In this document: positions 1-64,000 of the stretch, one piece after another
Layout: the number at the start of each line of letters is the position of its first letter
Position numbering within the stretch: position 1 is the first letter of the stretch
From: Cyanophora paradoxa CCMP329
Lineage: Eukaryota; Plantae; Glaucophyta
Length of the DNA: 64,000 nucleotides
Direction of reading: 5' to 3'
Assembly (NCBI GenBank): GCA_004431415.1
Contig: QPMI01000519.1
Location: 1-64,000 of the forward strand
The notes under the pieces: generated by a model
Told to the model about the DNA's origin: nothing
Seen by the model: the letters and a program-made list of their open reading frames with translations, nothing else
Database searches by the model: none
Position numbers and translations under genes: made by a program

Positions 1-1155
1 CATATTTGTCTGCAACCTTGTCCATATTTGAGCACTTGAAGGCATTCCGCAATTAATTCGGCACCTTTGAGGAGAGGGATGGCTCAGTAGCATAGAGACG
101 TTGACCATTAATTTCAACAGTGAAAGTAATGTCTTTTGAGTTAGCATGCGTTTTAGGACACTGTGGGAACCATTGAAACCATCAATACCTGCGGCATCAC
201 GAACTGAAACAAGAAGACCATAGACAAGACCAGAGATCTGTGACAGGTTAATTACGATTTGGTTGAGCATTGCCTTTTGCAGCAAAATTGACACTGTCAA
301 CAAAACCAATATCCAGAGCAGGAATAGCCATACCAGTGGTCTTCACCTTCTCAATGACAGTAGCAAACAGTTCATCAGAAACATTAATAGCATGCATGTA
401 AAGACGAGGAGAAGTGACTTTAATTTCGGGGGTTGTTCCAGAGATGGTGAAAGTGGTGATCTGTTGACCAACATGGGCAAGAGTAGCATTAGCAGTAGCA
501 CCAAGTCCATCATCCTCTGTCTTATCAGCAGCTGTTCCACCACAACTGGAAGAGCACGACACCATAAGAAGTCTCAACATAACCCTTTCCAGATCTCTTG
601 ACCAGACAGTCACCACCATTTCTCCTGTGAGAGCACCAAGAGGGAGGTAGTGGTTTAGCCATGGGACGGGGATTTCAACAAAGAATGACCCACCAAGTCG
701 GTTGGTTCCATGGGCAGGGATAACCATGAACCATACCCATTGAACGCTTCTTCTTGGCGAGTTGATCCTCACTGTAATAGATAAGAGGGAAATGAGCAAG
801 GAAATCAGAAGGCACATGGAAAGTGTAAGATCCATAGGTGATTTCAAGTCGAGAGACAAGAGCACAACTGGGCGAACGTATCCATTGCGAACAAGGTCGG
901 TATCACCAGCAAAAGTGACAGCTGGAAGGTCAAACGCAAGTTCGAGTTTTCCACAGAAATTGTAGCGAGGAGCTTGAAAGAAATGCGATTTCCAGCATTA
1001 TTCTCGAAAGTGTTGCTTGGGTTCACAACAACAAGAACTGGCTTCGACTTGGATTCAAGACCAAGCATGAGAGAGTTGTCCAGAAACGCCTTGGCTTCTT
1101 CGGGGTTGTTAGAGCTTCTTTCAGAGAAACGTTGGAGGGTCGAAGTAATATCCAT
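1..1155 (-). CDS. Major capsid protein (double jelly-roll, PLV type) of element A; frameshifted, 3' end outside window
   Basis: Joining ORFs 844..1194, 248..865 and the frame below 250 gives MDITS...SKPVLVVVNP...ISFKL/PRYNFCGKLELAF...HYLPLGALTGEMVVTV...NQIVINLSQISGLVYGLLVSVRD. This is colinear with the element B MCP (FKPFLETIRP...FDLPRKQLL...YFPLLAL...NAVEISLPTSAGLVHAILMTVRN). Confidence 0.75.
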
Positions 1156-1194
1156 GATTATCTCTTTTATTATACTGCAACATAAAAAATTCAC

Positions 1195-2211
1195 TCAATG
1201 ATCCTTGATTTTACGCAAAACTCGCATTACAGGATAAGATGGATGGGTTTCCGCCATCCTCCTCTTGAAATATTCATACACAGGATCACCAGCAGGTTCA
1301 TCACCATATCGAATTTCGAAGGTGAGGTGCACAGGTTGACCTTCGAAATCAATTGGGTTCATTAATTGCATTCACAATGTCAACCGAAAATGTGGAGAGC
1401 CCAGATTCTTGTTATAGTATTTATAAATCGGATGGGCTTCTGTTGAATTATAAACGACATGCTCACCATAATCTTTATCAGGAACCACGATTTTTGGAAA
1501 TATCCAGTGAGGAGACCATCACCACATTGCACAAGATCACCCAGCTCTTTTACTCTCACAAATAGGACACTATCCTGGTCTTCTCGGGTTCAAATGAAGA
1601 TATAATACCATGCACCATCGACCCAGTGAAGATACCATCAGTAAGAGTATTATAAAATGATTGGATTGGGTGTGTTACCATATCTTCCAGGATCAAGACC
1701 AAGCAGTCGAGCAGAACTCAAAAACCTCTGAATCTGTGCCTGGGTTGGGTTAATTGCGGTTGAGAAAGCCAGGTAAAACGGTATGGTGGAATGGAATATT
1801 ACTCGTTTCAGTGTATCATCCCATTTGCAACGAATAGCTACTGCTGGTTCTCTCAATGCAAGTTTGGAGTTAATTACATTCACCAGTTGTTGGTGTTTTG
1901 AATGGGTGTGCTGCGACTTATCACAATGTGTTTCCATGATTCATAATCGGCAGCAGGTCGATCAGTTGGAATACCAGTGCTTCCTGCACCAGATAACTTT
2001 CAGACCAATAAAGGTAGAATGCATTATCTATGTCACATCTCCTACTTTGGTTTCACCACTCACCATGGGGATGCTGTTATAGAATTCTGCTGAGACCAGT
2101 CTTACTGCTCTTACAAATTCATATGTGCTGGGGGGCGAGCAATAAAACTCGAAGTAGGTCCATCTCCCGAAATTGTATTAAAGAGCTCACTTCAATGTAA
2201 TCCACAGGCAT
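1195..2211 (-). CDS. Minor capsid (penton)-like protein A1; frameshifted
   Basis: Manual translation across frameshifts: N-terminal MPVDYIEVSS...GPTSSFIARP..TYEFVRAVRLVSAEFYNSIP, central SARLLGL (ORF 1650..1937), C-terminal LSTFSVDIVNAINEP.DFEGQPVHLTFEI. These match the PLV/virophage mCP terminal motifs. Confidence 0.65.
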
Positions 2212-2240
2212 CTTCTTTTATCTATAAACATATATTTAAA

Positions 2241-3170
2241 ATGATTCGGCTGGTCAATATAGATAGCAGAGACCGATCAGATGGACAAATAGAAAACTCC
2301 TACAAGTTTCACTCACAACCCCAGTGACCAAACCAAGAGAATGTCGAGTTTTGTATGCAGAGATCCCCAACAGCATCTATAACTCCATTGGAGACCACCT
2401 TCTTGTCAGATTCTACTACCAAGGCATCTCTGAAACCAAGCAGGTCTTCCTTCTCCCCAAGTGGTTACATAAATCAAGGTCATTTCGGGGTCACCACTCC
2501 ATATAATTATGGTCTGAATTCACATTTACTGGGAGCAACAATCTCACATATGCATTCAAGGTCTACTACAACCTACCTCCTACAAATTGGAGTTTTACAG
2601 TAATGTTCAATTCGATATGGTTGCATCTACACAGAGATTTGGGTAAACTTCTTGGTGTGAGTTCAGTGGAGTGGGTGGCTTCCACCGAACAGATTTACGA
2701 TTTTCCCAGCGTCTGCAAGGTCTTTATATGCCCCCGAGAATTTTCCTTTATTTTTCAGGAATACCAATCACCCCAAACCATCCCCAATGGGAATCACATT
2801 CACAGGATATGAATTCGAGGCATCTCGCTTAAAACTACAAGTTAGAAGCATCCAAGATGACAGATATGAATGCAGAACAGTATTTATACATGCACATTAA
2901 AGACTCTCCCCATTTGCTACAAACCACAATATTGTCCCAAGATCACAACCACAGAATCAAGGGGCGATTCTCAGATTGCAGTTAAGTAAAGATATTGGGC
3001 AGTATGTTTATCACAGTGGAGAGCACAGTGAATACATAAAAATAACCGATCGAAACCTTGTGATTAGAGAGTTAACAGTTGAGTTTCGCGATTATTATGG
3101 TGATCTTGTAGATATGAATGGAATTGACAACTCATTCCAGTTAGAGTTCTTGGCTATTGGTAATGATTAA
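2241..3170 (+). CDS. Minor capsid (penton)-like protein A2; frameshifted
   Basis: Starts MIRLVNIDSRDRSDG...CRVLYAEIPNSIYN and ends RELTVEFRDYYGDLVDMNGIDNSFQLEF. These are the IDSRDR N-terminal motif and the C-terminal motif of PLV minor capsid proteins. Confidence 0.75.
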
Positions 3171-3568
3171 ACCGATCCTGATAGAAGAACTCCCCATCTG
3201 TCTCGAAATATTAAGAATGGGACTCTTTCGATCTTCTGTATACCATCGGCGAATTGTCTTATCCCATTTAGCACCATTCTTTTTCAAGAATCTACAAAGA
3301 GTTGATCTCCTTGTAATTCGCAATCCATCTCTTGAAAGATCTCATAATGATCTTGTATTCTTTTCACAATCAAGATGTAAGTCCCATGGAAATTGTGATA
3401 TTGCTGGTTAATCGGCATGTTTCCTTTACAGCATGATGGGAAATCGTTTGTCATTTTTTGGCGAAACGAGAGTATCTCATGAGATAGATGAGAGAATAAC
3501 AGGTGTGTTTTCAGGGTTGGAGAAATCGGAGAAACATAGAGTATTGCGATTTCCGAGTTAGTTGACAC
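3141..3568 (-). CDS. Small protein with DUF5710-like motif; frameshifted
   Basis: ORFs 3284..3568 and 3141..3323. LKKNGAKWDKTIRRWY resembles the K..GA.WD....WY signature of DUF5710. Confidence 0.4.
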
Positions 3569-3591
3569 TGAGAAATTCAGAATTTCAGATG

Positions 3592-4145
3592 GTCTTACTG
3601 AAAATGGTCAGATAATCGGGTGTGACACCTATTTAATTGACTGTGACGCCTCTTTAATTGACTGTGACGCCTGTGACGCCTGTGACGCCTGTGACGCCTA
3701 CTTTCAAACTTTTTAAAATTTTCAAAAATGACAGACTTCTTAAAACAGCCGTCACAGCCGTCACAGGCGTCACACCCAATTAAAAATGGAATCTCTTTCT
3801 CTTACTGAGATATTCAAATATATTCTTGTCTTACTGAAATCCGTCTTGTGACACCTCTGACACCTACAAAACACTATCCATTAATCCACCTTTCCGAAAA
3901 TGCGAAGTTGTCTTACTGGAAATGGTCTGCAATTTCGCTGTGACACCTAATTTAATTGAGTGTGACGCCTGTGACGCCTGTGACACCTACTTTCAAACTT
4001 TTTAAAATTTTCAAAAATGACAGACTTCTGAAAACAGGCGTCACAGCCGTCACAGGCGTCACAGACATTCTACCCCTCTTACTGACTTTCTCAAAAACAA
4101 ATATATCTCTTACTGAATATCATTTGAATACTACCTGTCACACTT
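3592..4145. repeat. Two ~320-bp direct repeats, each with inverted arrays of 9-bp TGTGACGCC units flanking an AT-rich core (origin-like)
   Basis: Copy 1 from 3592 and copy 2 from 3910 both read (tgtgacgcc)x3-4, then tactttcaaactttttaaaattttcaaaaatgacagacttct.aaaaca, then (g[g/c]cgtcaca)x3. Confidence 0.9.
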
Positions 4146-4176
4146 GAATTCATTTATTCTGTTTTATAGAACATAT

Positions 4177-4432
4177 GCAATCTCATCGATTATTCAATTG
4201 GAGACCATGCAACTCTGTGACACTTTTTCGATCAAAAGTATACATCCGCAATCTCATCGATTGTTTAATTGGACATAATGCAGTTCCGATATATTCCAAT
4301 AGAAAATCCGCAATCTAATCGATTGTTTAATTGGAGATAATGCAACTCTGTGACACTTTTTCGGTGCAAAAATGTAAATCCGCAATCCCATCGATTGTTT
4401 AATTGGACATAATGCAACTCTGTGACAGTTTT
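4177..4432. repeat. Four degenerate tandem repeats of 62-72 bp
   Basis: Core gcaatctcatcgattgtttaattggacataatgca, with small variations, starts at 4177, 4248, 4310 and 4382. Confidence 0.9.
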
Positions 4433-4754
4433 TGCGTTTTCCGATACAAAATGGGCGGTGGTCTACTTCAATACCGATGAGATATATCGAGTTTATGCGA
4501 ATTTATGCGAATTTATGCGAATTAATCGCGATTATATCGTTCTTTAAGTAGTTTAATGTTAATCAATCGAAAGTTATATATGTAATCGACAAAGAACATA
4601 ATCTATCGATATAATATCGATTGAATCATCGTGGAATATGCATTAAATTAAACGCGTTTATCATTTTTAATACAAAGTTTGCATTAATTTATACAAAGTT
4701 TGCCATAAAAAGTTAAAGAAATTAATCGATAAATATGTATTTAGTATTAAATTA

Positions 4755-4849
4755 ACACATATTGAAAAACGAATTTAAATCCAGAGTGAATCGAGATCGC
4801 GAAGCGATCGAGATGAACGAGGGATTTAAATTCGTTTTTCAATATGTGT
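4755..4849. repeat. Perfect 28-bp inverted repeat (fold-back) at the element A/host junction
   Basis: 4755-4782 acacatattgaaaaacgaatttaaatcc is the exact reverse complement of 4822-4849. The loop contains a nested gatcgc-gaa-gcgatc hairpin. Confidence 0.95.
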
Positions 4850-4860
4850 CGGTCCTTTCG

Positions 4861-5904
4861 ATGTCTCTTCCAACAACGAGGCTCCTCCTCGTGTGCGCGG
4901 CAGCACGCGGAGAAGCTGGGGCGGGACCAGCAGGAGATGTGCGCCGTCGCGCACGGCGTCGCGGATAGCCGCCAGTGGGACATGGTGCCCCCGCCCGCCC
5001 CCGCCCGCCTCGAGTGCAGCCGCGACCCGACCCGACCGACCCGCGCGGCCCGCCAGATCGTGCAGATGCTCATGATAAAGCAGCCCGAGTGGATGAGGGT
5101 GAGTCGGTGATCACGATACGATAAATTTAAAGCGACCCGGGCCTCCCTCCAGTTATTGTGCGCCGGCCGCGAGCTGAGGGCCTCGGGCAGGACATCGAGG
5201 AGGCGGACCGGCTGACGGGGATGGAGCCGGCCACGTGGGACGACCGCTACAGCATCAACTTCTTCGGGGTGCGGTCGCGCGCGATCCGCATTGAAGTTTC
5301 GGGGCTGTGCGATGCAGTCGCATTCTCCCTCGCGCGCGTCTCGAGCCGGCATGCACGTGCAGGCCCCCGACGACGCCGAGGAGGCGGAGATCCCCTCCCC
5401 CGTCGTCGTTGCGACCCCCAACTCGCGGCCGCGCCGCCCCCTCGGCCCCCAGCCGGCCGCCCGCGTCCTCGCGAGCTACGGGGCGCCGCCGGCGCCGGCG
5501 GCGGACGGGGAAGGGGGCGAGGAGGAGGCGCCGGCGACGATGACGGAGGCGGAGTGGAGCGCAATGATCAACGAGCGGATGAAGAATTCCGTCCTCGCCC
5601 TCAGCGTCGTGCGCCGCCCCCGCCGGGACGGGCCGTTTGGGCGCCTCCGCGCCGGCTGATGCGCGGGCGCGCCGCGGTGGCAGCTGGCGGGGGCGAAGGA
5701 GGCGGCGGAGAAGGCGCGCGTGAGGTCGCTCACCTGCGAGACGTGCGAGTTCGACAAGCAGCCCGCGCGCAACGCGGCGCGCCAGAGAGCCATTTTCCCC
5801 CCTGCATGTGCATCCTTCAGCCCTCTCCCGTCTGACTGCTACCACTGTACGCTCAGGCGGCGATCGCGAGGCACAAAATGACGCCCGCCCACGTGGTGCG
5901 CTAG
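4861..5904 (+). CDS. Host multi-exon hypothetical gene (5' end uncertain)
   Basis: GC-rich exon-like segments (EGLGQDIEEADRLTGMEPATWDDRYSINFFG; MTEAEWSAMINERMKNSVLALSV; AAIARHKMTPAHVVR*) separated by short introns. No family recognised. Confidence 0.4.
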
Positions 5905-6223
5905 TCGCGGCCGATCCGAACGTCGACTTTCAGCTATAGCTTCTTGAAGCCTTGAATTTCGTTAATATACTATTTTTGCATCGACTCGAACTGACCCTGG
6001 GCGCAGGAGCGGGACCGGTCGTACCGAAAGCTGCTGGCCGACCTCGCCATAATCTGCGAGGATGCCATCGAAGGGTGCGCTGCGATCGTACACGCGTCCG
6101 GCTTGAGTCTCGCATCCCCGTGCAGCCTTGTCGAGCCCCTCGAGCTGTGGATTCGTCGACCCGCACGTGGATTCACACGCGAGCGCAGGATGCAGGAGAC
6201 GATAGCGGCGCTGTGCGACCTCG

Positions 6224-6229
6224 GGGGCC
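6224..6229 (+). repeat. Target-site duplication GGGGCC (left copy)
   Basis: GGGGCC lies directly before the left TIR and again directly after the right TIR (17379-17384). Confidence 0.85.
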
Positions 6230-6659
6230 AAAAAAAATGAGAGAGGACCTGATTCTGTGGCCCACCCCTCTTCACCACCCTCACCTCTCCGAACCCACCC
6301 CAACCCACCCAATCCAGCGTCTTCCCAGCCATCACTCTCGCCAACCCTTCCGCTACGTCTACCGCCCTTCTCTCCCTCTGGTCTACCTCCCCTTCCATCC
6401 AGCAACCACTAGGTAGTATCTAACGTCTACTCCAATCGATCTTGCAAAAGATATAGCAGTGATTTGAGACGGGCCCCCAACGCGACGGTCTGCAGAGATA
6501 GCTTAATCAGCAGCTAGGCGTTAATACTGTGTTCTTCCTATCTAAATAGCGGAGAGGTTTCCAGGTTCTAGCTAGACGATAAAACTATATAATCGAAGCT
6601 GATTGCATATGCGAGTTTAGGTTCTAGTTAGTCAATAATACTGTGTGGATGATAGCGCC
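6230..6659 (+). repeat. Left terminal inverted repeat of element B
   Basis: aaaaaaaatgagagaggacctgattctgtgg...ctgtgtggatgatagcgcc is the reverse complement of 16951-17378. The only difference noticed is terminal A-run length (8 vs 6). Confidence 0.97.
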
Positions 6660-6732
6660 AGTAGCAATGTTGAAGATTTGGACAGGAAGTCCTAAAAACG
6701 AAAAGATCGAGAGATGTTGAAGATTTGGACAG

Positions 6733-6977
6733 AAAGTATAGTAATGTAGACGAGCTTCTATGCGCTGGCATAAAAGTATAGTAATGTAGACGAGCTTCTA
6801 TGCGCTGGCATAAAAGTATAGTAATGTAGACGAGCTTCTATGCGCTGGCATAAAAGTATAGTAATGTAGACGAGCTTCTATGCGCTGGCATAAAAGTATA
6901 GTAATGTAGACGAGCTTCTATGCGCTGGCATAAAAGTATAGTAATGTAGACGAGCTTCTATGCGCTGGCATAAAAGT
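6733..6977. repeat. Subterminal tandem array, 40-bp unit, about 6 copies
   Basis: aaagtatagtaatgtagacgagcttctatgcgctggcata repeated head-to-tail. Confidence 0.97.
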
Positions 6978-7141
6978 GATAGTGCGCTGATAGTGCGCTG
7001 ATAGTGCGCTGATAGTGCGCTGATAGCTAGCGGAGACAAGCCGGAGACAAGCCCGAGACAAGCCCTGTGCCAAGCCGGATCCCGGAGACCAAGCCCGAGC
7101 CAAGCCGTCAAGCCAATCGTTACAGGCATCGTTACAGGCAT
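6978..7141. repeat. Cluster of short tandem repeats (11-12 bp units)
   Basis: (gatagtgcgct)x4, (ggagacaagcc) about x3, (atcgttacaggc)x2. Confidence 0.85.
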
Positions 7142-7794
7142 TCACTCCCAGCGATGCCGGAGCCCTAGCTTAGTGAAGCCGCTCAGCATTGGCTTGTACT
7201 CGATCGCCGGCCCGACAGGATCAGCACTGCTAGAGGCGATGCGCAGGATCGATGCGTTAGCTACAGGCAGCTCGCTAGCATTCTCATCGACCTCGGGGAT
7301 CGCAACAATCGTCTTAGCAGGAACAGCAGATGCAGGAGGGCAACCTTCTTATCGACCTTTGTCTTCGTGATCGGTTCATTTAAAATCTTGTTCTCCATCT
7401 TAGTCTCAGCCGCGATGCCAGCTATAAGATCACTAGCTCGCTTCTTTGAAACTGTTTTAAGACCGGTCACAGTTTAATGAAATACCTGCTACGATTAGCC
7501 GTCTCTGAGATGTACAGCGGCCATCGTCGGTATCCCTTAGCTTGCTAGTCTTGGTCTTCTTAGTCCGAGAATTCGGGATCTTATCAAGAATAGCGTTCTC
7601 ATCGGCGGTAAGAGCATAGTCGTTGGATGCACCCTCACCGCCACCAGCGCGACGGGCTAGCGGGTAAGCATCAGTATCACCACTCAAGAACTCGATGTGA
7701 TTCTTCTTAGTAGGGCTGGAAGTGCGCAGCCAAACTGCATGTCTGTCGACTTCTTTCGCGGAGTGCGCAGCCGAGACTGCTTGTCTGTCGACAT
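7142..7794 (-). CDS. Hypothetical basic protein of element B; frameshifted
   Basis: ATG at 7794 (MSTDKQSRLRTPRKK). Continues through overlapping ORFs 7457..7687 and 7261..7470 to a stop near 7142. No family recognised. Confidence 0.4.
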
Positions 7795-7819
7795 CTTTTA
7801 ACTAGTAGTGGGAAAAAAC

Positions 7820-8696
7820 TTATGCGAACGATCTGTCGAAGGGGACGTACTCGCTGGCTGCATTCTTGATTGCGGATTTAGCAGCAGCAGACGTGTAAGA
7901 GACATCCTCGATATCGAACTCTAGCACGAACGAGAACTCCGTGTTTGTGACAGCGTCTGTTCCATTATGATAGCGCAGCGATATGTCAAGTTCAGACAGC
8001 TCAGCGTTTCGATCGAAGCCTGTGACGGGAACACGATCCTCAGATGTGAACTTGATGAGCTCCCCGAATTTTGAGTCGATGTGAATCTTTGCGATCGAGC
8101 CCGTTGTATAGGGGTTAAGTGTCAAGATCGAGCCTTTGATCTGCTGAATGTACAGGAACAAATACGTGTGATAAAGTAGATCAACTGGCATATCGCTGAA
8201 CAGCTCGTACGAATATTGTACGCCATCGATTGTCTCAGGTGTTCAAGCTCACTGGAAAGGTCACTGAGAGTCTTCGCAAACCCGAGCAGGTTCGCTAGTT
8301 CGGCCGATGTGAAGCTCAAAATAAAGTCCGCTTCACACAGGAACCTAAGCCGCATTGAGATCTCTTCGAACTGAACGACGAACTTGCGCTGATAAGTAGT
8401 TCCACCGTAACTATACTGCTGGGTTTTAAGAAGCGTGCTTAGATAGTTTGCAAGGGAGGTGGCGTATAGACTCCGGGCTTGAAAGTGTTGGCACGTGTTT
8501 TCTCAACGCCAGAGGGATCAAGGGTGCCGGTGATAATTGCGGCTTGTGTGGACAGGTTGAACATGTTATGAAACAGTTCTAGCGAATCAACTCGCACCGA
8601 CTTTACATTAACGAGGGGCCTTGGGAGATTGATCTTGAAATTCGAGGACGTGCCTTCGAACCGGTCCCTAGAATCGACATTTACGCGGAGCTTCAT
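7820..8696 (-). CDS. Minor capsid (penton) protein of element B; frameshifted
   Basis: MKLRVNVDSRDRFEGTSSNFKINLPRPLVNVKSVRVDSLELFHNMFNL, then LANLLGF, then LSELDISLRYHNG...FSFVLEFDI, across ORFs 8439..8759, 8122..8355 and 7820..8191. Confidence 0.85.
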
Positions 8697-8740
8697 CTTT
8701 ACAACAATATGCATGAAAATTTTCTGGTCTATAATAGCAA

Positions 8741-9968
8741 ATGGCGCAAGCAGGAACAACTCTAAAGGAGCTCCTCACTACCAAAGGTTCAAGCGAGCTT
8801 TATCTATCCCCGGGTCTCACTGTCGGTGTCAGCCCAAGTTCAAGCCTTTCCTTGAAACGATCCGTCCGCGAGGCAACTCGTACGGCTTCGCGCAGACTGC
8901 CGCTTTCGACCTTCCGCGCAAGCAACTTCTAAACGGTGTCTCGCTATACTTTAAGGTCAGCGTCGCTGGCGGAGCGGCCGCCTCAGTGCTGCCGAATGGC
9001 GCAGGTGCATTTATTGAAAACGTGCGCTTTGTTCATGGATCCTTCAAGATGGTGATCCCAGGAGACTGGCTTACTGTGAACGCGCTCATCGATAATAGCG
9101 TTGCATCCGCCCAGGCTTTTGCTAGCAGCTACGGCTTTGGAAAGGACGCTGCTCTTGAGATTCTCGATGCCAGTCGCGAGTATGTGCTAAAGATCCCCTC
9201 CCAGCTCTGGGACAATTCATACTTCCCGCTCCTCGCACTGGCTGACATGCCCACCGTCGAGATTGACTTCCGTTCGGCTTCGGTGGTTGGAACTGTCGCT
9301 AGTGCTGTTGCAACTCTAACGGATTGTGCCCTGGTTTGCCAGTTCGTGAATATCCCTAGCGAAGAGGCTGAGTCTATGCTTAAATCTGCAAACGAGAGCG
9401 GTGGTATTCGAATTCCTTTCACCGAGATTATTTCAAAGCGCTCGAGGCAGTTAAAGACTGACGACGCGGGGAATGCAGTCGAAATCTCCTTGCCAACGTC
9501 AGCGGCCTTGTGCACGCGATCCTGATGACAGTGCGTAATGCGAATCACCTGGGCACTCGCAATCACAATTCATTTGCTGGCAACGGAAATGCGCTGAAAA
9601 TCGATTCGTTTGAGATCATGCACAACAACCGAACTCTCGACATCAGCAATAAGCCAATCTCTGGGTTTGTATCATCGTGCTATCACATTCCAACTCAATA
9701 CCGCGGTGCAACCACTGGCAATTCAGCTCTTGGCTTCGAGGACGGAAATGTCTATGGGATTGTGCTTTCGAAATCTGGCAAAGACTCACTGCATAACGCT
9801 GTCCTCGGCTACACAGACTTCTTTAATTCCAGCAGCAGCTACTGCTCGCTAACTGTGACCGGCTGCACAAACGCAGCGCCAGCAGTTGTTGACTTCCACG
9901 TCCTGCGCCACAATGTTCTCGTAATTAACTCGTATCAAATGTCAACTCTAAAGGTAAGTAACTTCTAG
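8741..9968 (+). CDS. Major capsid protein (double jelly-roll) of element B; two single-base frameshifts
   Basis: About 410 aa, beta-rich, with FDLPRKQLLNGVSLYF, FIENVRF, YFPLLAL...VEIDF and HNVLVI near the C-terminus. Lies between the mCP and the packaging ATPase. Confidence 0.85.
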
Positions 9969-10673
9969 ATGGATATCAAACTGTTTGATCCTACAGAAAT
10001 AAAACTGCCTAAACGGTTCTTGTTTGTCGGTCCAACAAACTCGGGCAAGAGCACCTACGTAAAACACGTGCTAAATGCTGTAGCGCCACAGTTAGACGAT
10101 ATTTACGTCTTCAGTACGACCGCATTTACTGGGCAATGGAATGATACAACACGACCAAGTAATATCCAGGAAGAATGGGATCCAGTTTTGGTTGAAGCGC
10201 TGCTAGAACGACAAAAAGAAAGAAGACGCAAAAATGATGATCGCAAGATTGCAATTGTTTTAGACGATTTACTTGACAATGACCTAGTAAATGTCCACAG
10301 TGACAGACTCATGCAAAAGCTATTTACTTCTGGCCGTCATTACAACACCACCCTTTTCATAACGACTCAACGTCTTTGTGGCATCAGTCCGACGATTCGG
10401 CGGAACTGTGAGTACGTTTGCTTTTCGTCGATTTTGAGCAATGTTAAAGAGTTCAACACTTGCTTCGACGAATATAATGCCGGAGCGAGTCGAGCAAATC
10501 TAATGCGTCTTTTCGTTGAATGGGGTCATTCGTTTCAGGTTTTGATATATGAAGGCGTGAGCGCGGACCGCGTTTATGCTGTTGACAAAGCCTCTGGAAC
10601 GACTTCGGCTCTATTGCGCTTTGTGCGCGTAAAAAAGCAGCGCGATCGAAAGTCGGTAGCCAGGACTGTTTGA
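9969..10673 (+). CDS. A32/FtsK-HerA-type DNA packaging ATPase
   Basis: Walker A GPTNSGKS, Walker B IAIVLDD, arginine-finger motif SGRHYN, sensor ITTQ and IRRN. Confidence 0.95.
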   Translation: MDIKLFDPTEIKLPKRFLFVGPTNSGKSTYVKHVLNAVAPQLDDIYVFSTTAFTGQWNDTTRPSNIQEEWDPVLVEALLERQKERRRKNDDRKIAIVLDDLLDNDLVNVHSDRLMQKLFTSGRHYNTTLFITTQRLCGISPTIRRNCEYVCFSSILSNVKEFNTCFDEYNAGASRANLMRLFVEWGHSFQVLIYEGVSADRVYAVDKASGTTSALLRFVRVKKQRDRKSVARTV

Positions 10674-10836
10674 GCAACCAACTTGTATATTCTGGACGTG
10701 ATGTCGCGATCCACAGGTAGGAGGCTCCTTTAAAAATACCAAAGCTGATGCAGTGACTTGGGGTGAGTTGACTCCTGCCTGGCCAACAGTCTTCTAGATT
10801 TAACTCTTCCTCTGCCGTTTCGAGTTCGAGTTCCAT
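10453..10836 (-). CDS. Small protein with FGxxKG...P.Y..WL motif (DUF3820/ExoX-C-like)
   Basis: ISFGIFKGASYLWIATSRPEYTSWLL. Overlaps the 3' end of the ATPase gene tail-to-tail. Confidence 0.5.
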   Translation of the reverse strand: MELELETAEEELNLEDCWPGRSQLTPSHCISFGIFKGASYLWIATSRPEYTSWLLKQSWLPTFDRAAFLRAQSAIEPKSFQRLCQQHKRGPRSRLHISKPETNDPIQRKDALDLLDSLRHYIRRSKC

Positions 10837-10867
10837 TAAAAAGATAAAGGGGTGTTATTCCCTTCAT

Positions 10868-11398
10868 TCAAACCTGTGGGAAGTTCAGCCGCAGAAACGG
10901 CTTGTCCTCTTCGCTGGTATGTTCTATAACGTAAGCATCACGAGCTTGAGCTGCTGCTTCGGCGGTTGCAAAGTAGCCGATGTTCTTTAGACGGCCATTG
11001 ATCCTGTAATTTGCTTTCCATTTACAAAGTCGCTCATAGAAGCTGACGCCAATGAATCCTGATGTGTTTGTGAGCCGACGGTTTTGGTTCAACATCTGCT
11101 GACGCTTTGTCGCCAAACGTAGATTCTCGCGACGATTATCGAGTTTGTTATTATTAATGTGATCTACAGTAAGGTCATTCTCAAGTCTCCCAACAATGAA
11201 CGTATGCAAATACATATTCTTTCCATTGATCTTGCTCGAGGTATAACCATTGTTCAAACACCATCGTTTCTCCAGCACTCGATCAGCATCATCCTGTGAT
11301 ACAAAAGCGTAGGCGACGATTACTTTGCGCCGATTGCGAATACCGCCTAACGGAATCAAAGCAGCTCCCTCTGGAACATCTGGAACGATGACCTCCAT
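10868..11398 (-). CDS. HNH endonuclease fused to an AP2 DNA-binding domain
   Basis: YLH...VDHINNNKLDNRRENLRLAT (HNH), then NTSGFIGVSF...KWKA..RINGRLKNIGYFATAEAAAQARD (AP2). Confidence 0.93.
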   Translation of the reverse strand: MEVIVPDVPEGAALIPLGGIRNRRKVIVAYAFVSQDDADRVLEKRWCLNNGYTSSKINGKNMYLHTFIVGRLENDLTVDHINNNKLDNRRENLRLATKRQQMLNQNRRLTNTSGFIGVSFYERLCKWKANYRINGRLKNIGYFATAEAAAQARDAYVIEHTSEEDKPFLRLNFPQV

Positions 11399-11529
11399 CT
11401 GCGCAGCGAGCTGCTTGTCTGCGACTTTTTCGTTACATTTACAGTTTGCATTATCTTTAAGACTTAAAAGTCGCGCTAATTTGTCTTAAAAGGATTTATG
11501 TCTCTTATTATTGAGAGACAAACCGAACA

Positions 11530-11874
11530 ATGACTTCTGCAATTACTGCGGATTGCGTTGCGGTTAAACGTGGCCGTGGGCGACCCCCTAAGGTTCGTCT
11601 TTTAACAATGGAGCCTTATCAGCCGAAGAAGAAGGGGCCTAAACCGATGGAGGTCACCCCGGAGATTTTAGCAGAGCGACGCAGAAAGAATGCTGAACGC
11701 AATCGCAAACTGCGCCACACGAACGAAACATACCGTTTGAAACAGCTTGCCATCACAGCGAAGTATCGAGCTGAGAATCCTGATAGGATCCGGGAGTACC
11801 ACAGGAATGCTATTGCGCGTAGATGCCTCGCGAAGAGCGGAGCTTCTGTAGAGCTCGAGGTGATGCAGCTTTAG
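11530..11874 (+). CDS. Small basic AT-hook DNA-binding protein
   Basis: KRGRGRPPK AT-hook followed by an Arg/Lys-rich helical region. Confidence 0.65.
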   Translation: MTSAITADCVAVKRGRGRPPKVRLLTMEPYQPKKKGPKPMEVTPEILAERRRKNAERNRKLRHTNETYRLKQLAITAKYRAENPDRIREYHRNAIARRCLAKSGASVELEVMQL

Positions 11875-12757
11875 CACCTGCTCGTAGCTTTGGCTCCCCT
11901 GCAATCTCAAGCTTCTTGAGCTCTCGATACTGCCGGCTTTGACCGCTGTATTTTTTTGTTTCGATCAAACCCTCACGTCTCAATCGTCTCTGCTGTCGCA
12001 TTTGCACTTCTTCTTTTTCGATTCGTGTTTGAGGTGCAAGCTCACGCGGTTGACGTATTTCCGATGGTTTAACACGTCTAGAAATTTCCACACCCTGTTT
12101 TGTAACGAGTCGAACACGGTTCTTGTCTGCGCCAGCAACTATGTACGTCTCCTTGCTTGGCTTTGTGGTTCCCTTCGCAAAAACGCTTGGCTTCGGCTCC
12201 AGGACTTGCACTTCGGTCCTGTGCGCGGTATGTTCGAATTGTCTCGTTCAATATCGTTCTGTCGCTGTCTAACTTGATGCAGCTGCTCGGCTACCTGTGT
12301 ATTTTCCCGCATCCACTTTGGTGAGTGCTCCCCGCCGAAAGAGCTGTGGGCTGTTTCATTGTACGCCTTGACAATTGCCGGCAAACGTGAGAGGAAATGC
12401 GGGGAGCCACGAGCTTCTGTATCAGTCTGAATCAGTGCTCGCAATGTCCTCGCGAACCTGTCGATAATTCCCAGCTTGGAGCCTTTTGAAATGTGATCAT
12501 CCTTAGCCACATCAGTGTGCATTTTCAACGAGTTCTCTTCAGCCATTTCCCGAATTGCTGCTGTGTTGAAGCCGTTGTCTCCTGAAAAGCCCCATATTCC
12601 AGGTAGCTGCTCGATCATTTTGGAAGCTGCTTAAAAGTCTCGAGCTTACGGACCACAGCGAAACGGGTTGCAATCTCGACCGCTGCGAACAGGCGAAATC
12701 TCCAATGAACAGCACGTCAATTTGCCACGCACCGGGTGGCGCAGTAATCTGGTACAT
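11810..12757 (-). CDS. Retroviral-like (rve) integrase, Polinton type; frameshifted
   Basis: WQIDVLF, SGDNGF, KLGIIDRFARTLR, LPAIVKAYNETAHSSFG..SP and FAKG, across ORFs 12539..12757, 12139..12618 and 11810..12211. Confidence 0.88.
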
Positions 12758-12766
12758 CTTTGTAAA

Positions 12767-15700
12767 TCAGGCGCGATTTTTATAATGTCCAATCGCTCGG
12801 GTGTTGATCCCGTCAGTCTCGAGGAAGCGTTTGGTATCAAGGGGATGTAGAGCCTGACGCGAGGTTCGTTGTAAATAAATCTCATGTAGTTTCGAGCGGA
12901 AACCGAGATTCCTTTGATGTCATACGATTGCTTTTCTCCCTCTTTAGGGCAGACGCACCGGAAGAATACATCCCTTGTGAGTCTGTTGTAGTACGTCTTT
13001 TGAATACCCTTGCATACCTGCTTGTCCGTGGAATCTTCACGCGAATAATAGTAAGATTTCGGCCGGTTAGCGATCCACTCTGTCATTTGCAGACCATGGA
13101 GCTCATCCTTGAATAATCCCGGAGTTTTCCCCATCGATCGTAGAGCTCGAACCTCATCGGCTGTCATGCCATCGAAGAATCGATGTGTCTCTGGGTAGTC
13201 GCTAACATCCAGCTCATGCTTGATTGAGCGTAAATCAGCATAGATATCTTTGGTGCGAACCTCGATGATGAGACTGTCAGTATCCGTACCTAATAGTGTC
13301 AGCCGCTGGCCCAAAGCAGCTTGAGCACCTGGTAGTAAAAGCGGTACATGTGCAGCTTGGAAAGTTCGAGGATGACGAACCCGCAGTAGATAGGTTTGTT
13401 CAGATTGTACTCACTTTTGCGCTTGGAAACGAATACAAGGTTCTCTTCGTACATCACCACCTGCTTCAACCGATTTGGTTCGCTGTTGATCTTCACCAGA
13501 CGGTCTCCCGAAGTCACAAGCTCTGAAAAGCAGTGCTTTCTCACGTTCTCCATTGTTTTGCCAAAGACACTGTTGTTCATCAACTTGTAAAGGTCCTTCT
13601 GGTATGTGAACTGCGATTCTTTACGTTTTTGAGTATTGAGATCTATGAAACGCCCTAGCCATGCGCTTTGTTCGTACGATAGGATCCGATGGATGTTGGT
13701 TACTATCATTCCAGTGACGTATAGAGCTGAAGCAAGCGTCCATCAACAACATAATTCTTTTTTGGAAGCAGATTTGGAACGAGCTTTGGAGTTCGTTCAA
13801 CTGAGGTAAGCTTCTCGTCGTTAATCATATCCTGTTGTCGCTTTGATAGGTGTTCCTTGGACACACACATCCGTTCAGGGGCCAGCGGATAGTCTGAGAA
13901 CTCGTCATGGAGATGCTCAGGCATGTACATATCGACTTCGAGAGCATAGCCACGAGCTCCATCCGCGTCAAGGCTTGCAACGTACTGCATTACATCAACG
14001 TCTTGATCTAGTTTATCCCAGCGGAAATCTCCTGTGGGTAGCTTGCGCTTCATTGCGACGCCGTACAAGTTGTTTGCATCGAGGTACATGAGCCACGATT
14101 CCTTGTGTGTTCGGTAGTAGTTAGAAATGCATGTAGACTGTGAGACTGTAGGCTCAACAGCGTGGGTGTACTTGTTGAACTTTATGCTCAAATATTTGTT
14201 CTCAGCTCGTGCGTAGCGTTTTGAGATCATTGAGATTCCGCCCTGATCCCGGATTCTATAAATCTGTGCATATCCTGCTGCCCCTCGTGAAAGAGCTCGA
14301 GCTTCACTCCAGTGTGCTTAAGTGCTGCCTGCCAAGCAAATCCCGGCGATGACATAAAATAGCTAGGATCTAGGCCATACGTTTCAATACACGTATCACG
14401 ATAGTTTTCAAACACGTCAGCTAGTAACGCGATATCTGTCATCATATACTCCATTGTATAGCCTGATAGCGTTCTGCAGCCGAGCTCTCGCCAAACAGCC
14501 TTCGCATGTGCGTACTCATCTTTCGTGCATTTCTTCTGTTTAAGCTGATTTTTGAAATAACGACGTGCAGGCAGTTTAGACTCCTGAAAGCGAGCCCAGC
14601 TCGTCATGTAGTCATAAGGGTAAATCCCTTTGCTAGTCATCAGCTTGAACCGAGTCTCGTCCAGATACAGCGAGCGCGTGATCTTCTTCTTCTCCGCGGG
14701 CAGAGCCTTTGCAAGGTCGTCCAAGCTCGCATTCAAGTGCTGAGCCGAGTCCCGTAGAACGTAAATTCCATACTTGAACTGCGAAATTCGCTCGCTATTC
14801 TGGAAGACCTGATCGAATTTTATCGAAAGGAGACTCTGCGGGCGGAGCCGGCGTTCGAGCCCCTTCTTCGCCTTCTTTTTCTGCTCTGGGGTCATCTCAC
14901 GCCCACCGTACTTGCTTTCAAACTCGCTTTCGACATGCGCTTGAAACTCCTTCCAAGCTGCTAAACGACGGTTATAGCCAGATGCTAGAGCACGTACGAG
15001 CAGGTGGAAGTCAAATCCTCGACCGTTGTGCCAGAATAATGGAACAGCAGCTGATTTCGCGCGGCGTCGATTGCAAGCTCTCCAGGCAGCCCCGAAATAT
15101 CGGCCAGATTCGTGGCAGTGATCACGGTGCTTGTCTTTCGCATCCTTGAACGTGTTCTTGCACATGTAGCACTCGGTCGTCGTTTGAAAACGCTGCTCCT
15201 CTTCCTGAGTAATCTGGATTGGTGCAGTCTCTCGCAAAAGCTCTCGGAATTGTGGTTCCATTTCGTCCAACCATTGCACGAACTTCTCAGTGCAGTCCTC
15301 GCTCTCCGAACCCATGTATTTGAAACAAAACTGTTCACCTTTTGAAGATACAACCAGACAGCCGACTGAAGCAATCACATGCACACCTTTCTTTTCGGTC
15401 TTTCCACTAATGCAGGGAATTGGCATTGTAATCGTCTCTGAATCAGCATATCCGACCAGACGTTGCCGGATTGAGTACTCAAAGTTAATAAACTTCTGGA
15501 TATGTGCTCCTTTCTCCGGCAGAACATCTCTTGCGTGTTCATCCCGATCAAGGCAACGGTCATATTTCAGATGATTTTCAAATGCTTGATCTGAGCTAAA
15601 ACCGACCTGGCAGGCTAAGCAATAGTGCTTTGCATTTGATTCGTTCTTTCGGAACAGTCGTGAGACGCTCTTAATCCAGAGGTAATGCCCGACATCGTTT

Positions 15701-16821
15701 CCCTCCCCAGCCGGCACATACAGTATTGGGATTGCGTCTCTCGCAGCACTGATATGGATTGGTATGATATCCTGCTTATCTAGAGCAGTTGTATAAACGC
15801 AGAGCTTGACGTTATTTGCTTGCTCGAATTTGGTGAACATCCTCGAGTCAAGCGGGGTCGGATATGTAAGCATTGAGCAGTCCAGCGATGTCTCGTGCTG
15901 GCGGTAGTTCCCTGCATGCCGAGAATCAACACCTTCGCCCAATGGATTGCGAGCAGCAAGGACTGCGTATTTAAAGCACTCGTTGTTCGGTGCATTTATA
16001 TTGATAAGCGCGTGCTTGTCTGAGAGCCACTTTGGCAGTACAAAGCCTCGGCCACGGCCACCAATCCTGCGGAAATAGCGCACAGTTTTAAAGACCAGAT
16101 ACACCCACGTGTCAAATACTGAGGAATCCCTGCTTTTCTCTGCCGAGATCATGTCTAATTCTTCGAGCTGTGAACGCAAGGCCGCCTCAATGCTTGTCCC
16201 TGGCTCGATGCGATCGAAACGACGATGTTCAATAACGATAGCGATCGTAGAATCTGTCTCTGGCTTTCTGTAGACACCCAATCCAGAGATTTGTAGTGCA
16301 ATGCCCATTCTTACCGCCTCTGCAAGATTTACCTGGGCGCTTACGAATGATATAGCATTCTGTTTGAACTGCTCAGAATTCTCGAAGCGAGCTTGCATTG
16401 ATGTTACGCGGCCAGAACCGCGAGGCAATTGGTATTTCCACTCCGCATATCGCCCGTCAAGCGCTGTTGTAGTATTTCCGTCATTGATTTGAACATCATT
16501 TCCACCGTCATCCTCAGGCAGCTCGGCAAAGCCACGGACGATCTCTGCCTGCACCTCTGCGATCGCCAGCTCTAGTCGACGACCTGACACAGGACGCGCT
16601 GGCCTAGGAAGTCTTGCAAGTTCGTTCAAAAGTGAAGCGTACTTTTCCAAAGTTGCAAACCGTGTTCTCGACCCTTGTGCTGAAATTCTAATCAATTTAT
16701 TTTTGAAAGCTCCATGTATGACGCGTCGATTATACAATGAAATCGCGAGCGCTTCGATCTGGTCTTTGATTCTGGCCAACCGGAAGCGCCGAGTCGCTGC
16801 ATTATTTTGGGTAACGTCCAT
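12767..16821 (-). CDS. Protein-primed family B DNA polymerase (pPolB), about 1350 aa; four single-base frameshifts
   Basis: ExoI YADSET, ExoII HNGRGFDFH, KGIYPYDY, ExoIII YMMTD, motif A YLDANNLYG, motif B KLMNNSVFGKT, motif C GTDTDS, TPGLFKDE, and C-terminal DTKRFLETDGINTRAIGHY with stop at 12767. Confidence 0.95.
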
Positions 16822-16950
16822 TGGAAGTATATATCACAATTTTTTTGCTTGTTCCAAACGCAACTTCACATAGCAATATTGGAAAGGGATCTCTTTAAGA
16901 CAAAATAAGAGAAACCTCAATTGCGGTGACCCTTTGGTGATTCAAAGACC

Positions 16951-17378
16951 GGCGCTATCATCCACACAGTATTATTGACTAACTAGAACCTAAACTCGCA
17001 TATGCAATCAGCTTCGATTATATAGTTTTATCGTCTAGCTAGAACCTGGAAACCTCTCCGCTATTTAGATAGGAAGAACACAGTATTAACGCCTAGCTGC
17101 TGATTAAGCTATCTCTGCAGACCGTCGCGTTGGGGGCCCGTCTCAAATCACTGCTATATCTTTTGCAAGATCGATTGGAGTAGACGTTAGATACTACCTA
17201 GTGGTTGCTGGATGGAAGGGGAGGTAGACCAGAGGGAGAGAAGGGCGGTAGACGTAGCGGAAGGGTTGGCGAGAGTGATGGCTGGGAAGACGCTGGATTG
17301 GGTGGGTTGGGGTGGGTTCGGAGAGGTGAGGGTGGTGAAGAGGGGTGGGCCACAGAATCAGGTCCTCTCTCATTTTTT
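16951..17378 (-). repeat. Right terminal inverted repeat of element B
   Basis: Reverse complement of 6230-6659. Confidence 0.97.
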
Positions 17379-17384
17379 GGGGCC
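17379..17384 (+). repeat. Target-site duplication GGGGCC (right copy)
   Basis: Identical to 6224-6229. Confidence 0.85.
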
Positions 17385-18187
17385 CCGACGAGGACGAGCT
17401 CCCCGAGCCGGCCCGCCCCGCCCCGCCTCCGGCCCCGGCCCCGGCGCAACTCGGAGCGTGGCTTCCTCTGACCGCCGCCCGAACCGCGCAGATCCAGGCC
17501 ATGGCGATGCGGATGCTGGAGATGCAGAGGGCCTTCGTGGCGGGGGCCCAGGCCGCCGGCCTGCGGCGGGAGTGGGAGGACAGCTGGCGCGCGCTCGTGA
17601 TCGAGCGGCGCCGCGAGTGCGTGGGCCTCGTCGAGGAGGCCGAGGAGGCCTTCGGGCTGCCGCCCCGCAAGTGGCGCCGCTGGCCCCACGGCCGCTCCGC
17701 CCTCACCGACCTCGGCCCCCGCGCCATCCGCACGCAGGCCCGCCAGCCCAGCCTCGGGCCCGTCGCCCCCGCCCGCCCCCGCCCTCTCCCACGCCCCCTG
17801 CGCCCCGCCCCCGCCCCCGCCGACGCCGACCCCTCCGACCGTGGCAATCCCGCCGCGCGGCCTCCATCCGCCCCTGGGCCGAGCGGCCGCGGGGCGCCCC
17901 GCCGACCCGCTGACCAGCGGCTGCAGCGCTAGCCGGCGCCGGCGCCGGCCCGGCGCGGCGGCCGGTCGTTTAGCGACGGCGCCCTCCTCCGGTACCCTAG
18001 GCCTCCAAATATCGGTCTAGCTATAGATCGAGCGAAGATCATGTTCTGGGAATATATATTGATTTAAGCTCAAGAATGGAATTTCGCAGCTTCGAATTCG
18101 AGAAGCGCAATCTCGCGGACTGGCCATGGCCGCCATTGCGGCAAGTTCATTGATATAACACACGACAGCAGCGTGTGCACGTGTTAC

Positions 18188-21100
18188 CTACTGTTGTATA
18201 TTTAAAATAGCGAGTAGCGATAGGCACCGGATGCAGAAAAAGATAAAAAGGCAGCGGGCAAAAGAATGGGCAGCGGCCCGGCGAAACAATATTAATCGGG
18301 AGGCAGGCGGTGATTTGGTCAGGCGCGCTTCACGCTGTACCCCCGGAGGTTCAGTCGTTCCGGGTGCAGCGTCGCCCCCGCCGCCGCCCCCGAGAAGGAG
18401 CCCTGCCGCCCCAGCGACGGCTTCCCGACCCGGCGCGTCAGAGCCGGCCCGGGGGCCCGGGGGCGAGGCGCGGCGGCGCACCCGTTCCGAGGTGACCTGC
18501 TTCCTGCGGCCGTCGCCTGCGGCGGCGGCGGCAGCAGCAGCAGCAGCAGCGGCGGCGGCGGCGGCGGCGCCGTCCCCCGAGCCCAGCGACGGGGCGCCGG
18601 TGAGGCCCCCGCCGCCGCCGGCGGTCGCCTTGCCCGAGTTGGAGCGGGGCAGGGGCGGCCGCTCGCCCGCGCCCACCCCTGGGGCGGCGCCCTCCGCTCG
18701 GGCCCTGCCCTTGACGGTGGGGCCGGAGCCGGCGCGCCGGGGGCCGCGGGGGCGGGGGCGGCGCTGCCGCCGCGGGGGCGTCGGAGGGGGAGGAGGGAAG
18801 GGGGCGCGGGGCCCGCCCGGCCCGAAGACGGCGTCGGCCGCCATGCCCGAGGCGGGGCCGGCGTCCCGCTCCGAGGGCGGGAGGGCGCGGCGGAGGGCGC
18901 GCGGGTCCGGCGCCGCCGCGAACTGGCCCCCGTTGGCCTTGCCCAGCTCCGCCACGTCCAGCACCTGCGAACAAAGTCAGGGCCGGGCCGGGCCGAAACG
19001 AACGCCCGAGCTAGGTGATAGCCCCCAGAAGCCCCAGAGAAGGCCGAGCGAACAAGCCGACAGCGAGGCGGGGAGCGGGCGGGGCGCACGCGGCGGACGT
19101 TGGCCTCGTTGGGGATGAGCCGCCGCGCCAGCCGCTCGAACTCCCGCGCCCCGAAGCCCTGCGCCAGGGAGACCGTCAGGACTTGGGGCGGGCCAGGCCA
19201 GGACAGGCCAGAGGGCAGAGCTAATGGGGAAGGAGCAGAGGAGAGGGGAGCGGGGCGGGGCGGGGCGGGGCGCGCTGGCTCGCCTTCCAGGTGAGGTAGA
19301 TGGCGCGCTTGGCGGGGGTGCGCGTCTCCGCCGACGCGTCGCTCACCAGCTGCGCCCCCGCGCCCCCGGCGCCCCCTCAGCCACCCGCCGGCGGGCAGGA
19401 GCAGGCTTCGGGGGCGGGGCGGGCGGCTCGCCTGGACGAGGACGGGGAAGAGGCGCTCGAGGGCCGGGGGCGGAAGGGCGGAGACGCGGGGCCCCAGGCG
19501 CTCCACCAGCGCCTCCACGCACGTCGCCACCTGCCGCCGCCCCGTCCGCTCGGCGCCCGCAGCTCGGCGCCCGGGGCCCGGGGGCCGGCGAGCGCGACGC
19601 CCTCCCGCGTCCAACTCTCCGCTACCTGCGGCGCGCCGGCGGGGCTCTCACCTTGGCGCGGACGGCGGCGTTCTTGTGGCTCGCCTGCTGGAAGAGGGGC
19701 GGCAGCAGCCGGCCCTCCGTCAGGTGCTGCCCCGCCCCGCCCCGGCCCCGGCCCCTGGTCAGCCCCGGGCAGCGGCGAAGAGGCGGCGGGGGAAGGGGGG
19801 GGGGGCTCGGACCGTGGCCATGGCGCGGAGGGCCCGCTCGGCGCCCTCGGAGATGAAGCCCGACGACTCGCCCACCTGGCGGGCGGGCGCGCGTCAGTCG
19901 AGCGGGCGGGCGGGGGGGCGGCCTGGGCGGGGGCGGGACCTTCTTGAGGAGGACGGGGAGGAGGTGCTCGGCCTCGGGGTCGAGCTGGCGGCGCAGCGAG
20001 GTCACCATGTCCAGCACCGCCATGATCGCGTTCTTCGACACCGACGAGCGCTGCGCCCCCCGGCGCCCGGGGCATCAGTGGCGCGCGGCGGGGGCGGGCG
20101 GGGCGCGCGGGCGCACGAGGTTGTCGACGGACTGGAGGACGGCGAGGGTGGCGGCGTGGAGCTGGCCCGAGGCGACGAGGACCTCGGGGTGGTGCAGGGC
20201 GACCCGCCGCAGCGCCGTCAGCCCCGCGTGCTGCGCCGCCCAGTCCCCCGCCCCCCGCACCGCCTCCAGCGCCCCCCGCAGCTCCGCTTCCGGCCGCTCG
20301 CACGGCTGCAGGTCCGCGCTCGCCACCTCCTCCGCCTTCAGGTAGCCCGGGATGCCCCCGTCGAGGCGAACGCGCCCCCGCCGCCCCCGCCCCGCCCCCG
20401 CCGCGCGTGCGCCCGGCCGCCGTGGAGACGGACGTGGCGGCGCTGCTCATCGAGTCGCGGGCCTCCTCGGGGCCCTCGGGCGGGGCCGCGCCGGGCCGGG
20501 GCCGGCGGCCGCCGGGGCCGCCGGGGGAGGGGAAGCCGCGGGAGCTGGTGCTGGAGACGGAGGAGTAGGCGCTCTGGGGCATGCCGTTGGAGGCGGAGCG
20601 GATGGAGGAGGCCGCCGACGAGGTCGACGCCCGCGAGTGCCGCGCCCCGAAGTGGCCCGAGAACCCGTACCCCCCGGGCGCCGGCGACACCGGGTCGGCG
20701 CCCCCGTCGTAATACGAGTCGGCTCCGGCGCTGAAGGGCGGCGAGTGGCCGAAGTGCTCCGGGCCCGGCGAGCCCCCGTCGTCGTCGTACACGTACCCCT
20801 CCTCGTCGTCCGTCTTGCCGCCGCCGTACCCCCCGCCGGCGGCGGCGGCGCTCTGGACGCGGCGCGAGGGCTCCGGGGCGGAGGAGGGGGCGGCGCCGTT
20901 GTTGTTGGGGGCGGGGCCGAGGAGGCGGCTGCCGGAGACGGCGCGGCGCTTGAGGGTGCGGAGCTTCTCGCGGGCGAACTCGAGGGCGTCCAGCTCCTCC
21001 GCCAGCCGCGACGCCGCCCGCGCCTCCTCCGCCGAGATCGGCGGCGACGCCGCCCCCGCCCCGGCCCCCTCCTGCGGCGAGGGCGAGGCCCCCGCCCGGC

Positions 21101-23430
21101 TGCGCCCCGCGCTCCCCCGCTCGCCGCGCTCGCCGCGCTCGCCGCGCTGCCGCGCCGCCGCGCCGCCGCCGCCAGCGAGAGCTCCGCCTCGGGGCCGCGC
21201 CGCGGGCCGCGCACCGAGGCCGGGCCCCAGTGCGGGCCGGCGAGGCCGCCGGACGCCTCCTCGCCGCTGTCCGAGTCGCCGGCGCTGGCGGGGGGACGGC
21301 GGGGGCGGGGGCCGGGGAGGTGCCGGCGGAGAGGGCGGGGTCGTGGGCGCGCTCGCCCGCTCGTCCGACTCCTGCACGGCTGAGAGCCCCGGTTGCGCCG
21401 CCGCGCTCCCGTAACGGCTGTGCAGGCCGCCCCGCCCCGGGCCCAGCGCGGGGGCGGCCCGGCGCCCCCGCCCGCTCCCAGCGCCGCCGGGGCCCTCGCC
21501 GTCGCCCCGCGGGGCGGACCCGGCGCGCGGGCGAGGCGGAGCGAGGAGCGGTCGGCGGCGCCCGGGCTGGGCTGGGGCCCGTAGCCGGGACTCCCCGGGG
21601 CGAGGCGGCGGGGCCGGGGCCGGAGCTGGGCCCGGGCTGGGCGGGGCTCCACGAGCGCCCCGCAAGCACCTCTTCGCCCTCCGAGTCGCCCCGCCGCCCC
21701 CGCCCCGCCCCCGCCGCCGCCCCCGCCGAAGAAGCTGCGGCCGCTGTAGCGGCCCGAGTAGGAGGAGGACGGGGCGGAGGCGGAGGCCGGGGAGAGGGGG
21801 CCCCCCGAGGGCCCCGCCGGGCCCTCCGGCTCGACGGAGATCGGGGGCGGGCCCCGCCGCCGCTCGGAGGCCCCGGGCGGGTGGTGGGGCGGGGAGGCGG
21901 CGCGCGGGGCGCCGTAGCGCGCGGGGGAGGCCGAGGGGATGGGAGGCGCCGGGGGGTGCATGCCGTGCTCGAAGACGCCGCTGGACTCGGATTCGGGGTG
22001 GTACCCCGCGCTGCCGGCGCTGCTGATGCTGCTGGACTTGGACGTGGTTCGCCCCAGTGGGGCCGGCGACGGCACCGGCGACGGCACGGGCGGCGGCGCG
22101 GCCGCAGCGCCGGCACCCGACGCGCTCCCGCCGCCGAATGGGTCCTCAGAGGAGAGTAAGGGGGCCCGTACCCCGCCGGCGGGGCGCGCTCCTGTTCGTG
22201 ATATGGGCATATCCCACGGGATCCTGCGGAAGGCTTGAGCGGCGGGGCGGGGCGGGGGCGGGGCGGGCGGGCGGGCGGGCGGGAAGGGATGGGCAGGGCG
22301 GGGCGCACCTCTGGCCGGCGCTGCGGCGCGGGGGCTTGGGGGTAGTCGCGGAGGGCTCCGAAGAGGTGGAGGCGGAGGAGGCGCAGGGATCGTCGGAGGC
22401 CTCCGGGGGGGGCCGAACGTGCTCCACGGTACCCCCCCGCAGGGAGGGGAGCGCGGGGTCCGAGAGGCGTTCCTGACGCGGGCCATCAGGCGGGGCGGGG
22501 CGGGGCGGGGCGGGGCGGGGCGGGGCGGGGAGGGAGGGAGGGGGGGGGGGGTACCTGCAGGGATTGGAGGGTACCGGCGTCGAGGGAGGAAGCGAGGGCG
22601 GAGCGGAGGCGCTCGCCGCCGAGGAGCGGCTGGAGGACGGCGGCGAGCTCCTGGGCCACGAACCGCACCCGCGCCGCCCCGTCCCCGAGGCACGCCGCGA
22701 GCGCCGAGAGCTGCGCCGGCCGTCTTCGATCGGCGCGGCGCGGCGCGGCGGGGGCGGGGGCGGGGGCGGCGGGCGCACGAAGGCGGGCCCGGCGAAGGGG
22801 GCGGCGGCGGCGGCGGAGGGCGCGAGGAAGGCGGCGATGAGGGCGTGGAGGACCTCCTCGCGGATGCGGGAGGAGGGCGACTGGAGCGCCGGCAGCAGCT
22901 GCGGGAAGACGACGGAGGGGCCGGCCTGCTCCACGAGGCCCGCCACGACCTTGTGCGACGCTTGCCGGATCACGATCTTGTTGTCCCCGAGGCGCTGCGC
23001 CACCCGACCGCACAGATTCGCGACCCCGTCAGCGGAGAAAGGAAGGAAAAGAACGCGGAAGACGGCCGGTGCGCACGTCGACAAGGGCCGGCAGGAGGCG
23101 CCCCAAATGCGGCTCGAGGCTGATGCGCCGGGACATCACATCTAGAACCGACAGAGCCTTCAACACGACCGTGAAGTTCGCATCCTTGAGCAGCCGGGTC
23201 AGCTGCTGGACCAGTTCCGCCCCGCTCTCAACCAGCTGCCGCTTGTCGTCCCCGCCCCGGACGGCGCGCACGCGCTCGAGGAGCTGCAGATCGGGTCAAG
23301 GCGGCAAGCAAGAGACAAGCGGGCGGTATGAAGGAACCTCGTCGACTGCGGCAGCCCGCGATTTCCAGTCGGCCTGGCCATCGAGGAGGGCAGCGGGGAG
23401 CAGCATGGGCCCTACGAGGCCGCTCTCCAT
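18188..23430 (-). CDS. TOG/CLASP-domain microtubule regulator (TOGARAM/crescerin-like), multi-exon
   Basis: HEAT/TOG segments DWKSR, LLKDANFTVVLKAL, LGDNKIVIRQ and SSRIREEVL. A low-complexity linker follows, then a second TOG: DWAAQHAGLTALRRVALHHPEVL...VDNL/RSSVSKNAI...LLKK...SHKNAAVR. The 3' end is uncertain. Confidence 0.75.
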
Positions 23431-23678
23431 GCTTGCGTCAGTGCCCGCGCATCGCTGGGTCCCGATCCCTTGTGCCGGTCAAGACTGTCGCCCGTATTGC
23501 TCCAGGTCCCGCGGGGCGCAAAGCTGCTTCTACCGGGCGCAAGGAGGGCAACGAGTGAGCCGGCGGGAGCTCTAGCTACGGCGTTCTCGCGGAATATGAG
23601 ACCGCTCGGGGGGTACAGCTGAACCCGATCTCTTCCTGGCAGTGCCGCCGAGGATCGCTCGCCGAGATCGCTTTTCTG

Positions 23679-26600
23679 ATGGTGGAGGAAGAGGCGGCCG
23701 GGGTCCTGAGCGACGCGCCGGTGGTGCCCGCGCATGGCTCGGGCCGTCAGACGCCGGTCACGTGGAGCCAGAGGAGCGTCGGCCACGTACAGGCGGATGG
23801 ACAGCTTATCATCTATCCTGCAGCGCCGAGCCCGCGCATGCGCCCTTCCCCGCCGCCAAACTCTGCGGGCGAAGAGGTCGTCGTGCTGTCGAGTTCGGAC
23901 GCGACGCAAGTCGTTCTCTACAACGCAGGCGAGCGCCTGGGCGCCACGCGCGATCCCTACCCCAGCGCTTCTGACCTGCGATGACCGCAGAGCGGAAGTC
24001 GCTCACTCTGCACTCGACGGAGCCCGCCGCGCACGCGATCTCTCCTTTTGAGCAAGCCTTTTGCCCTCTATGCAAGCAGCGGCGGTGCGGCCGCCTCTCC
24101 CTACGGCCGCTGCTTGCCGCAGCCGCCGCGACGACCCGCCGGAACACTCGGGCGCAGATTCCACGCGAGCGGCGCGGGCAGCTCCTTCCGGAACTTCACT
24201 GCCCAAGGCTACTTCTCACTGCTCGGTGCGGCGCGAGCCGCGACGCCCGGCGAGCCCCCGCCGACGGCGGCGCCACCGCCGACTCCCGCCCGCGCAGGCG
24301 CCACCGTCAGCGCCGAGGACCCCTCCTCTTCAGACAACGAAGCGAACGCTGCGCCGCAGCCGCCTCCGAAACCCGCCGGCCTGCGCTCCGACTATTTGAA
24401 CAGCGGGTACTACGCCCGGTTCTTTGAGGGCGCGTCCCCCGCTCCCCGGCTCCCCCGCCCGCCCCGTTCCCGTCCCGCCGCTCACGCCCGCAACAGAGGA
24501 GCGTAAGATCGGCTCCGGCGGCTTCGGCGCCGTGTACCTTGCCCGTGCGCAGCGAGCGTACCCCTGCCCGAGCCAAGCCGAGCCACTTCGTTCGCAGGGC
24601 ACGTCCTGCACGGGATCTCACTGGGGCAGTACGCCGTGAAGAAGGTCCCCGTGGGCGACAACCACGGTACCCCCGTCCCCGCCTCCCTCCCAGAACGCCG
24701 TACCCCTGCATCCGTTCCAACGCGGCACCCCCAGCCTGGTTCGTGAAGGTCCTCATGGAGGTTCGAGCCCTCGAGTCGCTCCATCACCCCAACGTGCGCC
24801 CCTGCGTACCACTCTTTCCCTGCCCCACTCACAATCCATCCCTCCCCCACCCCCGCACAGGTGGTTGGGTACAAGCACTCCTGGCTCGAGACCTCGCGCA
24901 CCGCCGACTTCGGGCCGGAGGTCCGTGCCCCCGAACGATCCCGGTCTCGACCCCGTACCCCCTTCCGACCCCATACCCCCCCCAGGTCCCCTGCCTCTTC
25001 ATTCTGATGGACTACGCGAACGGGGGCAACCTCGCGGACTACGTGCGCGAGCCGTACCCCGCCCCCTCTGCCCCACCCCATGCTGATCTGAATCTGTGTC
25101 TGAGCTCGGGCTGTGCGCAGGTGCAGGGGAAGGGCGGGCGGGACAAGCGGCGCATTCTGGAGGACTCCGAGATCTGGTCGCGTGCGCCTCCTTCCCCCCC
25201 CCTCCCCCCCCCCTCCCCCCCCCCCCTCCCTCCCTTACGGCCCCTCTATGCCCCAGTGTTCATCGACATCTGCCTGGGGCTGCGCCACCTCCACCACTCC
25301 GCCATCATCCACCGCGACCTCAAGGTCCGTATCCCCCCTTCCCCCGCCTCCGACCCCCCCACCCACCTCTCCAGCTTTGCTGACCGTCCGCCAGGCCCAG
25401 AACCTCCTCCTGCACACGACCTACGACCCCGTCTGCAACACCGCGCAGGTCCGCCCGCCCCCTCCCGCGCGGAAGCTCTTTCTAGCTCTAGAGAAAAGTA
25501 GCTCTAGTCCCAGTTCCGCCCTTCTTTAACCTCTGGTTCTCCTGAGGAGCCGCCGCCCACGACTGCGCCGCTCACGGCCGCCCGGCCCCTCCGCGCGCCG
25601 CAGACACACGTCATGATCTCGGACTTCGGGCAGTGCCAGGTGCGACCCCTCCCTGCCCCCGCCCCCCTGCTCCTATCTTCCCGCCACCCCGCCGTCCCCC
25701 CTCTCAGCTCCCCCTCGCAGACGGCGCACTCGATCCGGAACACCCTCAAGCGCACCGGGAACACCGGCACCGTGCGCCCTCCGCTTTGCCTTAGCTTGCC
25801 TCGCCCCAGCTCGGCTGAGCTCGCATTGCATTTGCGTCGTATCCCGAGATAGAGCGAACCTTCTGACCTCGTCCGTTCGCCGTACCCCCCAGGTGGAGTA
25901 CGTGGCGCCGGAGCTGCTCGTGACGGACGAGCGCGGCGAGTTCCGCACCGACTACGACGACAAGGTGCCGCGTACCCCCCTTTCCTCCCCTTCGTTCCCC
26001 TGCCGCCTGCCGACGGTACCCCCCGCAGAGCGACGTCTGGTCCCTCGGCGTGATCCTCTACCTCCTCTGCTTCTCCCAGCTCCCCTTCCAGAGCGGGTGG
26101 GCAGCGTACCCCGTATTCCCGAAAGTGGACGGCTCACATTCCGGGGTACAGCGACTCCGAGGAGCTCGTTCGCCTCATCGTGGGCGCCTCCGCCCCGTGC
26201 GCCCCTCTACCCCCCCTCCCCCCCCTCCCCCCTCCGAACGCAGCGGCGCAGGTTCCCGGCGGCGCCGAAGCGGCCGGCGGGGCTGCTGGAGCTGGTGGAG
26301 TGCCTCCTGCGGCGGGACCCGGCCGCCCGCCCCTCCATCGACGCCGTCCTCAAGCTCCCCGAGGCGCGCGAGATCGGATCTGACACGAACTGATCTGATC
26401 TGAGCTATCTTAGCTGAGCTGAGCGTGTCTGCCCCCCCCCCCCCCCCCCCCCCCGGCAGGTCGAGCGGCAGATGAAGCGCCTGAAGCGGGAGGAGCTGTA
26501 CCCCCCGGCGCCACCGCGCCCCGCCCCGTCCCCGGGCGCCGTGCGTAACCCTCTCGCGCCATCCTCCTCCGTCAGCCCCGGCTCATTGGGTCACAGGCGG

Positions 26601-27830
26601 GGCCCATCGCGATGCGCCGGTCGGAGGCTGTGGGCCTCCCGCCGCCCCGCCGCCCCTCGCCGCGGCGCCGGCCGCCTCGGCCTCGTCGGCCGCCCCCGCC
26701 GACGCCTCCACGCTCGCCCTCCGCCGCTCCCCGCTGGCCCCGCTCCGCATGCCCCCGGCCGCCGCCCCCTCCCCGGCCCGCGCCCTCCCGCCGCGCCCCC
26801 CGCCCTCGCCCCCCTCCTCCCGCTCCTCCTCGGCCTCGCCGGCCCGGGCCCCGCCGGCGGCGGCCGACCCGCTCTCCTTCCTCGCGCGGGGCCCACCCTC
26901 GCCCCTGCGCGCCTCCTCCTCCAGCAGCGCTCCGGCCTCGCCCGCCCCGCGCCCCTCCACCGGCGGCGGCGGCCGCGGCGCACCCCGCTGGGCCCCGAGG
27001 AGGCGGTGGCGGCGGAGCGGGCGACGGTGGTGGGGGGCCTGCAGATCCGCCGCATCCCCTCCGACGCCGTCATCGACGACGCCGCCTCCGACGCCCCGCC
27101 CGGCCCCCGGCGCGGACCCCCTCCTCCCCCGCAGCCGATTCTCCTTTGAACGGGCGCGTGCGCGCTTCTTCGCAGGCGGCGCCTGGAGGTGCTGGAGGAA
27201 GGGGAGGGGGGCGGAGGCTCACCCCCCGGCGCCCCCGCCTCCCCCGCCGCGGCCGCCCGCCGCCCGCCGGCGCTCCGGTGCCGACCTCGGCTCGCCGTCG
27301 GGGCCGGCGGCGAAGCGGCGGCGCTCGGCGTCGGCGGGCCGGGGGAGGGGGCGGGGCGCTGCTGGGCTCGGCGGGGGCGCGGCAGGCGCTCCTCGCGGCG
27401 CTGCTCGTGGCCCAGGTGGCGCTCTGCGTGGAGCCGTGCGCCGGCCCCGCCGCCGGGGGCCCCGGCCCCTCCGCCTCTACCCCGCCGCCGCCCTCGCCGC
27501 CCTCTCCGTCGCCTTTGGCTCCTCCCCGCGCAACGCCGCCCGCGGCCTCGCCGCCGCCCTCGCCCAGTTCCTCTGGAACGCCGCCGCCGCCGGCCTCGGC
27601 GCCGGCTGCGCGGCGGGCCCGGCGGCTCCGCCGCCGGCGTCGGCCACGCCGCCGCCCTCTTCGCCGCGGCGGCGGCCCTCCACCTCATGCCCGTGCTCCT
27701 CGCGGCGCCCCGCCGGGGCGGCGAGGCGCCGGCGCTCCCGGCCCCGTCCGAGACCCCGGCGCTGCCCCCGGCCAGCCCGGGGACAGGGCTTCCGCCGGGG
27801 CCGCGCTCGGAGAAGCCTTCCCCCTTCTAG
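23679..27830 (+). CDS. IKS1: IKS1-family Ser/Thr protein kinase, multi-exon
   Basis: GYYARFFE/EERKIGSGGFGAVYL, LGQYAVKKVPVGDNH, LHHPN/VVGYKHSWLE...FGPE/VPCLFILMDYANGGNL, IIHRDLK, ISDFG, RTGNTGT/VEYVAPEL and DVWSLG. Also an N-terminal CPLC and C-terminal hydrophobic helices as in IKS1. Confidence 0.85.
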
Positions 27831-27902
27831 TTTCCCTTCCATCCCCTTCCATCCCTTCCAAGCGAACGAATTCTTCGTTCGTCATTAAGCGGATCGGATC
27901 CG

Positions 27903-29739
27903 CTAGACTAGTCGAGTAAGTAAGCCAGTCGAGTTCCTTGAACAAGCTGCATATATATCGAGAGCGCTGTGTAATAGTGGGAGCAGCTCGTTCCTTCCTA
28001 CAGCTACTCGTCGACGTCGAATGAAACTCGAACGCCCATCAGTGAGCCAGTAATGAGCTGCCGCTCTGGCCTGTCCGTGGCCCTCGCGGCTTCTCCAGAC
28101 AACTGCACGTGTGGTTGCTTGAGTTATAATGATCATGTGACTCTAGAAACGAATATGGAATGCACTCGGAGTTTGCGGATGTGCTTGAGTGAACCGATGG
28201 AAAGTAGGTCCGTTAGGACAGGCAGAAGGGACTTGACTTCCAAGACGCGAAGATTCGGCACGTCAGACGCGAGACGCTGCACAGTAGACGTCGACGAGTC
28301 AGGAAAGAGCCAAACACCGATCTCTTAGCTCGCAGTAGGCACCTTTAAGAAAGAGCCCGGAATCACAGAGCCATCCCCGCGCAGCTCAATGACAAGGCTC
28401 TCCAGACGGGTCCATGCCGCGAGCGAGCGGCCTGCCAGGGCCTCGAAGACGGCCGGGGGGAAGGTGAGGTTGGCCACCTGGATCACGTAAATTAGAGTAA
28501 TCTCAAGGAGGAGAGACGGCAACCGCAATGTGAGCGCACCTGAAGGGACGGGCAGCTAGAAAGCGCCACAGCAATTTTTATCGCTCGGTCTGCTGAAGAA
28601 GCACCGATATCGTAGTCCAGACAGAGAGCCGTGAGTTTTGTAGCAGATGACAGAGGAGCTAGGTCGACCTCGGCCTGGTCAGTGATGTTTGCGAAGAAGC
28701 GCTGAAGCAGAGGCATCTGTGAGATGAAGCCGATCCAGCCTAGGTGACACTCGAGGTCTAGGTCTACGTATTGGCAGGTTAATTAAATTCAAACATTACA
28801 GTTTGAGCAGAAGACGAGAAAATGAGACGTACCCCGGACTCGTGTAAGGTTGCACAGTGGGCGAAGGTCATCCACCTTGCAGTCCGTCTGTAACCATGCG
28901 CCGGTATCTGCGCTGCGAAAAGAGAGCCCCAGCATCTCCAGAGCTGCGAACTTCGCTGCTGCTTCGAAAATCTCTAGTGGCGGTTGGTTCGTGCCGAGGA
29001 AGGCATGAAACTGCAGCGCTTGCAGCGAGGGAGCGAGGGGGGCGAGCGCCCGGAGGACAGTGACCGGAACGGGGACCATGAGATCAAGCATCTGCAATGC
29101 ACTTCAGCTTAGATTATAGTAAAACCTTGGGAGATCACGCACTTTTAGATTCGGAAGGAGAGATAGGAGGGAGAGGGACTGCTGAACGGCAGTCGTTGCC
29201 GGCGACTCAAAAGGCACCATCCCGATGTACAAGCTACGGAGCCGCTGCATAGAACTGATGGCAGCAATGCTGGGAGCTGCAGGCTTGCTGGCATCGATAT
29301 CTATTTCAGCGAAGTAAACTCCAAAATCCTCAAGCTGATCACGGAAAGCCGCTACGAACTTGAAGAAGCCATCAAACGACACAGTACTGCAGTTCAGCAC
29401 AATCCGCCGCACTGCCTTCCGCGCCTTCTCAGGCAGCTTCGTCAGAGCCTCTACTTCCGCGTCGTCCAGATCGCTCAGAGCTGCGCGGCCCCACAAGCTG
29501 CCATCGTCCACGATCCGCCGAAACCGCCGGCACACCGCCTTTAGCTTTACGAGCCGATCAGGCTGTACGTCCGGCTGGTCGTCTTCAGGGTCGAAAAAGC
29601 TACGGCATGGCGGAAGCCAGCGCCAGTCACGCCGCGCCGCCTCGAACAGCACGCGCCCGAGCAGCTCGTCGGGCAGCGCGTCCAGCGGGCTGCCGCCGGC
29701 CGCTATCGCCGCTGCCACGCTCGCGATCGGCGCTGCCAT
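27903..29739 (-). CDS. F-box/leucine-rich-repeat protein (copy 1)
   Basis: PLDALPDELLGRVL...LKAVCRRFRRIV F-box, then LRR-like repeats (LRSLYI, LQALQF, LTALCL, LESLVI). The 3' end is approximate. Confidence 0.75.
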
Positions 29740-30281
29740 ACCGCTGCTGATTGATCCGCTCGCCGAGTTCCCAGCTGCGAGCAAACGTTAACCGTGCACG
29801 TGAGCAGTCGAAATGGCCGAGCCGCGGACCACGCGCACCGCCAGCTGCAGAGGACGCGGAAGCCGCGTTGCTCGATGCAGCTCCCTGCGATGCGCCGAGT
29901 TCCGCGGCCTGCGCTCCGCCTGCCGCCGTTGTGTCGCGGTCAGCACCTAAGCCCGCTGAGCGCAGGGGCGCGCATCGAGCTAACCTTCGCCTCCGTTCGC
30001 CGCTGTCCGCGCCCGCTTCGCCCGGCTTTCGCGCGCCATTTCGTCTGGGGGGATGGAGTGTGTTGCGGGTACGTACGAGCCGCGCGCGCGCCGCCGCCGC
30101 CGCGGCTGCGTGCGCGTACGCGTGCACGTGCGCGCGGACGCGCGCCGGGCTCTGCGCGCTGCTTAACGCAGCCACGTGCACTCAGCATTCAACTTTTTGG
30201 CAAGTGCGATTGCAGTTGCAACGTTTTTAACTGCTGCCCAATTTCGAAGGGCCCCCAAGCGAATACGACCAGAGGTCTAAA

Positions 30282-32370
30282 TTAGTTAATTCGAACATGG
30301 GCGGCGGCTCCAAAACGAGCTCCAAACGAGCGGCGGCGGGGGACGCGACTCGCGAGGGGGCCACAGCTAGTCGAAGTAGGGGAGGAGCTGGGTGCGGGGT
30401 AGGAGCGCCCGCAGGAAGTCCCGGTCCTCCTCGTCGTGCTCCTCCGTCCCCGCCCCCCGCAGGCACAGCCGCCGCAGCCGCCCCAGCGACCCGATCGCCT
30501 GCGCATACGCACGCAGCTCAGGAGAAGAAGAAGGGAAGAAGCGGGGGGGTACGCGAGCCTCGAGGTCGAGGTCGCCCGGCTCCGGGAGGGAGCTGTGCGC
30601 GATGAGCTCCTGGAGGCTGGGTACGTCCTCCCCGAGCCGCTGGGGGCACGCGATCGGCGAAGGAATAGGGTACCCCTGAAGGGAGGGGAGAAGGGCGCAC
30701 GCGGAGGAGGGGGGCGGGGATGGAGTGCTCGCGGTGCGGGGAGCCGAACCCGGCCTTCCTGAGGCGCCCCAGGCCCCGCAGGCTCACCTGAGCCAGCGCC
30801 TCCAGCGTCGCCAGGCTCGACATCAGGGTCAGGACCTGAGGCGGGTTTCGGGGGGTACGCGAAGCGGGCGAGGAAACGGGGGGGCACGCGCCTCGAGGTT
30901 GGCGAGGGCGGGGAGGGCGGCGACGAGGGAGTCGCAGGGGCCGTTCCCGAGCAGCCCGACGTTCAGCTCCCGCAGCGTCCCCGCCACTGCGGGAGGGAAT
31001 TACGCGAGGGGGCGGGGAGGGAAGGGGGAGGGCTACGGGCGCGCCGGCCTCCAGGGGGCTCATGTCGACGTTGTCCGCGCCCCGGATCAGGAGCGTCTGG
31101 AGGGTACGGGTTCGGACGGGGGTACGGGATCGGCGGGCGGGCACGGGAAGAGACCTGGATGTGGGGTACGGCCCGCACAAACTCGATGTTGTCCACGTTC
31201 CTCGTGACGCGCAGCGCTGGCGGGTGCACGATTAACGCGAGACTTGGGGGTACGAGCTAGCGCATACCGGTGAGGTTGGGGAAGCGGAGGGCGGGTACCC
31301 CCTGCCCCTCGAGGCCCTGCCCCTCTGCACGGAGCTCCCTCAGGTTCGGGGCGATCAGCCCGAGGCGCTGCAGGGACGGGGGTACGTCAAAACGATGCGC
31401 CGCGGGACGGGAGGGGGAGGGGGGGGGCGGGGGCGCCTCGAGGAAGGCGCGGGAGACGCCGTCCTCGGCGACGCAGGAGCGCAGCTTGGGGAGGCAGCCG
31501 TCCGGGAGGGCCCTGCACGGCCCCCTCGCTCCGGGGCCGAAGCGGGGGCGGGGGCGGGGCGGGGGCTCGCGGGGGGCGGGCGCACGGGGCGGGGGCCTCC
31601 TTCTCCTTGCGCTTCTTGCCGCGGGCCGGCCTCGCCTTCGCCGGCGGCGCCTCCGCCAGCGCCTCGAAGCAGTCCCGCGGCACCTGCAGCTCCAGCATCT
31701 GCAGCGGAGCGAGGCCCGTCAGCGGTGCGGCGCTGCTGAGGCGGGAGGGTCCGGGAAGCGCGCGCCTCGAGGGCCGGGAGGGCGAGGAGCAGGGGGGGGA
31801 GGGCGCGGGCGAGGCCGGGGGCGGGGAGGTTGCCGGGGGCCGCCCAGAGGAGGGCGAGGGAGCGGAGGGAGGGCGCGAGGGCCGCCACGGGCTCCAGGCT
31901 GCAAGCGGCGCCCAGCTCCAGCCTCAGGTGCTCCAGCCCGCGCAGCGGCCGCAGGAACGACGTCGACTCGACCCGCACCCCCAGCGAGAGCGCTGCCGCA
32001 GCAGCGCGGTCAGGGAGAAGCGGGCGCGGCGGGGTTCGATCCGGGGGCTCGCCGGTCAGCTTCGTGAGGCCCTCGATGGGCTCCAGGTCCGCCTGAGTCG
32101 CGGCGGGGGCCACCTTTGGAGGGGCACTGGGTCAGGAAGATCCGAGAGGGGGGACGGAGAGGAGGGCGGCTACCTCGTTGTCGAGCGAGTGCCCGAAGAA
32201 GCGGAGGCGGAGCTGCGGGCGGGTAAGAAACGCGAGCTCCGCGCAGGCGGGGGCCGGGGCGGGCGGCGGGGCGGGGCGGGGCGGGGCGACCTTCTGGAGG
32301 GAGCGCAGGTGGGAGAGGGCGCGCAGGGCGGGCGCCGGAGAGCTCGCCCCTGCCGGGGGCGTGGGCCGAG

Positions 32371-32406
<36 letters not shown>

Positions 32407-33912
32407 CGGCGGGACACTGGCGCGCACGTGGGAGTGGGGGGGGAAGAGCGAGAGGTCCGCGCACTGGAGCGACGCGGCGAGGGGCGCCGAGGGGTCGCAG
32501 AGGGGCGCCAGGGCCCCGTAGGACAGTGGCAGGCCCTGCACCTCGAGCTTCCTCAGCCGCAGCCGCGAGAACAGCCCGAACGACGCCTGCGGCGAAAGTT
32601 CGGCGAAGGGAGGGGCAGCCCCCGGGGTACGGGACGGCCCGCGGGGCACCTGGACGGCGCCGTTGAGGAGCTTCTGCAGGTCGACCTCGTGCCACGAGTA
32701 GAGCGCCTGGGGGTACGAAAGAGTCAGACACGAGAGGCAGAGGGGATCGTGCAGCGCCGGCCTGGGGTCGGGCGCACGAGGGAGCGGAGGGAGGAGAACT
32801 GGTGGATGAGGGTGAGGGCGGGGAGGCAGACGCAGTCCGAGTCGGACTCCGCCGAGGGGATGAACGTGCAGCTGCGCGGCGCAGCGCCGTCAGAACGAGG
32901 CGCCGCGTCTCCAAGAGAGCCGTCTGGGGCGCGCCTCATGTCCTCGAGGTTGGGGAGGGCGCGGTGGATGGCGCGCCAGCCGCGGAAGCTGAGGTGCCCG
33001 TCGGGGTCGGCGATGACGAAGGAGAGGCTGCGGACGGCCTCCCGGGCCCGCGCCGGGAGCTTCCCCAGCCCCAGGAACGCCTCGTCCGTCACCTCCTGCA
33101 CCGCCAGCCGCGCGTACATCGACCCGTGGTCCACCAGCTGCGCCGCGGGGGGTGCGCGTTGGCCGGGGGGGCACTGCGCGGCGCGGCGCGGGGCCGGGGT
33201 AGAGGCGCGCCTTGCGGAAGCGGGAGGAGACGAGGCGGAACTGGACGAGCTTGGCCGGCTGCACGTCCAGCGGCGACTCCTGCCCGCCGGCCCGCACGGC
33301 CCCGCGCAGCGTCGGGCGCGCTGCGCTCGGCGCGGGCCGGGCGGGTGCGGATCGGTCACCTGCGGGTCCAGGGGATTGCAGTCCTGGGCGGGCAATGAGA
33401 GACGATCCCTCGTGCCCCAGCAGAAGAAAACGACGTACCGCGCAGATCGGCGAGTCACACCAGTCGCGGCGCGCTGCCATCGCCAGGATCCGTGAGAGCA
33501 CGCCATCAGGAAGCACATCCAGAGGGCATGCGTCTGCGTACAAGGAGCTGTCACAGGATGCGAACGCAGGCGGTGACAGGGGGCGCGGGGCGAATCTCCC
33601 GCTAGATCCGGGAGCGTATTTGTGCACTTAAGCGCACGGCGATGGGCCGCGCGCATCACATCGGCGCTTCGTGCTCTCGTTTGACAGGAGCGCCTCTACG
33701 GGCCATCGGGGGCGCTGCGGAACGAACCAGGGTCGCTCTGCGGAGCATTCTGCTTCGTGTCTGCAGCCCAGGCCTGCGTACTCGAAGTTGCGGGGCCTGC
33801 GAGCGAGCCGTCGTCGGCGCGAGCGGCGCAGCGCCGCACGCTCAGGGGCGCAGCTCATACCTGCCTCGTCGTCCTCCGCAGCGCGGGCGCGCTTCCTCGT
33901 CTGCCGGGCCAT
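30282..33912 (-). CDS. F-box/leucine-rich-repeat protein (copy 2, paralog of copy 1), intron-rich
   Basis: PLDVLPDGVLSRILAMAARRDW...DVQPAKLVQFRLVSSRFRK/LVDHGS...KLPARAREAVRSL, followed by LRR exons. Boundaries approximate. Confidence 0.7.
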
Positions 33913-34246
33913 CGCGCTTGTTCGTTCGTACCCCTAACCAGACTTCTCCCCCCCAAACTTTGAGCTAGCTTGTTGATCTGCGAGCTGTCCCGCTGCCTTG
34001 AGGACTACAGCTACGCGAACAAACCCTCACCAAGAGCACAGCTCGGCGGTACTCGCGTACCGGCTGCGCCTGATCCGTCTGGCTCTGCAACCTTAGCTAT
34101 TTCGCTCCAGCACAGGCGCCGACCACAGGCAGAGCAGCGCAAGGCGCAGGTCGCCTGTGGGCGCCAGTGGCAGCCTGTCAGAAGCGCCCGCAGGCCAGCC
34201 AGGTCGCCTCCACCTCCTCCGCCGCCTCCAGCGCCCGCAGGCCAGC

Positions 34247-37200
34247 ATGGATGCGGACGAGCGCCCGCCTCCGGAGCCGAATGCGGGTCCTTCCTCAGTG
34301 GACGACGACGCAGTGAGGGCGGCGGCCGATGCAATACTCTCAACGTTCCAGCTCCCGGTGGCCATGCTCGGGGCGAGCGTTGTCGCTAAACTGTTCTCCG
34401 CTGGCTATACGGAGCGCGACGCGGCAATCAAGTCCGTGGACGGCATGGTGAAGAAGATGGAGCTGCTCCCGAAGGGCAATGTCCTGTTTCCGGGGTCCGT
34501 GCCGCCGCCGTCCAGTCGGCTCCGGGTTTTGAATGCTGAGGCCGGCGCAGCGGCATCCCGCAGGAGAGGGACCTCGTCGTGCGGGCGCTGCTGCAGGTTC
34601 GCTCGCACGCGCGCGCATGCGGCGCGGCGGTGCTGCGGCGCGGCCGGCCGGCGTCCGAGGGCGCGGGGGCGGCAGGTGTGCGAGAAGGGCCTCGGGGACG
34701 AGGTGGACAAGGTGGCGGCGCGGGCGATGCACCTGGCGCGGACGATCGCCTCGTGCTTCACGGCGCGCATCAAGCGCGACCCCGACGCCCGCCTCGCCGC
34801 CGTCATCGAGCGCCTCTTCGCGAAGGCCCGCTGCGCCCGCGCCGCGAGCCGGGCGGCCCGCCGCTGACCTCGCGCATGGCGCGCAGGCCGGCAACTCCAA
34901 GCTGCTGACGATGGCCGAGGAGACGCTGAACCACATGGCCTCGCAGCCCGTGCGGCCGCCCCCGCCCGCCCGCCGGCCCGCCGGCCCGCCGCCGACCGCC
35001 CGCCCCCGCGGCGCGCGCAGAGCGTGGGGCACGGCCCCGTGGCGTGGGCGGCGACGGCCCCGCCCAGCGAGCCCTCGGCGCCGTGGCGCTCGACGGTGTG
35101 CAGGCTGCGCGTGGCGTCGCGGCTCGTCGCGGCGCACGGGCTGGGCCCCGAGGCCGGCTCCCCGCTCTCCCTCCACCGCCTCTTCGCCCTCTGCGCCTCC
35201 GGCCTCACGGTCCGCCCCCCCGCCTCGCCTCCCTTCTGCTCGGCGGCCGAGGCGCGCGGGCAGCACGCGCACGCGGAGGTGCGGGCGGCGGCGGTGGAGT
35301 CGACGCTGGCGCTGTACGGGGTCGCGCGGAGCGAGCTGGTGCCGCTGCTGCAGGGCCTGCAGCTCAAGCAGGCCGTCCAGGAGGCCCTCAGCGCCGGCAT
35401 CGCCCGCGCCGAGGTCGAGCGGCGGGGCCTCGCCGTCCCCGCCAAGCCCCCCAAGCTCGAGCTCGGCAAGCTGGCGGCCGGCGGCGGGGGCGAGGGCCCC
35501 GAGGGCTCGCAGACCGCCACGACGGCGGCGGGGGGCCTCGCCAAGGCCTCCTCCCGGCCCCCGGGGGCCCTGCCGCGAGCCAGCGGACCGCGGCGGCGAC
35601 GACGACGGCGCGGAGCGCGGCCGGCGAGGCGCGGGAGAAGCTGCCCCGGAAGCCCTCGTTCCTCTCCGCCGAGGCCCTCGCCGCCGCCGAGGCCGCCGCC
35701 ATCGAGGCCGGCGCCGCGGCCGCGGCGACGCCAGCGGCGGGGCCTTCGGAGGGCGCGGCGGCGCCGGGGCGGGGAGCGTGCTGGCGAGCTACCTGCAGCA
35801 GCAGGGCGCGGGGCCGAGCCAGGCGTCGGGCCCGCTGGAGCCCCTCGCGCGGGACTTTGCCGCGCTGCGGCTGAAGGTCGCCCCGGGGGGCCGCATCACC
35901 CCGGAGCTCCTCGTCTGCTCCGTCGCCACGCCCCCGCACCCCGTGCGCCCCCCGCCGCTGCCCCGCGGTCGCCCGCGCCCGGCCCGACGCGGGCGCGCGC
36001 AGTCGGAGGCGGCCGACAAGTTCCTGGCGCGCGCCACGCACCTCTCCCTCAACGACAAGCGCATCGAGCAGATCGTGCGGCTCTGTTTAGACCTTTTGAC
36101 ACCCAGGAGGGCCTGCGAGAGCCTGACGGGGCGGGGGCCAGAGCGGGCTGCGGGCGTGCCCGGCGCTGCAGGTGCTCTACCTGTACGACAACCTGATCCA
36201 GCGGGTCGAGGGGCTCGACGGCCTCTCGCGGGTGACCAAGCTCTACCTGCAGGGCAACAGCATCTCCCGCATGGAGGGCCTCTCCGGCCTGCCCCTCCTC
36301 ACCGCCCTCCACCTCGACAAGAACTGCATACCCCGCCTCGAGGGCCTCGAGAACTGCCTCGCCCTCGAGGAGCTCTCCCTCAGCGGCCAGCGCCTGCCCC
36401 CGGGCGTCCGCTTCACCTTCGAGCGCGCCTCCCTCCTCGCCATCTCGGTACCCCCCGCCACCCGTGCCCCACCCCCCGCCGACGGACCCGCCCCCAGGAG
36501 TCGCTCGTGAGCCTCGAGTGCGCCGGCAACAACGCCTGCGACGTCCGCCCGGCCCAGCCTTCCTTTCGACCCCGTACCCCTCTGGAATCACAACCCCCCC
36601 TGCAGATCTCAGCCCTGTCGGCGCTGAGGCGTGTGGAGACATTGAACCTCGCGCGGAACGGCGTCGACGACCTCGAGGCGCGCCGTACCCCCTCCTTATC
36701 CACCCCTCGCCCTTGCCCGGCGCTGACGGGGGCGCGGGGGGCCGGACAGGGCGCGCTGCAGGGGCTGGAGGGATGCCGGTCCGTGCGGCGCCTGTGCCTG
36801 CAGGGGAGCCCCGTCGCCCACGAGCGGCACTACCGCGAGAACGTCGTCGTCGCCTGCCCCTCCCTCGGTGCCCCGCGCCCCCCGCGAGGCGCCCGGCGCC
36901 CGCGTGACACCCGGGGGGCAGAGGAGCTGGACGAGCGGGAGATCACGCCGCAGGAGCGCCAGTTCGCGACGCGGCTGCAGGGCGAGCGCCTCAGGCGGGC
37001 CGCCACCACCCACGCGCGCCACACCAGGCCCGCCCCGGCCCCCGCCCCCGTCTTGGCCCCGCCCGGGTGCCTTTCGCTGAGGCCGGGCCACCCAGGGCGG
37101 ACCCCCGGAGGGTACAGCACGACGAGCTCGAGCCCGGGCACGTGCCCGGCCCCTCCTCCGCCCCCTCCTCCAGCGAGGCCACCGTGCGCCGTACCCCCCT

Positions 37201-37487
37201 CCTGCGCCCGGTCCGCGGCCGACGGGAGGCCGCACCCCGCCTGCGCAGGGCCGGCGGCAGCGATCCAACTCGCTGCCGCGCCCCGCCCCGAGCGCCCCCG
37301 TCGCGGTCCCCGCGGGGCTCCGCGGGCCCGCCCCCGGCGCCTCCAGCGCCGCCAACCTGTACCCCGCCACCTACCACCCCCTCCCCGGCAGCCTCGGGGC
37401 CGTCCCCGCCCCCCGGCCCCTGGTCCAGAGGGCGAGGTCCTTCAGCGGGTAGGGCCCAACCCCGCGGAGCCGCTGTTTTCTGGCTGA
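34247..37487 (+). CDS. N-terminal TOG/HEAT domain plus PPP1R42(LRRC67)-like SDS22 LRR protein, multi-exon
   Basis: HEAT-like exons (KLFSAGYTERDAAI, LGDEVDKV, HAHAEVRAAAV). Then THLSLNDKRIEQI, LQVLYLYDNLIQRVEGL, KLYLQGNSISRMEGL, LEELSLSGQRLPPG..FTFE..SL.AIS, and LRR cap YRENVVVACPSL/EELDEREIT. Confidence 0.75.
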
Positions 37488-38625
37488 CGGGCGGGGCAGG
37501 AGCCGGGGCCGCTCGAACTCCGGGAAGGGCGCCGCGGCGTCGGGGCGGCCCGGCTTCGGGGACGGGGGCCTCTACGAGCTCGGGTAGCGCTGGTCGGGCA
37601 CCCATTGCCCCCGAAAGAGTCTCCCGCCTTTCGCGCGTACGCCAGCACGGTTCTACCGCTGCATGCGTTAGCTACGATACGAATTCAAATCGCCCAAATC
37701 GCCCGCCGGGCCGGAACTTCGCCCGCGCCCGAAGCACGGCGCCGGCGCCCTTCAAATCGAACTTCAAATCGGCGCCGGCGCCCGCCCGAAGCACGTTCCC
37801 CGAACTTCGCGCCGCGGAACTTGGATTCGGAATTCGAACCCGGGAAATGCGCAGTGCATGCATATGGCACTGATGGCAGTGATGGCACATTGGCAGTGAA
37901 TTTGGCACTGTGCGCATGCATGCCGCAGTGCGCAGTGCGCACGGCGATTCCGATATCGATGATTCCGATCATCGAACGGGTGCCGAGGCAGCGCCTGATT
38001 GGCTGGGAGGCCGAGACTCAGCGAGCTCCGAGTCCGAGCCTCAAGAGCCCTCTACCCCGGCGCCGGCGGCGCGGGACCCGAGTGCTAGTGATGAGCTAAG
38101 CCTTGAAGGCGACATTTGCAATTGGAACATCCTATAGCTGGCCTCTGAACAGCTTAGCTTGTTGGAGCTCCCTCTCGAAGGCGCCGGCAGCTAACAATTG
38201 CAAGATTTCGATCGATATCCGCGATCCGGCCGCGGGAGCGGCGAAGGCGGAGCGGCGAAAGCGCACGAGGACGCTGAAGTAGAAGAGAACGACTACCGGG
38301 TTGAAGGTGCGCGGAAGTCGCCTTGCGCCCATGCCAGAACGTACGCGTGATTCAAGCCGCGCATGATCTCACGCCTTTCTCGCAGCCGGCGTTCCAGTGT
38401 GCCAGGAGGCACAATTTTACGTCTCTGAACGCCACGAACGCGCTCAGCAGCTGGATCAACGCCAGGCGCTGAAACCCGGAGCTCTCCGGATCCCGCGCGC
38501 GAGCTCGAAATTAAAGACGTGCGTCGCCTTGCGCACGCGAGGGCGTGCGGCGCTGCTTACTTCGGGCACGCTTCCAGATTATAGATTATGAGGCTTTGAG
38601 GAGAGAATCCGGCCGCGGTTCGGCC

Positions 38626-41600
38626 ATGCCTCCCGAGGCGGTCGGCGGCGCGGCGCTCGCGCCGGCGCCGCCGACCGTCATCCCGCTCTTCGGCGACGCT
38701 GGGCCGGACGTGGACCAGGCTGTTGCCGCTGCGCCCGCGGCTTCGGCTGCGGCGGGGGGGCGTGCGCCCCCGCTCCAGGCCACGCTCCGCTACAAGCGCT
38801 CCGGCTCCATCGCCGCGGCCACCGCGGCCGCGGCAGCTTCGGCCCTTGGCCTCGGATCTGGCCATGCGGGCTCGCCCGGGTCGCCCCCGCTCAAGCCGGC
38901 CGCCCCCGCCTCCGGGAAAGCGGAGCGGGGGGCGGCGGCGGGTCCCTTCGACTCGATCAACGCGTTCGTGCCGCGGGCGGTGACGGACTTCTGCGCGGGG
39001 CGGCGCCTCCCCTCGAACGCCCTCCCCGCCGTCGTTGCGCTCCTCGACATCTCCGGCACGCCCCAGCCCGCCCGCCCGCCCCGCCTTCCAACCCCCCCCT
39101 CCCCCTCCCCCCCCCAACCCCCCAACCCTCCCCCCCCTTCCCCCTCCTTCCCCCCCGGCTCGCCTGGTTTGGTTGGGCTGGGGGTCTGAGGCGGGGCGGG
39201 GGCAGGCTTCAGCGCGCTGTGCGAGCAGTACAACGGGGAGGACGCGTCGATCGAGGAGCTCTGCCTCCTCATCAACGGCTGCTTCAGCAGGGAGATCGCC
39301 GTCGTCGAGGGTGCGCTCCCCTTGGCCTCAGCGTGGAGCGCGCTGAGCGAGGGCGGGTCGGGCGGGGGCAGCCTTTGGGGGCGAGATCGTCTCGTTCATG
39401 GGGGACGGTCTGCTCGTCTACTGGCCCTCCATCCCCGACCCCCGCCAGGCCCCCGGGGCGCCCGACGCCCCCGGGGCCGCCGCGGGGCCCGAGACGGGCC
39501 CCGCTGAAGGTCCGCTGGAGGCCGCGCTGCTGCTGTGAGTGCGGCCGGGCGCCCTCTGACTAAGGGCACCGGCGCGCAGGCTCGGATTCGGAGGACGGGG
39601 CGCCGGACCTCGCCCTCCTCGCCGCGCGGGCCGTGCTCTGCGGTGCGCGCGGGGCGGGGCTCGGGGCGGGGCGGGGCGGGCCGATCGGGGGCGGGGCGGG
39701 CGGCGGCGGGCAGGGCTGCGGGTGCAGGAGGTGTTCGCGCAGGCGGCGACGCGGACGCGCCTCGGCGGCGGCGACGTCCGCCTCAAAATCGCCATCGCCT
39801 GCGGCGAGTTCCAGGGTGCGCGATTTCCCTCGAATTTCAGATCGGATCTCTCATTATAATGGCTCGAGCAGAGTACCACGTCGGATCGGCGGGCGGAGCG
39901 GGGCGGCGGCGCTGGCGGAGGCGCGGGCGGCGCGGGCCGACCCGCGGGGCCGCGAAGGCGGCGGCGGCGGCGGCGGCGTCGCGGCTGCCGCGCTCGGCGT
40001 CGTGGGGGCGGGATGGGGGAAGGCGGCAGCAGCGGATGCAGAGCGGGCTGCGGGACCTCGCCGGCAACGTCATACCGGGGCGGATGACGTACTTCATCGG
40101 GGGCCCCGCCATCCACGAGGCCGGCGAGCAGCTCGCCCGCTGCCGCCCCGGCGAGACCGCCGCCTGCGCCTCCGTCCTCCGCTACCTCCCCGCGCCGCCC
40201 TTGCCGCCCGGACCCCGGCCCCGCGGCGCGCCCCTCCGGCCCCGCGCCGCCGCCGCGCCGGCTCCGTCGCCTCGGTGGCCAGCAGCCAGGCGACCGCGCG
40301 TGAGGAGGCGCACCTGCACCGCCCGCCGTGCGCGCCCCGCCCCGCCCCTCGCTCGCCCCGGCGCTTCCCGACGCTGGGCGGCAGGGCGCGGAGGAGGGCC
40401 GCGGGGGCGGGCTGGTCGGGTGCTGCTGGCGGGGGCGGTCTGGAGGCGGCGCTCTCCGGGGCCCGCAGGGCGCGCACGGCCGCCGCCGCGGCTCCGTCGC
40501 CTCCTCCGTCGCCTCCTCCGCCGTCAGCTCCGTCGCCTCCTCCTCGACCGGGCCCGGCCCCGCGGGGCCCCCCGCCGCCTCCGTGCCCCCCGAGGCCCGC
40601 CCGCAGCTCCTCTCCTGGGTCGAGTCCCGCTACGGTCCCGCCGCCCTCGCCGCCCTCGCCGGCCTCGACTCGGCCTCCCCCGCCCCCGCCTGCCTCGCCG
40701 GCTGCGCCTCGGAGGGCGCGGCGGGGGCGGCGGTTGCGGCGGAGGTGGACGGGGCGGGGGCGCCCCCCGTCTGCGTGCTCGGCTCCTTCACCTCGCGGGG
40801 GGACTCCTCCCCGGCCCCGGGCTCCCCCTCCGCGGCAGGCGGCACCGCCTCCCGCCCCGACTCCCTCGGTGTCGCCGCAGCCGCAGCCGCGGCTGCGGCC
40901 GCAGCGGCAGCGGCGGCCTCGGCGGCCTCCGCTTTGGCTTCTGGGGGCCCCCGCGGGGCTCGCACCCGAACGGCGTCGATCCTGGACGCCCTGCAGTCCC
41001 GCGACGAGGGGACCCTCCTCTACATTCCCTACACCGTGCCCGCGCCTTGTCTTCTACTTAGCTCAAACCAAACCATTTAGTTTAAAGCATACCTTCCCAG
41101 TTGGCTTAGCTTCGCCTCGCTTAAGTTCGCTTCGTTCTCGAAGCCGGCTCCGAGCTTCGCTCGCAGGTGCGGGCGCGCCTGGCGGAGATCGCGGAGCTCG
41201 GCCGCTCCGAGAGCTTCGACGCCCTCCAGGTGCCCCGTGCCCCCCCACGAGGTTCCGCGACCTCATCCCGGCGTAACCCCCTCCCCAGTACGTCTCGGAG
41301 TTCCGATCCGTGACGGTCCTCTTCGTCAAGCTCGACGGTGCCGTACCCCTCCTCGGCCTCCTTTTTGTCTTGCAACCCACGGGTTTCGCCGCAGGCCTGC
41401 GGATGGAGCAGGAGTCTGTACAGCACACCGCAAAGACGCTTCAGGTAATTCCCCCCCACCCCCACCCCCACCCCATCCCCCCCACCCCACCCCCAAACCC
41501 CCCCCCCCTCCTTTTTAAAATCCGTGACCCCGGCCGCAGGCGGTCCTGTACTCCCACGAGGGCTCCCTACGCCAGATCCTCCTCGACGACAAGGTGAACA

Positions 41601-41643
41601 CGTACCCCTACCCTGACGGCGTCCCCCTACCCCCTAATTTGAG

Positions 41644-41683
<40 letters not shown>

Positions 41684-44600
41684 CTCGCGCAGGGCCTGGT
41701 GCTGATCGGGGTCTTCGGGCTGTGGCCCGTGGCGCACGAGGACGACCCCGTCCGGGGTACCGCCTGCGGTGACTGATTCTCTTCTACTGCCCCTGCCCCA
41801 TTTCTTTCCCCCGTACCGGGGTAACGAGAATCCCCCGTAGCGCTGGATATGAAGGCGGCGCTGGAGGCAGACGGGATACGCTGCTCCATCGGCATCGTGC
41901 GCCGTGTACCCCCTTCGATATTCCTCCTCCCGTTTCCCATAAAACGTGTACCCAGACCACCGGGCTTGTTTACTGCACTTTCGTCGGTAGTTCCTCCCGA
42001 CAGGAGTACAGGTCTGTGCTCCTTTTTTCTGTACCCCGCATTCTTGTCCGCTTAGCAGTACCCCCCCTTCAGTGTTTTCGGGACCGTCGTCAACACCGCG
42101 GTCCGTCCGCCTCTCCCTCACCCCGTACCCCCGTGACTCCAATAGCAGGCTCGGCTGATGGCCAAGTCGAACGGATCGGTTCTCTGCGACGAAAAGACGC
42201 ACGCTAGCTGCGCCTCCCAGCTCCAGATGGAGCCAGCGGGGTACGCGTTTCGAATCCTTTAGGGTACCCTATTTCCGTTCTCACTCGGGCTGGCGCAGAA
42301 CGTTCGCGCTGAAGGGGGTACAGGGCCCCGTGGCGGCCTTCCGCCCCGTCGGCCTCCGCGACTCGGTGGCGGTGGCCGTACCCCCGGCGTCCCCTCCCCC
42401 CGCCGCCTCGCGGGACCGCGGCGGCGGCGCAAAAGCGAAGGGATCGGCGGCGGCCTCGGAGGCGGGGCCGGGGCTGGGGGGCCGCCGCCTCTCTCTCCAG
42501 ATGGGGCCCGAGCCGGGGCCCCCCGAGCGCATCGTCGTGGGCCGCGAGGAAGAGGTACACCTCCCCTCCTCTCCGGTCCTTTCTGGGCCGAGCGGGCGGG
42601 GCGCGGGGCAGGTGCAGGCGATCGACGGGGCGCTGCGGCGACTGCTGGCGGACGAGGACCCCGAGAGCTTTCGCCACGCCACGCACCGCTCCGGCCCCGC
42701 GGCAGCGGCGACGGCACGGACGGGGGTGACGCACGCGACGGGCGCCCCCGCCGCCTCCTCCCTCGTTCTCCTCGAGGCCCCCTCCGGCATGGGTCCGCCC
42801 TCCTGCGGCCCCGCGACCCCCGCCTTCCCACTCTCGAACCTGAGCCGCGGGGGCGGGGCAGGCAAGAGCGCGCTGGTGCAGTACGCGGCTTCGGCGGCGC
42901 GGCGGCTGAACGTGGCGGTGGCGGCCTCGTCGGCGGCGGCGCTGCTCGCCCGGCAGCCCCTCGCCGCCTGGCGCGGCGTCTTCCAGCAGCTCTTTCCCCT
43001 CGGCCTCCTCCAGGCCCGCCGCCCCGCTCGTATCCGGTCCGATCCGACCTGAGCCGCGGCCTCAGATGGGCGCCTTCGCGGCGGGGAGCGACGCGGAGGC
43101 GCTCGCGGTCCTCGCGGGGCTCCTCCACGTGCGCCGTACCCCCCGCCTGTCCCTTCCCCCCTCTCGCTTACCGGGGGGGCACGCAGCTCGAAGGGGCGAG
43201 CGGGGCGCCGGCGGCGCGGGCGGCGGCGCTGCAGGCGCTGAACGCGGCGTCGGGGGGTACGGGAGCGGGCCCCGACCCCAGCCGCGAGCGGCGCAAGTCG
43301 CGGCTCGAGTGGCACGCGATCGGCCCGCCGGTCGTGAGCGCCCCGCCCTCGGCCCGCCGCGCAAGCCTCGTCGTCACCCCCGCCGGGGGCGGGCCCGGCT
43401 CCCCGCTCGGCCTGCTCCCCGCCGCCCCGCGGGAGAGCACGGGCGGCATCGCCGGCATGCGCTCGCTGCGCGGCCGGATAAGCCCGGAGGCGGCGGAGGG
43501 GGAGGCCGGGCCGCCCGGGGGCCACTCGCCCATCGGGAGCCCCGTCGGCGCCGGCCTGCCCCGCCAGGGCTCCTTCGGGAGCCCCAAGGGGCGCCCCGCC
43601 TTCCCGCCCGTGCCGCCGCGCACCCCGAACGGGAACCCCGCCGGCGCCGGCGCCCCGGCGCCTGTTTCGCTCCTGCAGCGCTCCTTCGAGCGCGCGCCGC
43701 TTGCGGCGCCCCCCGCGGGGCTGCAGCGCTCCTTCGGGAGCGCGCAGGTGCCGCCCTCGGACGGAGAGGCCGGGCAGGGCGAGGGCGGGGCCGGCCCAGC
43801 GGCGTCTCCACGCGGGCGGCCTTCGCCCCGCGCCCGCGCCTCGCGAACTTCGCGCGCGCCGTCCGCAACTCTCTCATCGTGCGCCTCGCCCCCGCCCGCG
43901 CCCCCGTCTGAGCTCGCCGCGCTGACGGGCGCTGGGGGCGGGCGGGGGCAGTGGACGGAGGTGCCGCAGGCGGAGCTGGTGCAGCGGGACTCGCCCGCGG
44001 CGACGGCCCCGGGCTCGCCCCCGCTCACCGGCCGCGCCTCCGCCGAGGGCGACGGGTGGGGCCTCAGCCCCGGACCCCGCCGCTCCGCCCCGGCGAGCCC
44101 GACGGGGTGGGCGGGGGCGGGCCCGCGGGGGCCGGCTCGGAGGGCGCGAGCAACGCCGCCGCCCCCTCGCGCCGGGCCTCGGTCGACCGCGGGAGGGCGG
44201 CGCCCCCCGCGGCCGGCCTGCCGTCGCAGTCGGCCTCGTTCCAGCGGCGGCTGGCGGGCGCGGGGACTCCTCGGGCGGGGCCGCCGGGGAGGAGGGCCGG
44301 CGGGCACTGGCGGGGGCCGGGCGCGGCAGCGGAGCGAGGCGGCGCTGCTCTCGCCGGCGGCGCGGGGGCGGCAGGGGCGGCACGGCTCGACCGCCTCCCG
44401 CTTCTCCGCCCTCTCCCGCCGCACCTCCCTCTCCTCCCGCGCCGTGCGACCGCGCCCGCCCCAGCGAGCGCGCAGGGGCCCTCTCCCGCCCCCGCCTGAC
44501 GCGGGGGACAGTCCTCGGGGGTGAGCGGGGAGAACGACCGCTCGGCGGAGGTCCGCGCCCGCAGCCTCCGCGCCCTCCTCGTCAAGGCCCGCTCCCCGCC

Positions 44601-47600
44601 CCGCCCCGGCCCCTGGAATGCTGAGCGCTCGGCGCAGATCCTGCTGCAGCGGGCGGCGCACGGGCGGCCGCTCCTCCTCCTCCTCGACGACATGCACAAC
44701 GCGCGCCCGCCCCCGACGTCTCCCCCGTCGCCGCCTCTGACGCCCGCCGCGCAGGCCGACTCGCAGAGCTGGGCGGCGCTGACGGACCTGGCGGGGGCCC
44801 TCCCCGAGCACCCCGCCAGCAAGCTCGCCATTGTCGTCTCCGCCCGGCCCCCGGCCCCGGCCCCGGCGCCCTCCGCGGCTCCTCGGCTCGAGGAGGCCCC
44901 GCGGGCGCTGCTGCACCCGGCGGCGGCGGCGCAGCACAGCCTCGCGCAGCTGCGGCGGCTGCCGGAGAGCATCCTCTCGGCGTTCGCGCTGGGGCCGATG
45001 CGGGAGGGGGACGCGGAGGACCTGGCGGCGATGACCCTCGGCGCCTGGCACATCCCCCGCGCCCTCTCCGACTTCGTCTACGCCCAGGCCCGACCCTCCC
45101 CTTTCGCCTCGGATTTGCGGCTCATGAGCCCGACCTAGCCGCTCTAGCTCTAGCATGGAGTGATCATAAAATCGGATTTCGCTGATATCGCCGACTCGGC
45201 CTCGCTGACCCCACGCGGCAGACCTCGGGGATCCCGTTCTTCGTTGTGGAGCTCGTGCGCACGCTCCGCGACGAGGGCTACCTCGCCGTCGACCCGGGGG
45301 GCGGGTCCGCACGCCCCCGCCGCCACCTCCGAGCTCGCCGCTCTTTGTTCGGACGTGACGCGCCCCCGCGGCCGCGGCCAGGTGCCGGCTGCTGAAGACG
45401 CTGCGGGCGCTGCGGGGGCAGCTGACGGACGCCATCCGCGCCGCCCTCACCGCCCGCCTCGACCGCCTCCCCGCAAGGCAGCCGCCGCCCGCCGCCCGCC
45501 GCCCGCCGCCGGCCCGGCGCTGCCCCGGGTGACTCGGGGCGCAGCGAGACGTTCGCGCTGAAGCTGGCGGCCGTCGTGGGGCCCACCTTCACCAAGGGCT
45601 CCCTCCTCCTCCTCCACCCCTCCGTGGTCCGTGCGGGGAGCAAGCGAATGCAAGCGAGCGAGCTGCTGACGGGGCGCGCCTGCGCTGCAGCGGGCCGGGG
45701 AGCGGACGGCGCGGTCGGCGGGGGAGCTCGTGCTCGCCCTCTCCGCCGCCCTCGACCGCGACCTCTCCGTGCCCGCCCCGCCCGCCCCGCCCCGCCTCTC
45801 AGCCGCGCCCCGCCGTATGACGTCTCGTGCCGCTGCAGTCGCTGCTGAGGGCGGGGATTATCCGCGCCCCGCGGGGCGCCGGCGGGGCCGGCTCGGGCGG
45901 TCCCGGGGCTCGGGGTTCCGGGGCCGGGGGCGGGGGCCCCTCGGGGCTGGCGACGCTGGAGGAGGCGGCCGAGTCGCCGCTCGCCTCCCCCTCGCGGCGC
46001 TCCGAGGGGGCCGAGCCCGACCCCACGGGCGAGGGGGGCGGGGCGCTGGGGGAGGAGGACGAGCTCGAGTTCGCCCACGCCATGATGCACGAGGCGCGCC
46101 CTCCTCACTCGCGCTCAGTCCTGTGCTGCGTCTTCTGACCGGGCCCGCCTCGCCCCGTCTCAGGTGGTGTACGGGCTGCTGCCGGTGGCGGAGCGGCGGC
46201 AGCTCCACCACGCCTTCGCCCTCCACCACGCCCAGGTCCCCCTTCTCGCGCCCGCCCCGAGCTCGCGCCTCTCCCTTTCGAAGTCTTCGAGGGCAGGAGT
46301 ACCTGGAGCTGCGGGCGGGGCGGGCGGCGGGGGCGGGCGGGGCGTGGGGCGCGGGGGCCGGGGGGCCCGAGGGGGACCTCGCCCTCGTCTCCCTCCTCGC
46401 CCACCACTTCCTCGCCGCCGACGACCCCGAGGCCGTGCGCCCCCGCCGCCCCCGCAGCCGGCGCCGAGAAGCGAAGCCGGGCGGGGCGAGGGCGCTGAGG
46501 GGGCGCGGGGCGCAGGCGGGGCCGTACCTGGAGGAGTGCGCGGGGGCGGCGCTCGCCTCCTTCGCCAACGCCGAGGCCCTCCGCCTCTACGAGGACCTCC
46601 TCCGCGCCGGTCCGCCCCCGGCCCCCGCCCCCCGCCCCCCGCCCCTCGCGCCCTCGAGCTCGGGGCCCCTTCTCGACTCGAGCTCGAGCCAGACGCCTCG
46701 CTAAGCGCACCAGGGCCTTTTAATTGCGCTCGCTCCCTCGCTGACCGGCGGCGGCGCAGCGCCCCGGGCGCCGGCCGTGCGCCGGGCCGCGTGGACGCGG
46801 GCCCGCGCCGAGGTCTTCCGCCGCACCGCCCTCTACCCCCAGGTGCCGGGCGCCCCCGCCGCGCGGCCGGCCGGCGGCTCCCGCCTTGCTCCACGTTCGC
46901 TGACGCGCGGGTCCAGGCGGCGGAGGCGTGCGGGCAGGCGCTGGCGCTGCTGGGACGGCCGCTGCCGGCCCCGGGGCTCCCCACCGCCGCCGCTGCCCTC
47001 CTCCTCCGCGCCCGCCTCGCCTTCTTCAAGGTCCGATCGCGAGCCGCGCCCGAACGGGTCGCGCCCGCTCCGGGTCGGTCTGACCGGCGGGGATGGCAGC
47101 CGGGGCGGCTGGTGCAGCTCGGCTTCCCGTCCGGCCGCCGCCCCGAGGAGGAGGCGCCCGCTTTTGACTTCTCCGACCCTTCCTCTCCCGAGCTCGAGGT
47201 CCTCCGCCTTTGAAATACGCTTCTTAAACACTAGCTAGCCCTTTAGAAATCTTACAGGCGCCCTGCCGTTCACTGCCGTTCACGCGGCTGCGCGGCACGC
47301 AGGGGCGCGCGGGGGAGGAGGCGTGCGGGGCGTACCGGATCCTGTGCGAGGCGGCGTACATGACGAACCGCGGGCCCCTGCTCGCCCTCGCCGCCGCCCG
47401 CCTCCTCCTCGCCGCCGCCGGGTCCGCTCCCGCTTCCCTTCTAACCCTCTTTATCTCTTCCTTAGCCCGGCGGCAGGCGGGGCTGCCTGAGCGAGGACCT
47501 GGCGGTGGGGTGCGCCCTCTGGGCGGCCGTGCTGGCGACGGTGCCCTGGGGCAGCCCCGACGCCGCCGCCCAGTTCGCCCAGGCACGCCCCTCTCCTGAA

Positions 47601-50597
47601 CTTCAAAGGATCTAAAAGAGATTAATATGCAGTTGCGCTTCAATTCGACTAATTATAAGCCTCGCGCAGGCGGCGTGGACGACGGCCGTGGGGGCGGACG
47701 ACCCCGCCTGCCTCGAGGGTGCCCCCGCCCCCTGCAGAGCTCCTCGCCTTCAGTTGTCGAGGATCCTCTGCGGCCGCCCGCTGACGGCGCCGGCGGGCAG
47801 GCGTGCTGGCGACGCTGCCGATCACCTACATCGCCCTCCAGCAGTTCCACGTGAGCAGCTCTCACCCAGCCTCAAGCTTGAATCGTGCGGCTCTCATCCG
47901 GGCCCCCTCCTCCCCCCGCAGATGGCGGAGGAGACGCTCTCGGCGCGGGCGGCGCTGGCGGCGCGCTCGGGCTCGGCCCGCGACGCCGTCCTCGCCGCCG
48001 CCGCCCAGCTCCTCCTCGTGCGACCCGGCCGCTCCTAGACGCGTAGATGCTCTCCGGAGCTTGCCTGATTCGGAGGCTCTCTTTCTGAATTCCGGCAGCT
48101 GCTGCGGGGCCCGGCGGAGAGCGCGGCGCGCGTCTCCATCCTCGCCTCCACCGCCCAGGCCCGCCCCCCCGCCCCACTCTCCCGGACCGAGTGCGATCTT
48201 ACTCGATGTCCGCGGCGCGCAGGCGGGGCTGGAGTGGGTGCTGGCGGCGCGCGCCCCCGCCGACGACTCGACCCTCCTCCTCGCCCACGTGCGCCGCCCC
48301 CCCGGCCCGGGCCTTCCTTTCCTTCCTTCGGATGGGAGGCGAGACTGGGGCGCAGGCGGCGCACGGGGCGCTGCTGCTGCGGGCGGACCGCGCGGCGAAC
48401 GTCGCCGACACCCTCGAGTCCCTCCAGGCGCGCCAGGCCGGGCCCCCTCGCCCTCGCCCCCGCTCGGGCTCTGTTGATGCGCCCGCGCCGCTGCGCAGCG
48501 CTCCGAGCCGGCGGCCCTGCCGCGGGCCCCCGCCCCCCTCCGCGCCGTCTTCCTCGCCGTCTACGCCCAGGCGCGCCCCGCGCCGATGCTTCTGAAGCGC
48601 TTCCGATGCCCACTCACCTGTCTGCCCGGGCAGGCGCTGCTGCGGACGGGGGGCCCCCTCGCCCGCTGCCGCCTCCGCGGCGTCGTGCGCTCCTCCCCCC
48701 GCACCCGTCGCCCCCTCCTCACTCACGCCCCGGCGCAGGCCGTGGCGCAGCTCGCGATCGAGGCCGTCGACGCCGCCTGCTCCGAGGTGCGCGCCCTTCT
48801 CCCCCGGAGCTTGCTTTCGATGCCGCGATCTAGATCTAGCCTGCCCTACAGCTTCACGTCCCCCTCCAACCTGTCTCCGCCGGGCAGGGGTTCCTGGAGG
48901 GGGCCTTCTTCGCGGCGGACGGGCTCCTCCTCGCGGCCGAGGCCCTCTTCGTCTGCTGGCTCGCCTCCCTCCCCCCGCGCCGCCTCCGCGCCCTGCCCCC
49001 CGCCCTTCTCCTCGCCCCCTTCCCCGCCTTCTCCTCCCCACCGGCGGGGGCCGAGACGGGCCGGACGGGCCGGACGGGGCGGACGGGCCGGACGGGGGCG
49101 ACGGGGCGGACGGGGGGAGGCGGCGTGGCGGCGGGCCTCGCGGACGGTGCGGCGACATCGCGGACGCGGTACCACCGCCACTGGTCCTCCCCCGCCGCCT
49201 CCCTCTCCGTGCGCCCTTCCCAAGCCCTCTCCGAGCATGAAGAGATGGCTAACTCTGCGCCTGGCGCGCGGGGCGGGGCGGGGCAGGGCACGGTCACGTC
49301 GGGCGCCCTCGCCGCCGCCCTCCGCCGCGTCTCCGCCATCCTGGACACCCTGGGCCGCTTCCCCGTGCGCTCGTTCGCGTCGAATTACTTTTGTCGGGTT
49401 CCTGATGCGTTCTTACGTGTGTTTTCTCTGGGCAGGTGGTGGCGCCCCTGGCAGCCCTCGCCCGCGCCCTCTGCGCCTCCGCCTCGGCGCCCCTCGACGG
49501 GCCACGCCGCCCGCCCCGCCCCGCCCCGCTGGCGCGCGCCGCCTCTACCCCCGCGCCCGTGGAGGAGGAGGAGGCGGGGCCCGCGGGGCCCGCGGGGCCG
49601 GGAAGGACGCGCGGCGTGCGGATCGCCGTGCCGCCGCTGCGGGTGGCCGCGGCGGGGCGCGCCGCGGCGCGGGCGGAGGCGTACCGTGCGGAGGCGGACG
49701 CGAGGGCCGAGGAGGACGGGGAGACGGAGCGGGCGGGGCGGGGCGGCTGCCGCGCCCTCTGCGGCGGCCTCGGGGCCTCGGGCGCGGGCGGCGCCGTGGG
49801 AGAAGGGCCAGCGGCGGGCGCTGGCGCGGGCGGGCGGGAGGTGCAGCGGGCGGCGGCGCTGGCGCGGGGGCCTCGGAGGACGCGCGCAAGCCCGGGGACC
49901 TCGGGCTGGCGGCGCTGCTGGCCGCGGCCCACGCGCCGGCGGCGGAGGCGGCGGGGCGGCTGGCGGCGCTGGCCGAGGCGGAGGCGGCCTTCCGCTCCCA
50001 CTGCGACGCCTACCGCCTCCGCGCCGTCGTGCGCAGGCCCCCTCCCCTAACAAGCTCAGATCCTCTCCTTCGAATTCCGTCCGTCTTTCTGACCCCGCGG
50101 GCGCCCGGCAGAAGCTGATGCGGGCAGCGGTGCTCTCGGAGAGCGAGGCGAGCGGGAGGGAAACCGAGCCGGCCCCGGGCGCGGCGCCGCCTGCATCGGC
50201 CGCGCCCGCGGCGCCCGTCGCGGGCTCGAAGCGTGCCGGCGCAACGGCTGCGGCGGCGACAGCAGCAGCGGTCCCCGGGAGGCCGGCCATCGCCTTCCAG
50301 GTCTCGGTGCCCGTTGAGGACGCCCTCGACTCCCCGGGGCCCCGCGCCCCGGAGTTGCTTTTGGCGGGCGGGCCCGGGAGCAAGCCGAGCCCGGAGGCGT
50401 CGGCGGCAGCCTCGCCGGCGCTCTCGGGGCGACCCGAGCCGGAGGCGGGGGCGGGGGTCGAGGCGGATCCGGATCGCGACTTCGGCCACATTCGGCGGTG
50501 GGTGATGGGCGGCGGCGGCGAAGCAGGGCCAGCAGCATCCCCCTCGGGCGGCGAGACTTCCACCCCGGCCAGTGCTCGCGACTCTTTCGCCATCTGA
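38626..50597 (+). CDS. Soluble adenylate cyclase (ADCY10-like): two class III cyclase domains, P-loop/STAND NTPase and helical TPR-like region; many introns
   Basis: C1: ALLDISG/FSAL, FGGEIVSFMGDGLLVYW, LKIAIACGE. C2: SEFRSVTVLFVKL, LRQILLDDK/GLVLIGVFGL, HEDDPVR, VFGTVVNTA/ARLM. P-loop LEAPSGM/GKS, Walker B LLLLLDDMHN/AD, and FAHAMMHE/VVYGLL. Confidence 0.9.
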
Positions 50598-50722
50598 AGC
50601 CGTCTTTATTTGCTATTTTAATTTCTTTGCATCCCCCTCGGGCGGCGAGACTTCCACCCCGGCCAGTGCTCGCGACTCTTTCGCCATCTGAAGCCGTCTT
50701 TATTTGCTATTTTAATTTCTTT
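50535..50722. repeat. 94-bp tandem duplication spanning the cyclase stop codon
   Basis: gcatccccctcgggcggcgagacttcc...tttgctattttaatttcttt occurs at 50535-50628 and again at 50629-50722. Confidence 0.95.
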
Positions 50723-50949
50723 GGCGGTTTCTCGTATTCTTCAGGCTTGGATCTATTATCAAGGTTATTTAGGCGCAGTATTTCCGGAAAGGGATTTCAG
50801 TATTTGCTTGCTGATATCGATGCCCTATACCTAGTTGTCGGATTGCTAGCGCTGCTAGTTTGCTTCATTTTATTTTCAAACTAGCAGAAGATATTTAGGA
50901 AGCGTCCCAATCAATAGTCCTCCAGCTTCATAAGTTATGTTAACAACAG

Positions 50950-53584
50950 TCGGAGAAGAGACCAACTGCCCATGGCCATGGCCAGCTGCAGGCTGAAGTC
51001 TCCGAGTTCCGATGGCTCCGACTCAGCGGGAACCTGCATCAGTGCCAAAGCTTCTAGCGAATTCTAGTGAAGCGCAGCGAGTTAAAATCATAGGGCGGGA
51101 CCAAGAACGCATATGCATGCGCAGGATCGGAAATGCATTTGTTAGGCATTTCGATCTTTGATCATGCAAACACAATGCATATATGATGCTTTTGTTTTGC
51201 GCGAATGCCTATTTCTACGTACGTAAGAGGCAATTGCGATGTTAGGAGCAACATCTGCGAATTCCGCGGGTGGCCAATTGCAAATTCATTTGAAGCTCCC
51301 TGCAGGTTACGCATACGCTGCAGGCTGGCGCCCCGCGAACATGGCCTCGATGGCGCCCTTGTGCCAGCCGCGCCCGTCGCCGGTGGGGTCAACGTGAATG
51401 CTCACTTTGACGTTCGGGCGGAGGCCGCGGAGGATCTGGCGGAAGGGGTTTCGCAAGCCGGCCGCAGGCGGATCGGGCACGTGTGTATCAGTATCAGCAC
51501 CTCGAAGGGCCGGAGGGATGCGAGGGCTCCGGTACGAGAGCGAATTTGGAGGCACTCGAGGGCCGGAATCGCAACGATCGCCTGCGCTTCTGCCTCCTCC
51601 AGCTCGCGGTTGAACTTCAAGGTGAGGTACCGGTGCAGATTCTTGAGACCCTTCTCATGCCGTAGGCGGTTGCTCTCAAGGAAAGAAACGATGTCCGATG
51701 AGTTTTGCGTGATGCCTAATTGCTCGTGATTAGTTCCAGCTATTCTGAGTTAGCATGATTTTAGCTACAGCTACCCATTAAAAATATTACTATTACTCTG
51801 ATGATAATATGGACTTCACTTTGGTGCGGCATTCCAGATCCGCACCGTTCAGGTCCAATGAGAGCAGAGTCAGACGGGGCATGCTTGCAATTGAGAGGGT
51901 GTCGGCCAGGGCGTGCAGAAGAGAAGAAATGTGCTCGGGGCTTGCGTTGTCGAAACGCAGGTAGAACTGGGCCTCGCGTAAGGTTGCGATGCGGCCGAGT
52001 GCAGAAATCGCTCGAGGGGTCACGCGGTCGCAATGAATCTGCGGGTGCATCGCGTTGACAATGGACCAGTGCGTGAGGTAGCATGCGCAACGCTAAATAT
52101 TAATATTCAATGTGGGAATTGCAAGCGCGAGCCTAGCCCCTGGCCTGAGTACCTTTGGCTGTAAAAAATGAAGACTTGGCATGCGGCTGAGGGCGACGAG
52201 GGCGTTGTCGGAAAACTCCGCGCCGGCGAACGGGAAGATGATGCTTGAAGGTTTTTGAGCTGGGAACATGCCTTCCCTGCGCCCAGAAGATGATTTAATT
52301 ATACATGAAGGTCAGCTGGAATATTCAAGCTTTCCGGAATTTCAAGGGCGCACTTGTACAGCTCGCAATCCTCAACGAACTTGATGCTGCTCAGACTCTG
52401 GCCGCTGGGGCCGTCGGCGAGTGCGACCAGACCATCGCGATCGCAATCGCCGTCAAGTTGTTCTTCGCTGGTTGCAACGACCAGCTCTTTGAGGTGCGTC
52501 AAACGGGCGAGGGCCGCGAGCCCTCCCATGGCTGACATGTCGTCAAGCGGCAGAGTCATCGCGCGGAGTAGCGGGCAGGCGGTGGTGATGGCCACTGCTT
52601 GGGCTCTATCGATGCCCCTGTGGATGAAATCGCAGCCGAGAGTGAGTGACCGCAGCTTGCCGTAGGGACCAAGGGCGGCCTCTAGCTCGCTCGCAGCTGG
52701 CCACGACATCCATCTTTCTGGCGAGTCCCCGTCGGGCTGGTAACTGAGACCGATGCTGAGGTTTTCGAGGCCGCTGATAGCTTCATTCCGAGGCCGCAGC
52801 GCCTGCAGCACTCGAAGTACGTAGTCTGACAAGAAGCTCGCGTCGGCTTCGCCATCGACATCATCATCGGAATTGTAGAGGTTCACATTGCCACACATGA
52901 GCTCAACAACAACCTCCCGCGGCTGCGCCTGCCCCGTGTGGTTGCCAGTAATGACTGCGAGAAGATCGCAAGCCGCCTGGACTGTGCGGCGGTGGCTTTG
53001 CTTTGCTGCTGCTGCGATGTCGGCACTTTTTGTCTCAACATTGGTATAGGAGTTGTCGAGCTGAGGTCGGATTACAACGCTGGAGCCGGCGCTCAGTCGC
53101 AGCTTTCTCTCCTCGAAGAGCTTCGCGGCTGCTCCGAAAACGCTAAGCTGACGTGCTCCCGGATCTTCGAGCTCATCATATTCGTATTCGGTGGCGTCCC
53201 CACGCAGCTCGAATCGCGGCCACTCGGTCTCCAGCTGGATTACCCGTCTCCACCGTCTGATCATGAAGATGGTGTCATGTTTATAATTATAATAACATTC
53301 AAGAGCGAGGGACGATATCGACATCGCCAAGAACGAATGCCGTATTCGTACCTGCACGCTCCGCGAAGGGGCCAGCTCTCCCTGGCCCCAAGCGCCTTGA
53401 ACATTGCGCTCATGACGTCGTCGGGGAGCGCATCGAATACATTTTCGGGATCCAGATCTAAATCTTGCACGCGAACCCGCTTCTTCGCACGCTCTCCCGA
53501 GCTCGAGTCGACTTTTCCCGAGCTCGACGTCGACATCGCTTGTTGCTGCAGATCTGCTACCGCGAGCAGGCAAGCGGGACTCAA
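50950..53584 (-). CDS. F-box/leucine-rich-repeat protein (copy 3, divergent)
   Basis: VFDALPDDVMSAMFKALGARESWPLRGACR/RWRRVI F-box, then LRRs (LENLSI, LRSLTL, CPLLRAMTL, LTHLKELVV). The 3' end is approximate. Confidence 0.7.
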
Positions 53585-54446
53585 ATTAGACGGCGATCGC
53601 GGGAATCTCGATCGCGATCAGCGCGCGCTAGCGCTGGAAGTGATCTGCAGCTGGTCCAAAATAGTCTAGAGCGGTTAGCGAATTTAAGTCGCACGTCGTC
53701 ATGATCAGCTTCGAATTCGATAGACGGCGAGACTTAAACTTCGTCGAAAATTTTGCGCCGCACCTTCGTCAACGTTCCGCTGAAGCACGCTCGCTCGCGA
53801 GGCGGTTTATATATGCACCGCTCCTCCGACTCCGCCGCCGGGCCGCGATCTGCGCTCTGATCATGAGAGTCAGAGCTCGCGATCGATCGCGAGCTGGGGC
53901 TGGAGCGCGCGCGCCTTCGATATCGATTACAAGAACGCCGGCGCCCGCCTGAACGTAGCTAGCTATAGCGCGCTCGTGCTCACTATCGCTGCGCGATCCG
54001 CGCTCTCGTTCGCTGCAGCGGAAAAATTGTTATTTAGAGCGATATCGATCGACCTTGGAGAGGAATTAAGGGCGGGAAGAATTTAATTACATGGCGAATT
54101 CGAAGGCCGGCCATGTTAGATCTAGAGGGGAAATTCTAGCTATGGCGAAAAGGGGAACGGAGCGCGCGGGGGGCCACATGAGCAACGGCATGAATACTTC
54201 GAAAACGCTCTCCCCTCCATCATCCATCGCCACCCCCGTCCCCATGCCCCCCCCCTCCTGCCTGGCCTGACCTATCCGAGCTTTTTTCCCCCCTCCTCCT
54301 TCCTTCCCCCCCCGGGCCCCTCCCCCCCTCCTCACCTCCCCTCCCCCCCCCCACCCTGGCCCTTTCCAAAGCCGACTTCGATAGTTTGATTATTCAATTT
54401 AAATCGAATAGGAACACGCCAGAATTCTCCTGTACAAAGGGCGTGT

Positions 54447-57400
54447 TCACTGTTCGGGAGTCGAGGATCCGGTGGAGAGGCGGTCGCGGGCGCGCTGGAG
54501 GCGGCCGCGGGCCTTGTGCGCGAGGGCGGCCCCCTCCGGCCCCGCCGCCTGCGCCTCCGCCAGCGCCGCCGCCGCGTCCCGCGCCGCGTCCTCCAGCCGT
54601 GCCCGCCCTGCCCCGCGCGCCCCCGCGTGCACGTGAGGCCGGGGACGATCGCGAGGGCGGCGGGAGCTCAGAGGCGGGGCACCCCCGAGGGCGAGGTTGC
54701 ACTCGGCGCGGTTGCCGAGCGCCGCAGCGCGCGTGAGGCGATCCTCCTCGGGGCAGAAGCCCAGCAGCGCCCCGTACACCAGCGCCGCGAGCTGCCCGCA
54801 CCCGGGGCGAATTTGTGAAGAAGGGCAGACAAAAGGAGCGCCCGCGATAGATTGTGATGGAATATTGGCGAGAAACGCATGCACAGACGAACCGCGTAAT
54901 GTTTCGTAGCGAACTTCTGGTTGCCAGTGACCTGCGAGCCGAATGACAGGGTTTCGAATTCGAATGAAAGCTTGAGCTCGAGAAGTGGAGGGCGGGAGAA
55001 ATCGCTGCCGGGCCTTCAGTCTCTCGGCCTGACGTGAGGCGATCTCAACCATTCCGGCCTCCCGTGGAGGGCACTCGGAAGGGAAATGCGTTGCGAGGCG
55101 TGCGTGTGCCGTCAGGAGGGCTGCGCACTCTGTCAGCGCGTTATCGGATGTTGGCGTGTACGCAATTTGCAGAGCTCTAGATTGCATTCGAATTCGAGAT
55201 TCGAGGCGCGCGTGCCCCGGCCCGATAAAAGACATGGAGCTGATTTGTTTCCACGCACAGTGCATAATGTTGGCCGTAAACGACAGGGGGTTTCTCTCAT
55301 CGCCAACATGCTGAAAACGAGCCGATCGAGAAGCGTTATATGATTGGATACGCAAGGCGCTGCCCAATCACGTGGAAATACCTGCCAGCTGAGGCGGAAA
55401 TCAGCGTTGACATCAGGCTCGCCATAGATCGGGTGGCGCTCGCCGCGGCCGCCCACGCAGGCCGGATAGAGCTGCGCATGCGCATGCGCGCGCGTCGCAC
55501 ACGGTGAAGTGAAGCTTAGGGGCGAACGAGCTCGAGCCCGAGCAGCGCACCCGCTGGAGGAGCGGGGCATGGGGCAGGACGGCGCGCGCGTGCTCCGGGA
55601 AGACGCAGAGGTCCGCCAGGCAGGCGGCAAGCTCTCCGACTTGCTGCATTCACGATCAGGTCGATTCGAATTTTAGAAATCGATCTAGATCTAGACCTCG
55701 CGCAAAAACCCGCCAGGTAACGGGAGAGAGCGCACCATTACGCGGCTCAAGCACGTGGTCTTGAGCTTGGAATGCACATCGTTGCCATCCGCGCCTCTGC
55801 AGCGAGCTTCGGCGCTGGCATATGCGCTCCAGCCAGAGCGAGCGCAGGCGCGTATATATCGTCGACGCACGGTGTGAAAGCGCTCAAGTAACGCTCAGCA
55901 AACTTCTCCTTGAAGATGCTGCGGAGCTGATGAGGGCCCCCGATCGCGAGGGCCGGAGGACGGGGCCCGGGCGGGGAGAAATCAAAGAGGCGCACGAATC
56001 CAGAGAGTCGGCGAGGGTGGCGACGGGCTCGCCGGGGGCGGCGAGGAAGGCCTCCTGGGCGGCGCGGGCCGCCGCCAGCTCGGCGGGGAAGCCCTCGCGG
56101 CCCGCCAGCTGCAGGACGGACGGCCGCGAGCTCCAGGGGACGGGCGCGGGCCGGGCGGCGCTCGCGGCTGCCTCCGGATCCAGCTCCCCGATGACGACGG
56201 GGGCGGAGACGAGCAGATGGAGGCAGGAAGCCGCGAAGTAGGGGGCGCGGTCCTGCGGGTGGCTCTCCGGCACGGGCCGGGCGGCCGAGACGAGGTGCAG
56301 GAGGGCGGGGATGAGGCCGGGGTGCCGGGCCAGGCGCAGGCGGAGCTCGGAATAGGGCGTCGCCACGAGACACAGCTGCATGGATATATGTCGACGTCCA
56401 ATTAATCGTAAAATTAATATTGCGAGTTGCGATATTGGGCTCAATGGCAAACTCGGACGAGCAACGCAAAGGAAAGGCGCAGCGCGGCGCACATGGTACA
56501 GGAACTGGCTGGCGTACTCTTGAGCTACAGCGGCCAACCTGCGCATGCGCAGCGCCAGAACACTTGAATCCGGCTCCGGATCCGACTCGGCGATCCGGAG
56601 GCGGCATTCTTTGAATTTAAAATAGACAAATATCGATTGGATCATGATCACGAGTTGAACGTACTGCGAAGCCGACTCAAAAAATGGAAGGCGACCTGTT
56701 ATCGAAGATATCACGATCAGATCTCGAGATACATCATAATTAAGTGCCGATCCCATTAACGATGGTCAGCCGCTGCGAATTTGGATGAGCGATATCGATA
56801 GGACGAACCCTCTTCAATGTCCCGCTTGACTTGATCGGCCCCAATGTGCGCTTGCTTCATGACCGCATCCAAAATCCCCGACGAGAAGAGTCTCTCGGAG
56901 AAGGCGAGCGATCCGCCCTCCAAAATCAAGAGGGGGAATCGAATCGGGTCGAGCCGAAGCGGCTGTAAACGTAGTCGCCGGCGGTGCGAGACGGGGTAAG
57001 CAATATATTGAGCGCCGCCGCGAGGCGGCGCTTGCCGCAGTGCGCGCCAAATTAATTCTGAAATAGTGAATGAAACCTGAAATGCACGAGCCTTGGTAAT
57101 GATCACGCCGTTATCGAGGAGGCGCGCCAGGCTCTCCAAAAGTTTTGTGTTCTCGACGATCTGATCATATATTATCATGCATAGTTCTGTAAGCATGCAT
57201 ATGATATTTATGCCGTTCAGAAATTACGATGCGAGCGTGAGCTCTAGGCGAGAGCGGTACGAGCGCGAGCTCAAGGGGCCGGGGCACTTCGAATTAATAA
57301 TATTCACGCACGAAATCCTTCTGAATGAACGCCTCCAGGGCCTTCAACGCCCCCGCGGCGACCGCAGGCCGCTGGATTTCGCCAGCAAGCTGGCGGAGTG

Positions 57401-57832
57401 GTTAGAAAAACTTTACGTATACATCGTGACGCGCGGCCTCGCGATAGCGCACCTCTGTCAGTAGCGAAACACTCTCCGTAACTTCGGACCGCCCTTTCAA
57501 GCAGGGATCTTCAGCGATCGTGCGCGCCCATTTCTGAGTGCGAGGACGTGTGGTCGAGCTCGCGATCGCGATCGTGAAGATCTAAAAGAGAGAGCGCGCG
57601 GAGACACGGCAGCGCTGAATCTACGCATATTACGCACCAGTTTCGCGCCAAGGCCACAGGAAGAGAGTTTCCGGAGCTTCTTCGGTGCGAGTCTGACGCG
57701 CTCCTTGGGCGCGCATTTGCCGTAACAATGGGGACAGCGCGCTGCGTCGTGCTTGCAACCTCTTCGAGCTCCGTCGCTGCTGTCGCTTTCCCAGTTCATC
57801 TCGACGCGCTCGGTAGAGCCAGGCGAGGTCAT
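54447..57832 (-). CDS. Hypothetical alpha-helical protein with C-terminal TPR-like repeat, multi-exon
   Basis: C-terminal AAALGNRAECNL...LEDAARDAAAAL...AHKARGRLQRAR and Cys-rich N-terminus (CKHDAARCPHCYGKC). Exon structure not resolved. Confidence 0.45.
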
Positions 57833-59062
57833 TTCGCGAATGCCGCCACGAGAAGAAATTAAAAAGGGAGGATTGCAATTGAGGCGGAGGGAAGAGAAGC
57901 GAGGAGAGGGAGCTCGAGCTAGCTAGAGGAGGATTCGAAGGAGCTCGAGATCTAGAGGAGAGCTAGCTTGCAATTAATCAAGCGGCCGGGACCCCACCCC
58001 CGAGCCCGCCGCGCCGGCGACACGGCGGGCCGTACTTTAGCGTGTACAGATTGGCTTAGTTTTCAGCGCGCCTTCCCGGAGGCCATAGCTTGCTAGGAAT
58101 AGTCCCAGCTGCAGTCTTCTCGCCACCCGCTTGTCCTTGCTAGACTTTCCTCTCCCTCTCGCCCTTTGGTAGGCATTCCCTCCTCGTGTAGGACCTCCCT
58201 TGTACTGCAGCACTAGGCCTAGCCCCGGGGTAGCCTTTCCAGTTATTTCCACATCCGAGCTCCACCCGGTCCGATGTCCGAAAGGCTTAGTCCCGTAGGT
58301 TCATCTCTCGACTTGACACAGATGGACACCTTATTTCTATCTCTAGCCATTTGTCTCGGTGTGTGCGAATTCATTAAGCGGCCGGGACGTCGACCTGAAC
58401 CCAGCCCAATTAATATTCCTCGAGCTCAAGCATCCATCCCCCTTCCCCCCTCGCTCGAATTGTTCATTGTGAATTTCAATTTGATATATCGATGCAGTAC
58501 GGAGCGGCAGTAAGATGCCGCAGTGGCGGGGCGGGTGCATCGCGAAGGGCGCCCCCTCAAGGCTTCAGCTGGATCACCATCCCCCAAGTTAACGTTGCTC
58601 AGTGCTCATGAATAGAGCAGCCGACCCGCGGCCACGGGCAGCTGATCGGTGGGAAGCGAACTTCGGGAAAAAAATCTGCTCGGATAGGCCAAGTCAAGCG
58701 GTTCAACTTCGAATTCTGAAGTTCACATGTATACGTACAGCTCTGGACAGTTCTCGTCTGATGTATAAGAAAACATGGCAGCACAAAAAAAGCTAAGTGA
58801 AGCAGCCTAAAGAAATTATGAGAGAGAGCCTCACAAGACTCTTCGAAAAAAGCGAGCAATTATACCTTAGTACGATCGCAAATCAAGTGCCTAAGATCGA
58901 GCCGATCGCCACTTATAAAATGACGTCGCAATCGGCTCCGCACTGTACAGGCCGATCTCGAAAACTAAGCGCAAAGCTACGCGCGCGGCCTAACTGCTGA
59001 TCACTACGTATACGAGCATGCGTGGCCGAAGAAAAGACGATCAAGCGGGGAGCAGACACGAT

Positions 59063-62000
59063 TTACACGTCGAACTCGGGGGCGGCCGGCTGGCGCATGT
59101 TGGCGGCCTCGGTGGCCTCCTCCGCGGGGCCGATGAGCACGACGGTCGAGGCCGAGCGCGGGCGCGAGTCGAACGAGGCGTTCGAGGCCGGCTGGATGTT
59201 CTGCGGGGGGCGTTCAGAAAAGAACGAGGAGAAACGCGGTTCGAAAATGCGCACCAGGGTCTGGCCGCGGCTGCCGGCGCTGACAGCGGCCAGAGCAGCG
59301 GAGCGGACCTGGTTGCGCGTGACGAGCATCGCGGCGAGAACGGCGCCAATGGCGAGGCCCGCAATGCCAACGGGGACGGCTGCGCAGGGGACGCCGTGAC
59401 AGTAAGAAATTAAGCGGACTTGGATTTGCAATCAAGATGCCGGCGCGAACCGATGGCGACGGCGAGAAGGGTGTTGGAGGTGCCCGAGGTCGAGGCGGTC
59501 GAGGCGGAGCGAGCGGCGGACGAGGCAGCAGACGAGCCAGCGGCCTCGGCCGCGCCGGTCGCAGACGAGCCGAAGTCGATGCCGATCGACTTGGTGGTAA
59601 GGCTCTTGGCGACGATGCTGTCCGATCCGAGGCTGCCGAAGGGCTTGATGGAGACGCAGGTCTCGCGGTCGGTCGGCTCAGTCGACTTCTTGTTCGCGTA
59701 GTTCTGGGCTGCGTTCGCATTGTTTCATTAACACCGAGCAGACCAAACAGCCGGAAGCGACGAATGGACGTACACGGCTGGTACCAGGTGTAGACGCCGA
59801 CGGTGCCCTGGGTGTTCAGGGGCGGGTTGGTGCTCGGCGAGCAGCAGCCGACGTCGTTGCAGAGCTTGATGGACATCGCATACTGAGGAATTCAAAAACA
59901 CGCGTACGAGTGAGCTTTTGTTTGACGAGGGGGAATAGGAAAATTATACGAAGGAACGCACGCAGTGAGAGGGCTGCACGTTGCTGGCATACGCGAAGTT
60001 GACGTCCTGGTCGGCGACAGACCCGCCCACCTGAAAACACGCGCTCCATTAATCAATACGAATAAATCAAGCGAAATGTATGTATATGTATAGCGATTGC
60101 AATTGGGTTCGAATATCGGAGGGCTGCAGCATAGCGCACATAGAACGTCTGGTACTTGTCGGGGGCGTAGCCGTTCGCGCCGCGGATGTAGCGGAAGAGA
60201 GAGACGTTGAACTCTGCAACAGCAGGTTCTCGTTAGATCGAGATCTTAGCGGTTCTATGTTCAAACGCAAGAGTTCGCACTCGTCGCTGCCTGGCCGGCG
60301 CCGCCGCTGTACGCCACCTTGGGCCAGTAGATGATGGCGTCCTTGAAGCCGTAGAGGCTGAGATCCATGTCGTTCCACTCGAGAAGCGGGCTGTCGTTGG
60401 CCGCGTCGCCGTTCTGGTCGGGGAAGAGCTGCGAGAGCATCGCCACGTTCTTGACGGACTGGCCGCCTGCACGATCGCGGTCGCGATTGTTTATATATAA
60501 ACGTTTACTGATTAAAAAGCCAAGGGCAGAAACGAACCGTAGAGGCCGCCGGTGTAGCCGTTGGGCACATGCGCACGGTCGACCGGCGGGACAGGCACTC
60601 CGCACACCGGAGCGACATCTGCGGAAATCGATAGAGTCAGAGGTGCAATGGTATTTGAAAGAAAAGGCGCAGACGCACTGGGAGCGACAACGACGGTTGT
60701 GTCAGCGTCGCTGCAACCCGCCGAGTTGCATGCCTTCACAGTGAAGGTATAAGTGGTGCCTGCAAATTAATAGAGCGAGTCAGCAAGCAGGACGGAGGCA
60801 GTTGCAATCTAGATCTTGAAACCGGCGCACCAGGGCAGAGGTCGGTCGTGACGCTGAGCCAGGTGGCCGAGTTTTCGGCGACGTACGTGAAGGTCTCGTT
60901 CGTGAGCGCGACGGTCGAGAACGGGGCCGCGTTGCGGGAGGGCGGGCAGCTCTCGGCAGCGTTCGGGTCAGTCTTCGCCAGCGTCATCGTGTAGCTCGTG
61001 ATGGGCGCGCCGCCGTCGTAGCTGGTGCCGTTGTGCGCCGCGGTGGTCGAAGAGCCGGTGGGGAACGTGAAGCTGGTCGGCGCGATGGGCTCGTTCTGCC
61101 AGTGAGGCATGGTCGGCGCGACAGCTGTGCAGTCACGATATTAATTCGATATTGAGGAAACGTGGGAATAATGGAAAAATGAGCGCGCAAACCAGGCGCA
61201 GTGACCACCTCCAGCTCAGAACGTTCGCACTGCAGGGCACCATCCACCGTAACGCAGGCCGAGACAGACACCGTGTAGGTATAGCCTGAGAGGCCAGAAT
61301 GAGAAACAAAAGCTTCCCTTACATAAACTGTCAATCACGGACCAGGGCACAGGTAGTTGATGCTGGTGCCGCTGGTCGCGGGATCGATGTCAGGGTTCGC
61401 CGCGCTTGCCGGCTGGTTGTAGGGGCAGTCGCCAATGCTGTTGTCGGACTTCGCAGCTGCGAGGGAAAGATAGATTAATTATGATGTGCATAATTTATAA
61501 TTAATTCATGTCATGATCATCAAGAAAATGTATGCACCAGACACAATGTCAATCTGGAACTGCGCGAGGAAATCGTCGAGTGAACGCCCATCAGCAATTG
61601 CAATCAGCAAAGCATGCGCAGGGCCGATTGCGAAGATTCGACGCACAGAGTCGGCGGGAAGGACGTCGTCTCCGGTGGGGTAAGTCCAGGTGACGGTGGC
61701 TTCGTAGCCGAGGTCGTAGCTGAAGGTGCCGATGTTGACGTTCGCGTCGGGCGCCCGCAGAGTCTTCGTCGTGTCGGGGCCCGGGGTCGACTCGGGGCCC
61801 GGCGTCGGCGTCGCCTGCGCCGGCATCTCGCAGTTCACGCCGGGGCTCCCGCCGTTGAGGACAGGCTGCAGCAGCTCCTCCTGGGTCTGCCACGTGCATC
61901 CGCCGTTGGCGGGGCAGTTCGGCTTGGGCCCGCAGTTGGCGCCCTGTGAGCTCACATTGTTAGATCGGCAAATTAAAATCAAGGTCGCATGCGCATTATC

Positions 62001-62687
62001 GCGAGCAGCGTCACGCACGAGAACGAAATTCTTCTTCTGGCCGACGCAGTTGGCCGCGGGGCTGTTGCGAGGGAAGCTCAACTCGTACTGGATGACCCAG
62101 TACTCGTCTGCTCCGGAACAAGCGGTGCTTCCATTAACGCTGCACTCTTGCTTCAGCAGCTCAAACTTGTACTGGAAACCGCTGTCCGTCCACTGGGTAG
62201 ACCAAGGGAGGGATGATACGGCCATGCTGATCTCGGGGGTCTGGACGAGGATGCCGTCGCCCTGCTGTCCGTTGATGCCAGACGTTCCCGTGTACCAGAA
62301 CTTCATCTTGTCCGGTTTCCTGCGCGTGCGCACCAGACGAATTTCAGGCGCATGGTCCAGTGGCTTCGAATTTGCACAGCTCGAGGGGGGCAATATTCAA
62401 TGAACGCACACGGCGTAAGCTGTGTTGCCGTCCTTGTAGTGCAGATACGCCTCGCAATTCACGAAACAGTTATCCGGAGAGCAGTTCGGCCTGCGATCTG
62501 GGATCGAACGCGTACGAGACGAACGTGAATATGCACATCATGCGCACCTGTAGCAACGGGAGAGCTCGTTCTGGCCCATGTTGCTTAAGCCTTCGATGCA
62601 GACGGGCGTCGAGCCGGCCGCCGCCAAAGTCGCCGAAAAAGCCAGGAGGCCGAGGGCGACGAGTAGAACCGCGTGCGCGCCCTTCAT
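59063..62687 (-). CDS. Type I membrane/surface protein with fibronectin type III-like domain(s), multi-exon
   Basis: Signal peptide MKGAHAVLLVALGLLAFSATLAAA, Cys-rich ectodomain, FN3-like W...YDGGAPITSYTMTL, Ser/Ala-rich stalk, TM segment VPVGIAGLAIGAVLAAMLV and short tail. Confidence 0.65.
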
Positions 62688-63300
62688 CGCGTGAGGTCTT
62701 AGATTCTGCGCGCTTTCGTCGTTAGCCGCGCCGATCGGGGGCCAGGGGGCCGGGTCTTCGCGCGCGCGCGCGCGGGACGTCCGCGCTGCCCATGGCCAGA
62801 GGCTCAGGATCAAGCGCACCGAATTTCGAACTTCGGCCGGGGATTCGGACGCCGACGTATACGTACAAGATGAGTGTCGCGTGCGAGATTAGTGTGTCTA
62901 ATCGTGCGCGCGGGAAGCCCGTGCGGAGTGCAAGCTCGGCAGGGCAGGGTTTGGCGAGTGCTGCTGCTGTTAGCCACCGGGATGGTAGACTGAGGGTGTA
63001 CCCGTCCAGCTACGGCGTACCCCGACACACGCATACAAGTGACCGCGGCGCTCTAACTAGCCTAGGCGCCGTCGATCTAGCAGCACGAAGGCTGCGCACA
63101 TCATCTAGAACCCTAGCGGCTCACAAACGAGCATCCGCTATAATGTCGGATGCGACAACTCCTCCTCTCGGATCCCGCGTCCGCGCGGGTCTACGCCCTA
63201 AGGCGAACAGAAAGAGGGCCGGGGAAGCCGGGAATTTGATCGAGCCTAAGCTCTCTATACAACGCGACCCCGGCCGCTATATACAAATGCTCGGAGCTAC

Positions 63301-63425
63301 CGGCTACTGCCGGGAATCGAAAAAGGCTCCGAGCCACTCACGCTCGGCGTCACCGGCTACTGCCGGGAATCGAAAAGACGCCGAGCCCATCCATGTCCGG
63401 CAACTGCCGGGAATCGAAAAGACTG
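63301..63425. repeat. Three spaced copies of cggc[t/a]actgccgggaatcgaaaa
   Basis: Copies start at about 63301, 63354 and 63398, just downstream of a ctatataca box. Confidence 0.8.
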
Positions 63426-64000
63426 TCGCCCGGCAGGTGCCGGCACGACTCCAGCGTGGAGCGCCCAGGGGGCAAGGTCCAACTTCGGGCCGGCGGCCCA
63501 GGAAACTCGCACGAGGCGAGCGGATCGGAAGGGAGGAAGCCGAGGAGGCCCTGTCCTCGCCGCGCAGCAAGTTAACCGCAGAGGCGCACGCTGCAACAGC
63601 AATTGCAACGCGGGGCGTGACGCTCGCGGTAGCGCCCAGTAGCCCCAGCGCAATGCCCGTCCCAAAACGTAGGGCTAAGCAGCTCGTCTAGCGCCACTGC
63701 TCAGGCATGCGCCGCGCTCTCGCGGTCCGCCACGGCGTCGGATTAGGGGCTGAGAAGCCCACAACGGCGGTGGAGCTAGTAACTCCAGGGCAAGGCTAGA
63801 CGCCGCCCACAAGGTGCCCTCGTCGCCATCGTACGGCGGGAGGTACCCTGCCCGACCCGTGCTCGCGCGTCATTAAGGGGACGCGGCCCTCCAGGCGGTC
63901 CACCACCGAGCGTCCCCGGTGTGGAGCCCTGTATGGGGGAATTGTGCATCCCCAGTCATCGTACCCGGGGCGGGACCCGGCGTCACGACCGCCTGTGTGT

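What the first reader, a model, noticed from the sequence alone, without database searches (positions are those of the whole stretch)
6224..17384. Full-length, compact (~11 kb), apparently young endogenous Polinton-like virus
Seen: near-identical 430-bp TIRs, an intact 6-bp TSD, and the set pPolB + rve integrase + ATPase + MCP + mCP in only 11.15 kb. No adenain-type maturation protease was recognisable. Established: classical Polintons are usually larger and carry the protease, while many PLVs lack either pPolB or the rve integrase. Inference: this is a minimal self-integrating, possibly virion-forming lineage that inserted recently.
Basis: partly seen in the sequence, partly recalled or inferred. 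Interest (0 to 1): 0.85.

Follow-up and report, generated by a model that had tools for sequence, protein, structure and literature searches.

The report
Small intact virus inside algal genome
An 11-kb DNA virus genome sits whole in the chromosome of an alga, most likely Cyanophora paradoxa, as one of an estimated 20-30 near-identical copies; it is small for its kind and its apparent breaks are likely sequencing errors, but its coat gene was already catalogued in 2023.

Summary
An 11,149-bp element (6230-17378, 48% GC in a ~74% GC host) has 430-bp terminal inverted repeats, identical over 428 nt, and a 6-bp target duplication (GGGGCC). It encodes pPolB with terminal-protein-like and OTU-like domains, an rve integrase, A32 ATPase, MCP, a probable minor capsid protein, HNH-AP2 and two small ORFs. 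No adenain-type protease was found. Its 15 frameshifts are single missing letters; contigs of four public runs carry one more letter there, so they are most likely assembly errors. Contig depth suggests 22-33 copies; differences between copies are mostly silent (16 of 23 codons; MCP 7 of 8).

It is not undiscovered: the MCP differs at 1 of about 360 residues from a Cyanophora paradoxa MCP in Bellas et al. 2023, who counted 366 MCP hits in that species. Lack of the protease is usual in PLVs, and pPolB plus rve is common. What stands out is the size (published range 14-40 kb), the lack of close relatives, and a second PLV family 1.4 kb away. Virions, expression and helper dependence are untested. 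Verdict: new member of a known kind, interest 0.45.

The parts
6224..6229 (.). left target-site duplication GGGGCC
   Evidence: junction crossed by single-copy contigs of X1, X4, X5
6230..6659 (+). left terminal inverted repeat, 430 bp, begins with a run of A
6733..7064 (.). tandem arrays: 40 bp x 6.2 (6733-6983), 11 bp x 4.5 (6977-7026), 11 bp x 3.1 (7031-7064)
7142..7794 (-). about 218-codon K/S/A-rich ORF of unknown function, in pieces (4 breaks); possibly a core or cement protein (inference)
   Evidence: no Pfam or PHROGs hit; no protease profile hit
7820..8696 (-). probable minor capsid (penton) protein, about 290 codons, 2 breaks (8242, 8459)
   Evidence: position head-to-head with MCP; N-terminal DSRDR stretch shared with a gene of the neighbouring element; motif meaning recalled; only E 0.5 against a profile of relatives' ~255-aa genes
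8730..8736 (+). TATAATA, the only copy in the element, just upstream of the MCP start; possible promoter element
8741..9968 (+). [quoted passage not shown]
   Evidence: near-identical to gene_58741 of PMC10120064 Table S2 (HHpred ascovirus MCP, probability 96.9); homologue P0001 whose low-confidence model hits NCLDV and adintovirus MCPs
9969..10673 (+). A32-type packaging ATPase, 234 aa, unbroken
   Evidence: Pox_A32 E 6e-9; profile of 9 relatives E 2e-20
10868..11398 (-). HNH endonuclease with AP2-like C-terminal domain, unbroken
   Evidence: HNH_3 E 1e-11, AP2 E 0.0025; PHROG 99 E 1e-35
11530..11874 (+). 114-aa basic ORF (25% K+R) with a GRGRPPK stretch resembling an AT-hook (recalled motif); probable DNA-binding protein
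11810..12757 (-). rve-type integrase, about 316 codons, 3 breaks (12617, 12701, one within 12129-12538); third catalytic position is D rather than E
12767..16821 (-). protein-primed PolB, about 1,350 codons, 4 breaks (12907, 13309, 13710, 14240): TP-like domain (res. 134-251), OTU-like domain (263-387, Cys282 and His379 kept), zinc finger, EndoVII-like insert, exonuclease and palm motifs
16951..17378 (-). right terminal inverted repeat
17379..17384 (.). right target-site duplication GGGGCC

Best explanation
This is a complete, TIR-bounded provirus of a small Polinton-like virus, likely still coding-intact and recently amplified, in a host that is most likely the glaucophyte Cyanophora paradoxa. 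Steps: (1) shown: it was inserted with a 6-bp target duplication and encodes an rve integrase, the known maker of such duplications; (2) shown as anatomy, inferred as function: its pPolB has the TP-vOTU-Exo-palm layout, so a free linear copy would be replicated from both TIR ends by protein priming, the OTU domain likely cutting off the terminal protein; (3) inferred: ATPase, MCP and mCP package that DNA into an icosahedral particle without a maturation protease; (4) inferred: new copies re-integrate, giving the multi-copy family; (5) least certain, about even odds: having no transcription genes, the copies are held silent by host CpG methylation and are switched on by a co-infecting giant virus, as for mavirus, Gezel-14T and the Tetraselmis PLVs. 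The confidence figure is for steps 1-4.
For: TIR identity 428 of 428, TSD, GC contrast. All 12 listed indels are one letter missing in the window; each is seen in all 4 runs and at full depth in 45 of 48 run-by-site cells; 10 of 12 lie at a run of one base; each closes exactly one frame change; single-copy host flank has the same kind of gap (4 gaps, 0 substitutions, records 16 and 32); 8 of 8 listed X1 contigs have 0 substitutions over 6,529 letters. A published copy reads through both MCP breaks. Variation between copies: 16 silent and 7 changed codons, MCP 7 and 1 (from 25 of the 40 displayed rows; 103 rows were not shown). Depth ratio 22-33. Domain folds: Y-family little-finger match Z 7.5, viral OTU Z 7.2, as described for Polinton pPolBs (bioRxiv 2024.03.18.585575). 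About 90% of the inter-TIR DNA is coding and no gap exceeds 479 bp. Repeats and virus-derived genes are methylated and giant-virus insertions exist in C. paradoxa (PMC12344493).
Against: Contigs of a multi-copy family show the majority form, so they do not prove that this one copy is intact; one residue-changing substitution (15082) is absent from the contigs of all four runs and is either private or an error. Depth ratios are rough (GC bias; the tool says depth is no copy number) and free linear DNA would raise them too. Pattern scans found no relative of the MCP, ATPase or mCP in IMG/VR or JGI metagenomes, so nothing links the family to viromes. The mCP is unconfirmed. Fold Z-scores are middling and the MCP model is poor (pLDDT 37). 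No capsid fibre gene was recognised. The helper step rests on analogy only.
Confidence: 0.7

Rival explanations
1. Transposon-only life: the element copies itself inside the nucleus with pPolB and integrase; the capsid module is retained but no longer used.
For: Many near-identical copies; no relatives in viral or metagenome contigs.
Against: MCP differences between the two subtypes are 7 silent to 1 changed (p 0.0004 against a neutral share of 0.25); capsid, ATPase and mCP frames are all open in the contigs. The selection could predate entry into the genome.
Confidence: 0.12
2. Reduced satellite or deletion derivative: the 11-kb form lost genes (protease, fibre) and borrows them from a larger relative, such as the second PLV family next door.
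For: Size is below the 14-40 kb range. The second family ends 1.4 kb away; one X5 contig links its end to this family's TIR at what seems to be another locus; a published MCP of this family begins with the translated end of the second family, as if nested. Contigs branch near 10669 and 11040.
Against: It carries its own full replication, integration and capsid set; contigs run colinearly across most gene junctions with even depth; there is no nucleotide similarity to the neighbour and the two MCP pieces barely align; protease-less PLVs are the rule outside Polintons and Gosseviruses.
Confidence: 0.12
3. Autonomous nuclear virus: same anatomy, but transcribed by host RNA polymerase II without a giant-virus helper (an alternative to step 5, not to steps 1-4).
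For: A TATA-like motif sits just before both MCP genes in the window; TsV-N1 is reported as a nuclear lytic PLV.
Against: Most PLV isolates named in the papers read are helper dependent; giant-virus insertions are reported in this species.
Confidence: 0.35
4. Decayed copy: the frameshifts are real and this insertion is a fossil.
For: 15 breaks in 5 of 8 genes; short contigs cannot be assigned to this one copy.
Against: All 12 listed breaks are single missing letters, mostly at base runs, with almost no substitutions; the same error type is in single-copy flank; TIRs are identical; no CpG loss (observed/expected 1.07).
Confidence: 0.04

Closest known systems
Cyanophora paradoxa endogenous PLV MCPs of Bellas et al. 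2023 (PMC10120064; Table S2 gene_58741 and gene_49165; Table S4 clusters 16 and 24 by my column count)
   Same: MCP differs at 1 of about 360 residues from gene_58741 (compared by eye); same kind of TIR-bounded EVE; C. paradoxa EVEs of that data set are reused in later papers.
   Different: No text or table I could read gives this family's size, gene order, TSD or copy state. Cluster 16 (272 hits) carries the label 'Dino' and cluster 24 (94 hits) none; which one holds this MCP was not visible in the stored part of the supplement.
Maverick-Polintons / adintoviruses (Polintoviricetes)
   Same: TP-vOTU-pPolB, rve integrase, long TIRs, 6-bp TSD, A32 ATPase, DJR MCP.
   Different: No vUlp1/adenain protease; MCP not hit by Pfam DJR-like_dom PF21738 or by a profile of six Polinton-type MCPs; 11 kb against 15-20 kb; protist host.
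Protease-less PLVs (Aquintoviricetes sense; cryptophyte clusters with rve and TSDs, PMC12220804)
   Same: Reduced morphogenetic module (MCP, mCP, ATPase); rve with 6-bp TSD; pPolB is one of the interchangeable replicases.
   Different: About half the mean length reported for Rhodomonas PLVs (22.2 kb); no methyltransferase, fibre or helicase recognised; MCP has a single detectable relative among 1.84 billion representatives.
Mavirus-like endogenous virophages
   Same: pPolB plus rve, TIRs, lower GC than host, many copies.
   Different: No virophage-type MCP or protease match; full exonuclease domain present, unlike mavirus pPolB.

Membership tests
Polinton-like virus (umbrella term) | double jelly-roll MCP | tested here: met
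   near-identity to an HHpred-confirmed MCP; low-confidence model of homologue P0001 hits NCLDV and adintovirus MCPs
Polinton-like virus (umbrella term) | A32-like packaging ATPase | tested here: met
Polinton-like virus (umbrella term) | [quoted passage not shown] | tested here: inconclusive
   position, size and recalled DSRDR motif; profile E 0.5; no relatives found
Polinton-like virus (umbrella term) | TIR-bounded integrated genome with GC shift | tested here: met
Aquintoviricetes (incl. Dino group) | placement by MCP profile set and ATPase phylogeny | not testable with these tools
   the HMM set of bioRxiv 2026.06.19.733378 lies in closed supplements; the 'Dino' label of cluster 16 is a lead only
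Aquintoviricetes (incl. Dino group) | reduced morphogenetic module without maturation protease | tested here: met
Polintoviricetes (Group 1 Maverick-Polinton) | pPolB with TP and vOTU domains | tested here: met
   fold Z-scores middling (7.2-7.5)
Polintoviricetes (Group 1 Maverick-Polinton) | rve integrase and 6-bp TSD | tested here: met
Polintoviricetes (Group 1 Maverick-Polinton) | vUlp1/adenain maturation protease | tested here: not met
   profiles of 7 Polinton-type and 4 virophage-type proteases find each other's members (E 2e-7 to 7e-4) but nothing in the element (best E 0.59); no room outside assigned ORFs
Polintoviricetes (Group 1 Maverick-Polinton) | Polinton-type MCP | tested here: not met
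   PF21738 scores a relative's MCP at E 3e-170 but none of the window's MCP pieces; own profile gives no hit on the MCP
Virophaviricetes (virophages) | virophage-type MCP and protease | tested here: not met
   no ORF of the 22 loci, among them two that I read as virophages from gene content (L001, L005), hits the MCP region at E 1e-3; protease absent
Virophaviricetes (virophages) | dependence on a giant virus | not testable with these tools
   needs observation in infected cells
Transpoviron (capsid-less pPolB plus integrase element) | no morphogenetic module | tested here: not met
   MCP and ATPase present

The most novel reading that the evidence does not exclude
A glaucophyte-specific deep lineage whose whole family is about 11.2 kb with eight genes: the smallest self-integrating, virion-forming double jelly-roll virus with its own protein-primed polymerase, living in clusters and nests with a second, hairpin-ended PLV family and acting as a giant-virus-triggered defence in the earliest-branching plastid lineage.
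Probability: 0.2. Interest if true: 0.72.

Novelty: new member of a known kind. Interest (0 to 1): 0.45.

Why it matters
It gives a clean lower bound on what an integrating Polinton-like virus needs: polymerase, integrase, ATPase, two capsid genes and three small genes in 11.2 kb, under the 14-40 kb quoted in reviews. It sits in a cultivable model alga for which methylome data exist and in which no virus isolate turned up in my searches, so the open question whether protist PLVs without a maturation protease form particles, and whether they need a giant virus, can be asked directly. It also shows that the genome of this species, whose genome paper has no mention of viruses in its main text, holds young, intact-looking viral families hidden by long-read errors.

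Tried and rejected
No whole genome is held, so copies could not be counted directly. No empty-site branch was seen at the left junction, but contigs drop rare variants and the two flanks were laid in separate calls, so a joint across the element could not appear. Homologue searches: MCP piece, longer proteins, none; P0001, only itself; integrase piece, longer proteins, none; exact look-ups 0 of 4; integrase piece against PDB sequences and plasmids, nothing significant. ESM Atlas not available. pPolB tree: quick tree only, 18 rows, 5 partial or broken loci left out (L011, L013, L015, L019, L020); the window row is a long branch (2.14, best identity 34%) in no supported group, so no placement is claimed. 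Host reading frame across the removed element is open (78 + 182 codons), but 4 of 6 frames are open that far on both sides in this GC-rich DNA, so it is not counted. The idea that the palindrome at 4755-4849 is a free MITE was dropped: depth shows it is the end of a high-copy element. The 10.6-11.8-kb IMG/VR contigs among the relatives are cut off and are no evidence for other small genomes. Earlier findings of this scan: none. Paper search found nothing. No complex prediction was run.
Full report
Observation. The element spans 6230-17378 (11,149 bp) between two GGGGCC hexamers at 6224-6229 and 17379-17384. GC is 48% against 68-74% in the flanks. The inverted repeats match perfectly over 428 nt; only the terminal A/T run differs, 8 against 6. 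Two random host hexamers match with probability 0.0013. Single-copy contigs of X1, X4 and X5 cross the left junction without a difference and stop 30 letters into the TIR. On the right, contigs of X5 and X19 run from 17351 into the flank, 28 window letters of TIR, short of the tool's bar for bridging.

Gene content. From left to right: tandem arrays; a ~218-codon K/S/A-rich ORF (-); a probable mCP (-); MCP (+); A32 ATPase (+); HNH-AP2 (-); a 114-aa basic ORF (+); integrase (-); pPolB (-). These cover about 90% of the DNA between the TIRs, and the largest gap is the 479-bp array region. The ATPase and HNH have Pfam hits. The pPolB aligns in five colinear pieces to a relative's polymerase and keeps the exonuclease and palm motifs searched for. 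A model of its first 430 residues (14-row alignment, pLDDT 64 overall, about 90 in residues 261-390) matches the little-finger domain of Y-family polymerases at residues 134-251 (Z 7.5) and viral OTU proteases at 263-387 (Z 7.2); Cys282 and His379 are invariant in 14 of 14 rows. This is the TP-vOTU layout described for Polinton pPolBs (bioRxiv 2024.03.18.585575, passages). The Z-scores are middling and helical bundles rank above them, so the match counts because of the agreement with that paper. The integrase has no Pfam hit of its own, but 11 of 12 integrase candidates from relatives match rve (8 of them above Pfam's cut-off), and a profile of 10 hits three colinear window pieces (E 1.5, 1e-12, 6e-4). 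Two protease profiles that detect each other's members find nothing in the element. The mCP is not confirmed.

Are the breaks real? Five genes are in pieces, with 15 breaks: 12 listed and 3 deduced from gap counts of contigs there. All 12 are one letter missing in the window. Each shows in all four runs laid, at full depth in 45 of 48 cells; 10 of 12 lie at a run of one base; the gaps close the frame changes exactly. The 8 listed X1 contigs have no substitution over 6,529 letters, and single-copy host flank shows the same gaps. Decay would give more substitutions than indels, so this is a long-read error pattern. Limits: contigs show the majority form of a multi-copy family, and one residue-changing substitution at 15082 is in none of the contigs.

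Copy number, age, selection. 19 of 24 listed runs hold 85-91% of the sampled words, all under one organism code; I laid 5 of them. Element contigs are 22-33 times as deep as single-copy junction contigs, a rough figure. Zero differences between TIR arms bound their divergence at under 0.7%. The left junction is in runs listed for 2012, 2019 and 2024, so the insertion is not a fresh jump. Of 25 displayed differences in tested coding pieces, 19 are at third positions; 16 codons are silent and 7 changed, in the MCP 7 and 1. 103 further rows were not shown by the tool.

Host and prior knowledge. Table S2 of Bellas et al. 2023 (PMC10120064; main text parts 1-4 of 7, supplement file 2 parts 22, 28, 29, 30 and search hits; the file is cut, so per-hit tables S5 and S6 were not seen) lists a Cyanophora paradoxa MCP that differs from the window's at 1 of about 360 residues by eye and reads through both breaks. 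Other entries resemble the neighbouring element's MCP and P0001, the only hit among 1.84 billion representatives (28%, E 9e-5). Table S4 gives 366 MCP hits in two clusters, 16 and 24 by my column count. The host is therefore most likely C. paradoxa. Starrett et al. 2021 (PMC8502044, passages) mention adintovirus-like proteins in this species, and its EVEs appear by id in PMC12220804 (passages, section 10, supplement hits) and bioRxiv 2026.10.13.758929 (passages). No paper found in searches describes this family's anatomy; the library lacks most subscription papers, and bioRxiv supplements and deposited data sets were not visible, so a map of it may exist there. Also read as passages: PMC12344493, PMC12721341, bioRxiv 2022.05.02.489867, PMC6704402; bioRxiv 2026.06.19.733378 parts 1-4 of 5.

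How it most likely works. Integration by the rve enzyme with a 6-bp duplication is shown by anatomy and matches PMC12220804. Protein-primed replication of a linear form from the TIRs, release of the terminal protein by the OTU domain, and packaging by ATPase into an MCP/mCP shell are inferred from the domains. Silent-biased change in the MCP suggests that the capsid has been in use. With no transcription genes, expression must come from the host or a giant virus. C. paradoxa methylates repeats and virus-derived genes and holds giant-virus insertions, and most PLV isolates named need a helper, so I put helper-triggered reactivation at about even odds against autonomous nuclear growth.

Comparison. 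It works like a Polinton (TP-vOTU-pPolB, rve, TIR, TSD) but fails two membership tests for Group 1 Polintoviricetes: protease and MCP type. It is not a virophage by MCP or protease. It fits the PLV umbrella, where the protease is a core gene only in Gosseviruses and replicases swap freely. Finer placement could not be tested; the pPolB is a long unresolved branch with at most 34% identity to 17 relatives.

Verdict. A real, probably intact, young, multi-copy PLV, already present in a published MCP catalogue but apparently not described. Its distinctions are the size, below the 14-40 kb range, the isolation of its capsid lineage, and its closeness to a second, hairpin-ended family. New member of a known kind; interest 0.45.

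Noticed in passing
window 1-4849: End of a second, unrelated-looking PLV family (GC 40%): MCP-like gene (about 1-1155, - strand) resembling gene_64235 of PMC10120064 Table S2 by eye, two mCP-like genes head to head, subterminal repeats; depth 28-67 times single copy at its MCP. It runs off the window.
   Followed up: partly
window 4755-4849: The very end of that family is a 95-nt palindrome with a perfect 28-bp stem (DNA fold -34.8 kcal/mol, z -11.7, 0 of 200 shuffles). A hairpin-capable terminus is odd for a protein-primed genome and may point to another way of priming. Not found in IMG/VR.
   Followed up: partly
window 4756-4849 and PMC10120064 Table S2 gene_58741: The published MCP starts with the translation of this end and then runs into the MCP of the focal family: likely a nested insertion of one PLV into the other's capsid gene at another locus.
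   Followed up: no
window 4849 and 6228: One X5 contig (depth 72) joins the second family's end to the focal family's TIR with unknown letters between: possibly a second locus where the two families lie side by side.
   Followed up: no
window 8730-8736 and 1168-1174: TATAATA lies just upstream of the MCP start in both families; 1 occurrence in the focal element, 4 in the 4.85 kb of the other.
   Followed up: partly
window 7295-7356, 8880-9282, 10669-11462: At least two subtypes of the focal family; contigs for the ATPase and HNH region carry about 60-70% of the depth of the mCP region, with branch points near 10669 and 11040.
   Followed up: partly
window 6230-6237 and 17373-17378: Termini are A/T runs (8 and 6) followed by TGAGAGAG, not the AG start recalled for Polintons.
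   Followed up: no
window 12340-12345 (integrase): Third catalytic residue is D (IIDRF) where most relatives have E; L016 has D too.
   Followed up: partly
L006, L007, L009: Three IMG/VR relatives also have the integrase directly behind pPolB on the same strand.
   Followed up: no
window 5995-6229 and 17385-17932: The insertion may interrupt a host coding frame; weak, see Tried and rejected.
   Followed up: partly
window 50000-64000: GC drops to about 59%; several ORFs without Pfam hits, one LRR-looking by eye (52299-53585, -).
   Followed up: no
window 30730-30802: ARAGORN calls a tRNA-Pro (ggg) on the - strand in GC-rich host DNA.
   Followed up: no
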